A DNA stretch of 64,000 bases from positions 480,001 through 544,000 of the forward strand of contig CAXXMU010000006.1 in assembly GCA_963667785.2 (NCBI GenBank). The letters are read 5' to 3'. Made by a program: the position numbers and the translations under genes. Shown here piece by piece: positions 1-64,000 of this stretch. The notes beneath the pieces are model-generated. The model did not search any database and was not told the DNA's origin. It saw only the letters and a program-made list of their open reading frames with translations. The stretch comes from Alphaproteobacteria bacterium (lineage in GTDB: Bacteria > Pseudomonadota > Alphaproteobacteria > UBA828). Position 1 is the stretch's first letter. Every line of letters begins with the position of its first letter.

Positions 1-667
1 CGCCGACGATCAGCGTCGGCAGGGCGATGCGGGGGATCAGGTCGCGCCAGTCCTGCATGGCGTGGTTGAGGAGGAGCGAGGCCGCGTGGCGGCGCGGCAT
101 CATCAGGTTTCGCTCGATCACCCAGGCCACCCGCTCGGCCGGAAAGCCGTCGGTGAACATGGAGCCGACGAAGCCCTTCGTCGTCTCCACCCCGTCCGGC
201 CCGGCGAGCGCGGCGATGGTCTCGTAGAGGCCCGCGCCATCGAAGATCGCGCCAGCGTCCTGCCTCTCCTGTTCGGACCATTCGCTCCGCGCGGCGACAC
301 ACGGCATCTGGTCGACGAGGACGAGGCGCTCCAGCCCCTCCTCGCCGAAGAGGTCGAGGTAGCACCAGATCACCGAGCACCCCATGGAGTGGCCGAGCAG
401 GCTCGCCCGCTCCAGCCCGAGCGCCTCGATCGCGTTGCGCACGTCCATGGCGAGGCGCTGGATCCTGTAGCCGTGCTCCGGCTTGTCGGACTCGCCATGC
501 CCCCGCATGTCGATGGCGATGACCCGACGCCCGGCCGAGAGCGCTTCCGTCTGGGCCTCGAACTGCGCGGCCGACTGCGACCAGCCGGGGATCATGACGA
601 GCGGAGCGCCGCTGCCCCGCTCGACATAGTGGAGGCGGACTCCGTCGTTGGTGACGATGTGCGGCAT
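1..667 (-). CDS. alpha/beta hydrolase (non-heme haloperoxidase/esterase-like), 3' end outside window
   Basis: Translated by hand: MPHIVTNDGVRLHYVERGSGAPLVMIPGWSQS...IDMRGHGES...LLGHSMG. Has a GxSxG nucleophile elbow. Absent from the ORF track because it has no stop in the window. Confidence 0.85.
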   Translation of the reverse strand, partial: MPHIVTNDGVRLHYVERGSGAPLVMIPGWSQSAAQFEAQTEALSAGRRVIAIDMRGHGESDKPEHGYRIQRLAMDVRNAIEALGLERASLLGHSMGCSVIWCYLDLFGEEGLERLVLVDQMPCVAARSEWSEQERQDAGAIFDGAGLYETIAALAGPDGVETTKGFVGSMFTDGFPAERVAWVIERNLMMPRRHAASLLLNHAMQDWRDLIPRIALPTLIVG

Positions 668-701
668 GCTCTTCTCCCTCTCCGCGTCGCCGCCGCGCCC
701 C

Positions 702-1907
702 TCAGGCGGCCCGCCCCGCCGATGCGCCGAGCCGCTCGCGGCGAGGCAGGCAGGCGTAGGACGCCGCGCCCGCGAAGCCGAGGACGGTCATCAGGACGAC
801 GACGCTGCCGTAGTGCTGGTCCGTGTCGTAGATCGCGCCGGCGCTGAACGGGCCGAGCAGGCCGCCGAGGCCATAGGCCAGCGCAATGCGGCCGAAGACC
901 CGCGGCAGCGCGGCGGCGCCGTAGTACCCGGCGATGGTCACGGGATGCGCGCTCGCGAGCACACCGAAGGCCATGCCGACCGCGCCGATGGCAACGAGCC
1001 CCATGATGACGCCGGGGGCGAGGAAGAGCGCCAGCAGGAACACCCCCATCGCGAGCCCGACGCCCGCGAGCACACGCCGGCCGGTCAGCGCATCGGTGAG
1101 CGGGCCGCCGATCAGCGCGCCGGCCACGTAGCCGGCGCTGGAAAGCATCGGCGCGAACTGGGTCTGGCCCGCAGACGCGCCCCAGGAGGCCATCATCGTC
1201 GCCGCATGGCCGATGACGGCGAGCCCGGTGAAGGCGATGCAGAGGAAGCCGAGGAAGATCGCGATCACCACCCGGGGCCGGTCGGTCAGGACGTCCTCGA
1301 AGAGCCCGGTCGTGCCGGTGGCGGGCGGCTTCCTGCCGGAGAGCGCGATGAGCGCAGCGCTGACCGCGACGGCGGCGAGGACGATTGCGGCCGACATGCC
1401 GAAGGCCGTCGCCGGCCCCACCGCATCGATCGCGGCGGCCAGGCCCGGCGCCCAGGCGATGCCGCCGATGGCGACGGCCGACATGTTGATGCTCATGGCG
1501 ATGCTGGGCCTTACCGGCCCGTCGATGCTGGCCGCCGTCATCGCGACGAAATAGAGGACGCCGATGGCGAACCCGTAGAAGATGCCGTAGCCGACATAGA
1601 GCCCGGCGATCGACTGGCCGAAGCCGGCGAGCACGAGACCGCCTGCCGTCACCGCACCCATGATCAGGGTGAGCCGCGGGAGCGTGAACCAGTGCAGCAG
1701 CCGGTACATCACGTACGTGCCGATCGTCGCGACAAACAGGCAGAGCGACTGCGCCCCGCTCACCGTCGCCCGGCCGGTATCGAGCGCGGCTTCCAGCGGT
1801 TCGACGAAGACGCTCCAGGCGTAGAGATTCCCGATCGCGAGATTGATCAGGACCCCTGCCGCGAGCGGGAAGTAAGGGCGCAGCGCCGCCCTCGGCCGCG
1901 ATTCCAT
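702..1907 (-). CDS. MFS transporter (OFA/MCT-like)
   Basis: About 12 hydrophobic segments; GNLYAWSVFVEPLE and GPLTDALTGRR motifs. Start may extend to 1949. Confidence 0.85.
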   Translation of the reverse strand: MESRPRAALRPYFPLAAGVLINLAIGNLYAWSVFVEPLEAALDTGRATVSGAQSLCLFVATIGTYVMYRLLHWFTLPRLTLIMGAVTAGGLVLAGFGQSIAGLYVGYGIFYGFAIGVLYFVAMTAASIDGPVRPSIAMSINMSAVAIGGIAWAPGLAAAIDAVGPATAFGMSAAIVLAAVAVSAALIALSGRKPPATGTTGLFEDVLTDRPRVVIAIFLGFLCIAFTGLAVIGHAATMMASWGASAGQTQFAPMLSSAGYVAGALIGGPLTDALTGRRVLAGVGLAMGVFLLALFLAPGVIMGLVAIGAVGMAFGVLASAHPVTIAGYYGAAALPRVFGRIALAYGLGGLLGPFSAGAIYDTDQHYGSVVVLMTVLGFAGAASYACLPRRERLGASAGRAA

Positions 1908-2044
1908 CGGGACTCCACGGTTGGCGGCGCCATGGTGGCCCATTCGCATGGGCTGGGCCAGCCTGCAGCGGCGCCGCGGCGAGGAAGAGCGCGCGCGGGC
2001 GCAGACGAGGGCTCCGGCCCGCCATGGCCCGGCCTCCGCTCCCC

Positions 2045-4369
2045 TCAGAGGCGCGAAGCGCGCAGGCGGAGCGCGTTGCCGATGACGGAGACCGAGGAGA
2101 GGCTCATGACGGCGGCGGCGATCATCGGCGACAGCAGGATCCCGAACGGAGGGAACAGCACGCCGGCGGCGATGGGGATGGCGGCCGCGTTGTAGACGAA
2201 GGCGAGAAAGAGGTTCTGGCGCACGTTGCCCATGGTCGCCTGCGCCAGCCTGCGTGCGCGCAGGATGCCGCCGAGGTCGCCCCGGACCAGCGTGATGCCC
2301 GCGCTCTCCAGGGCGATGTCCGCGCCGCCGCCGATAGCGATGCCGACATCGGCGAGCGCCAGCGCCGGCGCGTCGTTCACCCCGTCGCCCGCCATGGCGA
2401 CCGTCAGGCCCTGTCGGCGGAACCGCTCGACGAGCGCGCCTTTCTCCTCCGGCCCGAGCCGGGCGTGTACCTCGTCGATGCCGAGCGCCTCCGCCACCGT
2501 CCGCGCCGCGGCCTCGCTGTCGCCGGTCGCCATGACGACGCGCAGGCCCCGTGCCCGCAGGGCGCGCATGGCGGCAGGCGCGGTCTCCCTCACCGCGTCG
2601 GCGACCCCGATCACGCCCCGGACGTTGCCGTCCACCGCGACGAACACCGCCGTCCTGCCGGCTGCCGCGAGCACCTCGGCGTGCGCCGTGTGATCGCCAG
2701 GCGCGATGCCGAGGGCCTGCATCATGGCGTCGTTGCCGAGGGCGACCGCGTGACCGGCCACCCGGCCCTGCACGCCCCGACCGGCGACGGTCTCCACCTC
2801 GCCTGCCGCGAGGTAGGGAGTGCCCGCCGCTTCCGCCGCAGCCACGACCGCATCCGCGAGCGGGTGCTGCGCACCCCGCTCGAGCGCCGCGGCGAGCGCG
2901 AGCAGGCGTAGCCGGTCGTCTTCGTCGCTGCCTGCGCCGACGAGGTCGGTCACAGCCGGCCGGCCCTCGGTCAGCGTGCCGGTCTTGTCGACCACCAGCA
3001 GGTCCGCCCCGGCGAGGCGCTCCAGCGCCTCGGCGTCCCGCACCAGCACGCCGGCCCGGGCGCCGCGCCCGGCCGCCACCATGATCGACATCGGCGTCGC
3101 CAGTCCGAGCGCGCAGGGGCAGGCGATAATCAGCACGCTCACCGCCGCGCTCAGCGCGAGCGCCAGCGCGGGCGACGGACCGGCTACCGCCCAGCCGATC
3201 GCCGCCAGCGCCGCGATCGCGACCACCGCCGGCACGAAGACGCGGGCGACGCGGTCGGCCAGCGCCTGCACCGGCGCGCGGCTGCGCTGGGCCCGCGCCA
3301 CCAGGGCGACGATGCGGGCGAGCGTGGTCTCGGGCCCGACCCTCTCCGCCCGCATGACGAGGGCGCCCGCGCCATTGAGCGTGCCGCCGGTGAGCGCATC
3401 GCCCGGCCCCTTCTCCAGCGGCAGGGGCTCGCCCGTGATCATGCTCTCGTCGACGGCGGAGCGGCCCTCGGTCACCACGCCGTCCACCGGCACACTCTCG
3501 CCGGGGCGCACGCGGAGCCGATCACCGGCACGGACCGCATCGAGCGGCACGTCGGCCTCGCCGCCCTCCTCCAGCCGCCGCGCCGTCCGGGGCGCGAGCC
3601 CCATGAGCGCGCGGATCGCGTCGCCGGTGCGCTCGCGGGCGGCGCTCTCCATGACCTGCCCGGCCAGCACGAGCACGAGGATCACCGCCGCCGCCTCGAA
3701 ATAGGCCGGCGGCTGCCCGCTCGCGGCGAGCACCGCCGCGGGGAAGGCGCCCGGCGCCAGCAGCCCGGCGATGCTGAAGAGCCAGGCGGCGCCGGTGCCG
3801 AGCGCGATCAGCGTCCACATGTTGGGCGAGCGGTTCCGCACCGATGCAAGCCCGCGCAGGAAGAACGCGCGCGCGATCCACAGCACCGGCGTCGCCAGCA
3901 GGCACTGCAGGGCGATGAAGGGGCGCGGCCCGAGCCAGGTATCGAAGGGAATGCCCGCGTGGCTGCCCATCTCCAGCGCGAACACCGCGGCGGCGAAGGG
4001 CGCCGCCAGCCACAGCCGGCGACGGAGGTCGACCAGCTCGGGGCTCGGCCCGGCGTCGGCCGCGGGCGTCATGGGCTCGAGCGCCATGCCGCACTTGGGG
4101 CAGTCCCCCGGCACCGATTGCACCACCTCGGGGTCCATCGGGCAGGTGTAGAGGCCGCCCTCGGGCGCGGGCGCCGCGTCGGCACGCGGGCCGGCGCGCC
4201 CGTTCAGGAAGTCCGCCGGCGCCGCGGCGAAGCGCTCCCGGCACCGGGCCGAGCAGAAGTAGTAGGTCCGCCGCCGGTGCCGGGCCGTGTGCCTGGCGCC
4301 GGCCTGCTCCACCGTCATGCCGCAGACGGGATCGCGCGCCATCTCCCCGGCGGATGCATCCTGTGTCAC
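2045..4369 (-). CDS. copA: Cu(I)-translocating P1B-type ATPase with N-terminal YHS and heavy-metal-binding domains
   Basis: DPVCGM/YYFCS (YHS), [41 protein letters not shown] and MSLSS motifs. GTG start at 4369; the ORF-track TTG at 4432 lies in the promoter -35. Confidence 0.93.
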
Positions 4370-4401
4370 CGCTTGCCCCTCTCGAACCTTCTCCCGGGAG
4401 C

Positions 4402-4432
4402 AAGGTAGGAATTCCAGCGACGGGAAGGTCAA
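4402..4432 (-). promoter_or_regulatory. CueR-type promoter for copA
   Basis: Minus strand TTGACC-N19-TACCTT, with the dyad ACCTTCC-N7-GGAATT in the MerR-type 19-bp spacer. Confidence 0.85.
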
Positions 4433-4471
4433 GAGGCCGGAGACCCCGGCTGATCTGACGCGCGCCGGTCC

Positions 4472-4502
4472 TTGACCTTCCTGTTGCTAGAACCCTTATG
4501 GT
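4472..4502 (+). promoter_or_regulatory. CueR-type promoter for cueR-cytochrome c(-sodC)
   Basis: TTGACC-N19-TATGGT with a degenerate ACCTTCC...AGAACC box. Confidence 0.75.
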
Positions 4503-4520
4503 TACGGAGCGGAGGTGGCC

Positions 4521-4922
4521 ATGAAGATCGGCGATGTTGCGCAGGCAAGCGGCCTGACCGCGAAGACGATCCGCTACTACGAGGACATCGGCCTGATCCG
4601 GCCGGCCCGGGGCGAAAACGACTATCGCGCGTTCGCAGACGCCGACGTGCACAAGCTCGCCTTCATCGCCCGCGCTCGCTCGCTCGGGTTCTCGATCGAG
4701 GAATGCCGCACGCTTCTCTCGCTCTACGAGGACCACAGCCGCGCCAGCGCCGACGTCAAGGCGGTGGCAGACGCGCACCTGCGCCGGATCGACCGCAAGA
4801 TCGCCGAGCTGGAGGGCCTGCGCGACACGCTGGGGCGCCTGGTGGCGCGCTGCCACGGCGACGAGCGGCCGGACTGCCCGATCCTCGACGACCTCGCGGG
4901 CCCGCACGCCGAAGACGACTGA
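4521..4922 (+). CDS. cueR: Cu(I)-responsive MerR-family regulator
   Basis: MKIGDVAQASGLTAKTIRYYE HTH; CHGDERPDCPIL metal loop; GGAGG SD. Confidence 0.95.
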   Translation: MKIGDVAQASGLTAKTIRYYEDIGLIRPARGENDYRAFADADVHKLAFIARARSLGFSIEECRTLLSLYEDHSRASADVKAVADAHLRRIDRKIAELEGLRDTLGRLVARCHGDERPDCPILDDLAGPHAEDD

Positions 4923-5347
4923 TGCCGAAGAAGCTGACGGACAGGCTCTACCTGGTGGTGATCGCCGCCGCCGTGGTGGTGGGCGTGGTCGGCTGGATGC
5001 AGTGGTTCGACGACGACCACGCGCACTCCGACGGCGCCGCCGCCACCCTGACGGTTCCGGCGCTCTCGGCGGACGCGGCGGCGGGCCAGGCGCTGTTCGA
5101 GGAGAACTGCATCGCCTGTCATGGCAAGCACGCCACCGGCTCGGAGCAGGGGCCGCCGCTGGTCCACAGGATCTACGAGCCCAATCACCACGGCGACGTC
5201 TCCTTCCTGCGCGCCGTGCTGAACGGCGTTCGCGCCCATCACTGGCCCTTCGGCGACATGGCGCCGGTGGAAGGCGTCTCGCAGGAGGACGTGGCGAAGA
5301 TCACGCGCTATGTGCGGGAGCTTCAGCGGGCCAATGGCATAGAATGA
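4922..5347 (+). CDS. membrane-anchored c-type cytochrome
   Basis: MPKKLTDRL start overlaps the cueR stop; N-terminal TM segment; CIACH heme motif; His-rich HHGD/AHHW. Confidence 0.85.
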   Translation: MPKKLTDRLYLVVIAAAVVVGVVGWMQWFDDDHAHSDGAAATLTVPALSADAAAGQALFEENCIACHGKHATGSEQGPPLVHRIYEPNHHGDVSFLRAVLNGVRAHHWPFGDMAPVEGVSQEDVAKITRYVRELQRANGIE

Positions 5348-5413
5348 GCGGCCGCCCCGCCCGGCACGTGCCGGATCGCGGCGGCACCTGACGGTGAATG
5401 GGGAGACAGAGCG

Positions 5414-6037
5414 ATGATGAGACGCATCGGCGTCACCATGCTCGCGGCCGGCTTCGTGCTCGTCGCGGCGACCCAGACAGCGGGCGCGGCCGACCAGGCG
5501 AGCGCTGAGATGATGAACGCAAACGGCGAGTCCGTCGGCACCGTCGCGCTGCGCGCGACGCCGCAGGGCACGCTGCTGCACGCGACGCTGCAGAACCTGC
5601 CGGCGGGCGCCCACGCCTTCCACATCCATGCCGTGGGTGTCTGCGAGCCGCCGTTCAAGTCGGCGGGCGGCCACTACAACCCGACGGGCGCGAAGCACGG
5701 GATCGAGAGCGCCGAGGGCATGCATGCGGGCGACATGCCCAACATCCACGTGCCGGCCTCGGGCGCGCTGGAGATCGAGGTGCTGAACACGCTGGTGAGC
5801 CTCGATGCCGCGCTCTTCGACGAGGACGGCGCGGCGATCGTGATCCACGAAGGGCCGGACGACTACGTGTCCGATCCGGCGGGCGCGGCGGGCCCCCGCA
5901 TCGCCTGCGGCGTGATCCTCAATGTAGGCGCGCAAAAGTCGGGCGGAATCGGCGCAAATGTCGCTGGGAATCGGCTGGAAAATCGGTCCGGAATCGGGGC
6001 TGAAACGGCCGGGAAATGGGGCGTGCGGTCACCCTAG
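5414..6037 (+). CDS. sodC: periplasmic Cu/Zn superoxide dismutase, C-terminus extended by prophage insertion
   Basis: Signal peptide; HAFHIH, GGHYNP, HAGDMPN, VIHEGPDD and GPRIACGVI motifs. The native end ...GVILK* can be rebuilt from 44785-44793. Confidence 0.92.
   Translation: MMRRIGVTMLAAGFVLVAATQTAGAADQASAEMMNANGESVGTVALRATPQGTLLHATLQNLPAGAHAFHIHAVGVCEPPFKSAGGHYNPTGAKHGIESAEGMHAGDMPNIHVPASGALEIEVLNTLVSLDAALFDEDGAAIVIHEGPDDYVSDPAGAAGPRIACGVILNVGAQKSGGIGANVAGNRLENRSGIGAETAGKWGVRSP
5923..5997 (+). repeat. left prophage end: TG plus three GGAATCG repeats (putative transposase sites)
   Basis: GAATC cores at 5946, 5968 and 5991, spaced 22-23 bp. Confidence 0.8.
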
Positions 6038-7227
6038 AACAGGGGTATCAGCCGCACCCGGCCTGTCGTGCCCGGTGTGCCGTCGGAGCCGGCGGTCTGA
6101 TCCTGACCTCCCGGCGCGGCGGCGCCGCCGTCGCCCGCGTCGCCGCCGGCACCGACCGTGAGCGCAATCACGGTCCCTTTCTGCACGTTGTCCAGCCACC
6201 GAATGACGATATGGCCATCTCCTCCATCGCCTCCCGCATAAGCCGGAGTTTGCGGTTCGCCATTCGGCGCACCGGCACTGTTGGACGCACCCGCGGCGCC
6301 ACCGTCACCACCCGACCGCTCGGCATCGCCGCCATCACCGTCGGCGCTGGGGCCAACGCTGGAACGTGGATCGCCGAAGTACCGCCCGCCGTCTCCGCCT
6401 CCGCCGGGGTCGCCTCCCTGAGCGGTGGAGGTCGTCCCGGCATGAGTCACCGAGCTCGAGCCGCCCGCGCTGCCGTCAGTTCCGTCCACCCCGCCGTGGC
6501 TCCCCGTTCCGCCGCCACCGCCGCCACCGCCGCCGCCGCCGCCGCCTTCAATGATCGCCAGCCCCTTCGACGTGTTCCACTCCCACGTGTAGTTGTGGGC
6601 GCCAGCGGTCGTGAACTCCCGACTGCTAGCGCCCCCGAAAAAATCCCGCAGGAGCGCTCCCGTCGCGCCGCCGATGGCCAGCCACTCCGATCCGGTCCAT
6701 TTGAGGATGACGGCCTCGTACTGCTCCTTGAGGCTGTAGGTGGCGGCCCCGTTCAGGGTGTCGTTGCCGTTCCCGTCGATCGTCACGGCGTTGGCCGAAT
6801 TGTCGCTCTTCAGCACCGTGACGGTGAAGCCGTCGTCGCCGGCGCCGAGGTCGGGGAGGGTGACAGTGCGGGCCCCCCCGCTGGCGTCCACCTCGATGGT
6901 CTTGCCGTCGTCGCCGGCGACGACCGCGTAGTTGGCGTTCTTGGCGTCCACCGCCGCCGTGACGCCGCCCTGGGCGGCGTCGGCCTTGGCGACGTACTTC
7001 GCGCGCAGCGCGTCCCTGACCTGGGTGAGCACCGCCTTGTCGGGCGTGAGCCCGGCGTCCTCGATGACGGCTTCGAGCTCCTTGAAGAGCTGATAGAAGG
7101 CGAAGGCGCCGATCACCGTCGCAGCGATGCCCTGCGGGACGTTGCCCTCCGTGGGGTTGCCCTCGCTCGCCGCGCTGTCGGCGGCGGGCGCGGCCTGTAC
7201 CGCGCCGGACTTGTAAGCCTGTTTCAT
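6034..7227 (-). CDS. tail fibre-like protein with Gly-rich C-terminus
   Basis: Mu S-like N-terminus (TEGN...ELEAVIEDAGLTPDKAVLTQVRDAL), a TVTLP/TVTVLKSD module and a GGGGG-rich tail. Confidence 0.75.
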   Translation of the reverse strand: MKQAYKSGAVQAAPAADSAASEGNPTEGNVPQGIAATVIGAFAFYQLFKELEAVIEDAGLTPDKAVLTQVRDALRAKYVAKADAAQGGVTAAVDAKNANYAVVAGDDGKTIEVDASGGARTVTLPDLGAGDDGFTVTVLKSDNSANAVTIDGNGNDTLNGAATYSLKEQYEAVILKWTGSEWLAIGGATGALLRDFFGGASSREFTTAGAHNYTWEWNTSKGLAIIEGGGGGGGGGGGGGTGSHGGVDGTDGSAGGSSSVTHAGTTSTAQGGDPGGGGDGGRYFGDPRSSVGPSADGDGGDAERSGGDGGAAGASNSAGAPNGEPQTPAYAGGDGGDGHIVIRWLDNVQKGTVIALTVGAGGDAGDGGAAAPGGQDQTAGSDGTPGTTGRVRLIPLF

Positions 7228-7241
7228 CGGTGGGTAACTCC

Positions 7242-7427
7242 CTACTCTTCCGCCCCGGCCTGGCACCCGGTCCCGGCGCTGCACTCGCAGAGCTGCACCT
7301 CGATCCACCGGCCGCCGTGCGAGACCTCGTACTTGATCTCCTCGGCGAGGGCCTCCTCCGGCTTCATGCCGGCCTCGATCGCCGCTGCGACGGCCGGGAC
7401 CTTGAGCTTGCAGTGACCCTTTCCCAT
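7242..7427 (-). CDS. small hypothetical protein in the fibre region
   Basis: Fills the gap between two co-oriented genes, starting 1 nt after the upstream stop. Confidence 0.5.
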   Translation of the reverse strand: MGKGHCKLKVPAVAAAIEAGMKPEEALAEEIKYEVSHGGRWIEVQLCECSAGTGCQAGAEE

Positions 7428-7428
7428 A

Positions 7429-8925
7429 TCAGTACCTCGCCAGGCTTCCGCCGTGGGCGATCACGATGGAATCGCCCGCCGGCAGCGTGATGGCCGCGCC
7501 GTCCGCCTGCGTCGCGACCTTGAGCTTCGCGTCATGGCCGGCGCCGGTCGACTCGTTGCGGAACACCAGCATCCCGACCGGCCTGTCGGCCGGGACGGAG
7601 AGGATTCGGTCCCCCGTCTTCGCCCCGGTGAGGCGCACGAGGTCGTAGCCGAGCTCCTCCGCCGTGAGCGCCAGCGCTCCGGAGCCGGCGATGTCCTTGT
7701 CGAGGCGCCCGGTATTGAGGGCCGCCTTGGCCTTGGCTCTCTTCGCCGCCGTGCTGGTCCAGGACGCGTCCGTGTCGTTCCCGGCCGCCGTCCACAGGTC
7801 TCCTTCGCTGCCCCGCCCCTTCCCGGCGACGGTTACGGCCCACGCCCGGATGGCCTGGCGCACCAGCTCGCCGCGATGGATGTCCGCGCCGTCGAGGCTG
7901 ATCGCGAAAGTGCTGTCGTTCGCCGGCTTCACGCCGTCGACGACGAGATAATCGAAGGTGTACTGGATCGCGTTGGCGAACGTCGACTTGCTGATGTTCC
8001 CGCTCGGCACCACGCGCCAGGTGCCGAGCTCCAGCCAGGTGGTCGTGTGGATCACGCGGTCGATGTCGGCGATGTCGGCATCCGCGCCGGTCTTCGGCAG
8101 CCGGATGAAGAGACCGCCCGTGCCGGAGCCGTTGTCCTGCACCTGGTAGGTTCCCGAGGCGCTCAGCTTTATCGTGAAGGTGCCATCCAGCGTCACGCTC
8201 TCGTTGATACCCTGGATCTCGTGGCGCGTCGCGTCGGTGGCGTTCGAGCCATCGGCGCGCAACCATGGCGGGTCGCTGATCGCCCCGTAGGGGAGGTCCA
8301 GGTCGAGATCGGACGGCTCTTCGGCAGACAGGCGCCAGACGTAGCCGTTGGCACCCTGCGGAAGGGTGGCCAGGTTCCCCTCGATCGCCACGGTGATAGC
8401 TATGTACCAGTAGGCGCCGATCCCCGCGCCCACCTTGGTGGCGACGCCCGTGACCGTGAACTTCGGATAGTTCGCCGCGTCCGGCGGCGAGGCGCTGTGG
8501 GCGTTCAGGATTCCCGCCATGTCGTCTGCGGTGACGGTGTGGGTCGGCAGCGGGGGCCAGTCGGTGTTCCCCGGAATCTTCGCCCACATGGTCTCCGAGA
8601 CGATCAGCGTCCGGTCGCCGGCCTGGATCGAGCGGACGCTGTCGTAGATCTCGGCCTGCGTCGGTGCCGCGCTGCCGTCGCCGGATGCTATCGCCCAGGC
8701 GTACCGCTTGTCCGTCTGCCCCGCCTGCAGCAGCAGCTCGTTGTAGGCCGAGGCGTAGAAATCGCCCTCGTGGCCCTCCAGGTCGGTGCGCTTCACCAGC
8801 GCGGCGTACATGTCCGCCACCGTGCGCGTCACCGGCGGCGAGGCGGACGGCGACGGCGGGAAGACCGCGACCAGGTCGGTGAACGCGGGCGGCCCGGGCG
8901 TCGGGTGCTGGGTGACTGCCGTCAT
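7429..8925 (-). CDS. putative tail/receptor-binding structural protein
   Basis: 498-aa protein rich in T/G/A and aromatics, directly after gpI in the position of P2 gpH. Confidence 0.6.
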   Translation of the reverse strand: MTAVTQHPTPGPPAFTDLVAVFPPSPSASPPVTRTVADMYAALVKRTDLEGHEGDFYASAYNELLLQAGQTDKRYAWAIASGDGSAAPTQAEIYDSVRSIQAGDRTLIVSETMWAKIPGNTDWPPLPTHTVTADDMAGILNAHSASPPDAANYPKFTVTGVATKVGAGIGAYWYIAITVAIEGNLATLPQGANGYVWRLSAEEPSDLDLDLPYGAISDPPWLRADGSNATDATRHEIQGINESVTLDGTFTIKLSASGTYQVQDNGSGTGGLFIRLPKTGADADIADIDRVIHTTTWLELGTWRVVPSGNISKSTFANAIQYTFDYLVVDGVKPANDSTFAISLDGADIHRGELVRQAIRAWAVTVAGKGRGSEGDLWTAAGNDTDASWTSTAAKRAKAKAALNTGRLDKDIAGSGALALTAEELGYDLVRLTGAKTGDRILSVPADRPVGMLVFRNESTGAGHDAKLKVATQADGAAITLPAGDSIVIAHGGSLARY

Positions 8926-8936
8926 CGATCAGCTCC

Positions 8937-9548
8937 TCACGGCGCCTGGAGCCACGTCAACTCCTCCCCCCGCCAGGTGAGGGGCTGGCCCAGCCAGGTC
9001 AGCACCTCGTCGTAGGGGGCGTTGACCGTGAGCGTCGCGGGCGCCGGCGCGGGCAGCGCCGCGCCGATCCCGCCGGCGACGAGAATATCGAGGGAGGCGC
9101 CGTCATCGGTCGAGAGCTGGATGTGCACGCTGGCGCGCTTCACCCGGTTGATGGCCGCGATCAGCCGGGTCTGGCCGTCGAGGGCGATGCTGCCGAGGTT
9201 GTGGACGTGGACGGCGACGACGAAGCGGGCGCCGCCGGGCCGCTCGGTGATCTCGTAGTCGGCGCCGACCAGGTCGAGCGCCAGCTCGAGCCCCGCCGGC
9301 GTGCCCTTGAGCCGGTGCTGGTCGATGGCGGCCGCGATGGCGCGGCGCTTGGCGTCGTCCTCCCAATTCGCGTCCCACAGGTCTACGGAGAGCGCCCATG
9401 CCAGCACCGCCAGCCAGGCATCCGGTATCCGCTCCGCGTCCCAGGCCGTGACGGGGAGGTGGGCGGGCAGCGCGGCCGTGCGCGCCGCAGCGGTCTCGTC
9501 CAGGCCGCGCTCGACCGCGCTCGCCGTCCTGGGCGCGATCCCGGTCAT
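8937..9548 (-). CDS. P2 gpI-like baseplate/tail protein
   Basis: WLAVLAWALSVDLWDANW...HRLKGT motif; ATG at 9548. Confidence 0.88.
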   Translation of the reverse strand: MTGIAPRTASAVERGLDETAAARTAALPAHLPVTAWDAERIPDAWLAVLAWALSVDLWDANWEDDAKRRAIAAAIDQHRLKGTPAGLELALDLVGADYEITERPGGARFVVAVHVHNLGSIALDGQTRLIAAINRVKRASVHIQLSTDDGASLDILVAGGIGAALPAPAPATLTVNAPYDEVLTWLGQPLTWRGEELTWLQAP

Positions 9549-10438
9549 GCCGCCGCCACCGTGAGCGTGCGCGCCTTGGGCGCGACGCTGTTCGCGCCGG
9601 CGATGCTGGCGACCACGGCGGGCACCGCGCCCGTCTTGAGCACGATCGCGGCGGCCTCGACCTGGGCTGGATCGACGACGGCGCCGGCGATCAGCTCCGG
9701 CGTGAGCGCGCCGCCGAGCCTGTCGACGTCGCGGGTGAGGCCGGCCAGCCCCTCGCGGGCGGCGGCCAGCACCGCCGCCGAGTCCGGCTCGGTGCGGATG
9801 GTGAGCGTCACGGCGATGTCGTAGGCGATGCGCGTGCAGGCCGAGACCGTCACCACGTCGGTCTGCTGACGGGCCTCCTTGGCGGTGACGGCGCCCGTCA
9901 CGGCCGTGAGCAGCGCCTGCGTCGGGATGCCGTCGGCGTAGACCGGGTCGCCGTCGGCGTCCAGCAGGGCCTCGTTGGCCAGGATGTAGATCGTGATGTC
10001 GCCCGGAGCGGGCGAGGTCACCCTGGCGTCGGCGACGCCGACCACCCCGCGCGCCACGGATTCGTACCACGGGCCGGAAAGGCCGACCGCGTAGCGCTCG
10101 GTCGCCGCCGCCAGGCGCAGGCGGTAGGCGTCGTCGCCCTCGCCCTCCAGGCGCTCGAGGCCGTAGTAGCTCGCCCCGATATGGTCCAGGTTCTCGCCGG
10201 CGGCATAGGCGAGCGACGCCTGCGCGAGCGAATCCGCGATGCCCTGGCGGATCATGGCCTCGCGCGAGGCGAGGAGGCGGCTCACCCTCCAGGCCGGATC
10301 GGAGCCGTCGGCGGTGAGCGTCCAGTCGTAATTGGCGGCGAGCCAGGCGAGCATCTCCCCGTGCACCGCGTCGAGGCTCTTCAGCAGCCCCGGCACTTCC
10401 GGCCGGGAGAGCCGGCTCAGGTCGACGCCGGCGGTCAT
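9545..10438 (-). CDS. baseplate J-like protein
   Basis: VDLSRLSRPEV...LAYAAGENLDHIGA..GLERLEGEGDDAYRLR; ATG at 10438. Confidence 0.9.
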   Translation of the reverse strand: MTAGVDLSRLSRPEVPGLLKSLDAVHGEMLAWLAANYDWTLTADGSDPAWRVSRLLASREAMIRQGIADSLAQASLAYAAGENLDHIGASYYGLERLEGEGDDAYRLRLAAATERYAVGLSGPWYESVARGVVGVADARVTSPAPGDITIYILANEALLDADGDPVYADGIPTQALLTAVTGAVTAKEARQQTDVVTVSACTRIAYDIAVTLTIRTEPDSAAVLAAAREGLAGLTRDVDRLGGALTPELIAGAVVDPAQVEAAAIVLKTGAVPAVVASIAGANSVAPKARTLTVAAA

Positions 10439-11502
10439 TCGTCCGCCTCCGGCGCCCACACCAGGCCGCCGGCCGCCCCGTCGAGCCCCGCGATCGCGAC
10501 GAGCGGCGCGGCCTCCCCGCTCACGCGGTCGAGCTCGTAGAGCATGGCGCCGCCGCGCATCATCAGCAGGCGGTGCGGGGCCCAGGCCAGCTCCCCGCCG
10601 CCGTCCAGGTCCTGGCCGAAGCGGTAGGCCTCGCCGGCCCTGATCGCCTGCCCGGTATCGACGTCGAGCCGGTGCAGGGCGTCGTTGATGCCGCCCACCA
10701 TCCACAGGCGCCAGCCGTCCCAGGCGGCGCCGTCCGGCTGGTGCTCGCCGACGCCGAAGCGGTCGATGGCGTGGACGCGCGCGGCCTCGGCCGAGCTCCG
10801 GTCGAGCGCCCAGAGGGCGTCGGTGTCGTCGCCCAGCATCAGCAGGCGCCAGGAGGCCCACGCCATCGCCTCGGGCCGGCTCTCGCCGATCCCGAAGTTG
10901 TCCGGCCCGGGAATCCTCTCCGCCACCCCGGTGGCCCGGTCGACCGCGTAGAGCCTGCCGGGGAGCCGGACGGTCATCCACAGGATGCGCCCGTCCCAGG
11001 CGAGCGCGGTGGGCATGACGGGGGCGCCCAGGCCGTAGTCGAGCGCGCTCCCCACCCGCGCGGCGGCGCCGGTCGCGGGATCGATCGTGTGGAGGCCGAC
11101 GGGGGTCGCGGTGTAGAGCGTGCTGGCCGGAGGGCGCGGCGCCGCGAGGGCCTGGCGCAGCCCGAATTCGCCCCCGCTGCCGTCCGGCGCGATCCAGTCG
11201 GCGAACACCTCCACCTCGGCGAGATCGCCGCCGTCCGGGTCCCGGTGCAGGCGCACCTCCCGCAGGGCGATGTCGCCGAGCCCGTTGGGCGCGTGGGCGA
11301 CCGTGTCGGCGACGGCGGCGTAGACCCGGGTCTCGAAGTCGCCGTCCATGTTCAGGTCGATCAGGTCGTCGAGGCGGGAGCCGTAGTCGCGCAGCCAGGG
11401 ATAGGTGCCGCGGCGGATGCGGAGCGCGTCGCCCAGGCGCTGCCGGGCGCTCTCCGCGCCGTCCAGGATGCGGGAGCCGTCGCGGCTCATGACCCGTGTC
11501 AC
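10435..11502 (-). CDS. baseplate gpW/gp25-like protein fused to a beta-propeller
   Basis: N-terminal RQRLGDALRIRRGTYPWLRDYGSRLDDLID (gpW-like), then about five ~46-aa FGxGE..P..AWDG..L..LD..TG repeats. Confidence 0.8.
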   Translation of the reverse strand: MTRVMSRDGSRILDGAESARQRLGDALRIRRGTYPWLRDYGSRLDDLIDLNMDGDFETRVYAAVADTVAHAPNGLGDIALREVRLHRDPDGGDLAEVEVFADWIAPDGSGGEFGLRQALAAPRPPASTLYTATPVGLHTIDPATGAAARVGSALDYGLGAPVMPTALAWDGRILWMTVRLPGRLYAVDRATGVAERIPGPDNFGIGESRPEAMAWASWRLLMLGDDTDALWALDRSSAEAARVHAIDRFGVGEHQPDGAAWDGWRLWMVGGINDALHRLDVDTGQAIRAGEAYRFGQDLDGGGELAWAPHRLLMMRGGAMLYELDRVSGEAAPLVAIAGLDGAAGGLVWAPEADE

Positions 11503-11504
11503 GG

Positions 11505-11801
11505 TCAGCCTCCCGCCGTCACGTCGGGGCTGCCCTGGGCGACGCTGGTGCAGCCGGTGATGCCGTCTCCCACGCGGCCGACCCCCTTGCCGTTCACCGT
11601 GACGCTGCCGCTGCCCGCCGCGATCGCCGCCGCGTGGCCGGGGCAGGGCGGGATGTTGGGCGGCCGCTTGTGCGGCGTGTTGAGATCGCCCTGGCGCGAG
11701 ACCGCCTTGCCGTTCACGGTCACGTTCGCGCTCCCCTGCGCCCGCGTCATGCCGGAGCAATGGGGCACGTCCGCGTCGCCCACGCGCGTCACCGCCGGCA
11801 T
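11505..11801 (-). CDS. PAAR-like spike-tip protein
   Basis: MPAVTRVGD..HC...GS.NV.VNGK...R.GD repeats with His/Cys metal ligands. Confidence 0.9.
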   Translation of the reverse strand: MPAVTRVGDADVPHCSGMTRAQGSANVTVNGKAVSRQGDLNTPHKRPPNIPPCPGHAAAIAAGSGSVTVNGKGVGRVGDGITGCTSVAQGSPDVTAGG

Positions 11802-11995
11802 CGGGAGAGCGCCTCCTGGAGCCGGCCGTTGAAGGTCGCCATCAGCGCGTGGTCCTCGGCCGTGTGCGGCGGCTCGGGGTAGTCCGGCACGAAGGCGACG
11901 AGCCGGTCCATCTCCGCCGGCAGGTCGTCCCAGTGGGTGCCGTGGCGGAGCCGGCCCTCGGTATCGACCCAGCTGTAGCGGCCCTGGCCATTCAA
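11789..11995 (-). CDS. small PAAR-associated hypothetical protein
   Basis: 68 aa, overlaps both neighbours; FVPDYPEPPHTAEDH motif. Confidence 0.7.
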   Translation of the reverse strand: MNGQGRYSWVDTEGRLRHGTHWDDLPAEMDRLVAFVPDYPEPPHTAEDHALMATFNGRLQEALSRCRR

Positions 11996-12411
11996 TCGTT
12001 CAGCCCTATGTGCGGCGCGCTCAACAGGATGTCGGCGTCGGTCATCACGATGGACGACCGGCCGACCGAGGCCATGAACCTGGCGCCCGCGGCCGAGGGT
12101 GGCGCGAACGCGTCGCTGTAGAGCGCCGGCAGGACGAAGGCCGAGAAGTCCTCGCCGCCGGGCGAGAGCATGGCGCAGCGCTCGCCGACCGCGACGGGCG
12201 ACCAGATGCGGATGCCGCCCGCCGCCGGCACCAGGACCGGCAGCGGATCGGTGAGGACCTCCTCGCCGTCCTCGCCGGGGCCGATGTCGAGGCGGACGCG
12301 GTAGGGATCGAGCGTCACCTCGGCCGCGACGCCGACCCTGAAGAGGGCGTTCACCCGCCGTTCAAGGGCCGATAAACGCAGCAGCACCTCCTGGTAGGAG
12401 CCCTCATCCAT
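11992..12411 (-). CDS. short baseplate spike gpV
   Basis: LERRVNALFRVGVAAEV...IRIWSPVAVGERCAMLSPGG...LPALYSDAF. Confidence 0.88.
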   Translation of the reverse strand: MDEGSYQEVLLRLSALERRVNALFRVGVAAEVTLDPYRVRLDIGPGEDGEEVLTDPLPVLVPAAGGIRIWSPVAVGERCAMLSPGGEDFSAFVLPALYSDAFAPPSAAGARFMASVGRSSIVMTDADILLSAPHIGLND

Positions 12412-12964
12412 CGGTCCACACCACCTCCCCGGGGAGGCACCCGCCCTGGCCCCGCACGCTCTCCGGGAGCCGGGGCGCCGGAGGGGCGGCCGCGAGCTCG
12501 ACCGTCCGCCGGCCCAGCAGGGCGAAGGCGCTCATGCCGGCCTCGTAGAGCGTCTTCGCGTAGAGGTTGGTGCCCCGGATGGGGTCCTCCACTGCGGCGT
12601 CGATCAGCAGCGGAAGGGCGGCGGCGGCCAGCTCGAGGACGTCGCGCGCCCGCTGCGACGCGGAGGGATCGTCCGAGACGAAGGTGAGCGCCACGTCGAC
12701 GCGGACTTGGAGGCACGGGGGCGGCGGCTCGTCGCCGCGCTGCAGCTGGCGCGGAGGGAACGCCGGCCGGCCCCGGTCGACCAGCTCGAAGGCGGTGGCC
12801 GAGACCAGCGCCGCCGGCGCGCGGAAGGACATGCGCCGGGGCGAGGCCAGCACGTCCCAGGCGCCGTCCCAGACCTCGACCGTATGCAGCGTGTCCAGGG
12901 GCGCGGCCGTGGCATCGCGCAGCCGGGCGGCGATCTGCCGCTCCAGGACGTCGCCCACGCTCAT
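12404..12964 (-). CDS. Mu gp37-like tail terminator/completion protein
   Basis: Assigned mainly by synteny; LERQIAARLR...APAALVS; ATG at 12964. Confidence 0.6.
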   Translation of the reverse strand: MSVGDVLERQIAARLRDATAAPLDTLHTVEVWDGAWDVLASPRRMSFRAPAALVSATAFELVDRGRPAFPPRQLQRGDEPPPPCLQVRVDVALTFVSDDPSASQRARDVLELAAAALPLLIDAAVEDPIRGTNLYAKTLYEAGMSAFALLGRRTVELAAAPPAPRLPESVRGQGGCLPGEVVWTDG

Positions 12965-13467
12965 CCGCCGCCGCTCCCCAGGGCCTGGTCGAGCCACGCC
13001 TCCAGGACGTCCTCGGCCATGCGCACCTCGTCCGCACCCCAGCCGAGATAGGGCCGCGCCGGAATGGTGACGGACTGCGCGGTGACCGTTTCCTCGCCCA
13101 GCATGAACCGCAGCGCGTCCGCCTGTTTCGGCACGATGGTCCCGCCGAGCTGATGGATGCGGGCGTATATGAGGTTGGAGCCCCACGCGGCCGAGTCCGC
13201 CGCCGCCTCGCTCGCGAGGGAATCGACCAGGCCGCCCTCGCGGTTGAGCATCGGGGCGGGGTTGACGTAGGCCGGGTTGCGCGCGGGCCAGTCGCTGCCG
13301 TCCGGCGCGGGGCCGCCTGCAGCGAGCCGCGCCCGCGTGGCGCTCTCGCCGGCGGCCGCGAGCGCCTCCATCAGCGGGGCCGTGGGCGCCGCGGCGGCCG
13401 CCCGCAGGCGGCGCGCGAGCGCCGTGACCTCGCCGGCGTCGATCGTGACGGAGGCGCCCCGCGCCAT
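12961..13467 (-). CDS. virion morphogenesis protein (Mu gpG/P2 gpS family)
   Basis: GSNLIYARIHQLGG...IPARPYLG motifs. Confidence 0.9.
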   Translation of the reverse strand: MARGASVTIDAGEVTALARRLRAAAAAPTAPLMEALAAAGESATRARLAAGGPAPDGSDWPARNPAYVNPAPMLNREGGLVDSLASEAAADSAAWGSNLIYARIHQLGGTIVPKQADALRFMLGEETVTAQSVTIPARPYLGWGADEVRMAEDVLEAWLDQALGSGGG

Positions 13468-13916
13468 CAGACGATCCCGCGGGTGTCGCGGCGGCGGAAG
13501 ATGCGCTCCGCCGGCGCGCTCACCACCGCGCGGCCGTGGGTGGTGCGCTCGTTCGGGGTGCCGTCCCCGTCGAGATCGGCGCCGATCTGCAGCTTGCCGC
13601 TCGCGAGTCCGTCCACGATCTTCCGCGCCTCCACGGCGCGGTTCTCGATCAGCTCCGTCCACGCGGTGGCGTCGACGAGCTCCAGATGCACGAGGCGCGC
13701 CACGGCGCGGCTGAGGAACGCCGGCACGTCGTCGAGGGGGATGCCGTAGCGGGTCCGGAGCTGCGCGTCGACCATGTCGGAGACGGCGCCGATCGCGGTC
13801 GAGACCGTGGCGGCGTCGTACCCCTTCGCGTCGTCGGGATTCGGCGCGGCGACGACCAGGCTCCTCTCGCCGATGATGGCCGCGAGCCGCTCCGGTGTGA
13901 GGTAGACGGTGCCCAC
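13467..13916 (-). CDS. Mu gp36-like (DUF1320) head-tail connector
   Basis: YLTPERL...VDAQLRTRYGIPLDDVP...LASGKLQIG. Confidence 0.82.
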   Translation of the reverse strand: MGTVYLTPERLAAIIGERSLVVAAPNPDDAKGYDAATVSTAIGAVSDMVDAQLRTRYGIPLDDVPAFLSRAVARLVHLELVDATAWTELIENRAVEARKIVDGLASGKLQIGADLDGDGTPNERTTHGRAVVSAPAERIFRRRDTRGIV

Positions 13917-13927
13917 GGCGGCACCGG

Positions 13928-14227
13928 TCAGCGGCGCTTGGCTCGCGTCTTCGCGGGAGCGGCCCTGGCGGCCTCCTGGGCCTCCTGGGCGGCCTGCGCC
14001 TCCTCCTGGGCCTCCTGGGCGGCCTGCGCCTCCTCCTGGGCCTCCGGGGCGGCCTGCGCCTCCTCCCGGGCCTCCGGGGCGGCCTCCTCCACCGTCACGC
14101 GGGCGTCTCCGGAGAGCAGCCGGAGGGTGTCCGCGTCCAGCTCCCGCTCGATCCCGCCGGGCGGGATGTGCAGGCCGCAGGTATCGACGGCGGCGGGGCC
14201 GGCGGGAGCGACGCGCCAGCGCGTCAT
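13928..14227 (-). CDS. small head-accessory protein with (EAQEEAQAAQ)n repeat
   Basis: Coupled to the upstream gene; 30-bp tandem repeat at about 13960-14090. Confidence 0.6.
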   Translation of the reverse strand: MTRWRVAPAGPAAVDTCGLHIPPGGIERELDADTLRLLSGDARVTVEEAAPEAREEAQAAPEAQEEAQAAQEAQEEAQAAQEAQEAARAAPAKTRAKRR

Positions 14228-14577
14228 TGCGACAGCAGCTCCCGCGCCTCGTCGCGCCAGGCGCGGACGGCGTCGGCGTCCTTCTTCACGATCCCGCCGA
14301 GGGCGGGCAGCGCCTCGTCGGGGACGCCGGCCAGGCGCTCGAGGTCGGCCACGCCCGCCTCGCGCATGGCGGCGGCCGTCTTCGGGCCGATCCCGTTCAC
14401 GCGCTCGAGGGCGGCGTCGTCGCCCTCCTCGGCGTGGCGGGCGGCGCCGAGGGAGTGCAGCTGCGCGGCGATCTCCTCCGGGGCCTCGAAGATCGCGCCG
14501 GGAACGTGGACCGCCCCGTCGAATGCGACGTTGGTGACCGCGACGAGGCGGCGGCTCTCGGGGGCTTTGTCCGTCAT
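14224..14577 (-). CDS. helix-hairpin-helix domain protein
   Basis: LERVNGIGPKTAAAMREAGV HhH motif; ATG at 14577. Confidence 0.75.
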   Translation of the reverse strand: MTDKAPESRRLVAVTNVAFDGAVHVPGAIFEAPEEIAAQLHSLGAARHAEEGDDAALERVNGIGPKTAAAMREAGVADLERLAGVPDEALPALGGIVKKDADAVRAWRDEARELLSQ

Positions 14578-15551
14578 CAGGCGATGGCCGCCTTGATCAG
14601 GTAGCCGGCGTCCTTGCCGACCACCTCGTTGGTCCACTCCTCCGTCACCGGGTAGAGCCAGGAGTTCTTGTCCCGGTCGTAGTAGGCCTGCTCGACCATC
14701 GGCGTGCCGGAGAGGTTGTAGCCATAGCCGTAGGAGGGCTCGTAGCGGGAGATCGAGCCGACCGCGGAGTAGGCGATCACCACGTCCTTGCCCCAGACGT
14801 CGCTGGGGCTGTCGTCGTCGTCGACGTAGATCGCGTCGCCGACGAAGACGCGCTCGATGTCCCAGAGCCGCGCCAGGTCGTCCCTGGTCGCGATCTGCTT
14901 GCCGCCGTCGTAGCGGATCTGCTGCAGCACCTCCTTGTGCGTGCGGATCTTCGAGTAGACGGCGCCGCCCATGACGACCGTGTTCGGCCGCATGCCCGTC
15001 GCCGAGCGGATCGCCTCGACGGCGGTCATGACGTTGGCGGTGGGCGTCGAGTTCCCGTCGCTCCACTGGCTGTTGCCGGCGAGCGTGACCACGTGGGTCG
15101 CGTCGTAGGTGGCGGACGCGGTGGCGAGCTCGGCCGCCTGGATCTCGCGCTCGAGCCCGATGATGTTCTGCACGCCGGTCACCGTGCGCATGCCCATGTC
15201 GATCCCGGCGACCGTCATGGCCTCCTCGGCCGTCTCCACCGGCACCTTCCCCATCAGCCGGTGCTGGGTGAGGGCGAACTTCTTGCCCTCATGGCCGAAC
15301 TGGATGTCCTGGGTGGTGGCGCCCGGCGCGCGGCGGGTGTTGACCTTGCGGAAGTCGGTGCGGTCGAACTCGATCCGCACGCCGCCGCGGGCGCTCGTGG
15401 TGACCTGGGGGAAGAGGGCGCGGTAGACGAGCTGGGCGTTCACGTAGCCCCGCGCGGCCGTGGTCAGGATCGGGTCGATGACCCGCGCGGCCGGGTTCGA
15501 GAGCTGCTGCCCGTCGGCTGCGTTCAGGGCGATGTGCACGTCAGGGTCCAC
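14577..15551 (-). CDS. major capsid protein
   Basis: IDPILTTAARGYVNAQL..ALFPQV...GMRPNTVVMG...EPSYGYGY...AGYLIKAAI; follows the protease and cement genes. Confidence 0.85.
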   Translation of the reverse strand: MDPDVHIALNAADGQQLSNPAARVIDPILTTAARGYVNAQLVYRALFPQVTTSARGGVRIEFDRTDFRKVNTRRAPGATTQDIQFGHEGKKFALTQHRLMGKVPVETAEEAMTVAGIDMGMRTVTGVQNIIGLEREIQAAELATASATYDATHVVTLAGNSQWSDGNSTPTANVMTAVEAIRSATGMRPNTVVMGGAVYSKIRTHKEVLQQIRYDGGKQIATRDDLARLWDIERVFVGDAIYVDDDDSPSDVWGKDVVIAYSAVGSISRYEPSYGYGYNLSGTPMVEQAYYDRDKNSWLYPVTEEWTNEVVGKDAGYLIKAAIA

Positions 15552-15553
15552 GA

Positions 15554-15931
15554 TCAGGGGCCTCCCGCCAGCAGGATGGGAACGATGTCGCCGGCCGCGG
15601 CGGCGGCGGCGAGGACGACGCCGGCGACGGGGTTGGCGCCGGCGGCGGCGACCGCCCGCCCCTGGGCGTCGGACTGCACTTTCTTCTCGCCGTCGGCGAG
15701 CGCGATCGCGGCGCCGGCCTCGACCAGGACGATGCCGGCCACGTCCACGGGGATCAGGTCGCCGTCGGTTGACGACTTGACGCGGCAGACGCCGAGCGGC
15801 CGCTTGCCCTCGACCGAGCGGGTGCCGTCCGCGAGGACGAAGCGGCGGAACTTGTCGGTGGCGCCGGAGGCCTCGGCCGTGACGGTGAGGAGCGGCTGCG
15901 ACGTTACCGTGTCGGCGACGATCCCGGACAT
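15554..15931 (-). CDS. capsid cement/decoration protein (DUF2190-like)
   Basis: GIVLVEAGAAI...VQSDAQGRAV...AAAAAGDIVPILL. Confidence 0.8.
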   Translation of the reverse strand: MSGIVADTVTSQPLLTVTAEASGATDKFRRFVLADGTRSVEGKRPLGVCRVKSSTDGDLIPVDVAGIVLVEAGAAIALADGEKKVQSDAQGRAVAAAGANPVAGVVLAAAAAAGDIVPILLAGGP

Positions 15932-15934
15932 GGC

Positions 15935-16915
15935 TCAGTGCCCCATCGCGCCGAAGTGGAGCACCGCGTCGCGGTAGCTCACACCGTTCTGGCGCGCGTA
16001 GTCGGCGATCTTCTGGTGGAGCGAGAGCCGCTCCGCCTCGGGCGGCTGCGTTCCCGCCGGGGCCGGGAAGGTCGCGTTCGCGCCGGCGCCGGCGTTCGGC
16101 GCGCCGGCCGGCCCGACCCGCGTGCCCAGCGTCTTGAGCGCGTCGGCGTCGAGGCCGCCTGCGCCCCCGCCGCCGGGCGCCGCCTCGGCCGAGGCCGCGA
16201 TCAGCTTCTCGAAGGCGTTCAGCCCGGCATCGATGCCGTCCCTGTGCGACTTGATCGTCTCGATGTGGGCGTCCTTGGCGGCCGCCGGGATCTTCCCGTC
16301 GGCCGCCGCCGCCTCGACGGCCCGCGTCGCCGCGTTCAGCGCCCGCTCGTCTGCCGCCTTCTCGCGCGCCTCGAGCGCCTTCTCGCGCTCGCCCGCGTCC
16401 GGGGCGCCCTCTGCGCCCGGGCCGGCGCTGTGGATGGTGGGCGCCGGCAGGTTGAAGTTGGGGTCGTTCACGAAAGCGACCGACGAGAGGCCGGTGACCT
16501 CCATGTCGGTGCGGTGCAGGAGCGCCGGCGACAGGTAGCGGTAGGACCCGGACCGCAGGTTCATCGCCGCCCAGGCGTTCAGGTCGAGGTCCGCATCGAT
16601 GCCGCCCCGCGCGTTGGGGCGCGCGTTCTTCAGCCACCCGTCGGCCGCCGTGCTGCCGGAGAAGGTGGGCGAGCTGCGCTCGCTCCGGTGGTCGAAGTCG
16701 AGGCGTGGCGTCACCTGCTGGGCGTTGATCCGCGCCGCGAGCGCGGCCGTGTCCACGATCCGGTAGCGCCGGCCGTCGCGGCCCTGGATGATGCCGTCTC
16801 CGTTGGGAGGTGGAATCACCTCGGTGGTGAGGGGTGCCGCGTCGTCGCCAGCCATCGCCGCCAGGTTCAACGCGAGCACGAGGGGAGAGAGGGCGACTTG
16901 AGCTTCCGGGTCCAT
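15935..16915 (-). CDS. Mu gpI-like prohead protease/scaffold
   Basis: GRDGRRY, LDFDHRSE, ADGW, YRYLSPAL and SVAFVNDPN motifs. Confidence 0.9.
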   Translation of the reverse strand: MDPEAQVALSPLVLALNLAAMAGDDAAPLTTEVIPPPNGDGIIQGRDGRRYRIVDTAALAARINAQQVTPRLDFDHRSERSSPTFSGSTAADGWLKNARPNARGGIDADLDLNAWAAMNLRSGSYRYLSPALLHRTDMEVTGLSSVAFVNDPNFNLPAPTIHSAGPGAEGAPDAGEREKALEAREKAADERALNAATRAVEAAAADGKIPAAAKDAHIETIKSHRDGIDAGLNAFEKLIAASAEAAPGGGGAGGLDADALKTLGTRVGPAGAPNAGAGANATFPAPAGTQPPEAERLSLHQKIADYARQNGVSYRDAVLHFGAMGH

Positions 16916-16952
16916 GACGCCTACCGAGGTTGCGGGGTGCGCGAGTTCATGG

Positions 16953-16996
16953 GCGCAGAGCCTACACCGGGACCGGAAGGCGTTTTATTCCAAAAC
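16953..16996 (-). promoter_or_regulatory. putative late promoter (head operon)
   Basis: GTTTTGGAATAAAAC-N17-TAGGCT; 38/44 identical to 37175-37218. Confidence 0.75.
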
Positions 16997-17004
16997 CGAG
17001 AATG

Positions 17005-17033
17005 TTGACCGGAGGGCGCCGGCCCACCATGCT
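17005..17033 (+). promoter_or_regulatory. putative sigma70 promoter for a small RNA
   Basis: TTGACC-N17-CATGCT; predicted +1 at about 17040 coincides with the 5' end of the long stem. Confidence 0.55.
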
Positions 17034-17038
17034 GGCCC

Positions 17039-17178
17039 CGTAGCGCCGGGCTCCGATGCCAGGAAACCGAGCCTCTTGAGCGGACCTGGACCGCACTGCG
17101 CGCTTCGGCGCGCGAACCGTTGGCATGCCAGTCGGGACAAGGCCTCGCGGGGTCGGGGTGCCCCGGCCCGGCGCTACG
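17039..17178 (+). ncRNA. candidate structured ncRNA, tail-to-tail with muF
   Basis: Perfect 13-bp closing stem 17039-17051/17166-17178, a C(UUCG)G hairpin, further hairpins and a possible CCAGG/CCTGG pseudoknot. Confidence 0.6.
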
Positions 17179-18301
17179 TCCTCTCGTGCATCGTCACCAC
17201 GGTGAGCCGCCCGTCCCGCTCCTGCGCCACCAGCCGGTAGCGCTTTCCGTCGACCGTCGCGTCCCAGCGCCAGCGGCCGGGCTTGCCGGCGGCGGCGGGC
17301 GCGCCGGCCGCGTCCATGATCCGCTGCGCCAGGAGCCAGGCGGCCGCCCTGAGCCTCTTGCCGCCATGCGGCTTGCGGGCGGCGAAGCCCTGCAGCGTCA
17401 GCAGCCGGCTCCGCACGCCCTCCGGGCGCGCCGGGAGCACGCCGATCGGCATGACCTCGCCCTTGCGGGGGTAGCGGACGAAGCGCTTGAACGAGCCGCC
17501 CGACATCAGCTCCCGGCTGTAGCGCCGTCCCCAGCGGCCGCCCTGGTCCGCGCCCATGTCGTCCAGCACCGAATCGAGGCGGTCGAGCCCGGCCTCGGAG
17601 ACGCCCTTCGCCCGCTCGTAGCCGGGGTTGGTGTCCCAGCCGGGGTCCATCCCGACCGGCACCTGGTGGACCTCGCCGGTCACGGGGTTGGTCCACTCGC
17701 GCGTGCGCAGCCTGGGCGCCTCGGTCGTGACCTTGCCCTCCTTCACCAGGCGGTCGCGCTCGGCCCGCGTGATCTGGCGGACCCGGCACTTGCAGCCCCA
17801 GCCGTTGGGCGGCATGGCGCGCCGCCAGAAGGGATGGTCGACCGGCAGGCAGGTTCCGGCCCAGGCCTCGTGCTCCGGACGGTGGTCCCGGCTCGGGCCG
17901 AGCTCGTAGAGCAGGAAGGGCATCAGCTGCTTGGTGCGCTGGATGCGGGTCCACTGGCCGGCCGCCCGCGAGGTGCGCATGTTGGCCTGGTAGATCCGCT
18001 TCAGTCGCGTCGGGATGTCGCCGCCGCGCGGCGCCTCGGCGATGTCGCGCGCCCAGCCGCGCCGCTCCAGGAAGGGCCGCAGGCGGGAGCGGAAAGTCTC
18101 CATGGTCTCGCCCGCCTCGAGCGCCTTCACCAGCTCCCGGTGCGTCTCCTGGATGAGGGAGAGGCGCGTCATCCGCGCCGCCGTGAACCCCACGGCATGC
18201 TCCTCGCGAAAGACGTCGGTCCAGTGGCGGCTGGTCTTGAGGCCCTTGCCGCGCAGGTAGCGGAGCGCCGCCTTCGGCAGAACCCCGAAGGGGCGGGCCA
18301 T
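17174..18301 (-). CDS. MuF-like minor head protein with C-terminal extension (putative BECR-fold domain)
   Basis: RLKRIYQANMRTSRAAGQW, HRPEH, HPFW..MPPNGWGCKCRV, GMDPGWDTNPG; about 115 extra residues ending YRLVAQERDGRLTVVTMH. Confidence 0.88.
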   Translation of the reverse strand: MARPFGVLPKAALRYLRGKGLKTSRHWTDVFREEHAVGFTAARMTRLSLIQETHRELVKALEAGETMETFRSRLRPFLERRGWARDIAEAPRGGDIPTRLKRIYQANMRTSRAAGQWTRIQRTKQLMPFLLYELGPSRDHRPEHEAWAGTCLPVDHPFWRRAMPPNGWGCKCRVRQITRAERDRLVKEGKVTTEAPRLRTREWTNPVTGEVHQVPVGMDPGWDTNPGYERAKGVSEAGLDRLDSVLDDMGADQGGRWGRRYSRELMSGGSFKRFVRYPRKGEVMPIGVLPARPEGVRSRLLTLQGFAARKPHGGKRLRAAAWLLAQRIMDAAGAPAAAGKPGRWRWDATVDGKRYRLVAQERDGRLTVVTMHERT

Positions 18302-18302
18302 C

Positions 18303-19919
18303 TCAGCCGGTCTCGCCGTCCACCCTGGCCCGGAAGAGCCGGTGGGCCAGGTCGCGCCCGAGGCGCTCCGGGGTGCCGGCTTCGGCGAGAAGCGCCAGGA
18401 ACGAATCGGCGTCCTGCGCCGCCTCGAGCGCGTCCGCCACCGGCCCGATCAGGTCGTCCGCGAGCACGTCCCAGCCGCCGCCGGCCTCCAGCGCCGCGTC
18501 GATCGCCTCGGCCGCGCTCAGCGCGACGTTGGGCGCGGGCGGCTCCTCCTCCCCGCCGTCATCGTCCTCAGGCTCGTCGCCCTCTTCGGGCGGCTCCGCC
18601 GCCGCCTGGCCGGCCGGGAGGCCGGTGAGGACCGGCTCGCCTTCCTTGGGCTCGGGGATGCCCATGCGGCCCCGCACCCAGGTCTGGGGGATCAGCAGGC
18701 CGACGCGGGCGCCCTCCGCCACGGCGGCCATCTCGAGCGCCTCTTCGCGAGGCGGGAGCGCCAGGCGCGGCCAGCCGGCCGGGCGCGGGGCGAAGTTCAG
18801 CTCGCAGTACGGCGCGATGACGGCGGCGGTGATCGTCTCGCACATCTGGCGCACGTCGTCCCCGACCAGGTCGTCCCGGACGTCGGCGTGCACCTGCGCC
18901 TGGCTCAGGCTCGAGCCGTCGTCGGCGGTCATGGTCTGGCCCACCACGGCCTTCGACACCTGCTCGTCGCACCAGCGCGCCTGGGCCGGGAAGAGCGAGT
19001 CCGACGATCCGCCGCTCCGCGCCGCCTGGATGAACTCGATCTGCATCGTGTCGGGGATGGTGGCGCCGGCGTCCGACGCCAGCGCCGCGATCGCCTCGAC
19101 CAGGGTCTGGATGTCCTCGTCGGTGGCGTTGGGGCCGTACTTGCCGACGCGCACGGGAATGCCGAACACCTCGCCATAGGCCCACCAGTCGCGGATCGCC
19201 GTCGACTTCAGCAGCCACATGGTGGCCGCGACGTAGGCGAGGCCGCCCCGGACGGGCAGCCCGCTCTTGGAGCGGTGGCGGTGGTAGACGAACTTGCCCG
19301 CCGCCAGCGGGTCCGCGTTGCCGTCCCAGCCGCCGGTGCCGGAGCCCGCGCCGGGCTCGTCGCGGAGCAGGAGCGGCGTCTCGCCGTCCTCGGCCGAGAA
19401 CACCAGCCAGCGCGGATCGATCCGGTGGTAGGCCGCCGGGACCCAGCGATCGCCCTGCCGGGCCCAGACGATCTCCTGGCAGGAGACGCCCTTGCCGATG
19501 CCGTCCAGCAGGTCGAGCAGCATGTCGTGCCAGCCCGGCCCCTGCATCACCCGCTCGCGCACCTCGTCGGCGAGCTCCACGTCGGCGTCGTCATCCGACG
19601 CCGGCAGCACGTCCACGGGCGCGGAGGCGGCGCGGAGGCGGCGCTGCTGCAGCACGCCGCGGTAGTGCGCGTCCCGCTCCTCGATCTCTTCCGCGAGCTC
19701 GAAGAAGTCCGGGCACCAGGCGCCCTGGGCGACCTGCAGATAGATCGAGCGCAGGCGCTCCGGCGTGAGCGTGGTGACGACGGAGCGCCACTGCTGGGCG
19801 CGGCGCAGCCCCACGACGGAGGGCGCCGCGGTGCGCCGGCCGAGATCGCGCCGGGGCGCCAGGGCGGCCGCCAGCGCCTGCACGCCCCGGGCGAGCAGCT
19901 CGTAGGATTCGGCGATCAC
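18303..19919 (-). CDS. portal protein (Mu gp29/DUF935)
   Basis: EEIEERDAHY, HRSKSGLPVRGGL, EVFGIPVRVGKY and SKAVVGQTMT motifs; GTG at 19919. Confidence 0.92.
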   Translation of the reverse strand: MIAESYELLARGVQALAAALAPRRDLGRRTAAPSVVGLRRAQQWRSVVTTLTPERLRSIYLQVAQGAWCPDFFELAEEIEERDAHYRGVLQQRRLRAASAPVDVLPASDDDADVELADEVRERVMQGPGWHDMLLDLLDGIGKGVSCQEIVWARQGDRWVPAAYHRIDPRWLVFSAEDGETPLLLRDEPGAGSGTGGWDGNADPLAAGKFVYHRHRSKSGLPVRGGLAYVAATMWLLKSTAIRDWWAYGEVFGIPVRVGKYGPNATDEDIQTLVEAIAALASDAGATIPDTMQIEFIQAARSGGSSDSLFPAQARWCDEQVSKAVVGQTMTADDGSSLSQAQVHADVRDDLVGDDVRQMCETITAAVIAPYCELNFAPRPAGWPRLALPPREEALEMAAVAEGARVGLLIPQTWVRGRMGIPEPKEGEPVLTGLPAGQAAAEPPEEGDEPEDDDGGEEEPPAPNVALSAAEAIDAALEAGGGWDVLADDLIGPVADALEAAQDADSFLALLAEAGTPERLGRDLAHRLFRARVDGETG

Positions 19920-21331
19920 GCGAGCCCGCCCGGCTGCCAGCGCATCGAGGGCGCGTTGCCCCGCCGCCCGGTGGGCTGGCGCGACGAGGGCGAGGGCTGG
20001 CGGTGGTTGTCGATCCGGTGAAGCCCGAAGCGCTCGACCCGTTCCGCAGCGGCGGCGCAGGCCAGCGCCAGCGCCCAGAAGCGGTCGGCGTGGCCGTCCG
20101 TTTCGCTCTCGTCGGCGAGGAGGCGCGGCTGGCCGGTCGGGCCGGCCTCGGCCCGGATCGAGTGGAGATCGCGGCGCAGGTCGTCGTCGGCGAAGATGCG
20201 CAGCTTCTGATCCTCGACCCTCTCCCGCAGTGCCGTGGCAACGTCGAGGCGGCGCGGGCCGGTCATCAGCACGCCGTCGACCCGGTGCCGGCCGTGATCG
20301 TCCTGCAGCTGCTCGACGATGCCTTCGCCCATGCCGGTCTGGTCGACCGCGATGCGGACCGGCCGATAGCGCTTGGCCAGGTCGCCCACGATGGCACGCT
20401 GCCTCTTGAAGGGGATGCCCTGGCGCACTACCAGCTCGCGCAGCCAGAGCACGTCGCCGACCCGCTCCAGCACGGCGGCAACCCAGAGATCGCGGCGGCG
20501 GGCGACGTCGACGCCGATGAAGGCGGCACCGCCAGCGAAGTGCTTTCGCTTGCCCGCCTTGCCGGCCTTGTCCTCGCAGGCCCGGATCATGTCCCAGGTG
20601 AGCCACGCGCCGGAGCCGGCGGAGGGGACGCAGTCGAGCTCCTCCCCGCCGCGGTGGCCGTAGGTGCTGCGGATGCCGGCCTCCCACTCGGCCTCGGCCT
20701 CCGGCGACCACGACCGGCCGGTCACCTCGAAGATACGCCGCGCCAGCCCCTCGTCGATAGCCTGGCGGAAGGTGATGGTATGGACCGATCCCGGCTGCCT
20801 GCCGTCGCGCACGTCGCGCAGCAGCAGGTTGAACGGCGAGGCCTCGCCGTTGTGGGTCGAGATCACGTGGACGCGGCCGCCCCAGGTGAGGAAGGCGAGC
20901 GCCGCCTTCAGCACCCCCTCGAGATCGTCGACGAAGGCGGCCTCGTCGACGATCGCGCGGTCGCCCGGCCGGCCCTTGGACCTGAGCGCGCGCGGCGCGC
21001 TGGTCATCGACGTGATGGTCTTGCCCGAGGCGAGCTGGATGCGGAAGACCTGGACGGCCTTGGAATCGCCGAGGTCGAGCACGCTCTCGCCGATGGCGCC
21101 GGCGCCGGCATCCAGAACGCGTGCCCATTCCGCGCAGTCGTCGATGAAGCCCCGCGTCATCTCCTTGTCGTAGGACTGGTAGGTCACGTTCCCCTTGCCC
21201 GCGAAGGCATGCATCACGGCGTCGTAGGCCTCGGCCCAGCTGAGGCCGATGCGGCGCGACTTTTCGACGATCTTGAGCGGGGCGTCATCGGCGACCCAGC
21301 GGCGCTGGTAGGGCAGGAGAGACCGCTTCAT
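19916..21331 (-). CDS. terminase large subunit (Mu gp28-like)
   Basis: LLPYQRRW, EKSRRIGLSW, IVDEAAF, GVDVARRRD, VDQTGMG and HADRFWALALA motifs. Confidence 0.95.
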   Translation of the reverse strand: MKRSLLPYQRRWVADDAPLKIVEKSRRIGLSWAEAYDAVMHAFAGKGNVTYQSYDKEMTRGFIDDCAEWARVLDAGAGAIGESVLDLGDSKAVQVFRIQLASGKTITSMTSAPRALRSKGRPGDRAIVDEAAFVDDLEGVLKAALAFLTWGGRVHVISTHNGEASPFNLLLRDVRDGRQPGSVHTITFRQAIDEGLARRIFEVTGRSWSPEAEAEWEAGIRSTYGHRGGEELDCVPSAGSGAWLTWDMIRACEDKAGKAGKRKHFAGGAAFIGVDVARRRDLWVAAVLERVGDVLWLRELVVRQGIPFKRQRAIVGDLAKRYRPVRIAVDQTGMGEGIVEQLQDDHGRHRVDGVLMTGPRRLDVATALRERVEDQKLRIFADDDLRRDLHSIRAEAGPTGQPRLLADESETDGHADRFWALALACAAAAERVERFGLHRIDNHRQPSPSSRQPTGRRGNAPSMRWQPGGLA

Positions 21332-21900
21332 TCGGCCCCCTCGATCGCCTCTCTAATCGCGGCGACCTTGTCCTCCGGCACGTTGGCACGGCGCGCCGCC
21401 TTGCTGGCGCGGTCGATGGCGGCGGCCCGCTCTTCAGCGCGGACCTCGCGCTCGCGTCGGTCGGTGTAGTGTGTGGCCCTCGTATTCCGCTGAAGCGTGA
21501 GCGTGAGCTGGCTGATCAGCTCGGCGCGCTCGTCGAGCGGCAGCTCCTCCTGCCGCAACCGCAGCAGCAGGGCCATCAGCTCCTGCTGGAGCAGGTTCTG
21601 CAGCCCCCGATCGATCCGTATGCCGTCCTCGGCGGGCTGCGCCAGAGCCTCGGCAACGACTGCCGCGGCACGGGCGTTCTCGGCCAGCGCGCGGCGCGAC
21701 GGGCGCGTCAGATACCGGCTCAGGCTTGCCGGAGAGATCGGATCGTCGCCGGCGGCGACGATGTCCGGGTTGACCGCATCCAGGATCTCCGTCTGATGCG
21801 CGCCCTCGCGGTCCATCTTGTTGATCGTATCGCGCACGTGCTGGGGCTGCCGGTCGACGCGGCCCATGCGGCCGCGCGCGACGCGCGCCTCGTCAGCCAT
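21328..21900 (-). CDS. putative terminase small subunit (Mu gp27/DUF3486)
   Basis: GRMGRVDRQP...ISPASLSRY; directly upstream of TerL. Confidence 0.8.
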   Translation of the reverse strand: MADEARVARGRMGRVDRQPQHVRDTINKMDREGAHQTEILDAVNPDIVAAGDDPISPASLSRYLTRPSRRALAENARAAAVVAEALAQPAEDGIRIDRGLQNLLQQELMALLLRLRQEELPLDERAELISQLTLTLQRNTRATHYTDRREREVRAEERAAAIDRASKAARRANVPEDKVAAIREAIEGAE

Positions 21901-22192
21901 CGCCCGGCATCGGCCGTGCGACGCCGGGCACCGTCTCGCGCCCGGCCGCGACGTCGGCGCCGCGATCGGTCAGCCGGGCCACGACGTAGCCAGCCTCCTC
22001 GCGGGTCTCCAGGAGGCCGCGCGCCGCGAGCCAGTGCAGCACGTCCCTCTGGCCGGACACCGGCTGGCGGTGCCCGAGCGCCTCGAGGGCACGGCCGATC
22101 GTCCTGTGGTTGGCCTCGTAGCCGCCCATATCGGCCAGCAGGCGCAGCACGTCCAGACGGCAGCTCTCCTGCTCGGCCTCATTCCAATTCAC
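21893..22192 (-). CDS. Mu gp26-like winged-helix protein
   Basis: RLDVLRLLA...GYEAN...WLAARGL...ARLTDRGADVAAGRETVPGVARP. Confidence 0.85.
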   Translation of the reverse strand: MNWNEAEQESCRLDVLRLLADMGGYEANHRTIGRALEALGHRQPVSGQRDVLHWLAARGLLETREEAGYVVARLTDRGADVAAGRETVPGVARPMPGDG

Positions 22193-22195
22193 CGC

Positions 22196-22528
22196 TTAGC
22201 CCCCCCCCCCTTGCACGGTTCTGAGGTAGGCGTCGAGGCGCGACACCAACGGGGACAGCTGCGAGATGACGCCCTCGTGTTCCGCCACGTCCCTGGCGAC
22301 GTTCCCCACGTCCTTGGTCAGCGCGTTGTGCTCCTGCCAGAGACGATCGACCGAGCGAGATTCCAATTTCGCCTCGGCCGCCGCGAGGCGCTCCGCGACC
22401 TCTTTCAGCTCGTCCGCGATCTCCCGCATCGTGGCTTCGGAGGGGGGCGTGGAGCGCAGGATGCGGTTTGCGAACCATGCGATGACGCCCGCGCCGATAA
22501 CCATCGCCGCGGCGTAGAGCTCGTTCAT
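22196..22528 (-). CDS. Mu gp25-like membrane/coiled-coil protein
   Basis: N-terminal TM segment then coiled coil ending RLDAYL; ends in a poly-G tract. Confidence 0.65.
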   Translation of the reverse strand: MNELYAAAMVIGAGVIAWFANRILRSTPPSEATMREIADELKEVAERLAAAEAKLESRSVDRLWQEHNALTKDVGNVARDVAEHEGVISQLSPLVSRLDAYLRTVQGGGG

Positions 22529-22809
22529 CGCGCGCCCCCCATCCGCTCTCGGCACTCGGCGGCGCCGGCGCGCCAGGCCAGCACCTCTCTCCGGCACGCC
22601 GAGCCCCAGGCGCGCGTGTCGACGGCGGTGCCCGCCAGGGCCTCCGGGGATCCGGCCCTCGCCACCGGCGCCTCGCCGCAAAGCGGCGCGGGGTCCACGT
22701 CGGGGCACGGCACCAGGCGCGGCGATGAGGGGACGTGGACCACCTCCGGCGTCCGGTCGCAGGCGGCCAGTAGGGCGATGGCCGCCAGGGCGATGGCGGC
22801 GCCCCTCAC
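22525..22809 (-). CDS. putative o-spanin lipoprotein
   Basis: Lipobox LLAAC, Pro-rich, overlaps the putative i-spanin gene. Confidence 0.7.
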   Translation of the reverse strand: MRGAAIALAAIALLAACDRTPEVVHVPSSPRLVPCPDVDPAPLCGEAPVARAGSPEALAGTAVDTRAWGSACRREVLAWRAGAAECRERMGGAR

Positions 22810-23267
22810 GGCTGGCCCTCCACGATGCTGCGGAGCTCGTCGGGCAGCGCGCAGCCGGGACGGCAGATGCCCGGCGCCGGATCCGCCGCAGCGGCGGAGG
22901 CCTCCGCGAGCTCGGTCTCGTGCCGGGCAACGATCCCGACCACCTCGGCCTTGTGCCGTTCGATCGCGGCGGCGAGCGCCCGCCGTGCGGCCGCGTGCGC
23001 CGCCGCCTCGTCTTCCCAGCCCTCGACGGCGGAGGACGCGGCCGCACGCGAGGCGCCCAGCGCGTCTTCGATCAGCCCGCGGGCCTCCCGCTCCTCCTCC
23101 TGCGCGGCGCGCACCATGGCGAGCTCGCGCTCGGCGCCGGCGCCGGCGGTCAGCTCGCCCAGGGCGCACGAGCCGCCCAGGCCGATCGCGGCGGCACCGG
23201 CCACACCCAGCACCAGCTTCAGGATGCAGGAGAGGCCGCCGAGGGAGGCCGAGACGATCGGGATCAT
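22806..23267 (-). CDS. putative i-spanin
   Basis: N-terminal TM segment, Ala/Glu coiled coil, C-terminal Cys; follows the endolysin. Confidence 0.65.
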   Translation of the reverse strand: MIPIVSASLGGLSCILKLVLGVAGAAAIGLGGSCALGELTAGAGAERELAMVRAAQEEEREARGLIEDALGASRAAASSAVEGWEDEAAAHAAARRALAAAIERHKAEVVGIVARHETELAEASAAAADPAPGICRPGCALPDELRSIVEGQP

Positions 23268-23842
23268 TCGGGGACCTCCTCGAGCTCGGCGAGATCGGCC
23301 AGCAGGCCCTCCCAGCGGGCGACGTAGCCGACGGTCTCCTTCGCGTGCCGGCCGGTGACGGCCGGGAGGTGGGGCGCGATGCCGGCCCAGCAGGGCTCGC
23401 CGCCGGAGAGCTCCTGGGCGTCGATCAGGTGGCGCTGGCCGGCGTTGTAGCTCGCGACCTGGAGGCGCAGACGGCACCAGTCGGAGCGCGGGGCGCTCCA
23501 GATGCGGGCGAGCCCCTCCATATGGACCGCCGCGACGTGGGCGGAGAGCCAGGGGTCGAACGGGCTGCCCTCCCAGCCGCGGCGCTGCATGTGATCCGCC
23601 CAGGTCGCGGGCATGATCTGCCAGGCGCCCTCCGCGCCCGCCGGCGAGACCGCCTCGGCGCGCCAGTCGGATTCGGCGCCGGCCTGGGCCACCAGGGCAC
23701 ACCAGAGGTGCCGCCGCTGCGGCGCCCAGTGGAGCATCACCGCACGGCGCGCGTGGTCGCTGTAGAGCTGGCCGTCGGCGGCGTGCGGCGTGCAGGGCGT
23801 CAACGCCAGTTGCAGCGCGAGGAGGAGCTCGGCGCCGGACAC
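23264..23842 (-). CDS. SLT-family lytic transglycosylase (endolysin)
   Basis: AESDW...AVSPAGAEGAWQIMPATW...ASYNAG...ETVGYV. Confidence 0.9.
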   Translation of the reverse strand: MSGAELLLALQLALTPCTPHAADGQLYSDHARRAVMLHWAPQRRHLWCALVAQAGAESDWRAEAVSPAGAEGAWQIMPATWADHMQRRGWEGSPFDPWLSAHVAAVHMEGLARIWSAPRSDWCRLRLQVASYNAGQRHLIDAQELSGGEPCWAGIAPHLPAVTGRHAKETVGYVARWEGLLADLAELEEVPE

Positions 23843-23844
23843 GG

Positions 23845-24162
23845 CTACCCCGCCGGCGTGGCGAGCTGCCCGATCAGATCGAGGACACCGGAGATCGTGA
23901 ATCCGCTGAGGATGGCGAACGCGATGGCCAGCCCCGCCTGCCGGATAGCGCGTCCGGCGGTCGGCGGCCCCGTGGCGTTGAGGTCGGACTCCCAGATCGC
24001 CTGCGAGCTCTTGAGCTCGTCAATGAAGGGGAAGGCGGTCTTTTGCACCCGTGGCCAGCCCCAGAACAGGCTGATCACCGCGACGCCGGCGATGAGGCCG
24101 AGGAAAATCCAGCCGCAGGTGATGACGAAGGTGGCGAGCGATCCGGCCGTGTCCATCTGCAT
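23845..24162 (-). CDS. 2-TM membrane protein, putative holin
   Basis: Two hydrophobic segments; first gene of the lysis operon; GGAGG SD; M-Q-M start. Confidence 0.5.
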   Translation of the reverse strand: MQMDTAGSLATFVITCGWIFLGLIAGVAVISLFWGWPRVQKTAFPFIDELKSSQAIWESDLNATGPPTAGRAIRQAGLAIAFAILSGFTISGVLDLIGQLATPAG

Positions 24163-24196
24163 CCCTCCGGGGGGGGGCTGTGGTTGGGCGAGGGGG

Positions 24197-24257
24197 AGGC
24201 TACCCCGAAAATAGGGGGCCATTTATTCCAAAACCCGGCGGCGGACCGGGCTATCGT
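24197..24257. promoter_or_regulatory. putative bidirectional late promoter (lysis operon leftward, methyltransferase rightward)
   Basis: Site CATTTATTCCAAAAC at 24220-24234, with TAGCCT 17 nt away on the - strand and TATCGT 17 nt away on the + strand. Confidence 0.65.
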
Positions 24258-24263
24258 GCGCCG

Positions 24264-24423
24264 GGCAGCGCCACCGCCGGCGGGCTCCCTGAAGGGCCGG
24301 GCGGGGGCCGGGGTGTTGGGGACACCCCAACCGGGAGCCGGAGCTCCCACGACCGCAACCGGCCGCATCGCGGCCGTCCCGCCACCCCGCACGGGGCGGG
24401 GGCATTATCGTGGGAGCTCCCGG
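24264..24423 (+). ncRNA. structured 5' leader of the methyltransferase gene
   Basis: 13-bp stem 24340-24352/24408-24420 covers the GGGAG SD; internal hairpins GGGGTGT/ACACCCC and CGGCCGC/GCGGCCG. Confidence 0.55.
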
Positions 24424-25250
24424 TGTCGTCCAACCCGATGGATTGCGGCTTGCGGCCGGTGGAGGCCGCCGAGCCGATCGCCGCCTGGTTCGGCGGCAAG
24501 AAGTATCTCGCGAAGCGCATCATCGAGCGGATCGAGGCGGTGCCGCACGACTGCTATGCCGAGCCATTCTGCGGCATGGCCGGGGTGTTCCTGCGCCGCG
24601 CGCGCCGGCCGAGAACCGAGATCATCAACGATGCGAACGGGGAGATCGTCAACCTGTACCGCATCGCGCGCGAGCACCCCGCCGAGCTCATGCGGCAGTT
24701 TCGCTGGGTGCTCTCCGCCCGCGCCGACTTCGCCCGCCTGATGGAGACCCCGCCGGACGTTCTCACCGACGTCCAGCGCGCCGCCCGCTTCGCCTACCTC
24801 CAGACCATAATGTTCGGCGGCAAGCCCGCCACCCTGGGAAGCCGCGGCACCGTCTCGATCAGCGCCCACCATCCGGCGAAGCTCACCGACGCGCGGCTGC
24901 GCCGCCGCGTGGCCGCGGCGCACAGGCGGCTGCGGGGCGTCAATATCGAATGCCTCGACTGGAAGGCGTTCATCCGCCGGCACGACAAGCCCTTCACGCT
25001 CTTCTACATCGATCCGCCGTACTGGGGGCACGAGGCCGACTACGGCAAGGGCCTCTTCGCCCGCGAGGACTTCGCGGCGATGGCGACCATCCTTCGCGGC
25101 CTCAAGGGCCGCTTCATCCTGTCGCTGAACGACAGGCCCGAGGTGCGGAAGCTCTTCGCCGGCTTCCGGATGGAGGAGGTCGAGACGCGCTACAGCGCCA
25201 ACATCAAGTCCACGCGGCGTGTGGGAGAGCTGCTGATCAGCGGGGAGTGA
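24423..25250 (+). CDS. D12-class N6-adenine DNA methyltransferase
   Basis: WFGGKKYL, YAEPFCGMAGVF, INDANGEIVNLY and FYIDPPY motifs. Start is GTG 24423 or ATG 24438. Confidence 0.92.
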   Translation: MSSNPMDCGLRPVEAAEPIAAWFGGKKYLAKRIIERIEAVPHDCYAEPFCGMAGVFLRRARRPRTEIINDANGEIVNLYRIAREHPAELMRQFRWVLSARADFARLMETPPDVLTDVQRAARFAYLQTIMFGGKPATLGSRGTVSISAHHPAKLTDARLRRRVAAAHRRLRGVNIECLDWKAFIRRHDKPFTLFYIDPPYWGHEADYGKGLFAREDFAAMATILRGLKGRFILSLNDRPEVRKLFAGFRMEEVETRYSANIKSTRRVGELLISGE

Positions 25251-25276
25251 CCGTCAGATCGACAAGCGCGATGCCT

Positions 25277-25825
25277 TCAGGCGATGGCCGGGCGCTTCCG
25301 CACGGCGGCGGCGTAGTCGGCCTGGCTGAGCCAATTGGCGAGGGCGGCGCGCATCCAGGGGATAGGAGGTCGCGGGCGTTCATCGCCGAGAGCGCGCAGC
25401 AGCTCGTAATGGCACAGCATGTTCAGCAGGTGCAGCACCGGCGGCTCGGTCGCCTCGATCCGCAGCCGCTCCCGCGTCAGCTCCTCGTGCTCGGCATCGT
25501 CCAGGTTGCGGTCATGGGCGAAGCGCTGCTCGAGGCCGATGAACTGCCTGGCGAGATCGCCGTGATGGTTGGCGCGCCGTGCCGTGCCTACCGCGAGATC
25601 GACCGCGCTCGCCACGGCGACAGCTGCCGCCGCGATCGCCGGCAGCCATCCCGGCGATAGTTGGGCAGTCACCGTCGCCACGGCGGCGGAGCCTCCGATC
25701 GCGCCCATCGCGACCGTTGCGGAGTTCCACATCTCGTAGAAACGCCGGCGGCGGTCGTGATAGCGCACCGACCGGCGCACGCCGAACAGCAGATCGTATG
25801 TCCTGCGGTCAAGGTGCTCCGTCAT
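25277..25825 (-). CDS. SLATT-like 2-TM effector protein
   Basis: VRRSVRYHDRRRRFY, two TM helices, then RANHHGDLARQFIGLE and RLRIEATEPP. Confidence 0.65.
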   Translation of the reverse strand: MTEHLDRRTYDLLFGVRRSVRYHDRRRRFYEMWNSATVAMGAIGGSAAVATVTAQLSPGWLPAIAAAAVAVASAVDLAVGTARRANHHGDLARQFIGLEQRFAHDRNLDDAEHEELTRERLRIEATEPPVLHLLNMLCHYELLRALGDERPRPPIPWMRAALANWLSQADYAAAVRKRPAIA

Positions 25826-26006
25826 CGGACCCTCCCGGCTTGTCCTCGCGATCCGGCCCGGGTCTGGGGTTCGGCTTCGGCCGCTCCGGTGCCAGCGTAT
25901 CCCGGACCGAGAGGCCCTTGTCGACGGCCTCTCTGAGGTCCACCGAGCCCGAGCTCTTCTTTGGCTCGGGCTTCGTGAGCTTATCCGACTTGCGCCGGTC
26001 GGTCAT
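25809..26006 (-). CDS. small charged/Pro-rich protein upstream of the SLATT gene
   Basis: GGAGG SD; overlaps the SLATT start. Confidence 0.55.
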   Translation of the reverse strand: MTDRRKSDKLTKPEPKKSSGSVDLREAVDKGLSVRDTLAPERPKPNPRPGPDREDKPGGSDDGAP

Positions 26007-26118
26007 CCCAATCCTCCATGCATGGGGTCAGAAGACGGCTTCCCGCGGGCCGCCTCTCGATCGACTGACGGCGGCGGTGCGGGATAGGTGCCTTGCGCCG
26101 GGAATCTCCGCCGGCAAT

Positions 26119-26463
26119 CTATTCGATCTGGTCCATAAGCTGGCAACGGGGCACCCATCCGCCGGGCAACGCGACCTCGAGTTCAAACTTCCAGTATTGC
26201 TCGCCGGTGAGCTTCTCAAACCGGGACGCGGCGAGCGCAGAAGCCTCGTTCACCCAATTGCGGCGCGCCTCGTATTGCCCGTCGTCGAGAGTCGAGATGT
26301 GGCCGAATAACCGATTTGCCGCGAGCGAAACGAGGCCCTGGGCCGTGAAGGCGTCGCACCATTCGCGGAAGTGGCGGGGGCCGTCGGCGGCGGCGGAAGA
26401 CGACAGCAGCCCCACCGCTAGCGTTACTGCCAGAATCGCAAGGCATTTCATTTGGGGCAACAT
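26119..26463 (-). CDS. small secreted hypothetical protein
   Basis: Signal peptide MKCLAILAVTLAVGLLSSSAAA; visibly lower GC than the surroundings. Confidence 0.6.
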   Translation of the reverse strand: MLPQMKCLAILAVTLAVGLLSSSAAADGPRHFREWCDAFTAQGLVSLAANRLFGHISTLDDGQYEARRNWVNEASALAASRFEKLTGEQYWKFELEVALPGGWVPRCQLMDQIE

Positions 26464-26787
26464 CTAATGCTTTGGGTCTACTAATGGGCGCCCCAAGCAG
26501 TCGAAAAATCCTTCTAGGAGGCCTATGACGGCCCAGTCGCGATCGAAGCTCTCCGCCAACGCAGATACGATTTGGCCGATGTCGTAGATTTCCCAGGCGC
26601 GGTTCGCCTCGCGCATGAGGTGCAGCTTCGTTTCGATCTCGACGCCAATCCTGTCGGCGAACCCGTCGCATTCCAACGGAATGTGCGCCGTGGCTGGCGC
26701 GGTTTCCGCGACCGCTGCGCCCGCGACGACCGCTAGCGCTATCGCGCCCGCGATCGTGAACCGATTCGCGCTTCCGATTTTCCACAC
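26464..26787 (-). CDS. small secreted hypothetical protein
   Basis: GGAGG SD just after the repressor stop, GTG at 26787, signal peptide ...AGAIALAVVAGAAVA. Confidence 0.6.
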   Translation of the reverse strand: MWKIGSANRFTIAGAIALAVVAGAAVAETAPATAHIPLECDGFADRIGVEIETKLHLMREANRAWEIYDIGQIVSALAESFDRDWAVIGLLEGFFDCLGRPLVDPKH

Positions 26788-26801
26788 CCCGCTGCCCCCT
26801 C

Positions 26802-27608
26802 CTACTTGAACGTGCGCGAGGCCCAGCGCACCTCGCCGATCACTGTGGCCTGCTGCGGCCAAGGCACGTCGCTCCAGGATGGGTGGTCACTGACCAAGAG
26901 CCAACGGCGCCCAGCCTTCCCGAGGCGCTTCACGATAAGCCCGTCTTCGGCATCGATCACGAAGATCCCGCCGGCGCGACGACGCGTCCGGCTCCGGTCG
27001 ACCAAAATCGAGCAGCCGTCAGGCAGGGTCGGCTCCATGGATTCGCCTCGCACGCTGATCACGACGCACTGGGTCGTATCGATGCCATGGCGATCGAGCC
27101 AGTCGCGGCGAAACCATAAGCGGCCTTTCTCCGGCGCCTCGTCGATGTTGACCGCGCCACCTCCCGCCGCCACCTCGACCTCCCGCGCGCCCATGGACCT
27201 AGAGCCCGGCGGCAGACCGTCTTCGTTCGCCGCCGCGACTCCGAACGCATCGGAGACGGCAAGGGACGCCGGAGCTGGCGCGCGCAGCTCGTCCGGGAGC
27301 GGGTCACCACCAGCGTCAATCACCACCCGATTGAGCACGCGCGCACTTGTCTCCAAATCTCGCAGGGCAGCTGTAGACAGCACTGAGGGACCATCCGCAT
27401 CTGCCCAGACCCGCGCCGGGCCTACATAGAATTCGAGCCCAACTGCGTCGCACACCTCAGCGACGCGCGACAGCTTCGGCTCGTGCCCGCTCAGCACGCT
27501 GCTGATGGCATCACGCGGCAGACCGGCGGCGGTAGCCGTGCCGGCCCTGGATCGGTCACCTAGCGCGACCTTCACGCTGCGCGCGAATTCATCGAGAGCA
27601 GATGACAT
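26802..27608 (-). CDS. CI-like repressor, HTH plus S24 peptidase
   Basis: N-terminal HTH (AGLPRDAISSVLSGHEPKLSRV); VAAGGG cleavage region; VRGESMEPTL (Ser) and LIVKRL (Lys). Confidence 0.9.
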   Translation of the reverse strand: MSSALDEFARSVKVALGDRSRAGTATAAGLPRDAISSVLSGHEPKLSRVAEVCDAVGLEFYVGPARVWADADGPSVLSTAALRDLETSARVLNRVVIDAGGDPLPDELRAPAPASLAVSDAFGVAAANEDGLPPGSRSMGAREVEVAAGGGAVNIDEAPEKGRLWFRRDWLDRHGIDTTQCVVISVRGESMEPTLPDGCSILVDRSRTRRRAGGIFVIDAEDGLIVKRLGKAGRRWLLVSDHPSWSDVPWPQQATVIGEVRWASRTFK

Positions 27609-27721
27609 GTGGCATGAATGCCACGCGCAGCCGGGACGCACAACCATTACCGTCGAATTCATTCGACTCGGCCCTTGCGATATCGTCGAATGCATGCGAT
27701 CATTCGTCGCATGAATTCGAC
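27609..27721. promoter_or_regulatory. four 16-bp palindromic operators of the immunity switch
   Basis: GTGGCATGAATGCCAC 27609, GTCGAATTCATTCGAC 27652, GTCGAATGCATGCGAT 27685, GTCGCATGAATTCGAC 27706. Confidence 0.8.
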
Positions 27722-27953
27722 GCTGCTGTTGATGAAGCGCTACGCGAGGCTCCGCGGCATCGCCCTATCGACCCTCGGGCGGCTGTCGATCGGGTCGTCC
27801 ACCGTCGCCGAGCGGCTGGCCGCCGGCCGGGTGACGATCAGCACGGCGGCACGCATTGATCAGTGGCTCTCCGACCACTGGCCTGAGGGCGCCGAGTGGC
27901 CCGCCGACATCCCGCGCCCCGCGCCCTCGCCCGAGCGAAAGGACGCGGCCTGA
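27711..27953 (+). CDS. Cro/Ner-like regulator
   Basis: Divergent from the repressor; LSTLGRLSIG...LAAGRVTIST...QWLSDHWPEGAEWPADIPRP. Confidence 0.8.
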   Translation: MNSTLLLMKRYARLRGIALSTLGRLSIGSSTVAERLAAGRVTISTAARIDQWLSDHWPEGAEWPADIPRPAPSPERKDAA

Positions 27954-28207
27954 TGCACGCCGCGCGCCTCGACCGCCTGCAGCGCGTCTACAAGCTGCTG
28001 CTGGACGGCGTCGAGCGCTCGACCCTCGACATCGAGCTCTCGGCGGCGGTGCGCGACGTCCCGCGCTGCATAGGGGCGCTCCGGGCCGCCGGCGCGGAGA
28101 TCACGCGCCGGCGCATCGTCAACCCGGCCAACGGCGCGCCGATCCGGATGTACCGGATGACGGCGCCCGTCCCGATCCCCCTTCCCGCCGGGGGGGGCAG
28201 TGAGTGA
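27953..28207 (+). CDS. small winged-helix protein
   Basis: RVYKLLLDG..STLDI...IGALRAAGAEI...YRM. Confidence 0.65.
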   Translation: MHAARLDRLQRVYKLLLDGVERSTLDIELSAAVRDVPRCIGALRAAGAEITRRRIVNPANGAPIRMYRMTAPVPIPLPAGGGSE

Positions 28208-28222
28208 CGCGAGGCGCGCCGC

Positions 28223-28951
28223 GTGAGCGGGCCGGGCGATCTCCGCGTGGTGGATCCCGGCGCGGCCGACGCGCCGGCCCCGGCGGACCGCGAGGCGTGG
28301 ATCGCCGCCGGCCTGGCGCTGGCGCAGGGCCGCTCCGAGGCATCGTGGGAGTTCGCCGACTGGCTCGCCGCCGGCCACGCCGCCTGGGGCCGCGAGGCCA
28401 TGCGCGAAGCCGCCGAGGCGACCGGCGCCACCGCCGGAAAAATCAGCCACTATCTAAAGACCGCAACGGGTTACCCTCCGTTGCGCCGGCGCAACGGCCT
28501 CACATTTTCGCACCATATGGAGGTCGCTCGCCTGCCCGAGGCCGACGCGGACCGCGTGCTGGACCGGGCCGAGGCCGAGCGCTGGTCTCGGAACGAGACC
28601 CGCGCTGCCGCCCGCGAGGTCTCGCTCGAGGTCAAGAACGCCAACCTCCACCGCAAGGTCGCGAAACTGGAGCGGGCGCTCGCTGCGGCGCAGGCGGACC
28701 CGGGCGACGCCGTCAAGCAGACGCGCTCGCGCCTCGATGCGGAGCGGCGCGTCATCCGCGACGCAGTCGGCCGCTCCGCCGGCATGGTGGAGGAGCTGGC
28801 CGAGACCGGCATCCTCGACGATCTGCACGGCAACGCCCGCAAGGGCTTCGCCGATCACGTCGACCGCTTCGGCAAGCGGCTGGCGGCCGACGTGAACGCG
28901 GCGCTCGACCGCATGCAGGCGGCGGCCGACAAGGTCCGGGCCTCGCAATGA
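28223..28951 (+). CDS. LmbU-like DNA-binding protein with coiled coil
   Basis: SWEFADWL...RRRNGLTFSHHMEVARLP...AEAERWS. Confidence 0.65.
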   Translation: MSGPGDLRVVDPGAADAPAPADREAWIAAGLALAQGRSEASWEFADWLAAGHAAWGREAMREAAEATGATAGKISHYLKTATGYPPLRRRNGLTFSHHMEVARLPEADADRVLDRAEAERWSRNETRAAAREVSLEVKNANLHRKVAKLERALAAAQADPGDAVKQTRSRLDAERRVIRDAVGRSAGMVEELAETGILDDLHGNARKGFADHVDRFGKRLAADVNAALDRMQAAADKVRASQ

Positions 28952-30744
28952 CCGCGCGAGCGCTGTGCCGCTACGGCGACGCCGACCGCACCGATCATGG
29001 GGCGTGCACCGATCCTGCAACGCCCGATCACGACACGCCCTGGGAGCGCGCCACGGAGACGCAGCGCAAGGACGCCGGCCGCCGGCTCGAGGCGGTGCAC
29101 CAGTCCAACGCCCTCCACGCCGGCGGCCTGTCGCGGGCAGACGCCGACAGGGTCACCGCCGCCGAGTTCGAGGTCTCGGCTTCGGCCGTCGCCAACTGGC
29201 GCGCCAAGGTGAAGCGCGCGCCGCGCGGCGAGGGTGTCGAGGCGCTGATCGATCGGCCCAGGACCGGGCGCCCGCCCGGCAAGTGGAGCCTGCCGGGCAG
29301 CGCCTTCCTGTGGCGGCTCTGGTGCAGCGACTACCTGCGCGAGGAGGCGCCTGACGCCGCGGCCGTGCACCGCAGGCTCGCGGCGGTCGCGGACCAGCAC
29401 GGCTGGCACCTGCCGCCGGTCGGGGCCTTTATCCGCCGGACCGGCAGGGAGTTCACGCGGGCCGAGGCCACCCGAGCCCGCGGGGGCGCGCTGGCCGCCA
29501 TGGACCTGGCGCCGCATCAGGTGCGCACCGTCCGCGGCCTCAAGCCGCTCGACATCGTCAACGGGGACGGGCGGCGCCACGACGTTCTGGTGGTGCTGCC
29601 CTCGGGCAGGGAGGGGCGCCCGGTCGTCTGGATGTGGCAGGATGTGCGCACGCGCCGCGTCCTCGCCTGGCGCGCCGGCGAGACGGAGAGCGCCGACCTG
29701 GTGCGGACCTCTCTGCATGCGTTGCTCGTGGAGCACGGGGTGCCGGGCCGGATCGTGGTCGATTCCACCCGCGCGGCCAGCGCGAAGTGGGCCACCGGCG
29801 GTCAGTTGCACCGCAAGCGCTGGCGCTCCACCGACGAGGAGCTGCCGGGGCTGCTGAAGATGCTGGACATCGGCTACTCGGCGACGACGGTGGACAGGGA
29901 CGCCGCCGGGCGCGGCAGGGGGCGCGGGCGCTCCAAGCCGGTCGAGCGGGCGTTCCTCGACCTCGCCAACCACATCGACACGCACCCGCTGCTGGCGGGC
30001 GCCGGCACCGGCCGCTCTCCGGTCGACCGGCCGGAGACGCACCGCATGCAGGCGGTGCCGTGGGAGACCTTTATCGAGGTCGTCGCGCGTGTCATCGCCG
30101 AGCACAACGCCCGGTCGGGGCGCCGCACCGAGGCGGCGGACGGCAGGAGTTTCGACGAGGTCTGGGCCGAGGAGATCGCCGGCACGGTCGTGCGGCGCCT
30201 CGCGCCGTCGCAGGCGGCGATCCTGCTGCTCGCCGCCGAGGACATGAAGATCGGCCCCGACGGCGCCTTCCGCCTGAAGGCCGGGCGCGGCGTCGGCCTG
30301 CCGCCCAACCGCTATCATCACCCCGACCTGGTGGAGCGTGCCGGCCAGCGCCTCGTCGGGCGCTTCGACCCGCAGGACCTGCACGGCGCCGTCCACGTCT
30401 TCGACCCGGCCGGCCGCTACATCTGCGCCGCTCCCTGCCACATGCCCGTCGCCTTCCGCGACGTGAACGCGCCCCGCCAGTGGGAGGGCGCGCGGAAGCG
30501 CGTGCGGAAGTCGGCCGAGGCCGGCCTCGCCGCGGAGCGCGACATGGACGAGCTGCAGCGCACCATGGCGGCGCTGCCGCCGCCCGAGGCGCCGCCCGAG
30601 CCCGAGCCTGCGGCGGTGCGCCTGGTGACCGGCGACGGCCTGCCCGAGGCCCCGGCCGCGCGCCGCACCGCACCCGAGGAGCGGCGGCGCAGCCCGTTGA
30701 TGGCTGCCCTGGTCGCCGCGCGCCGAGAGGAGGACGCATCGTGA
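28948..30744 (+). CDS. MuA-like DDE transposase
   Basis: SDYLREEAP, NGDGRRHDV, WQDVRTRRVLAW, IVVDSTRA, SKPVERAF, HNARSGRR and RFDPQDLH motifs; ATG at 28948. Confidence 0.93.
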   Translation: MTARALCRYGDADRTDHGACTDPATPDHDTPWERATETQRKDAGRRLEAVHQSNALHAGGLSRADADRVTAAEFEVSASAVANWRAKVKRAPRGEGVEALIDRPRTGRPPGKWSLPGSAFLWRLWCSDYLREEAPDAAAVHRRLAAVADQHGWHLPPVGAFIRRTGREFTRAEATRARGGALAAMDLAPHQVRTVRGLKPLDIVNGDGRRHDVLVVLPSGREGRPVVWMWQDVRTRRVLAWRAGETESADLVRTSLHALLVEHGVPGRIVVDSTRAASAKWATGGQLHRKRWRSTDEELPGLLKMLDIGYSATTVDRDAAGRGRGRGRSKPVERAFLDLANHIDTHPLLAGAGTGRSPVDRPETHRMQAVPWETFIEVVARVIAEHNARSGRRTEAADGRSFDEVWAEEIAGTVVRRLAPSQAAILLLAAEDMKIGPDGAFRLKAGRGVGLPPNRYHHPDLVERAGQRLVGRFDPQDLHGAVHVFDPAGRYICAAPCHMPVAFRDVNAPRQWEGARKRVRKSAEAGLAAERDMDELQRTMAALPPPEAPPEPEPAAVRLVTGDGLPEAPAARRTAPEERRRSPLMAALVAARREEDAS

Positions 30745-31712
30745 GCGACAACGTCACCCACCTGCCCGGCATGGAGCCGGAGCCGGCCGACGCCTACGAG
30801 GCGACGGTCACCGCCTGCCGCGCGGAGATGAAGGCCGCGCGGCTCTCGAACGCCCGCGCCGCGCACGAGATGGGGCGCGGGGTCTCCAGCGCCACGCTGT
30901 CGAAGTGGCTGCGCGGGGTCTACGAAGGCGACGTGCCGGCCGTCACGGAGCGCGTCGCGCTCTGGCTTCGGACCCGCGCGGAAGCCGCCGAGCGCGACAT
31001 GGCCGCCGCCGGGATCGACCGGCACGTCGATCTCGGCGTGACGGAGGAGATCGAGGCCACGCTCGCGCATGCGCAGGCGACGGGCGACGTGGTGCTGATC
31101 CACGGCCGCTCGGGCGCCGGCAAGAGCTGGGCGCTCGCCCGCTACTGCGCGGGCCACACCGCCGCCTACCGCGCGACGATGACCGACGCGGTGGTCACTC
31201 TGGCCGGCCTGCTCGGGCGCGTGGCGGAGACCGTTGGCGCCGGCGTCGGCCACCCCTCGGCGCTGGCGGCCGAGCGCGCCGTCATCGATCGCCTGGCGGG
31301 GCGCCGGGCGCTGCTCTGCGTCGACGAGGCGCACCACCTCCGGCCCCGCCTGCTCGACGAGCTGCGCTGCATCCGCGATCTCGCCGGGTGCGGCCTCGCG
31401 TTCGTCGGCCAGGACGAGATCTGGAACACGCTCGCGAAGTCCTCGCGGTGCGATCAGATCGTCGGGCGGATCGGCGTGCGCCTGCCGCTCAGGATGGCGG
31501 CCGAAGCCGACGTGCTGGAGCTCGCGCGCAACGTCCTCGGCCGCGCGCCGACGAAGGCGGAGCGGGACTGTCTGCTCGCCGCGGCCCGCGAGGCCGGCGG
31601 CCTGCACGCGCTGCGCCGCCTGTTCGAGCGCGCCTGGCGGTTGTCGCGCGGCGGGGGCGAGCGCGCCATCACCGCCGAGCACATCGCGGCCGCGACGGAG
31701 AGGGCGGCCTGA
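30741..31712 (+). CDS. MuB-like AAA+ ATPase
   Basis: N-terminal HTH (ATLSKWLRGVYEGD); Walker A GRSGAGKS; Walker B LCVDEAHHL; LDELRCIRD. Confidence 0.93.
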   Translation: MSDNVTHLPGMEPEPADAYEATVTACRAEMKAARLSNARAAHEMGRGVSSATLSKWLRGVYEGDVPAVTERVALWLRTRAEAAERDMAAAGIDRHVDLGVTEEIEATLAHAQATGDVVLIHGRSGAGKSWALARYCAGHTAAYRATMTDAVVTLAGLLGRVAETVGAGVGHPSALAAERAVIDRLAGRRALLCVDEAHHLRPRLLDELRCIRDLAGCGLAFVGQDEIWNTLAKSSRCDQIVGRIGVRLPLRMAAEADVLELARNVLGRAPTKAERDCLLAAAREAGGLHALRRLFERAWRLSRGGGERAITAEHIAAATERAA

Positions 31713-31939
31713 TGCCTCGCGCTAAGCACCACCTCCACATCCACGGCGGCTACGTCACGTCCGAGCCCGATCCGCATGGCGCCACGCGGCCGCTGTGGCG
31801 CGCGACGGTCCTAGCGACCGGCGTGAGATCGGGCCGGGAATATGTCGGCACCGGCGAAGGGAAAGCATCTCAGGTGGCGATGGCGCGCGCCTGCGCCAGC
31901 CTCGGGGATCAGCTCCGCGAGACCGGAGATCACCGCTGA
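31712..31939 (+). CDS. hypothetical early protein
   Basis: TGATG coupling at both ends; MPRAKHHLHIHGG. Confidence 0.55.
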   Translation: MPRAKHHLHIHGGYVTSEPDPHGATRPLWRATVLATGVRSGREYVGTGEGKASQVAMARACASLGDQLRETGDHR

Positions 31940-32160
31940 TGCTCTCCGACGAGCTCCGCGAGGCGCAGCGCGCCGTGGATTTCGAGATCCGCCGCGGTAC
32001 CTGCTCGTTGCAAATCTGGACCGCCTACTGCGAGCGCGTCGAGGAGATCGCCGAGCGCCTGGCGGCCTACGAGCACGCGGCCGGCCCCGGCCCGGCCTCT
32101 CGCGGCGACACCCCCGCCGGCGCCAACGTGGTGATGCTGCGCCCGGACGGGCCGGCATGA
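31939..32160 (+). CDS. hypothetical early protein
   Basis: Coupled ORF MLSDELREAQ...ANVVMLRP. Confidence 0.6.
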   Translation: MLSDELREAQRAVDFEIRRGTCSLQIWTAYCERVEEIAERLAAYEHAAGPGPASRGDTPAGANVVMLRPDGPA

Positions 32161-33155
32161 CGCCCCCCCCCGACAGCGCGCCGGACGAAAGCGTGCCGAC
32201 GTTGACGCCCGACCTCGTCTACAAGCGCGACGTCCTGCGCCGCCGGCTCGGGGACGAGCTGGGCGACCGCACCTTCCGCGCGTGGCTGGAGCGCAGCCTT
32301 GCCGCGGTGACGCCGGCGCCCGAGCCGGAGGAGCCGGCCGTGGCTGAGCCGCAGGCAGAGCCGGTTGTGTGCCACACGCCCGCAGAAGTGGCAGGCAACG
32401 GCGCTTGTCGGGCGCCCGTGGCCGACAAGCCGGCCGTGGCTGAGCCGGCGCCGACGAACGATGCGGGGAACGGTTGCGACGGGAGAGCGCCTTGCCCGGC
32501 TGCCTCTCCCGTCGTCGCCGGTTCGATTCCGGCGCTCCGCACCGAACGCACGGGGCCTGCCATCGCCGCCGCGACAGAGCGCGGCGATCTGCGGGGCCGG
32601 CCCTGGTCGGAGGAGGAGAAGCAGGCCCTCCGCGAGCGCTACATCGCCGGCGACGCCGTGGTGGATATCGCAGCGGCGCTGGGCCGCACGCGGAGCGCCA
32701 CGCTCCACGCAATCGACAAGCAGGGTCTCTGGGGCCACCCCGATCGCCCCTGCCGCCGGGCGCGGCGCGGAGGCACCCGCCGGCGGCCCGCGCCCGATCC
32801 CGAGCGCGAAGGCGATGCCCATCCCGAGTCGTCTCCCAGCGGGTGGTGGTCGGGAATCGTTGCCCCGATACCGGCTGAGCCGGAGCCCGAGACCGCGTCG
32901 CTTTCCGCGCCCACGGACGAGGAGCCGGAAAGCGACATCCCCGAGCCGGCGCCCGCGCCGCTGCGGGGCTGCCTCTGGATCGAGGGCGACGAGCGCGCGC
33001 CCACCTGGTGCGGCGCGCCGAGATCGCCCGGCAGACCCTACTGCATCGATCACTGCCTGCGGGCCTACGTCACCAGCTCCGGCAGGCGCTTCCCTCGCAG
33101 CCGCTTCGAGCGCCCGCCGGAGCCGATGGCGGCGCCCAGGAGGGCGTCGGCGTGA
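32157..33155 (+). CDS. GcrA-like regulator with N-terminal DnaA domain-I-like segment
   Basis: LRRRLGDELGDRTFRAWL; WSEEEKQALRERY...IAAALGRTRSA...GL; CLWIEGD..WCG...PYCIDHCLRAY. Confidence 0.75.
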   Translation: MTPPPDSAPDESVPTLTPDLVYKRDVLRRRLGDELGDRTFRAWLERSLAAVTPAPEPEEPAVAEPQAEPVVCHTPAEVAGNGACRAPVADKPAVAEPAPTNDAGNGCDGRAPCPAASPVVAGSIPALRTERTGPAIAAATERGDLRGRPWSEEEKQALRERYIAGDAVVDIAAALGRTRSATLHAIDKQGLWGHPDRPCRRARRGGTRRRPAPDPEREGDAHPESSPSGWWSGIVAPIPAEPEPETASLSAPTDEEPESDIPEPAPAPLRGCLWIEGDERAPTWCGAPRSPGRPYCIDHCLRAYVTSSGRRFPRSRFERPPEPMAAPRRASA

Positions 33156-33592
33156 GCACGCCGTCGCTCGCCAGAATCCAGCGGGAGGTCGCGCGGGCCT
33201 ACGGGCTCAGCATGACCGACCTGATCTCCCAGCGCCGCTCGCGGGAGGTCGTCTGGGGCCGTCACGTGGCGATGTATCTCTGCCGCCTGCTCACGCCGCT
33301 CTCGTATCCCGCCGTCGGGCGCCACTTCGGCAACCGCGATCACACGACCGTGATGTACGCCGTCGAGCGCGTCGCCGCCCGGCTGCACGTGGATGCGGAC
33401 GAGGCGGCGCGGATCGAGACGCTCGCGGCCGAGATCGCCGCACCGGCGGCGCAGGTACGGAGCGAGCCTCGTCTCTACGCCGACGATCGGGCGGCGCGTC
33501 GGCAGCTCCTGTTTTCGGTGCTGCTGGACGTGCACCACGGGAGGCTGGCGCGGCAGCAGCAGGCACTCGAGCGCCTGGAGGCGGCCCTGTGA
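33152..33592 (+). CDS. DnaA domain IV (Bac_DnaA_C) protein
   Basis: IQREVARAYGLSMTDLISQRRSREVVWGRHVAMYLCRLLTPLSYPAVGRHFGNRDHTTVMYAV. Confidence 0.9.
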   Translation: MSTPSLARIQREVARAYGLSMTDLISQRRSREVVWGRHVAMYLCRLLTPLSYPAVGRHFGNRDHTTVMYAVERVAARLHVDADEAARIETLAAEIAAPAAQVRSEPRLYADDRAARRQLLFSVLLDVHHGRLARQQQALERLEAAL

Positions 33593-33689
33593 GGCGCCGG
33601 CGGGGAGCGCTCTGGGTGCTGCGTCAGCAGTTCATCTGGTGGCGCTGCGCGTGGTTCGCGCCGCGCCGGACCGCCGAGAGGAGGAACCG

Positions 33690-34232
33690 ATGACCGAAAC
33701 CGTCACGCTGGAGCGGCCGAGCATGGACGAGATCGTTGCGCTCGCCCGCTCCTACGCGCGCGCCCGCGACGCCCTGGAGGCCGCCGGGGAGGAGATCAGG
33801 CAGTTGCAGCGCCGGGCGGCTCGCGACCGCCTGCGCGGGCTGCGGAGCCGCGTGGCCGAGGTCGCGGCGGCCGATGACGCGCTGAGGACGGCGATCAAGT
33901 CCAGCCCCGACCTGTTCGTGAAGCCGCGCACGGTCGCGGTCGACGGCGTGAAGGTCGGGCTCCGCAAGCAGGTCGGCGCGCTTGCCGTGAGCGACGAGGC
34001 GCGGGCGATCGAGCTGCTGCGGAAGCGGCTGCCGGCGCTGGCGGACACGCTGATCGCCACCAGGGAGACTCTCGACCGGAAGGCCCTCCGCAAGCTGCCG
34101 GCCGCCGACCTGGCGCGGATCGGCGTCACCATCGGCGACCCCACCGACGAGGTGGTGATCGCCGCGGCCGAGAGCGACGTCGACAAGCTCGTCGACGCCC
34201 TGCTCGACGACAGCGTGGAGGCGGCGGCGTGA
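33690..34232 (+). CDS. Mu Gam-like host-nuclease inhibitor
   Basis: Coiled coil, then PDLFVKPRTVAVDGVKVGLRK...ETLDRKAL...LARIGV. Confidence 0.75.
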   Translation: MTETVTLERPSMDEIVALARSYARARDALEAAGEEIRQLQRRAARDRLRGLRSRVAEVAAADDALRTAIKSSPDLFVKPRTVAVDGVKVGLRKQVGALAVSDEARAIELLRKRLPALADTLIATRETLDRKALRKLPAADLARIGVTIGDPTDEVVIAAAESDVDKLVDALLDDSVEAAA

Positions 34233-34435
34233 AGCGCTGCCTGATCTGCGGCTGCACCGAGGAGTGGGCCTGCGTCGACGACCACGGCGACGCCTGCGCC
34301 TGGTCGCCGCGCGATCCCCGCATCTGCAGCTTCTGCGACGAGGACGTGCCCTGCGATTCCGGCGGCGCCTGGCCGCCGGTCCGCGCGGCCTTCGCCGGCG
34401 CGGGCGCCCAGGGCGTGGTGCGGGGCGCGTCATGA
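34229..34435 (+). CDS. small Cys-rich protein
   Basis: CLICGCTEEWAC...CAW...CSFC. Confidence 0.7.
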   Translation: MKRCLICGCTEEWACVDDHGDACAWSPRDPRICSFCDEDVPCDSGGAWPPVRAAFAGAGAQGVVRGAS

Positions 34436-34648
34436 GCGCCCCCCCCCCGGACGAGTCCGATGCCTTACGGCATCCTGCCGAGTGACCGCCCCTATCCGGT
34501 CGAGATCGAGGGCTGCTCCCGCTGCGGTCGCGAGATCGAGGCCGGCGAGGGATCGACGACGGTGCTGTCGCGGGAGGACGGCCTCCTGTGGATCTACTGC
34601 GCGATCTGCTCCGGCTCGGGCGGCTACAGGCGGGAGGGGCTGAGTTGA
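34432..34648 (+). CDS. Zn-ribbon protein, paralog 1 (coupled ATG is out of frame across a C10 tract; internal ATG at 34460)
   Basis: GILPSDRP...CSRCGREI...WIYCAIC. Confidence 0.6.
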
Positions 34649-34893
34649 GCGCCCCCCCCCAGAGGCGCCGCATGAGCGCCGGCCGTCCCTCGATCGACGA
34701 GTTCGTGCCCGGCGGCATCCTGACGAGCGATCGCCCGCACCGCTGGGTGATGGGCGACGTCTGCAGCCGCTGTGGCGCGGAGATCGGCGACGACGAGGTG
34801 CCGCTGGAGGTCTACAGCCCCGACACCGTGACCATGTGGGTTTTCTGCGACGGCTGCATCGGGGCGGGCGTGCCCGAGAGCGCCAAGCACTAG
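34645..34893 (+). CDS. Zn-ribbon protein, paralog 2
   Basis: GILTSDRP...CSRCGAEI...WVFCDGC; in frame across a C9 tract. Confidence 0.65.
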   Translation: MSAPPQRRRMSAGRPSIDEFVPGGILTSDRPHRWVMGDVCSRCGAEIGDDEVPLEVYSPDTVTMWVFCDGCIGAGVPESAKH

Positions 34894-34903
34894 GAGCGCG
34901 GAT

Positions 34904-35149
34904 ATGAAATTCCAGATCTGGGCGAGCGCGCCGGGCGAGAGGCAAAAGACCGATGGCGGCATCACGGAATTCGAGCGTGAGTACGCCACGTCGACCGCTG
35001 CAGCCGGCAGAGCCGAGATGCTGCTATGCCAGGGCCGCGAGGTGCACATCGTCCCGGTGGCCGACGACGCGGACCCGCCCCCCCCGGGGGGGGGCGAGCG
35101 AAGAGGCGGGCGACCCGCTCGCCATACCGCCGTTCCTGAGGCGGGCTGA
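34904..35149 (+). CDS. hypothetical protein containing a C8G9 tract
   Basis: AGGAG SD; MKFQIWAS. Confidence 0.5.
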   Translation: MKFQIWASAPGERQKTDGGITEFEREYATSTAAAGRAEMLLCQGREVHIVPVADDADPPPPGGGERRGGRPARHTAVPEAG

Positions 35150-35158
35150 GGCGAAGTC

Positions 35159-35698
35159 GTGACCGCGCCCGACCTCCTCGTCCGCAAGGGCGCGTCCTTC
35201 TCGCCGTGCCGGCGCTGGCGCTACAAGCTCTGGCGCATCTGGTCGGATGATGCCCGGCTGCTCGTCGTGGTCGGGCTCAATCCCTCCACGGCGGACGAGA
35301 CCGTCGACGATCCCACCATCCGGCGCTGCATCGACTACGCGAGGCGCTGGGACTGCGGCGGCCTCCAGATGCTGAACCTGTTCGCGGTCCGGGCCACCGA
35401 CCCCAAGGCCATGCTCGCGGCCGACGATCCGGTCGGGCCGGACAACAAGGACGCCTTCGACGAGGTGCTGGGGAAGCTGCGCGGCCGGCCTGCGCCGCTC
35501 GTTCTCTGCGCCTGGGGCGCTCGCGGCTCCCACATGGACCAGGACGAGCACGCGCTCGACTGGCTCGACTGGCCGGACATCACCCCGATGTGCCTGGGCC
35601 TGACCGAGGGCGGGATGCCGCGGCACCCGCTCTATGTGAGGAAGACCGTCATGCCCAGGCCCTATCTGGGACGTGGCGCTGAGGGAGATGCGCCGTGA
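35159..35698 (+). CDS. DUF1643 family protein
   Basis: FSPCRRWRYKLWRIW, GLNPSTAD..DDPTIRRC, NLFAVRATDP and PRHPLY motifs. Confidence 0.9.
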   Translation: MTAPDLLVRKGASFSPCRRWRYKLWRIWSDDARLLVVVGLNPSTADETVDDPTIRRCIDYARRWDCGGLQMLNLFAVRATDPKAMLAADDPVGPDNKDAFDEVLGKLRGRPAPLVLCAWGARGSHMDQDEHALDWLDWPDITPMCLGLTEGGMPRHPLYVRKTVMPRPYLGRGAEGDAP

Positions 35699-36360
35699 CC
35701 GCGCCCGCCTCCGACGAGCGCAAGCGCCTGATCAAGCAGGTGCACGCCGAGGCGCGCCGCCTCGGCATCGATACCGACGAGCGCCGGGCGCTGCAGGTCC
35801 GCGCCGTCGGCAAGGAGAGCTGCGCCGACATGTCCGCCTCGGAGCTCCGCAGCGTCGTCGCCGCCATGGGCGAGGGCCGGGACCGCCTGCCGGACCACGC
35901 GTCGGCGCGGAAGCTGCAGGCGCTCTGGATCAGCGGCTACTGCCTCGGCGTGATCGAGGACCGCCGCGACAGCGCCCTCTGCGCCTGGCTGCGCCGCCAG
36001 GCCAAGGTGGACGCGGCGCAGTGGGCGAAGCCGGGCCAGCTCGCGAAGGCGGTGGACGCGATGAAGCTCTGGCTCACGCGGGAGGCCGGCGTGGACTGGT
36101 CGCCCTACGTCATCCTCGGCCGCGACGGCGTGGATCGCGAGGTGCACAACCCGCAGGCCCGCGTCCTCGAGGCGCAGTGGCGCCTGCTGCACAAGCTGGG
36201 CTGGGTGCGCAATCCCGACCTGAGCGCGCTCGCGAGCTACGCCACCCGGCACGGCCGGCTCGCGCACGCGGGCACGCATACCGAGCTCCGCGACCGCGAG
36301 GCGGTCGCGCTGATGCAGGATCTCGCCACGCAGATCCGCGAGGCGCGCGGCAATGGCTAG
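35695..36360 (+). CDS. gemA: GemA/gp16-like (DUF1018) regulator
   Basis: LIKQVHAEARRLGID...GKESCADMS...RKLQALW...AVDAMKLWLTR. Confidence 0.85.
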   Translation: MTAPASDERKRLIKQVHAEARRLGIDTDERRALQVRAVGKESCADMSASELRSVVAAMGEGRDRLPDHASARKLQALWISGYCLGVIEDRRDSALCAWLRRQAKVDAAQWAKPGQLAKAVDAMKLWLTREAGVDWSPYVILGRDGVDREVHNPQARVLEAQWRLLHKLGWVRNPDLSALASYATRHGRLAHAGTHTELRDREAVALMQDLATQIREARGNG

Positions 36361-36640
36361 GCGTCGCCGGGCGTTCCCGGAGGCGCCGTCCGTCGACCAT
36401 GGCGCGAAGGTCCGGCTCGAGTACGTCGACGGGGTCTATCGAAGCAGCGCCGCGATTACGCCGACGGCGGGATGCCACCGCTGCGGGCAGTTCTGGGAGG
36501 GTCGGCCCGCTGCCTCCGCTGCCCGGAAGCACGCGCGCGACACCGGGCATCCGACCTGGATGTCGACCGGGCGCCTGGCGATCCACCAGCCTCGCAACGC
36601 GATCGAAGCCGACGCAGATGCCGATCAGCCGGAAAGCTGA
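36353..36640 (+). CDS. small C2H2-like Zn-binding protein
   Basis: CHRCG...ARKHARDTGH. Confidence 0.6.
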   Translation: MARRRRAFPEAPSVDHGAKVRLEYVDGVYRSSAAITPTAGCHRCGQFWEGRPAASAARKHARDTGHPTWMSTGRLAIHQPRNAIEADADADQPES

Positions 36641-36887
36641 GCGCCCGCCGTGTCCGTGCTGCGGCGCCACCGTCAAGCCGCACCAGCGCGCCTGCGTCGT
36701 GCATGGAGAGCGGTACTGCCGGCGCTGCGAGGGCGAGTGCGGCGCAGGCCTCGATTCCATGGAGGCCTGCCGCGCCCCGTGCCATGCGCCGGAGGCGCAG
36801 CAGCCGGCCGGATCGGGCGCGGCGCCGGAGAGATCGCGCTCGGACCGCCCTCGCCAGGGGTCGGATCGACGCCGTGGCCATGCGTGA
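36618..36887 (+). CDS. small Cys-rich protein
   Basis: MPISRKAERPPCPCCG...YCRRCEGEC. Confidence 0.5.
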   Translation: MPISRKAERPPCPCCGATVKPHQRACVVHGERYCRRCEGECGAGLDSMEACRAPCHAPEAQQPAGSGAAPERSRSDRPRQGSDRRRGHA

Positions 36888-36914
36888 CGATCATAGCCGG
36901 GGGGGGGGGGGGAG

Positions 36915-37175
36915 ATGAAATTCCAGGAGATCGCATGCGCAGCGCTGCCGGACGACGTCTTCCGCCACGTCGATTCGGCCATCTCCCAGCGCTGGAAGGG
37001 CGCGCGCCTCTACATGCCGTCCAAGAGGCGCCGTTGCGCGGCGGAGGCGCAGCCCCGGAACGCGGCAGAACAATTCGCACGCCACGTCCGCGTCGCCGTC
37101 GAAGAGGCCGGCGGGACCTCCGGCCAGGCGGACGAGATTCTGACCGCGCTCTCGGGTGGCCACTTCTGGGTCTAG
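36915..37175 (+). CDS. Mor/C-related protein lacking an evident HTH
   Basis: WKGARLYMPS and LSGGHFWV resemble the Mor GGxxxYIP motif; last early gene. Confidence 0.5.
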   Translation: MKFQEIACAALPDDVFRHVDSAISQRWKGARLYMPSKRRRCAAEAQPRNAAEQFARHVRVAVEEAGGTSGQADEILTALSGGHFWV

Positions 37176-37218
37176 TTTTGGAACAAAAACCCTGCCGATC
37201 CCGGTGTAGCCTCTGCGC
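37175..37218 (+). promoter_or_regulatory. putative late promoter (tail operon), apparently leaderless
   Basis: GTTTTGGAACAAAAA-N17-TAGCCT-N6-ATG. Confidence 0.75.
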
Positions 37219-39066
37219 ATGAATGCTCAGATCGATCTTCACGGCGCGGAGGTCCTGTATCTTCCGGACCAGACGGCGCCGATCACGGTCGGCCCGAGCT
37301 CGATCGTCGGTCTTGTCGGGGCGGCCACGAACGCACAGGCGGCCGTAGCCGCGAAGCTGGCCGTCGGCCAGGGCAACGCGGGGCTGACGTTCACGGCGGC
37401 GGCGCAGGTCGCCGCGCTGATCGCCAGGCTGGAGGTCGGCGCGGGCAACGCGGGGCTGGAGTTCGCGGCGGACGCTGCCGGCGCGGCCGGCAACACCATC
37501 ACCGTCGCGCTCGCCGATCCGGGCGCGAACAGCTCTCCGCTGACCGTCGCCGTAGCGGGCCGCGACATCACCGTCTCGCTGGCGACCGGCAACGCAGGCG
37601 CCATCACCAGCACCGGCGCGGAGGTCCTGGCGGCCGTGAACGCGCACGCCGGCGCCTCGGCACTGGTCACGGCCGCGGACGCCGCAGGCTCGGACGGCAC
37701 CGGCACGGTTGCCGCCCACGCCAAGACCGCGCTCGCGGGCGGCGCCGACGCCCGCCCGCAGGGGGGTGTCGCCGGCAACGGCATCACCCTGGAGCTGTTC
37801 CGTCCGAACCTCGTCTCCCAGGCGCTCAGCGTCGCCGTCGAGGGCCGCAACATCACCGTCTCGCTGGCGACCGACGCCGACGGCGCGGTGCACACCACGG
37901 GCGCGGCGCTCGTCGCCGCGTGGGCGACCCAGGCCTACGCGGCCGCGCGCGCGCTCGTCGCGATCGCCAGCTCTCCCGGCTCCGACGGCAGCGCCACCCT
38001 CTCGCCCGTCGGCCGCACGGCGCTCGCCGGCGGCATGGACGAGCCGTTCCCGCTGAACACGCCGACCGCGATCCGGAACGCGGCCCACGCCGCGCAGCTC
38101 GGCACCGCCGGCTCGCTCCCCGAGGCGATCGCGGACGTCTGGCGCACCGCCGGGCGGGGCGGCGCCACCATCGTCGTCGTGCGCACGGCCGACGACACCG
38201 CCGCCAACATCATCGGCTCGAGGGCCGCGGGCGCCTACACCGGCGTCTACGCCCTGCTCGCCGCGGAGGCGCGCACCGGCCTCAAGCCCCGGCTGATCGC
38301 GGCGCCGGCCCTGCAGACGACTGCGGCCGCGCTCGCGCTCGAGGCGGCGGCCGACAAGCTGCGCGCGATCCCCGTCGTGGCGCTCGCCGGCGCGGACTAT
38401 TCGGCCGCCCTCGCCTCGCGGTCCTCTCTCGCCCACGCCTACTGTGTCTGGCCGAAGTTCAAGGTATTCGACGCCGCGGCCGGCACCCTCGTCGACCGCT
38501 GGGCGGCGGCGCTCACCGTCGGCCATATCGTCCGCGTCGACGGCGAGGAGTCCTACGCCGCCTCGCCGTCGAACCGGCAGCTCCAGGACGTGGCCGGCAC
38601 CTCGGTCGCGATCGACTGGCAGATCGACGGCCGGACGTCCACCGCCAACCTGCTGTCGCGGGCCTTCATCGTCACGGCGATCCGGCGCGGCAACGGGCTC
38701 TACCTGTGGGGCAACCGGCTCGCCGACGGCGAGCTGATCACGCACCGCCGGGTGCGCCACCTGATCGGCGACGCGCTGCTCTCGTTTGTCGCCGACTGGA
38801 TCGACCGCAACGTCGACGTGCCCTTCGTCGAGTTCATCCTCGACCGCATGAACAGCTTCCTGCGCGGCCGGACCCTCGCCGGGATCATCACGGGCGGGCG
38901 GGCCTGGTTCGACGCGGAGTACAACACGCCGGAGACCCTGGAGGCCAACCAGGTCACCTTCAGCTTCGACTGCGGCCTCCACGCCGTGGCCGAGCAGCTG
39001 ACGTTCCGGCAGTCGGTGTCCGGCGTCTACAACGCCCGCATCATCGAGCAGCTGACGGGGGCATAG
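37219..39066 (+). CDS. tail sheath protein (P2 FI-like) with nested insertion domains
   Basis: LHGAEV..SIVGLVGAA, EPFPLNTP, YTGVYALLAAEARTGLKPRLIAAP, ASPSNR and LWGNR motifs. Confidence 0.93.
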   Translation: MNAQIDLHGAEVLYLPDQTAPITVGPSSIVGLVGAATNAQAAVAAKLAVGQGNAGLTFTAAAQVAALIARLEVGAGNAGLEFAADAAGAAGNTITVALADPGANSSPLTVAVAGRDITVSLATGNAGAITSTGAEVLAAVNAHAGASALVTAADAAGSDGTGTVAAHAKTALAGGADARPQGGVAGNGITLELFRPNLVSQALSVAVEGRNITVSLATDADGAVHTTGAALVAAWATQAYAAARALVAIASSPGSDGSATLSPVGRTALAGGMDEPFPLNTPTAIRNAAHAAQLGTAGSLPEAIADVWRTAGRGGATIVVVRTADDTAANIIGSRAAGAYTGVYALLAAEARTGLKPRLIAAPALQTTAAALALEAAADKLRAIPVVALAGADYSAALASRSSLAHAYCVWPKFKVFDAAAGTLVDRWAAALTVGHIVRVDGEESYAASPSNRQLQDVAGTSVAIDWQIDGRTSTANLLSRAFIVTAIRRGNGLYLWGNRLADGELITHRRVRHLIGDALLSFVADWIDRNVDVPFVEFILDRMNSFLRGRTLAGIITGGRAWFDAEYNTPETLEANQVTFSFDCGLHAVAEQLTFRQSVSGVYNARIIEQLTGA

Positions 39067-39070
39067 GCCG

Positions 39071-39619
39071 ATGGCGCTCAGGAAGGTCCTCCACGGCTTC
39101 GCCGTCTACGTGGACGGCATCGAGTACATCGGGGTGGCCGAGAGCTTCACGCCGCCCGATATCGTGCTCGAGGTCGAGGAATCGAACATGCCGGGCCACG
39201 GCGGGACGATCGACATCCCCACCGGCCGACTGGAGAAGCTCGAGGCGACCTTCGTCATGGGCGATTCCTATCCGGCGCTGGAGACGCTCGTCGGCCGGCC
39301 GGACGCCGTCGACGTCCCGATCCTCTTCAACAAGGTCTCGACCGACGGCACGACGCCCCGCGTGGTCGAGTACCGGCTCGCCGGCCTCTGGACGCGCCAG
39401 AGCCTCGGCGAGGTTTCGGGCGGAGGCGGCGCGGGCGGAGGCGGAGGCGGCCGCTGCGAGTACACCGTCTCGCTCCGGACGCTGACCCACCTCATCGACG
39501 GCACCGAGCAGCGCCACATCGACCTCGAGCGGAACATCCACCGCATCGCCGGCACCGACGTCAACGCCGGCCTCAGCAGCCTGCTGCGCCGCGGGCGCGC
39601 CGGCAGGGCGGGAGCATAG
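39071..39619 (+). CDS. tail tube protein (P2 FII-like)
   Basis: LHGFAVYVDGIEYIG..ESFTPP...LEKLEATF...IDLERNIHRIAGTD. Confidence 0.9.
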   Translation: MALRKVLHGFAVYVDGIEYIGVAESFTPPDIVLEVEESNMPGHGGTIDIPTGRLEKLEATFVMGDSYPALETLVGRPDAVDVPILFNKVSTDGTTPRVVEYRLAGLWTRQSLGEVSGGGGAGGGGGGRCEYTVSLRTLTHLIDGTEQRHIDLERNIHRIAGTDVNAGLSSLLRRGRAGRAGA

Positions 39620-39623
39620 GCAC

Positions 39624-39983
39624 GTGACCGAAGACCAGATCACCGTCACGCTCACCCATCCGATCGAGATCGACGGCAAGACCGTCTCCAGCCTGACCCT
39701 GCGGCGCCCCCTGGTGAAGGACCTGATCGCGGCCGAGCGCCAGCCCGGCTACGTCGGCCAGGATGCCGCGCTCCTGGCCCAGTGCGCCGGCATCAACTTC
39801 GCCGACGTCGGCAAGATCGACGCCGGCGACTACCGTCGCATCATCGGCGAGTCCGACCTGGGTTTTTTCTCGAGCGATGCCGGGCCGCAGGAACCCTCCG
39901 GCGACCCCGCATCGACGGCGGCATCAGGCGCGCCGTCCTCATCCTCAACCGATCAACCGGCTGGGGCCTCTGCGACCTCCTAG
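39624..39983 (+). CDS. tail assembly chaperone (P2 gpE/Mu gp41-like)
   Basis: VTLTHPIEIDGKTVSSLTLRRPLVKDL...IDAGDY. Confidence 0.88.
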   Translation: MTEDQITVTLTHPIEIDGKTVSSLTLRRPLVKDLIAAERQPGYVGQDAALLAQCAGINFADVGKIDAGDYRRIIGESDLGFFSSDAGPQEPSGDPASTAASGAPSSSSTDQPAGASATS

Positions 39984-40048
39984 ACCAGACGCCCGCCGAT
40001 CTCGTCGCCTGGCTCGATGAGGCGGCGGCGCTGAACCGGCGGCGCTGA
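39860..40048 (+). other. -1 programmed frameshift site and gpE'-like extension
   Basis: Slippery G GGT TTT at 39860-39866; the -1 frame reads ...STGWGLCDLLDQTPADLVAWL and stops at the TMP start. Confidence 0.8.
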
Positions 40049-42948
40049 TGACCGATTCCACCTACCGCGTAGGCGTCTTCCTCGACCTCGCCGCCGGCCG
40101 CTTCCGCCGGGGCGCGAAGGCGGCCGCGAAGGACACCGGACGCCTCGGCGGCTTCTTCCGGAAGGCGGCCGGAGACGCCTCGCTCATGGGCCGGCGCGTC
40201 GCCGAGGGCTCCCGCGGCGCGCGGCGCGAAGTGCGCCGGACCGCCGAGGAGGCGCAGCGCCTGGGCCGCACGCTCCGGGGCACCGGGCGCGACGGCGAGC
40301 AGGCCGTCGGTCGCCTCACCCGGAAACTGAGGGGCTACCGCACCGAGATGGGCCTCACGGCCCGCGCGGCCGGGCGGCTGCGCGGCGGCGTCGGCGGTGT
40401 CGCGGGCATTCTAGGCGTCGGCGGGGGCGCTTTCGCCGTCGCCGCCGGCCTCCGGCGCATCATGACTACAGAGCAGCGCGTGGAGCGGCTCGGCATCCAG
40501 GCCGGCCGCTCCACGGAAGATATGCAGCGGCTTCGCAAGGAGGTGTACGCGACCGCCAATCTGCCCGAGATCCGGCTCGACCCGTCCCAGCTTCTCGCCG
40601 CCGTGGAGGCGATCGTCGAGAAGACCGGGGATCTCGACTTCGCGCGGGACAACCTCCTGCTGATCGCGCAGTCGATTCAGGGCTCGGGCGGCACCGGCGA
40701 CGCTCTCGGGCGCCTCTCTGCCGAGCTGCGCAAGCTGGGCATCGCCGATCCCGCCGGGGTCGCGCGGGCGCTCAACCTCCTCACCGCGCAGGGCAAGTCC
40801 GGCGCGTTCACGCTCGGCAACATGGCGGCCCAGGGCGAGCGCCTGTTCTCGGCCTTCAGCCGCCTCGGCTATCAGGGGGAGGATGCCGTCCGCCAGCTCG
40901 GTGCGATCTCCCAGATGGCCCGCCAGTCCACCGGCTCCAGCGAGCAGGCAGCTACCGCCGTGGAGGCGCTGCTGCGCACGCTCTCCGATGCGCAGAAGAT
41001 CGACGCCATATGGGCAGAGTTCGGCGTCAACGTGCGCGACCCCACCGGGGCGTTCCGCCCGCTCGACCAGATCCTGAAGGAGGTCACCGCCGCGACGGGC
41101 GGCGATCCCACGCGCCTTTCCGGGGTCTTCGACGCCGAGGCCATCCGGGCGATTTCCGCCCTAATGACGGCGAGAGGCTGGGCGGATTTCGAGCGCTTCC
41201 TCTCTTTCGACGGGCAGCAGGACGTGCTCGGGCGATTCCGGCCGGGGCCGCACATGCTGGAGCAGGATGCCGCCAGGATGGCCGTGACGACCGGCGCACA
41301 ACTCCAGGAGACCAAGACCGACGTCGAGGACTGGATGCAGGAGAACCTGACCGGCCCGCTCGGCGAGGTCGTGACGGCGCTCACCTCGTTCAAGGACGAG
41401 CTGCTGGTGGGGGCCGGCCTCCTCGCCGGCTCCTGGTATGCGTTCCGAGGTCTCCGCGCCGCCGGCGGCCTGCTCTGGCGGCTCGCCGGGCGCGGCGGAC
41501 CGGGAGGGCGCCCGCAGGGACCATGGCCCGGAGCGCCGGCGGGCGGCGTCGGCCCCACGGCGCGGCCGAGGAACGCATGGGACGGCACCGGGAGAAGCGG
41601 CCCCACGGGACGACCCAACAATGCCTGGTCAGAAGCGCGCCGCCAGCTCGCTATCGCCCGCTCGCGCGAGCAGGCGGCGCATTGGGAGGCGACGCGCTCA
41701 ATACGGGAAGCGGCGGCTCGCCGGAGTGCGGCCCTGACGCGCGAGCGCAGGGTGTCCCTCATGCGCCAGCTCAGCGGCCGAGGTCCCGGCGGCCCAAGGG
41801 GAGACCAGGTGCGGCTCAGCGGCCGAGGCCCCGGCGGCCCGAGAGGCGACCAGGTGCGCGGCAGTGGCCGGGGTCTGGGCGGTCCCAGGGGAGATCAGGT
41901 ACGGCTCAGCGGCCGAGGGCCCGGCGGCCCGAGGGGAGATCAGGTACGGCTCAGCGGCCGAGGGCCCGGCGGCCCGAGGGGAGACCAGGTCCGTCTGAGC
42001 GGACGCGGTCCCGGCGGGCCGAGGGGCGGCCCCCTGGCCGAGGCGCGGCGGCAGCTTGCGCTGGCGCGATCGCAGGCGGAGGCCGCGCGGCGCGCCCGCG
42101 AGGGGGCGGCCAGACGCACTCCGTCCCTGATGCGGCCGGAGCCGGCGAGCTCCGGCCCCGCGGCTCGGCCGAGGAACGCTCCGACGAGGGGCTCGGCCAG
42201 GTGGGGGGGCGGCCTGTTTCGCGCGCTCGCCCGCGGTCTCGGTCCGGCCAGCGCCGGCGCCATGATGGGCCTCACGGCCCACGACATCGCCACCGGCGCC
42301 ATTCCCGGCGACCGGGTCGCGCCCGAGGTGGGCGGCCTCATGGGCGGGCTCGCCGGCTCCACGGCGGCCGCAGCGTCCGTCGGCAGGCTCACGAAGTTCC
42401 TGCCGGGCCCGGTCCGCTTCGGGGGGTCGCTCCTGGCCGGCCTGGCCGGCTGGATGGGGGGCGAGAGCGCGGGCCGCGCCGCCACGGATGCGGTGTTCGA
42501 TCCGGGCTGGGTCTCGCCCGAGAGCGCGGAAGCGGCGGGCCGTTTCTATAATTGGCTCGATCGTGTGGCCGGGCGAGGGCCGGAGCCTGGGGCACCGGAG
42601 ATCGGGAACTGGCGCGGGGTCGGCCTCCGGCCGCGCAACCGGGGGCGCCTCGACGTCGGGCAGAACCGGCCGGAGGTGTGGGAGCCGGCGCTGCCGCCGC
42701 CGGAGGTGGTGGAGATCCCGTGGCCGCCCGAGCAGGAGCCCGCGACCGGGAGGAATCGGGGGCGCCTCGACATCGGGCGGGGCGACGTTACGGTCACGAT
42801 CCACATCAATGAAGTGAACTCGAACGCCGCCGATCCGCGCGAGGTGGCCGAGGAGGTCGCCGACGAGATCGAGCGCAGGATGCGCGACAGGAGCCGCACG
42901 ATTCGCGACGTGCTCTTCGCCGATCCGTCACCTGAATCGGTGAACTGA
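40048..42948 (+). CDS. tail tape measure protein
   Basis: 966 aa after the chaperone; GKSGAFTLGNMA, SSEQAATAVEALL and VFDAEA core motifs. Confidence 0.9.
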   Translation: MTDSTYRVGVFLDLAAGRFRRGAKAAAKDTGRLGGFFRKAAGDASLMGRRVAEGSRGARREVRRTAEEAQRLGRTLRGTGRDGEQAVGRLTRKLRGYRTEMGLTARAAGRLRGGVGGVAGILGVGGGAFAVAAGLRRIMTTEQRVERLGIQAGRSTEDMQRLRKEVYATANLPEIRLDPSQLLAAVEAIVEKTGDLDFARDNLLLIAQSIQGSGGTGDALGRLSAELRKLGIADPAGVARALNLLTAQGKSGAFTLGNMAAQGERLFSAFSRLGYQGEDAVRQLGAISQMARQSTGSSEQAATAVEALLRTLSDAQKIDAIWAEFGVNVRDPTGAFRPLDQILKEVTAATGGDPTRLSGVFDAEAIRAISALMTARGWADFERFLSFDGQQDVLGRFRPGPHMLEQDAARMAVTTGAQLQETKTDVEDWMQENLTGPLGEVVTALTSFKDELLVGAGLLAGSWYAFRGLRAAGGLLWRLAGRGGPGGRPQGPWPGAPAGGVGPTARPRNAWDGTGRSGPTGRPNNAWSEARRQLAIARSREQAAHWEATRSIREAAARRSAALTRERRVSLMRQLSGRGPGGPRGDQVRLSGRGPGGPRGDQVRGSGRGLGGPRGDQVRLSGRGPGGPRGDQVRLSGRGPGGPRGDQVRLSGRGPGGPRGGPLAEARRQLALARSQAEAARRAREGAARRTPSLMRPEPASSGPAARPRNAPTRGSARWGGGLFRALARGLGPASAGAMMGLTAHDIATGAIPGDRVAPEVGGLMGGLAGSTAAAASVGRLTKFLPGPVRFGGSLLAGLAGWMGGESAGRAATDAVFDPGWVSPESAEAAGRFYNWLDRVAGRGPEPGAPEIGNWRGVGLRPRNRGRLDVGQNRPEVWEPALPPPEVVEIPWPPEQEPATGRNRGRLDIGRGDVTVTIHINEVNSNAADPREVAEEVADEIERRMRDRSRTIRDVLFADPSPESVN
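41767..42030 (+). repeat. 45-bp coding tandem repeat (about 6 x QVRLSGRGPGGPRGD)
   Basis: Full units start at 41806, 41851, 41896, 41941 and 41986, after a partial first unit; differences are mostly synonymous. Confidence 0.9.
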
Positions 42949-43364
42949 TGCAGCTGCAGATCGGCACCTTCCGCTTCGAGGTGGCGCCCGGCGGTGCCGA
43001 GTACCGGGAGCTCCAGCGCCGCTCGCGGCGGCGCTGGGCGCCCCGCCAGCGACACGGCCTCCCGCCCGAGCTCGAGGATCTCGGGCGCGACGCGGGGCGG
43101 GTGGACCTGCGCGGCACCGTGTGGGTGGAGAAGGCGGCCGATATCGATGCGCTGGCGGGCCTGCGCTCCCAGGCGGGGCTCGAGCCGGGCACCGCCGCCG
43201 CGACGCTGCCCGTCTTCCTCGGCGGCAGCGCCGGCTCCAGCGGCGAGTACCTCGGCCGCTGGGCGGTGACGCGCCTGGACGAGACCGAGCGCTCGCTGCG
43301 GGAGAACGGGATTCCCATCCGCATCGAGTTCAGGGTCTCGCTCCTGGAGGAGGGCCTGGCGTGA
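42948..43364 (+). CDS. P2 gpU-like tail protein
   Basis: LQIGTFRF...YRELQRRSRRRW...LGRWAVTRLDETE...IEFRVSL. Confidence 0.88.
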   Translation: MQLQIGTFRFEVAPGGAEYRELQRRSRRRWAPRQRHGLPPELEDLGRDAGRVDLRGTVWVEKAADIDALAGLRSQAGLEPGTAAATLPVFLGGSAGSSGEYLGRWAVTRLDETERSLRENGIPIRIEFRVSLLEEGLA

Positions 43365-43570
43365 TCAGGATCGTCACCCTCGACGGCGATCTCCTCGACG
43401 CCGTGATCGCCGGCCATTACGGCGTCAAGGCTGCGGCCGACGCGCTGCAGGCGGTCCTGCTGGCCAACCCCGGCCTGGCGGCCCACGGCCCGGTGCTTCC
43501 GGGCGGCCTCGCGATCAACCTTCCCGAGCTGCCCGCAGACGACAGACCGGCGCTTCGGTTGTGGGACTGA
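43361..43570 (+). CDS. P2 gpX-like tail protein
   Basis: TLDGDLLDAVIAGHYG...ANPGLAAHGPVLPGGLAINLPE...LRLWD. Confidence 0.9.
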   Translation: MIRIVTLDGDLLDAVIAGHYGVKAAADALQAVLLANPGLAAHGPVLPGGLAINLPELPADDRPALRLWD

Positions 43571-44529
43571 CGCTCGACGTGCTGGTCGGCGGCCGTCGGT
43601 CGGCGGTGCTCTCCGGCCGGCTGCGATCGCTCACCGTCACCGACGGGATGAACTACAGCGCCGACAGGGCGACGCTCTCGCTGTCCGCGCCGGCGCAGGC
43701 CGAGATCGAGATTCCTCCCCTGGGCGCCGAGCTGCGCTTCGCGGCCGACGGCGCGTATCTGGGCGGGCCGCTCCGGGCTACGGCGATCCACGGCGACAGC
43801 CGCGCTGGCGCCATCACCGTCGAGTCGGCCGCGCTGGCTCCGCGCACCACGCTCCGGGAGCGCCGCCTGGCGTCCTGGTCGGGGCAGTCGATCGGCGAGA
43901 TCGTCGCCGCGATCGCCGACAGGGCGGGCCTGGTGCCGGCGGTCTCGGCCGCCCTGGGCAGCGTGGTTCCTGCCGGGGCCATCCAGTCGGACGAGAGCGA
44001 CGAGCAGTTCCTCCGGGACCTGGTCGAGAGGCTCAACGGGCGGGCCGTATACAAGCATGGGCGCCTCGTAGTGCTGGCCGCCGGCGAGGCCCTGTCGGTG
44101 TCCGGATCGGAGCTGCCGGCCGTCGCGATCGACCTGCGCGCCAGCGGCGCCTGGGTGCGGTGGCGCAGGACCGAGCGGGCGATCGTGGACGTCATGCAGG
44201 CCACCTATCTCGAGGCGGACGGGGCGACGTCGGCCTATCTCACGCTCGGCGACCAGCCGCAGGGCAGGCGGACGGTGTACGCGAAGGTGCCCGGCGTCTT
44301 TGCGTCCAAGACGGATGCGGAGGCGGCACTTCGCCGGAAGCTCGCCGGAGCCCGCGCGGGCGTCGATCACCTCGAGGTGCGGACGTCGCTCACGCCGGAG
44401 GCCAAGGCCCTCTATCCGGTCACGTTTTCCGGGGTGCCGCAGGGCTTCCCGACGCGCCTCATTATCCACCAGGTCCGACACGAGCTGGGGCGCCGCGTCG
44501 CCACCACGACCATCACCGCCAGGCCCTGA
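43561..44529 (+). CDS. P2 gpD-like baseplate hub/late control protein
   Basis: RLRSLTVTDG..ADRATLSL...SIGEIVAAIADRAGL...QSDESDEQFLRDL. Confidence 0.88.
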   Translation: MGLTLDVLVGGRRSAVLSGRLRSLTVTDGMNYSADRATLSLSAPAQAEIEIPPLGAELRFAADGAYLGGPLRATAIHGDSRAGAITVESAALAPRTTLRERRLASWSGQSIGEIVAAIADRAGLVPAVSAALGSVVPAGAIQSDESDEQFLRDLVERLNGRAVYKHGRLVVLAAGEALSVSGSELPAVAIDLRASGAWVRWRRTERAIVDVMQATYLEADGATSAYLTLGDQPQGRRTVYAKVPGVFASKTDAEAALRRKLAGARAGVDHLEVRTSLTPEAKALYPVTFSGVPQGFPTRLIIHQVRHELGRRVATTTITARP

Positions 44530-44549
44530 ATATCCCGGCAATTTGCGGC

Positions 44550-44784
44550 CTGTGATTCGCCGGCATTTTCCGCGCCGTTCGCGGCCGATGCACGGCCCCT
44601 TTATCGCCTGTTTCCGGGCCGATCACGTGCTCTGCACGGCGGGATTCCCAGAGACTTTTGCTGCGCACTTCCCGCCCTACTGGCCGTTCCGCACGGCCAC
44701 ACCTCACGGTCACCGTGCGATTCCACCAACGTTCACGCGATTCCGGACGATTTCGCGATTCCGCCCAACTTCTGCGTCTTCACA
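44550..44784 (-). repeat. right prophage end: CGATTCC repeats plus CA
   Basis: GATTC at 44554, 44643, 44719, 44739 and 44757; the terminal three mirror the left-end GGAATCG repeats. Confidence 0.8.
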
Positions 44785-44874
44785 CTCAAGTAGGGACGGA
44801 GCGGGGCCGCTGACGCGGGGCCCCTCCCCTCGGCTGCAACAGGTCGCGCGGTTGCGGCACCCACGCCGGGTCCG

Positions 44875-45102
44875 CTAGAGCATTATCCGACCATACGAGT
44901 TCACCACGGCTTGACGACTCCCACCTCCCCCTGTCCCCCTCCCCCAAAGGCGGAGGGGGAACGTGACGGCGCCGCCTTCTCTCCCTCTCCGCCCCTGGGG
45001 GAGAGGGCCGGGGTGAGGTGGGGGACGCTCGGGCAACACCGCACGAAGATTGGGCACCCGCAGCAACTCGCTGCGATCGTGTCTGAACGAAAAGTGCTCT
45101 AG
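44875..45102 (+). mobile_element. MITE-like element with internal REP-like hairpins, copy 1
   Basis: CTAGAGCA...TGCTCTAG ends; near-identical inverted copy at 57050-57273. Confidence 0.85.
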
Positions 45103-45111
45103 GACTTGGCG

Positions 45112-46188
45112 ATGAGCGACCGCGCGGAGGCGACCTTCGGCTTCACCGTCGGCCCGGTGATGCCGGCTTCGCGGGAAGGCCCGGCCGGCGACCGCGAGCG
45201 CTACCGCGAGATGCTGGAGGATTGCCGCTTCGGGCAGGCGCTCGGGTTCGGCAGCGTCTGGGCGCTGGAGCACCACTTCACCGACTACTACCCCTCGCCC
45301 TCCCCGCTCCTCTTCCTCAGCCACGTCGCCGCGGCCTGCCCCGGCCTGGGCTTGGGCACCGCGGTGATCGTGCTTCCCTGGTACGAGCCGGTGCGCTTCG
45401 CCGAGGAAGTGGCGATGCTGAGCCTGATGACCGACGGCGAGCTGCATATCGGCCTCGGGCGCGGCGTCGCGCGGATCGAGTACGAGGCGCGCGCCATCGA
45501 CATGGCGCACTCCCGCGAACTCTTCCGCGAGCACTACGAGATCGCGCGCGGGCTCCTGAGCGGTGAGCCCTTCCGCTACGCCGGCACGCACGCGACGATC
45601 CCGCGCGAGGTGACGCTCCGGCCGGGGCCCGCGCGGGAGCGCATCCACCTCTACGGCGCCTGCAACAATCCCGGCACCGCCGAGCGCATGGCGGAGATGG
45701 GCCTCGGCCTGCTCTGCACCTCGGCCTCGCCTTTCGAGCAGAACGCCGGCTCCATCGCGGCGTGGAAGGCGATCGCAGCGGCCAACGGCGGCAACGCCGG
45801 GGCCAACATCCCGCTCTGGATCCACTGCGTCATCGCCGACAGCGAGGACGAGGCGAGGGAGGAGGCGATCACCCACCTCGTCAGCTTCTTCCGCGCGGTG
45901 GTGGCGCACTACGAGACCCACGCCAACCCGTGGAAGGACGTGCCCACCTACGAGCGCAACGTGCAGCAGATGGAGCGGATGGAGGCGATGGCCGATGCCG
46001 CCAACCTGCCGCCCTTCCTCGCGCACCAGTTGGTCGGCACGCCCGCGCAGGTGGCGGCCCAGGTGCGGCGCTACCGCGATATCGGCGTCACCCAGTTCGC
46101 CATCAACACGGCCCAGCCCGGCCGGCCGAAGGAGAGCCGGCGGCGCTCGATGGAGCGCTTTGCCCGCGAGGTAATGCCGCTGGTGTGA
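45112..46188 (+). CDS. luciferase-like (LLM) flavin-dependent oxidoreductase
   Basis: GFGSVWALEHHF, LGTAVIVLPW..PVRFAEE and IGLGRG motifs. Confidence 0.9.
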   Translation: MSDRAEATFGFTVGPVMPASREGPAGDRERYREMLEDCRFGQALGFGSVWALEHHFTDYYPSPSPLLFLSHVAAACPGLGLGTAVIVLPWYEPVRFAEEVAMLSLMTDGELHIGLGRGVARIEYEARAIDMAHSRELFREHYEIARGLLSGEPFRYAGTHATIPREVTLRPGPARERIHLYGACNNPGTAERMAEMGLGLLCTSASPFEQNAGSIAAWKAIAAANGGNAGANIPLWIHCVIADSEDEAREEAITHLVSFFRAVVAHYETHANPWKDVPTYERNVQQMERMEAMADAANLPPFLAHQLVGTPAQVAAQVRRYRDIGVTQFAINTAQPGRPKESRRRSMERFAREVMPLV

Positions 46189-46204
46189 GCATTGCTCCCA
46201 CACC

Positions 46205-48295
46205 TCAGCCGCGGCCGGTGACGGCCAGCACGAAGGCGTAGGCCATCGCCACCTCCTTGAGTCGATGGAAGCGGCCGGAGGCCCCGCCGTGGCCCGCCTC
46301 CATGTTGGTGTGCAGCAGCAGCGGATTGTCGTCGGTCTTGAGCCGGCGCAGCTTGGCCACCCACTTGGCCGGCTCCCAGTAGGTTACGCGCGGGTCCGTC
46401 AGCCCTGCGGTGGCGAAGATCGCGGGGTATGCCCTGGCCGCCACGTTCTCGTAGGGCGCGTAGGCCGCGATGGTGCGGTAGGCGCCCTCGTCCTCGACGG
46501 GGTTGCCCCATTCCGGCCATTCCGGCGGGGTCAGCGGCAGGTCCGCGTCGCACATGGTGTTGAGCACGTCGACGAAGGGCACCTCGGCGACGATGGCGGC
46601 GAAGAGGTCGGGCCGCATGTTGGCGACCGCGCCCATCAGCATGCCGCCGGCGCTGCCGCCGTGACCCGCGATCCGCCCCTTCGCCGTGTAGCCCTCGGCG
46701 ATCAGGTGCTCGGCGGCGGCGACGTAGTCGGCGAAGCTGTTGCTCTTCTTCGCGAGCTTGCCGTCGAGATACCAGCCGTAGCCGCAATCGCTGCCGCCGC
46801 GCACATGGGCGATGGCGTAGACGAGGCCGCGATCCACCAGGCTGAGGCGATTGGTGGAGAACGCGGCCGGCATGGCGTGGCCATAGGCGCCGTAGCCATA
46901 GAGCAGCAGCGGCGCCGAGCCGTCGAGCGGGGTATCGCGGCGATGGAGGAGAGAGACGGGCACCCGCGCCCCGTCATGGCTCGTGGCCGAGAGTCGGCGG
47001 GTGACGTAGGCGGCGGGGTCGTGCCCGCTCGGCACCTCCTGCGTCTTGCGCAGCGTGCGGGTGCGCCGCGCCATGTCGTAGTCGAAGGTCTGGCGCGGCG
47101 TCGTCATCGAGCTGTAGACGAAGCGCAAGGTCGCGGTCTCGAACTCGTAGCCGGGCACGAGCGCGAGGTCGTAAGCCTCCTCGTCGAAGGCGATGGTGTG
47201 GGCCTCGCCGCTCTTCAGATCGGTGACGACGATGCGCGGCAGGCTGTTCGTGCGCTCCAGCCTGACATGGTGGCCGGCGAAGAGGAGCTGGGCGCGAACG
47301 TAGGTGCCGGGCTCGTGGGCGAGCCATTCCTGCCACCCCTGCCTGCCGGGCGAGTCCACCGGCGCGGTGACGATCCTGAAGTCGGTCGCGCCGCCGGCGT
47401 TGGTCAGGATGTAGAGCAGCCCGCCCCGGTGGGCGACGTCGTACTCGATGCCGCGCTCGCGGGCGGCGACGAGGCGGGGCGCGCTTTCCGGCCGGGCGGC
47501 TTCGATCAGGCGGACCTCGGCGGTGGTGTGGTCGTGGGCCGAGACCGTGACGAAGCGCCCGCTCTCAGTCTTGCCGAGGCCGACGAAGAAGCCGGGGTCG
47601 GCCTCCTCGTAAACCACGGGGTCCACCGCCGGCTCGCTGCCGACCCGGTGCCGGCGCACCTGGTATGGGCGGTGGTTCTCGTCGAGCACGGTGTAGAAGA
47701 CGGTCTCGCCGTCGGCCGCCCAGACGACGTCGCCGCGCGCATCCTCGATCGGCCCGTCAATGACCGCGCCAGCCTCGATGTCGCGGACGAAGAGGCGGTA
47801 GCGCTCCGAGCCGTTGAGGTCGAGCGCATAGGCGAGGCGGCGGTGGTCGGGGCTGTGCTCGCAGCCCCCGATCCTGAAGTAGGCCTTGCCCTCGGCCTCG
47901 CGGTTGCCGTCGAGCAGCACCTCTCCCGCGGCCTCGTCCTTGCGCGGGGCGCGGCAATAGAGCGGATGCTCGCCGCCCTCGACATGGCGCACGAAGTAGG
48001 ACCATTCCCCGTCGGGCGCGGGCACCGATGCCTCGTCCTCCTTCATGCGCCTGCGCATCTCGGCGTAGAGCGCCTCTCGCAGCGCCTCGTGGGGCGCGAG
48101 GAAGGCATCGGTGTAGGCGTTCTCCGCCTCGAGATAGGCGCGGATATCGGGGTCGAGCGCATCCGGCTCTCGCATTACCCGCTGCCAGTCGGGATCCTTG
48201 AGCCAGGCATAGTCGTCGCTGCGCGCCGTCCCGTGCAGGGTCGCAGCCACGGGCCTGCGCGCCGCGACAGGGGGCTTGGGCGGGGATGCCGCCAT
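46205..48295 (-). CDS. ptrB: oligopeptidase B (S9A)
   Basis: DDYAWLKD, YLEAENAY, GGSAGG, DPRVTYWEPAKW and AGHGG motifs. Confidence 0.93.
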   Translation of the reverse strand: MAASPPKPPVAARRPVAATLHGTARSDDYAWLKDPDWQRVMREPDALDPDIRAYLEAENAYTDAFLAPHEALREALYAEMRRRMKEDEASVPAPDGEWSYFVRHVEGGEHPLYCRAPRKDEAAGEVLLDGNREAEGKAYFRIGGCEHSPDHRRLAYALDLNGSERYRLFVRDIEAGAVIDGPIEDARGDVVWAADGETVFYTVLDENHRPYQVRRHRVGSEPAVDPVVYEEADPGFFVGLGKTESGRFVTVSAHDHTTAEVRLIEAARPESAPRLVAARERGIEYDVAHRGGLLYILTNAGGATDFRIVTAPVDSPGRQGWQEWLAHEPGTYVRAQLLFAGHHVRLERTNSLPRIVVTDLKSGEAHTIAFDEEAYDLALVPGYEFETATLRFVYSSMTTPRQTFDYDMARRTRTLRKTQEVPSGHDPAAYVTRRLSATSHDGARVPVSLLHRRDTPLDGSAPLLLYGYGAYGHAMPAAFSTNRLSLVDRGLVYAIAHVRGGSDCGYGWYLDGKLAKKSNSFADYVAAAEHLIAEGYTAKGRIAGHGGSAGGMLMGAVANMRPDLFAAIVAEVPFVDVLNTMCDADLPLTPPEWPEWGNPVEDEGAYRTIAAYAPYENVAARAYPAIFATAGLTDPRVTYWEPAKWVAKLRRLKTDDNPLLLHTNMEAGHGGASGRFHRLKEVAMAYAFVLAVTGRG

Positions 48296-48450
48296 GGTGG
48301 GTCTCTCCTCGGCTCGGCAGCGGACTCCTAGCGCAAGCCGACCGCTTCGCACACCCCGCACCGGCTTGGCGCGGGCGCGGCGGGCGACTATCGTGCGCGG
48401 CTTGTCGCGATCACGCGGGGCGAAGCCCTGCCGCAGGAGCGTGAGAACAG

Positions 48451-50517
48451 ATGAGCAGCGGAGCCGACAGCGCCCGTTTCGTGCTCGCCGTCGATGTCGG
48501 CGGCACGTTCACCGACGTGATCCGCCACGACACGGAGACCGGCGCGGTCGAGGTGGCGAAGACCGCGTCGACCCCGCCCGACTTCATCGACGGCATGCTG
48601 GACGGCATCGCCGCCGTCGGCGCCAGGCCTTCCCGGATCAAGCTCATCAAGATCGGCACCACCATCGCCACCAACACGGTCATCATGCGCACCGGCGCGC
48701 GCACCGCGCTGGTGACGACGGCGGGCTTCACCGACGTGCTGCACGCCGCCCGCGCGGCCCGGCCGACTCTCTACGATTCCGACTGGGACCCGGCGCCGGC
48801 GCTGGTGGACCGCCGCGACACCATGACCGTCGCCCAGCGCACCACCTACGAGGGCGAGGAGCTGGAGCCGCTGGACGAGGCGGGCCTGCGCGCCGTCGCC
48901 GCGCGCTTGCGCGAACGCGGCATCGAGGCGGTGGCGGTGAGCTTCCTCCACAGCTACATCAACGACGCGCACGAGCTGAGGGCCCAGGAGATCCTCGGCG
49001 AGGAGATGCCGCAGGGCTATGTCTGCCGCTCCTCCGACATCCTGCCCGAGATCCGCGAGTTCGAGCGCACCAGCACCACCGTCGCCAACGCCTATCTCGG
49101 CCCGGTGCTGGAGCGCTATCTCGCCTCCCTTATCGCCCGCCTCGAGGGCATCGGCTACGCCGGGCCGGTGCTCATCACCCATTCCGGCGGCGGCGTGATG
49201 TCGATCGAGGCGGCGCGGCGCATTCCGGCGCGAATCTGCCAGTCGGGGCCGGCGGCGGGCGTGATGGCAGGCGCCGCCATCGGCCGGCTGGCGGAAAGGC
49301 CCGACGTGATCGTGCTCGACGTGGGCGGCACCAGCGCCGACGTCTCCCTCTCCCGCCGGGGACGCCCGCTGGTCCGGCCCGAGTGGAACATCGAGTTCAA
49401 CATCGTCATCAGCTTCCCCTCGGTGGACGTCACCACCATCGGCGCGGGCGGCGGCTCCATCGCGCGCATCGACGAGGGCGGCGTGCTCAAGGTAGGGCCG
49501 GAAAGCGCCGGCGCACGGCCCGGTCCGGCCTGCTACGGGCTCGGCGGGAGCGAGCCGACCGCGACCGATGCGAACCTCGTGCTCGGCCGCCTCGGCGCGG
49601 ACATGAAGCTCGCCGGCCGCGTCGCGCTCAGCCCGGCGCTCGCCGAGCGGGCGATCGACGGGATCGCGGAGCCCTTAGGCTACTCCCGGGCGGAGGCCGC
49701 GGCCGGCATCCTCAGGGTCATGCGCGCCAACATGGCGGGCGCGATCAGGCTGATGTCGGTGAAGCGCGGCCACGACCCACGCGACTTCGCGCTCGTCGCC
49801 TTCGGTGGCGCAGGCCCGCTCTACGCGGTCGAGCTCGCCCGCGAGCTCGGCATCCCCGAGGTGATCGTGCCGTTCCGCCCCGGCCTCGGCTCGGCCACCG
49901 GCGTGCTCCACGTGGAGGTGCGGCACGACTTCGTGCAGTCGATCTTCGCCACCGACGAGCGCTTCGATGCGGCCGAGATCAACGATGCCTTCGCCGGACT
50001 GGAGGCGCGCGCCCACGCCCGCCTCGGCCGGGACGGCGTGGCGGCCGAGGACGTGGCGCTCCGCCGCGAGATCGATGTGCGCTACTATGGCCAGGTCTCG
50101 GGCGGGCTCACGCTTCCGGTCAAGGCGGGCGCGCTCGACGACAAGGACATAAGGGGCCTCTTCCGCGCCTTCCACGAGCGCCACACCGAGGACTATGGCT
50201 ATACCCTGCCGGAGGACCTTGCCGAGCTCGAGATCGTCAACGCACGCGTCGCCGCGGAGGCGCGCGCCACGGCCGGTGCGGAGCCGAGATTCGGGGCGAA
50301 CGGCACGGGCGAGCCCGCGCCGAGGGGACGCCGGAAGATGTTCGACGAGAGCGAAGGCTGGCTGGAGGCGCCGGTCTACGAGCGCACGACGCTGCCCGCA
50401 GGCTTCGCCATTCCCGGCCCTGCCATCATCGAGCAGCTCGACAGCACGACCCTGCTCGTCCCCGGCTCGGCGGCGCGGGTGGACGAGCGCTTCAACCTGA
50501 TCTGCACGAGCGGGTGA
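48451..50517 (+). CDS. hydantoinase/oxoprolinase subunit A
   Basis: DVGGTFTD, EFERTSTT, SGPAAG, DVGGTSAD, GAGGGSIA and GPESAGARPGPACY motifs. Confidence 0.93.
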   Translation: MSSGADSARFVLAVDVGGTFTDVIRHDTETGAVEVAKTASTPPDFIDGMLDGIAAVGARPSRIKLIKIGTTIATNTVIMRTGARTALVTTAGFTDVLHAARAARPTLYDSDWDPAPALVDRRDTMTVAQRTTYEGEELEPLDEAGLRAVAARLRERGIEAVAVSFLHSYINDAHELRAQEILGEEMPQGYVCRSSDILPEIREFERTSTTVANAYLGPVLERYLASLIARLEGIGYAGPVLITHSGGGVMSIEAARRIPARICQSGPAAGVMAGAAIGRLAERPDVIVLDVGGTSADVSLSRRGRPLVRPEWNIEFNIVISFPSVDVTTIGAGGGSIARIDEGGVLKVGPESAGARPGPACYGLGGSEPTATDANLVLGRLGADMKLAGRVALSPALAERAIDGIAEPLGYSRAEAAAGILRVMRANMAGAIRLMSVKRGHDPRDFALVAFGGAGPLYAVELARELGIPEVIVPFRPGLGSATGVLHVEVRHDFVQSIFATDERFDAAEINDAFAGLEARAHARLGRDGVAAEDVALRREIDVRYYGQVSGGLTLPVKAGALDDKDIRGLFRAFHERHTEDYGYTLPEDLAELEIVNARVAAEARATAGAEPRFGANGTGEPAPRGRRKMFDESEGWLEAPVYERTTLPAGFAIPGPAIIEQLDSTTLLVPGSAARVDERFNLICTSG

Positions 50518-50522
50518 AGACC

Positions 50523-52379
50523 ATGCAGCTCGACCCCATCACCTTCGAGGTGCTGCGCAACGCTCTCGGCAGCATGTGCGACGAGGGGAGCGAGATGATC
50601 GCCCGCCTCGCCTACGCGCCGACCATCAGCGAGGGCCACGACCACTCCTGCGCGCTGCTGACGGCGGCCGGCCGGCTGGTCGCCCACGGCAACCGGGACC
50701 AGGCGCCGCATATCGGCTCCTTCGAGCCCTCGGTACAGGTGGTGAAGGAGTGGGTGGGCGAGTTCGAGCCCGGCGACATCTACATCTTCAACGACCCCTA
50801 CACCGGCGGCATCCACTGCAACGACGTGAAGCTGATCCGGCCGATCCACCACGAGGGCCGCCTCGTCGCCTTCAACTCCAGCACCGGCCACTGGCCCGAC
50901 GTGGGCGGCGCGCTGCCGGGCAGCTTCAACCCGCGCGCGGTGGACTGCTACTCGGAGGGGCTGCGCATGCCGCCGATGCGGCTCTTCCACAAGGGCGAGC
51001 TCGACCGCACGGTGATGACGCTGATCGAGTACAACATGCGCACCGGCCGCGAGCGCATCGCCGACATCCACGCCCAGCGCCAGGCCGGCTCGCTGATCGA
51101 GGACCGCCTGCTGGAGCTCTACGCCCGCCATGGCGCAGACACCATCGAGGCGCTCTTCGAGGACATCTTCGACTACACCGAGGAGCGCTTTCGCGCCCAG
51201 GTCGCCCAGCTCCCGGACGGGATTTTCGAGTTCGAGGATTTCTCGGACAAGGACATCATGCACCCGGAGACGCCGCGCATCCGGGTGCACTGCCGGCTCA
51301 CCATCGAGGGCGACCGCGCGAGCTTCGACTTCCGCGAGAGCGACGCGGCCCCGGTCGGCCCCTTCGGCTTCCCGCGCGCCTCGCTGGAGACCGCGGTCTT
51401 CGACGGCACGCTGCACTGCTTCCCCCAGCTCGCGCCGCTCAACCACGGGCTGAGCCGGGCGGTCGAGGTGCTGTCGACGCCCGGAAGCTGCGTCCATATC
51501 GAGGAGCCGACGCCGGCATCGGGCTATGCCAGCGGTGCCTACGAGAAGGTGGCGGCGGTCACCATGGCCTGCTGGGCGGCGGCGTTCCAGGACACCGACC
51601 CGAAGCGCATGTACGCCGCCGGCATCAACCTCGCGAACCTCTGCATCGGCGGCGTCCACCCGAAGACCGGCAAGCACTACGTCAACTATCTCTGGAACGA
51701 GGGCGGCCAGGGCGCGCGCAGCTACAAGGACGGCAACCCCTTCCAGATGATGATCTTCATCGGCGGCGCCACCAACCAGCCGGTGGAGATCCTGGAGCGC
51801 TGGTACCCGCTGCTCTACACCAACTGCGAGGGGGTCACGGATTCCTGCGGCGACGGCACCTGGCGCGGCGGAGTGGGGATCGACCGGAGCTTCAAGACCC
51901 TCGGCGCCATGACCATGACCATGCACGGCGACCGTGCCGAGGTGACCCCCTTCGGCCTCGCCGGCGGCACCAACGGCGGCCCCAACACGCTCCGGCTCCG
52001 CCGCGCCGCCGCGCCGGGCGAGGAGGAGGAGCTCGGCATGCACGCCATGGGCATCCGGCTCGCGCCCGGCGACCAGCTCATCTACCGCTCGAACGGCGGC
52101 GGCGGATTCGGCGACCCGCTGGCGCGGCCGCCCGAGGCCGTGCTGGCGGACATCGAGCAGGGCTGGATCACGCGCGCGAAGGCCGAGCGGGTCTATGGCG
52201 TCGTCGTGGCCGGCGGCAACGGCGCGGGCGAGCCCTTGCGCATCGACGAGACGGCGACGGCACGGCGGCGAGCGAGCGCCCGGCCGCCGGCGGAAGGCTA
52301 CGGGCCGGGCGAGGCGCATCCGCTGGGGCGGCTTCTCAAGGCGCCCGGAAACGGGGCGGGCGCCGGAACGCACGGATAA
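50523..52379 (+). CDS. hydantoinase B/oxoprolinase subunit
   Basis: MQLDPITFEVLRNAL, NDPYTGGIHCND, HWPDVGG and GGGGFGDP motifs. Confidence 0.93.
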   Translation: MQLDPITFEVLRNALGSMCDEGSEMIARLAYAPTISEGHDHSCALLTAAGRLVAHGNRDQAPHIGSFEPSVQVVKEWVGEFEPGDIYIFNDPYTGGIHCNDVKLIRPIHHEGRLVAFNSSTGHWPDVGGALPGSFNPRAVDCYSEGLRMPPMRLFHKGELDRTVMTLIEYNMRTGRERIADIHAQRQAGSLIEDRLLELYARHGADTIEALFEDIFDYTEERFRAQVAQLPDGIFEFEDFSDKDIMHPETPRIRVHCRLTIEGDRASFDFRESDAAPVGPFGFPRASLETAVFDGTLHCFPQLAPLNHGLSRAVEVLSTPGSCVHIEEPTPASGYASGAYEKVAAVTMACWAAAFQDTDPKRMYAAGINLANLCIGGVHPKTGKHYVNYLWNEGGQGARSYKDGNPFQMMIFIGGATNQPVEILERWYPLLYTNCEGVTDSCGDGTWRGGVGIDRSFKTLGAMTMTMHGDRAEVTPFGLAGGTNGGPNTLRLRRAAAPGEEEELGMHAMGIRLAPGDQLIYRSNGGGGFGDPLARPPEAVLADIEQGWITRAKAERVYGVVVAGGNGAGEPLRIDETATARRRASARPPAEGYGPGEAHPLGRLLKAPGNGAGAGTHG

Positions 52380-52407
52380 CGAGCAGACGAGTACCGGGAG
52401 GTTCGGC

Positions 52408-53430
52408 ATGGAGTTCGGCATTGCCTTCAAGGGCGACATCGGGATGGAGCGCACGGTCGCGATCGCGCGCCAGTGCGAGGCGGCAGGCTTCGACTACGTC
52501 TGGTTCTTCGATTCCCACATCCTCTGGTCCGACTGCTACACCAAGATGGCGGTCTGCATGGCGCATACCGAGCGGGTGCGCTTCGGCCCGCTGGTGACCA
52601 ACCCCAAGGTGCGCGACTGGTCGGTGGCAGCCAGCCTTTTTGCGACGTTGAGCGACATCGGGCGCGGGCGCTTCGACATCGCCGTCGGGCGCGGCGACAG
52701 CTCCATGCGGGTCATGGGCAAGTCACCGGCGACGCTGGCGTATACCGCCGAGTTCTGCCAGGCGATGCGGGGCATGGTGGCGGGCGAGACCGTGCAGTAC
52801 GCCGACTGCCCGGAGCCCGTCTACATGGACTGGGTCGCCGGCCACCCCCTGCCGGTCTGGTTCGCGGCCTACGGGCCGAAGGCGCTCAAGACCGCCGGCG
52901 AGGTGGGCGACGGGCTCATCATCCAGCTCGCCGACGTGGGCCTCTGCGAGTGGTTCGGCGGCCAGGCCAAGGCGGCAGGCGAGGCGGCAGGTCGCGACAC
53001 GAGCGGCTACCGGGTGCTCGCGGCCGCGCCCGTCTGGGTCGGCGACAAGGAGGCCGGCGTCGCCCAGACCAAGTGGTTCCCGGCGCTGGTCGGCAACCAC
53101 GTGGCCGACATCGTGGAGAAGTACGGCGCCGGCACCGACCTCGTGCCCGACAGCCTCACCGCCTACATCGAGGCGCGGCGCGGCGCAGGCGCCGGCGGCG
53201 AGGGCTACAACTATCGCCAGCACGCCGACAAGGTCTCCGACAACACCTATTACATCACGCCGGAGATCACCGATTCCTTCTGCGTCCTGGGCGAGCCGGA
53301 CGAGCACGTGGCCAAGCTCAAGGCGCTTCAGAAGGCAGGCGTGACCCAGTTCACCATCTATCTCACCAACGGCGCGGAGGAGCGTATCGTCGCCGACTAC
53401 GGCGACCACGTGATCCCGCACTTCCGCTGA
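52408..53430 (+). CDS. LLM-class oxidoreductase (F420-dependent-like family)
   Basis: GFDYVWFFDSHILW, GPLVTNP..RDWSVAASLFATL, GRGDS and AAYGPKAL motifs. Confidence 0.85.
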   Translation: MEFGIAFKGDIGMERTVAIARQCEAAGFDYVWFFDSHILWSDCYTKMAVCMAHTERVRFGPLVTNPKVRDWSVAASLFATLSDIGRGRFDIAVGRGDSSMRVMGKSPATLAYTAEFCQAMRGMVAGETVQYADCPEPVYMDWVAGHPLPVWFAAYGPKALKTAGEVGDGLIIQLADVGLCEWFGGQAKAAGEAAGRDTSGYRVLAAAPVWVGDKEAGVAQTKWFPALVGNHVADIVEKYGAGTDLVPDSLTAYIEARRGAGAGGEGYNYRQHADKVSDNTYYITPEITDSFCVLGEPDEHVAKLKALQKAGVTQFTIYLTNGAEERIVADYGDHVIPHFR

Positions 53431-53496
53431 TCCGGCCCGGAAGCGGGCGGGCGATCGCGCGGAGCGAACACGAGACCAGACCGAGGAGGAGGCACC

Positions 53497-53889
53497 ATGC
53501 TGAAGCGGCACAACCCGGCCACCGTCGTCGAGGCCTTCGGCGGCGGCTACAGCCAGGCGCTCGAGATCCCGGCGGGTGCCCGGCTCGTCTACACCGCGGG
53601 CCAGGTGGGCGTCGCGCCGGACGGCACCACGGCAGAGGGCTTCGCCGCCCAGGCCGACCAGACCTGGGCCAACATCCTCGCGCTGCTCGCCGAGGGCGGC
53701 ATGGGGGTGGACGATATCGTGAAGATCACCGGCTACATCGTCGGCCACGAGAACTTCCCGGCCTACGCGGCGGCGCGGAAGAAGGCGCTCGGCGGCGTGC
53801 GCCCGGCGTCCACCGCCATCATCGTGCCGGCGCTGGCGCTGACGGAATGGCTGGTCGAGATCGAGGCGATGGCCGCGAAGGTGGACTGA
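53497..53889 (+). CDS. RidA/Rid family protein
   Basis: YSQA, AGQVG, RPASTA and LVEIEA motifs. Confidence 0.9.
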   Translation: MLKRHNPATVVEAFGGGYSQALEIPAGARLVYTAGQVGVAPDGTTAEGFAAQADQTWANILALLAEGGMGVDDIVKITGYIVGHENFPAYAAARKKALGGVRPASTAIIVPALALTEWLVEIEAMAAKVD

Positions 53890-53935
53890 GCGGGCCGCAG
53901 GCCCGGCCCGCGCCTGACGCGGGAGCGGAGGGACC

Positions 53936-64000: not shown

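Follow-up and report, generated by a model that had tools for sequence, protein, structure and literature searches.

A GcrA-family protein and a stand-alone DnaA domain IV protein encoded as an overlapping gene pair in the early operon of alphaproteobacterial Mu-like prophages

Within the 64-kb stretch of alphaproteobacterial DNA analyzed here (64,000 nucleotides, referred to as the window), a Mu-like prophage carries two genes related to cell-cycle regulators side by side in its early operon, between MuB and Gam. The first encodes a GcrA-family protein and the second a DnaA domain IV protein that stands alone. GcrA and DnaA are among the master regulators of the alphaproteobacterial cell cycle, and we put the odds at about even (a probability near 0.5) that the pair helps the phage to take over control of host transcription and replication early in the lytic cycle. 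Phage copies of GcrA and of the DnaA domain have been noted before, separately; here the early operon of a transposable phage joins the two as a fixed pair, and a literature search on phage GcrA and DnaA, DnaA domain IV, Mu-like GcrA, and GafA found no paper on a phage pairing of this kind.

The phage setting assigned to the pair in a preliminary description of this DNA is borne out by its neighbors, which are MuA, MuB, Gam, DUF1643, and GemA (Table 1). MuA, MuB, Gam, and GemA form one co-oriented block that corresponds to a Mu-like early operon, with Gam scoring below its Pfam cut-off. The start of the transposase is uncertain, as its open frame extends back to 28204. The order MuA-MuB-small ORF-GcrA-like-DnaA-IV-Gam is repeated at two further loci (L002 and L003, where the Gam-like gene is likewise kept downstream of the pair) and in an intact, canonically ordered copy on contig C1, whose small upstream ORF shares 95.6% DNA identity with that of the window. 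In one homologue (P0135), the counterpart of this small ORF is joined by a frameshift to the N-terminal module described below, and at the single metagenome locus (L004), only the zinc domain was matched (residues 271 to 331).

The coding sequences are tightly packed. The ATG of the GcrA-like gene overlaps the TGA of the small ORF (ATGA), and the GcrA-like and DnaA-IV genes share a four-nucleotide overlap (GTGA in the window) at all four loci for which DNA is available, so that the gene pair is conserved. The two are best explained as translationally coupled early genes, and such strict coupling fits a joint function and two separate functions equally well. Their carriers constitute a rare, small lineage of alphaproteobacterial Mu-like transposable prophages, and as the family counts 18 sequences, its conservation may all mirror one phage lineage. 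The very small size of the family, its restriction to a single lineage, and the rearranged state of the prophage that holds the window's pair could also be accounted for by a GcrA paralogue and a DnaA fragment that the phage acquired, that are kept by linkage, and that have neither a concerted role nor an effect on the lytic cycle. We regard this as very improbable, since purifying selection is strong on the N-terminal module, on the zinc ligands, and on the DnaA signature among copies that are only 40-50% identical overall, and since the early-operon position and the overlap are conserved.

Table 1. Positions of the gene pair, its domains, and flanking phage genes in the window
Feature	Position	Strand	Basis
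MuA-type DDE transposase	28900..30744	+	Pfam DDE_2 1.8e-45, HTH_Tnp_Mu_2, Mu-transpos_C
MuB-like AAA+ protein	30741..31712	+	Pfam AAA_22 1.1e-13; same place after transposase in L002, L003
Small upstream ORF, 73 aa, without known family	31939..32160	+	TGA overlaps ATG at 32157
GcrA-family gene, 332 aa from ATG	32157..33155	+	Pfam GcrA 32.1 bits; PDB 7YE1_G E 3.6e-13
Poly-C tract C9, between ATG and conserved N-terminal module	32163..32171	+	
Near-invariant two-helix module, residues 16-55, LTPDLVYKRDVLRRRLGDELGDRTFRAWLERSLAAVTPAP	32202..32321	+	6 representatives compared, 30/40 columns without change
Disordered linker rich in Pro/Ala/Glu, of variable length, residues 56-147	32322..32597	+	pLDDT <50 over 64-142; indels among homologues
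GcrA-type HTH DNA-binding domain, residues 148-192	32598..32732	+	pLDDT >90; Foldseek 5YIV TMt 0.89
GcrA-type CCCH zinc domain, predicted to interact with sigma70, residues 269-320	32961..33116	+	Matches 5YIX_B
Stand-alone DnaA domain IV gene, 146 aa, GTG start in GTGA overlap	33152..33592	+	Bac_DnaA_C 94.7 bits; 1J1V_A E 1.1e-13
Added C-terminal 33-residue helix of the DnaA-IV protein, residues 113-145	33488..33586	+	AF2 H113-145, pLDDT 77-88, after disordered 100-110
Mu Gam-like gene	33690..34232	+	Pfam Phage_Mu_Gam 4.4e-05, 23.9 bits, under 28.3 cut-off

The first gene of the pair is a real open reading frame, and its product (P0001) is a GcrA-family protein. Pfam GcrA (PF07750) matches residues 150 to 311 over model positions 3 to 152 of 155, above its cut-off of 26.9 bits, and the family profile retrieves Caulobacter crescentus GcrA from the PDB, together with the SID (5YIX) and DBD (5YIU). 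The GcrA-type helix-turn-helix (HTH) proposed earlier is supported by the AF2 model, in which the region is predicted with a pLDDT of >90 over about residues 150 to 190 and for which the top Foldseek match is the GcrA DNA-binding domain 5YIV_A (TM to target, 0.89; rmsd, 1.1 Å; 45 columns). The cell-cycle GcrA equivalog (NCBIfam NF050816) is not reached, with 24 bits for P0001 against a cut-off of 280; the host's own gcrA is located at C6:472594-472989 and scores 100 bits with Pfam GcrA. A tblastn search with P0001 against 50,697 phage records gave no match at E<=1e-3.

Toward its C terminus, the protein carries the Cys/His arrangement that had been likened to GcrA, and this proves to be a CCCH zinc motif whose ligands C272, C285, C296, and H299, equivalent to C118, C133, C143, and H146 of GcrA, are invariant in 12 of 12 aligned members. 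Of the GcrA residues for which mutation has shown sigma70 contact, W120, D124, Y142, and Y151 recur as W274, D278, Y295, and Y304, with W284 in place of F132 and L273 in place of K119; G129 and F130 have no assignable counterparts, as the loop in which they lie is shortened. Judging from these residues, the zinc domain should be able to bind sigma70. The methyl-adenine pocket is a different matter, as R33/N34/I37/G38 of GcrA correspond to R/S/L/H in P0001 and to K, R, I, G in most homologues, while P0139 retains N, I, and G and P0006 retains N34 and G38. Since the methyl-reading residues are not kept in P0001, binding to methylated GANTC cannot be assumed, and since the HTH is also missing from 5 of the 18 family members (P0008, P0009, P0012, P0137, and the L002 ORF), no DNA target can be assigned to the GcrA-like protein.

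The long Pro/Ala linker and the C9 tract of the preliminary description, the latter suggested there as a possible switch, are both present (Table 1). Its length is C12 both in the C1 copy, where it is in frame, and in L003, whereas L002 has C11, with the ATG out of frame. An alternative TTG start at 32202 would yield a protein of 317 residues, and nine homologues (P0003, P0005, P0007, P0010, P0011, P0013, P0136, P0137, and P0139) start with M/V-(L)T.DL.

The most conserved part of the GcrA-like protein precedes the linker. AF2 predicts that this module forms two helices (residues 18-35 and 37-51), followed by disorder, with no beta-sheet. Codon changes over 36 of its codons amount to 9 synonymous and 3 nonsynonymous, both against L003 and against L002, compared with ratios of 5:8 and 7:14 in the zinc domain, and these counts indicate that the module is under very strong selection at the protein level and is more conserved than the zinc domain. 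Conservation as an overlapping DNA element was considered and set aside, as the differences between loci are mostly synonymous, including a serine codon switch among AGC, TCT, and TCC. Among 1.84 billion representative proteins, the module was found in the GcrA-like family only, always at the N terminus and always joined to a GcrA zinc domain wherever the protein is whole.

This module had initially been read as DnaA domain I, and the gene pair as a dnaA in which the AAA+ core was replaced by gcrA. On that reading, the module would act as domain I does, forming pairs with host DnaA or capturing either DnaB or a regulator, and together with the domain IV gene next door would amount to a dnaA without its AAA+ core that blocks or redirects initiation. 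A local similarity is real. It is reciprocal and extends over about 22 residues, from the end of alpha1 through the turn to alpha2; a hand alignment shows identity to host DnaA at 9 of the 22, and hhalign aligns the module with DnaA_N over 22 columns (93.5%; P, 2.3e-7). A DnaA_N profile built from 29 alphaproteobacterial DnaA proteins scores 15.5 bits on the module ORF in a single-sequence search (E, 5e-7), while a genome-wide scan in six frames gives this ORF an E of only 0.92 and rank 3 of 47,242 fragments, with an unrelated fragment scoring alike. Conversely, when 401 genomes were searched with the module profile at E<=0.01 per genome, the N terminus of DnaA was recovered in 24, and 14 of these matches were verified by sequence. 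Our alignment, made by hand, further places Thr39 and Trp43 at the positions of Glu21 and Trp25 in helix alpha2, with Thr as in alphaproteobacterial DnaA; the available part of PMC5448010 assigns Glu21 and Trp25 to DiaA binding and Glu21 to DnaB binding as well.

Beyond this segment, the resemblance ends. Pfam DnaA_N (PF11638) has no match at E<=1 in the whole of P0001 or at E<=10 in residues 1 to 144, and a genome-wide search for the family found the host dnaA alone. No DnaA domain I structure appears among the best 50 of 500 Foldseek matches or in the PDB sequence matches. DnaA domain I has the fold order alpha1-alpha2-beta1-beta2-alpha3-beta3, with Trp6 serving dimerization and Phe46 serving DnaB and DiaA, as far as the accessible text of PMC5448010 sets out, whereas AF2 gives the module two helices and then disorder. 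A hand extension of the alignment puts Arg24 at the position of Trp6, and without alpha3 the module has no equivalent of Phe46. In addition, an unrelated family of small proteins matches the module better and over its full length. The module thus resembles alpha1-alpha2 of DnaA domain I and is not a DnaA_N domain, and a role as a mimic of DnaA domain I is improbable.

That small-protein family consists of chromosomal proteins of Alphaproteobacteria with 88 to 125 residues, of which this genome has two copies (e.g., C5:118550-118837), and its members come out as the best non-self matches when this genome or any of four others is searched with the module profile. In hhalign, the two align over 36 columns (96.7%; P, 4.7e-10) with 47% identity, such that the N-terminal 36 residues of the small proteins cover the whole phage module, whereas their small C-terminal domain is different and includes no GcrA part. 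Homology to the N terminus of this family is the best explanation for the module suggested by the profile comparisons. Neither Pfam nor NCBIfam matches the family, no source gives it a name, an ESM Atlas look-up with one of its members gave no usable match, and the neighborhoods of four multicopy genes of the family (L039 to L041 and L043) have no common neighbor. With the module closer to these proteins than to DnaA, and with a domain IV that is 41% identical to that of the host, the picture of a dnaA with a substituted core is not supported.

The second gene, in contrast to the module, has a secure relationship to DnaA, as the preliminary description had recognized. Pfam Bac_DnaA_C (PF08299) matches with 94.7 bits against a cut-off of 31.5, the signature RDHTTVMYA is intact, and PDB matches include 8BTG and 3PVP besides 1J1V_A. 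P423, D433, and H434 of E. coli DnaA, which along with H439 we take to be DnaA-box contact residues, are kept as P53, D63, and H64, and H439 corresponds to Y69, the same change being seen in the host's DnaA. R399, S400, and T435, listed as DnaA-box contacts in the part of PMC9638019 that is available, are kept as R29, S30, and T65. The AAA+ domain III (Pfam Bac_DnaA) was not found in the 146-residue protein, which has domain IV only, and the sole Bac_DnaA match of the genome is on contig C5. An identity of 41% to the host's own domain IV implies that the gene is not a recent capture. The added C-terminal helix has 15 invariant positions in eight sequences and is not present in host DnaA. A complex prediction for residues 1 to 62 of the GcrA-like protein with the whole DnaA-IV protein, in which both partners were supplied with alignments, scored 0.00 against a mark of 0.32, a result that carries no weight either way.

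When the canonical DnaA box (TTATCCACA) was searched for with up to one mismatch, the window held 4 sites against 1.2 expected (4 were reached in 3 of 100 shuffles), the 19 kb of the C1 copy held 0, and L002 held 1, and these counts say little, as the host genome has 135 sites with no cluster of 3 within 600 bp and the consensus is consequently uninformative in this organism. Two of the four sites in the window are near the regulatory and right-end regions of the prophage. Taken with that reservation about the consensus, canonical boxes are not enriched in phage DNA, which points to host rather than phage targets; the DnaA-IV protein could also recognize a variant site other than the canonical box. 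The preliminary description had also suggested the GANTC-rich phage ends as a possible site to which host machinery is redirected. The GANTC cluster at the right end falls within a repeated GCGATTCC motif, the copies of which are putative transposase-binding end repeats.

The main rival to host takeover is a split activator comparable to GafY/GafZ, in which the DnaA-IV protein would bind phage promoters, the module of the GcrA-like protein would dock on the DnaA-IV protein (with the extra C-terminal helix as a candidate site), and the zinc domain would recruit sigma70-RNA polymerase to middle or late phage genes. We consider this possible, if rather unlikely. The overlap at all four loci suggests equimolar coexpression, and a helix absent from DnaA itself is conserved in the DnaA-IV protein. 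Five family members have no DNA-binding domain of their own, and the one among them with DNA context, the L002 ORF, still precedes a DnaA-IV gene. GafA itself sets a precedent, including the small DnaA-like gene that precedes gafA in Hyphomicrobiales (PMC9638019, available portion). Against such a role, the early regions of the phages share no conserved canonical DnaA boxes, and P0001 has no GafA-type (DUF6456) match, GcrA being its sole Pfam family at E<=1. Moreover, the module is invariant at 30 of 40 positions compared with 15 of 33 in the tail of the DnaA-IV protein, and a fixed host partner fits this better than a coevolving phage partner.

In the host takeover that we favor, the two proteins may act on host transcription and replication. 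Based on its conserved residues, the CCCH zinc domain of the GcrA-like protein would attach to the principal sigma factor of the host at region 2, and the protein would thereby travel with RNA polymerase. The central HTH could then serve as an optional DNA-reading head, while the invariant N-terminal module would engage a host partner that is itself conserved, and the protein as a whole may retarget sigma70-RNA polymerase or compete with the host's own GcrA. As the DnaA-IV protein has no domain I, II, or III, it would presumably bind DnaA boxes and yet be incapable of oligomerizing, unwinding DNA, or loading helicase. When seated on DnaA boxes, it may damp DnaA-dependent initiation as well as DnaA-regulated promoters, and a block of origin firing by the pair, as initially proposed, is plausible. 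Mu-type replication is not known to gain from a shutdown of DnaA, which counts against host takeover, and Mu growth is reportedly reduced in dnaA mutants.

It could be speculated further that the module mimics a host docking motif common to the N terminus of DnaA and the small chromosomal proteins, so that a conserved host factor of replication or the cell cycle is tethered to sigma70-RNA polymerase, with the DnaA-IV protein marking DnaA boxes. We hold this to be improbable; were it true, the two genes would form a device that couples transcription to replication-initiation control, in effect a DnaA assembled by the phage, lacking the ATPase and rewiring the cell cycle of Alphaproteobacteria while Mu-type replication proceeds.

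Whichever function applies, the GcrA relative described here has a new module that is almost unchanged across otherwise divergent copies and a DNA-binding head of its own that is dispensable. The pair makes three questions testable, namely, what partner the module has, whether a sigma70-docking domain alone can serve a takeover, and whether a free domain IV silences the host origin. The answers would also offer an initial clue to the small chromosomal proteins that share the module.

Comparison with known systems places both proteins in context. C. crescentus GcrA (7YE1, 5YIX, and 5YIV; PMC5887438 and PMC4647560) has the same order of HTH, long disordered linker, and CCCH zinc domain, and its zinc ligands and several of its sigma70-contact residues recur in the phage protein. 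The latter differs in about 147 extra N-terminal residues that include the conserved two-helix module, in its zinc spacing (C-X12-C-X10-C-X2-H rather than C-X14-C-X9-C-X2-H), and in the replacement of N34 and G38 of the methyl pocket. A phage member of Pfam GcrA, gp222 of Caulobacter phage phiCbK, has been proposed to alter the host replicative state; phiCbK is a virulent siphophage, and the available text of PMC3556154 describes no N-terminal module or DnaA-IV partner for gp222.

Proteins annotated as DnaA C-terminal domains occur in Aurantimonas phage AmM-1 (gp63), Rhizobium phage RHph_N28_2, and Bradyrhizobium phages. They and domain IV of E. coli DnaA (1J1V) represent the same domain as the protein studied here, in which the DnaA signature is intact. 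None of 39 phage DnaA_C matches covers 80% of the query, the added C-terminal helix being unmatched, and no GcrA gene is annotated beside the phage DnaA_C gene at the two phage loci inspected. Interference with DnaA-dependent initiation has precedents in YfdR of the cryptic prophage CPS-53 and in lambda P, as related in the accessible part of PMC4776307. Those proteins bind DnaA itself, whereas the DnaA-IV protein would compete for DNA sites, and there is no sequence relation between them.

A parallel in gene arrangement is offered by GafA. According to the available sections of PMC9638019, GafA of RcGTA combines a DnaA-like N-terminal DNA-binding domain with binding to RNA polymerase, and in Hyphomicrobiales the small DnaA-like gene precedes a shorter gafA. 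As in the pair described here, an alphaproteobacterial, phage-derived element thus brings together a DnaA-like DNA-binding module and a partner that binds RNA polymerase, either fused or adjacent. In the GafA systems, the DnaA-like gene comes first and is remote from DnaA, and the partner binds the omega subunit (same source, as available); here, by contrast, domain IV is close to DnaA and second in order, and its partner is GcrA-like. The pair is analogous to the GafA systems in gene arrangement only.

The domain IV gene overlaps the GcrA-like gene, as the preliminary description had stated, and both the overlap and the pair are conserved. In the four loci with DNA (the window, the C1 copy on another contig of the same genome, L002 on a genome contig and L003 on a viral contig), the pair shares a 4-nt overlap, GTGA or ATGA, in which the domain IV gene begins and the GcrA-like gene ends (4/4), and the order MuA-MuB-small ORF-pair-Gam is retained (4/4). 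As all four loci represent one phage lineage, this is conservation within that lineage rather than independent recurrence. The C1 copy belongs to a second Mu-like prophage (L036, G000:C1:192000-211000) with a canonical order of early genes, GemA, lysis, gp27-like and terminase genes. Its identity to the window is 91-96% over the small ORF, pair, Gam and GemA versus ~81% elsewhere, where only short stretches align, and this unit may accordingly have been transferred between prophages that have diverged in other respects.

The pair in the window (G000:C6:480001-544000) sits within the early operon of a Mu-like transposable prophage, the located features of which are collected in the table. After GemA come the sheath, tube, tape measure and gpU genes of the tail (+ strand, 37200-44530). 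Mu-like lysis, head and baseplate genes, with gp27, Mu F and protease I, lie on the - strand at 7400-24250, left of the early operon. The prophage has a rearranged gene order, which could reflect an inversion, two partial prophages or an assembly error.

Located features of the prophages, the host gcrA and the orphan small-protein family
Feature	Location	Strand	Remark
MuA-type DDE transposase	end at 30744		early operon, first
MuB-like AAA+ protein	30741-31712		after transposase
Small ORF	31939-32160		directly before GcrA-like gene
Gam-like gene	33690-34232		after domain IV gene; Pfam score under cut-off
DUF1643	35159-35698		after Gam-like gene
GemA	35695-36360		after DUF1643
SLT	23264-23842	-	
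Terminase	19916-21331	-	
Baseplate V	11992-12411	-	
L036 GcrA-like gene	L036:8647-9531		second prophage's own pair
L036 domain IV gene	L036: from 9528		second prophage's own pair
Host gcrA	C6:472594-472989	-	Pfam 100 bits
Orphan family copy	L035:5051-5338 (G000:C5:118550-118837)		
Orphan family paralogue	near G000:C6:895300		
Further orphan family copies	L039-L041, L043, L057		

Immediately left of the early region (24180-25250, + strand) lies a D12-class (Dam-type) N6-adenine methyltransferase gene, which probably belongs to the phage, since the C1 copy carries a 78% identical D12-class gene at the equivalent position. At the right end, after the last tail gene (44540-44770), exact copies of GCGATTCC are found at 44717, 44737 and 44755, with a fourth copy at 44641 that has one mismatch and an additional GATTC at 44554. 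They probably serve as end repeats for transposase binding and account for the GANTC cluster at this end; across the window GANTC is strongly depleted (99 found versus 270 expected). Three copies of CCGATTCC at 5945-5997 (- strand; 22-23 nt spacing) have the opposite orientation to those at the right end and fall within, or at the end of, a Cu/Zn superoxide dismutase gene (5414-6037); they may mark a left terminus of the rearranged element or be due to chance.

A poly-C tract lies 3' of ATGA in all four loci. The C9 tract that had been pointed out in the window is indeed present (32163-32171), and it leaves the ATG in frame, as does C12 in the C1 copy; C12 in L003 and C11 in L002 leave it out of frame, two of the four loci being metagenome assemblies in which homopolymer lengths are unreliable. 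In the out-of-frame loci, the short upstream frame stops at the TGA within (T/C)TGACC, which coincides with the TTG or GTG that opens the conserved N-terminal module; these frames permit synthesis of the conserved protein whether the 15-residue extension is present or not. The early region has more long homopolymers (a C9 run, and a C8 run then a G9 run; 34650-34681 and 35065-35096), found as an inverted-repeat pair, and together with the poly-C at 32163 they suggest that such tracts are a habit of this operon.

The GcrA-like gene (32157-33155) encodes 332 residues, and both the GcrA-type helix-turn-helix (HTH) and the GcrA-type Cys/His C-terminus originally attributed to it are borne out. Pfam GcrA matches residues 150-311 (32.1 bits, cut-off 26.9; model positions 3-152 of 155), and the family profile identifies C. 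crescentus GcrA 7YE1_G in the PDB (E 3.6e-13), together with the sigma-interacting domain 5YIX_B and the DNA-binding domain 5YIU_A. Three parts of the AlphaFold model (12-row alignment, mean pLDDT 58) are confident: helices 18-35 and 37-51 (pLDDT ~75-85), the HTH (152-188, above 90) and the C-terminal domain (~70); pLDDT is below 50 at residues 198-253 and at 64-142, the latter corresponding to the long linker already described between N-terminus and HTH. In Foldseek the model matches best with 5YIV, the DNA-binding domain of GcrA (TM to target 0.89, rmsd 1.1 A).

PMC5887438 describes the GcrA sigma-interacting domain as a CCCH zinc finger (C118, C133, C143, H146) in which W120, G129, F130, F132, Y142, Y151, K119 and D124 are important for sigma70 binding. 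Mapped through the PDB alignment, the zinc ligands are C272, C285, C296 and H299, invariant in 12/12 aligned members, and W274, D278, Y295 and Y304 are retained sigma70-contact positions, with K119 replaced by Leu; the protein very probably binds sigma70. In that paper, the DNA-binding domain reads methyl groups via R33, N34, I37 and G38, and GcrA lacking this domain still makes promoter melting slightly faster. The methyl-pocket positions are R, S, L and H in the window's protein versus K, R, I and G in most homologues, and reading of methylated GANTC cannot be assumed. As the NCBIfam GcrA equivalog model gives 24 bits versus a cut-off of 280, and the host has its own gcrA, the gene is a GcrA family member and not the cell-cycle orthologue. 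The host gcrA lies on the same contig, ~7 kb before the window and ~40 kb from the prophage gene.

Assignment of the N-terminus to DnaA domain I, as first proposed, survives only as a local motif. Pfam DnaA_N finds nothing in the whole protein at E<=1, nor in residues 1-144 at E<=10, and the DnaA_N family search of the whole genome has the host dnaA on contig C5 as its sole match. A custom DnaA_N profile from 29 alphaproteobacterial DnaA proteins (29/30 loci returned; L005, of an unpublished genome, left out) gives 15.5 bits over 19 residues of the 40-residue module fragment (residues 16-55; E 5e-7 for one sequence), and hhalign of the module with DnaA_N alignments gives 93.5% probability (P 2.3e-7, 22 columns). 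In a six-frame genome scan with the DnaA_N profile (47,242 fragments), the window ORF ranks third (E 0.92) and the second gene copy fourth, and an unrelated fragment also reaches 10.6 bits. In the reverse search of 401 genomes of the class (E<=0.01 per genome), the module profile matches a 460-660-residue ORF through columns 12-30 in 24 genomes; a DnaA N-terminus is verified in 14 of these (by sequence, or by coordinates against the DnaA_N search loci, as in the unpublished genome G040) and presumed from frame length only in 10 (the unpublished G240 among them).

Judged by these profiles, the likeness to DnaA is real, but it is a motif that runs from the end of alpha1 through the turn and alpha2. 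DnaA domain I has the order alpha1-alpha2-beta1-beta2-alpha3-beta3 (PMC5448010), and the AlphaFold model of the module is without beta-strands and without alpha3. In a hand alignment with host DnaA, 9/22 residues are identical, and Trp43 aligns with Trp25 and Thr39 with Glu21, as in alphaproteobacterial DnaA; Arg24 replaces Trp6, and Phe46 has no counterpart in the module. The original suggestion of a DnaA mimic draws on this likeness and is opposed by the silent Pfam model and the missing elements of the fold, and we regard it as improbable.

From its alignments, the nearest relative of the module is an orphan family of small proteins with the same N-terminus. In the window's genome, the module profile scores best, self matches aside, with a 95-residue C5 protein (E 6.3e-5) and next with its C6 paralogue, DnaA coming at rank 7 (E 1.2). 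The family tops the search in four other genomes (E 1.4e-6 to ~1e-3, columns 1-34) and has 7-12 copies in three of these four; hhalign gives it 96.7% against the module (P 4.7e-10, 36 columns, 47% identity) versus 27.5% only against DnaA_N. The proteins of the family (88-125 residues) are chromosomal; its 46 homologues have 88-119 residues, many on megabase contigs, and no names, Pfam or NCBIfam matches were found among them. In the window's genome one copy is a divergently transcribed neighbour of lexA, ~370 bp away.

A word-indexed search returned 11 homologues of the GcrA-like protein, and exhaustive phmmer with residues 17-63 against 1.84 billion representatives returned 11 proteins at E<=0.001, adding five new members. 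Three of the 11 phmmer matches were set aside as unrelated 415-602-residue proteins matched in 3-8 stretches, one visibly repetitive. With the window, the C1 copy and the L002 ORF, the family comprises 18 sequences. The HTH is present in 11/18 and absent, with module and zinc domain kept, in five (P0008, P0009, P0012, P0137 and the L002 ORF); the other two, P0134 and P0135, are fragments or frameshift products. The module is at the extreme N-terminus throughout, nine homologues beginning right at M/V-(L)T.DL, and 30/40 positions are invariant among six representatives, with whole-protein identity at 43-55% (two close copies excepted). Module codons of the window compared with L003 and with L002 are in each case 24 identical, 9 synonymous and 3 non-synonymous, and a 36-codon zinc domain stretch gives 23/5/8 (L003) and 15/7/14 (L002). 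As the module's codon changes are mostly synonymous, the constraint on it acts at the protein level, and it is stronger than on the zinc domain.

The adjoining gene was correctly recognized as DnaA domain IV. It starts with GTG at 33152, within the GTGA overlap, and encodes 146 residues that score 94.7 bits with Bac_DnaA_C, align with E. coli domain IV (1J1V_A, E 1.1e-13) and are 41% identical to host DnaA domain IV. P423, D433 and H434, which have roles in DnaA domain IV, are kept, and H439 is Tyr, as in host DnaA. R29, S30 and T65 likewise preserve E. coli R399, S400 and T435, the roles of which are described in PMC9638019. The protein and its seven full-length homologues have a disordered stretch (100-110) and then a 33-residue helix (113-145, pLDDT 77-88) with 15 invariant positions, which is absent from DnaA.

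From the domain identities, their conservation and the phage setting, which are observed, we infer the remainder of the mechanism. At roughly even odds, the two proteins serve to reprogram the host during the early lytic cycle. The domain IV protein, unable to oligomerise or unwind, would occupy DnaA boxes. The GcrA-like protein would sit on sigma70-RNAP and either retarget the polymerase or displace the GcrA of the host, and its invariant module would bind a conserved host partner. In the main rival reading the pair forms a split activator, the module docking on the domain IV protein; forms without the HTH favour it, and a precedent exists in GafA and a DnaA-like small gene (PMC9638019). As the module is near-invariant versus a moderately conserved domain IV tail, a fixed host target fits better than a co-evolving phage partner, and we consider the split activator doubtful. 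Canonical DnaA boxes are lacking in the phage DNA, which likewise points to a host target, though weakly, because no clusters of canonical boxes were found in the host genome either.

Compared with known systems, phage GcrA homologues are a known kind (PMC3556154), and Hyphomicrobiales carry DnaA-like genes (PMC9638019). Phage DnaA_C proteins are also a known kind, already annotated in phage records as stand-alone proteins of Aurantimonas, Rhizobium and Bradyrhizobium phages; 0/39 phage matches reach 80% coverage of our domain IV protein, and no annotated GcrA gene lies beside the phage DnaA_C genes in the two inspected. A literature search, supplements aside, found no account of the features that are new here: the pair locked together in Mu-like phages, the invariant module at the N-terminus and the forms that lack the HTH.
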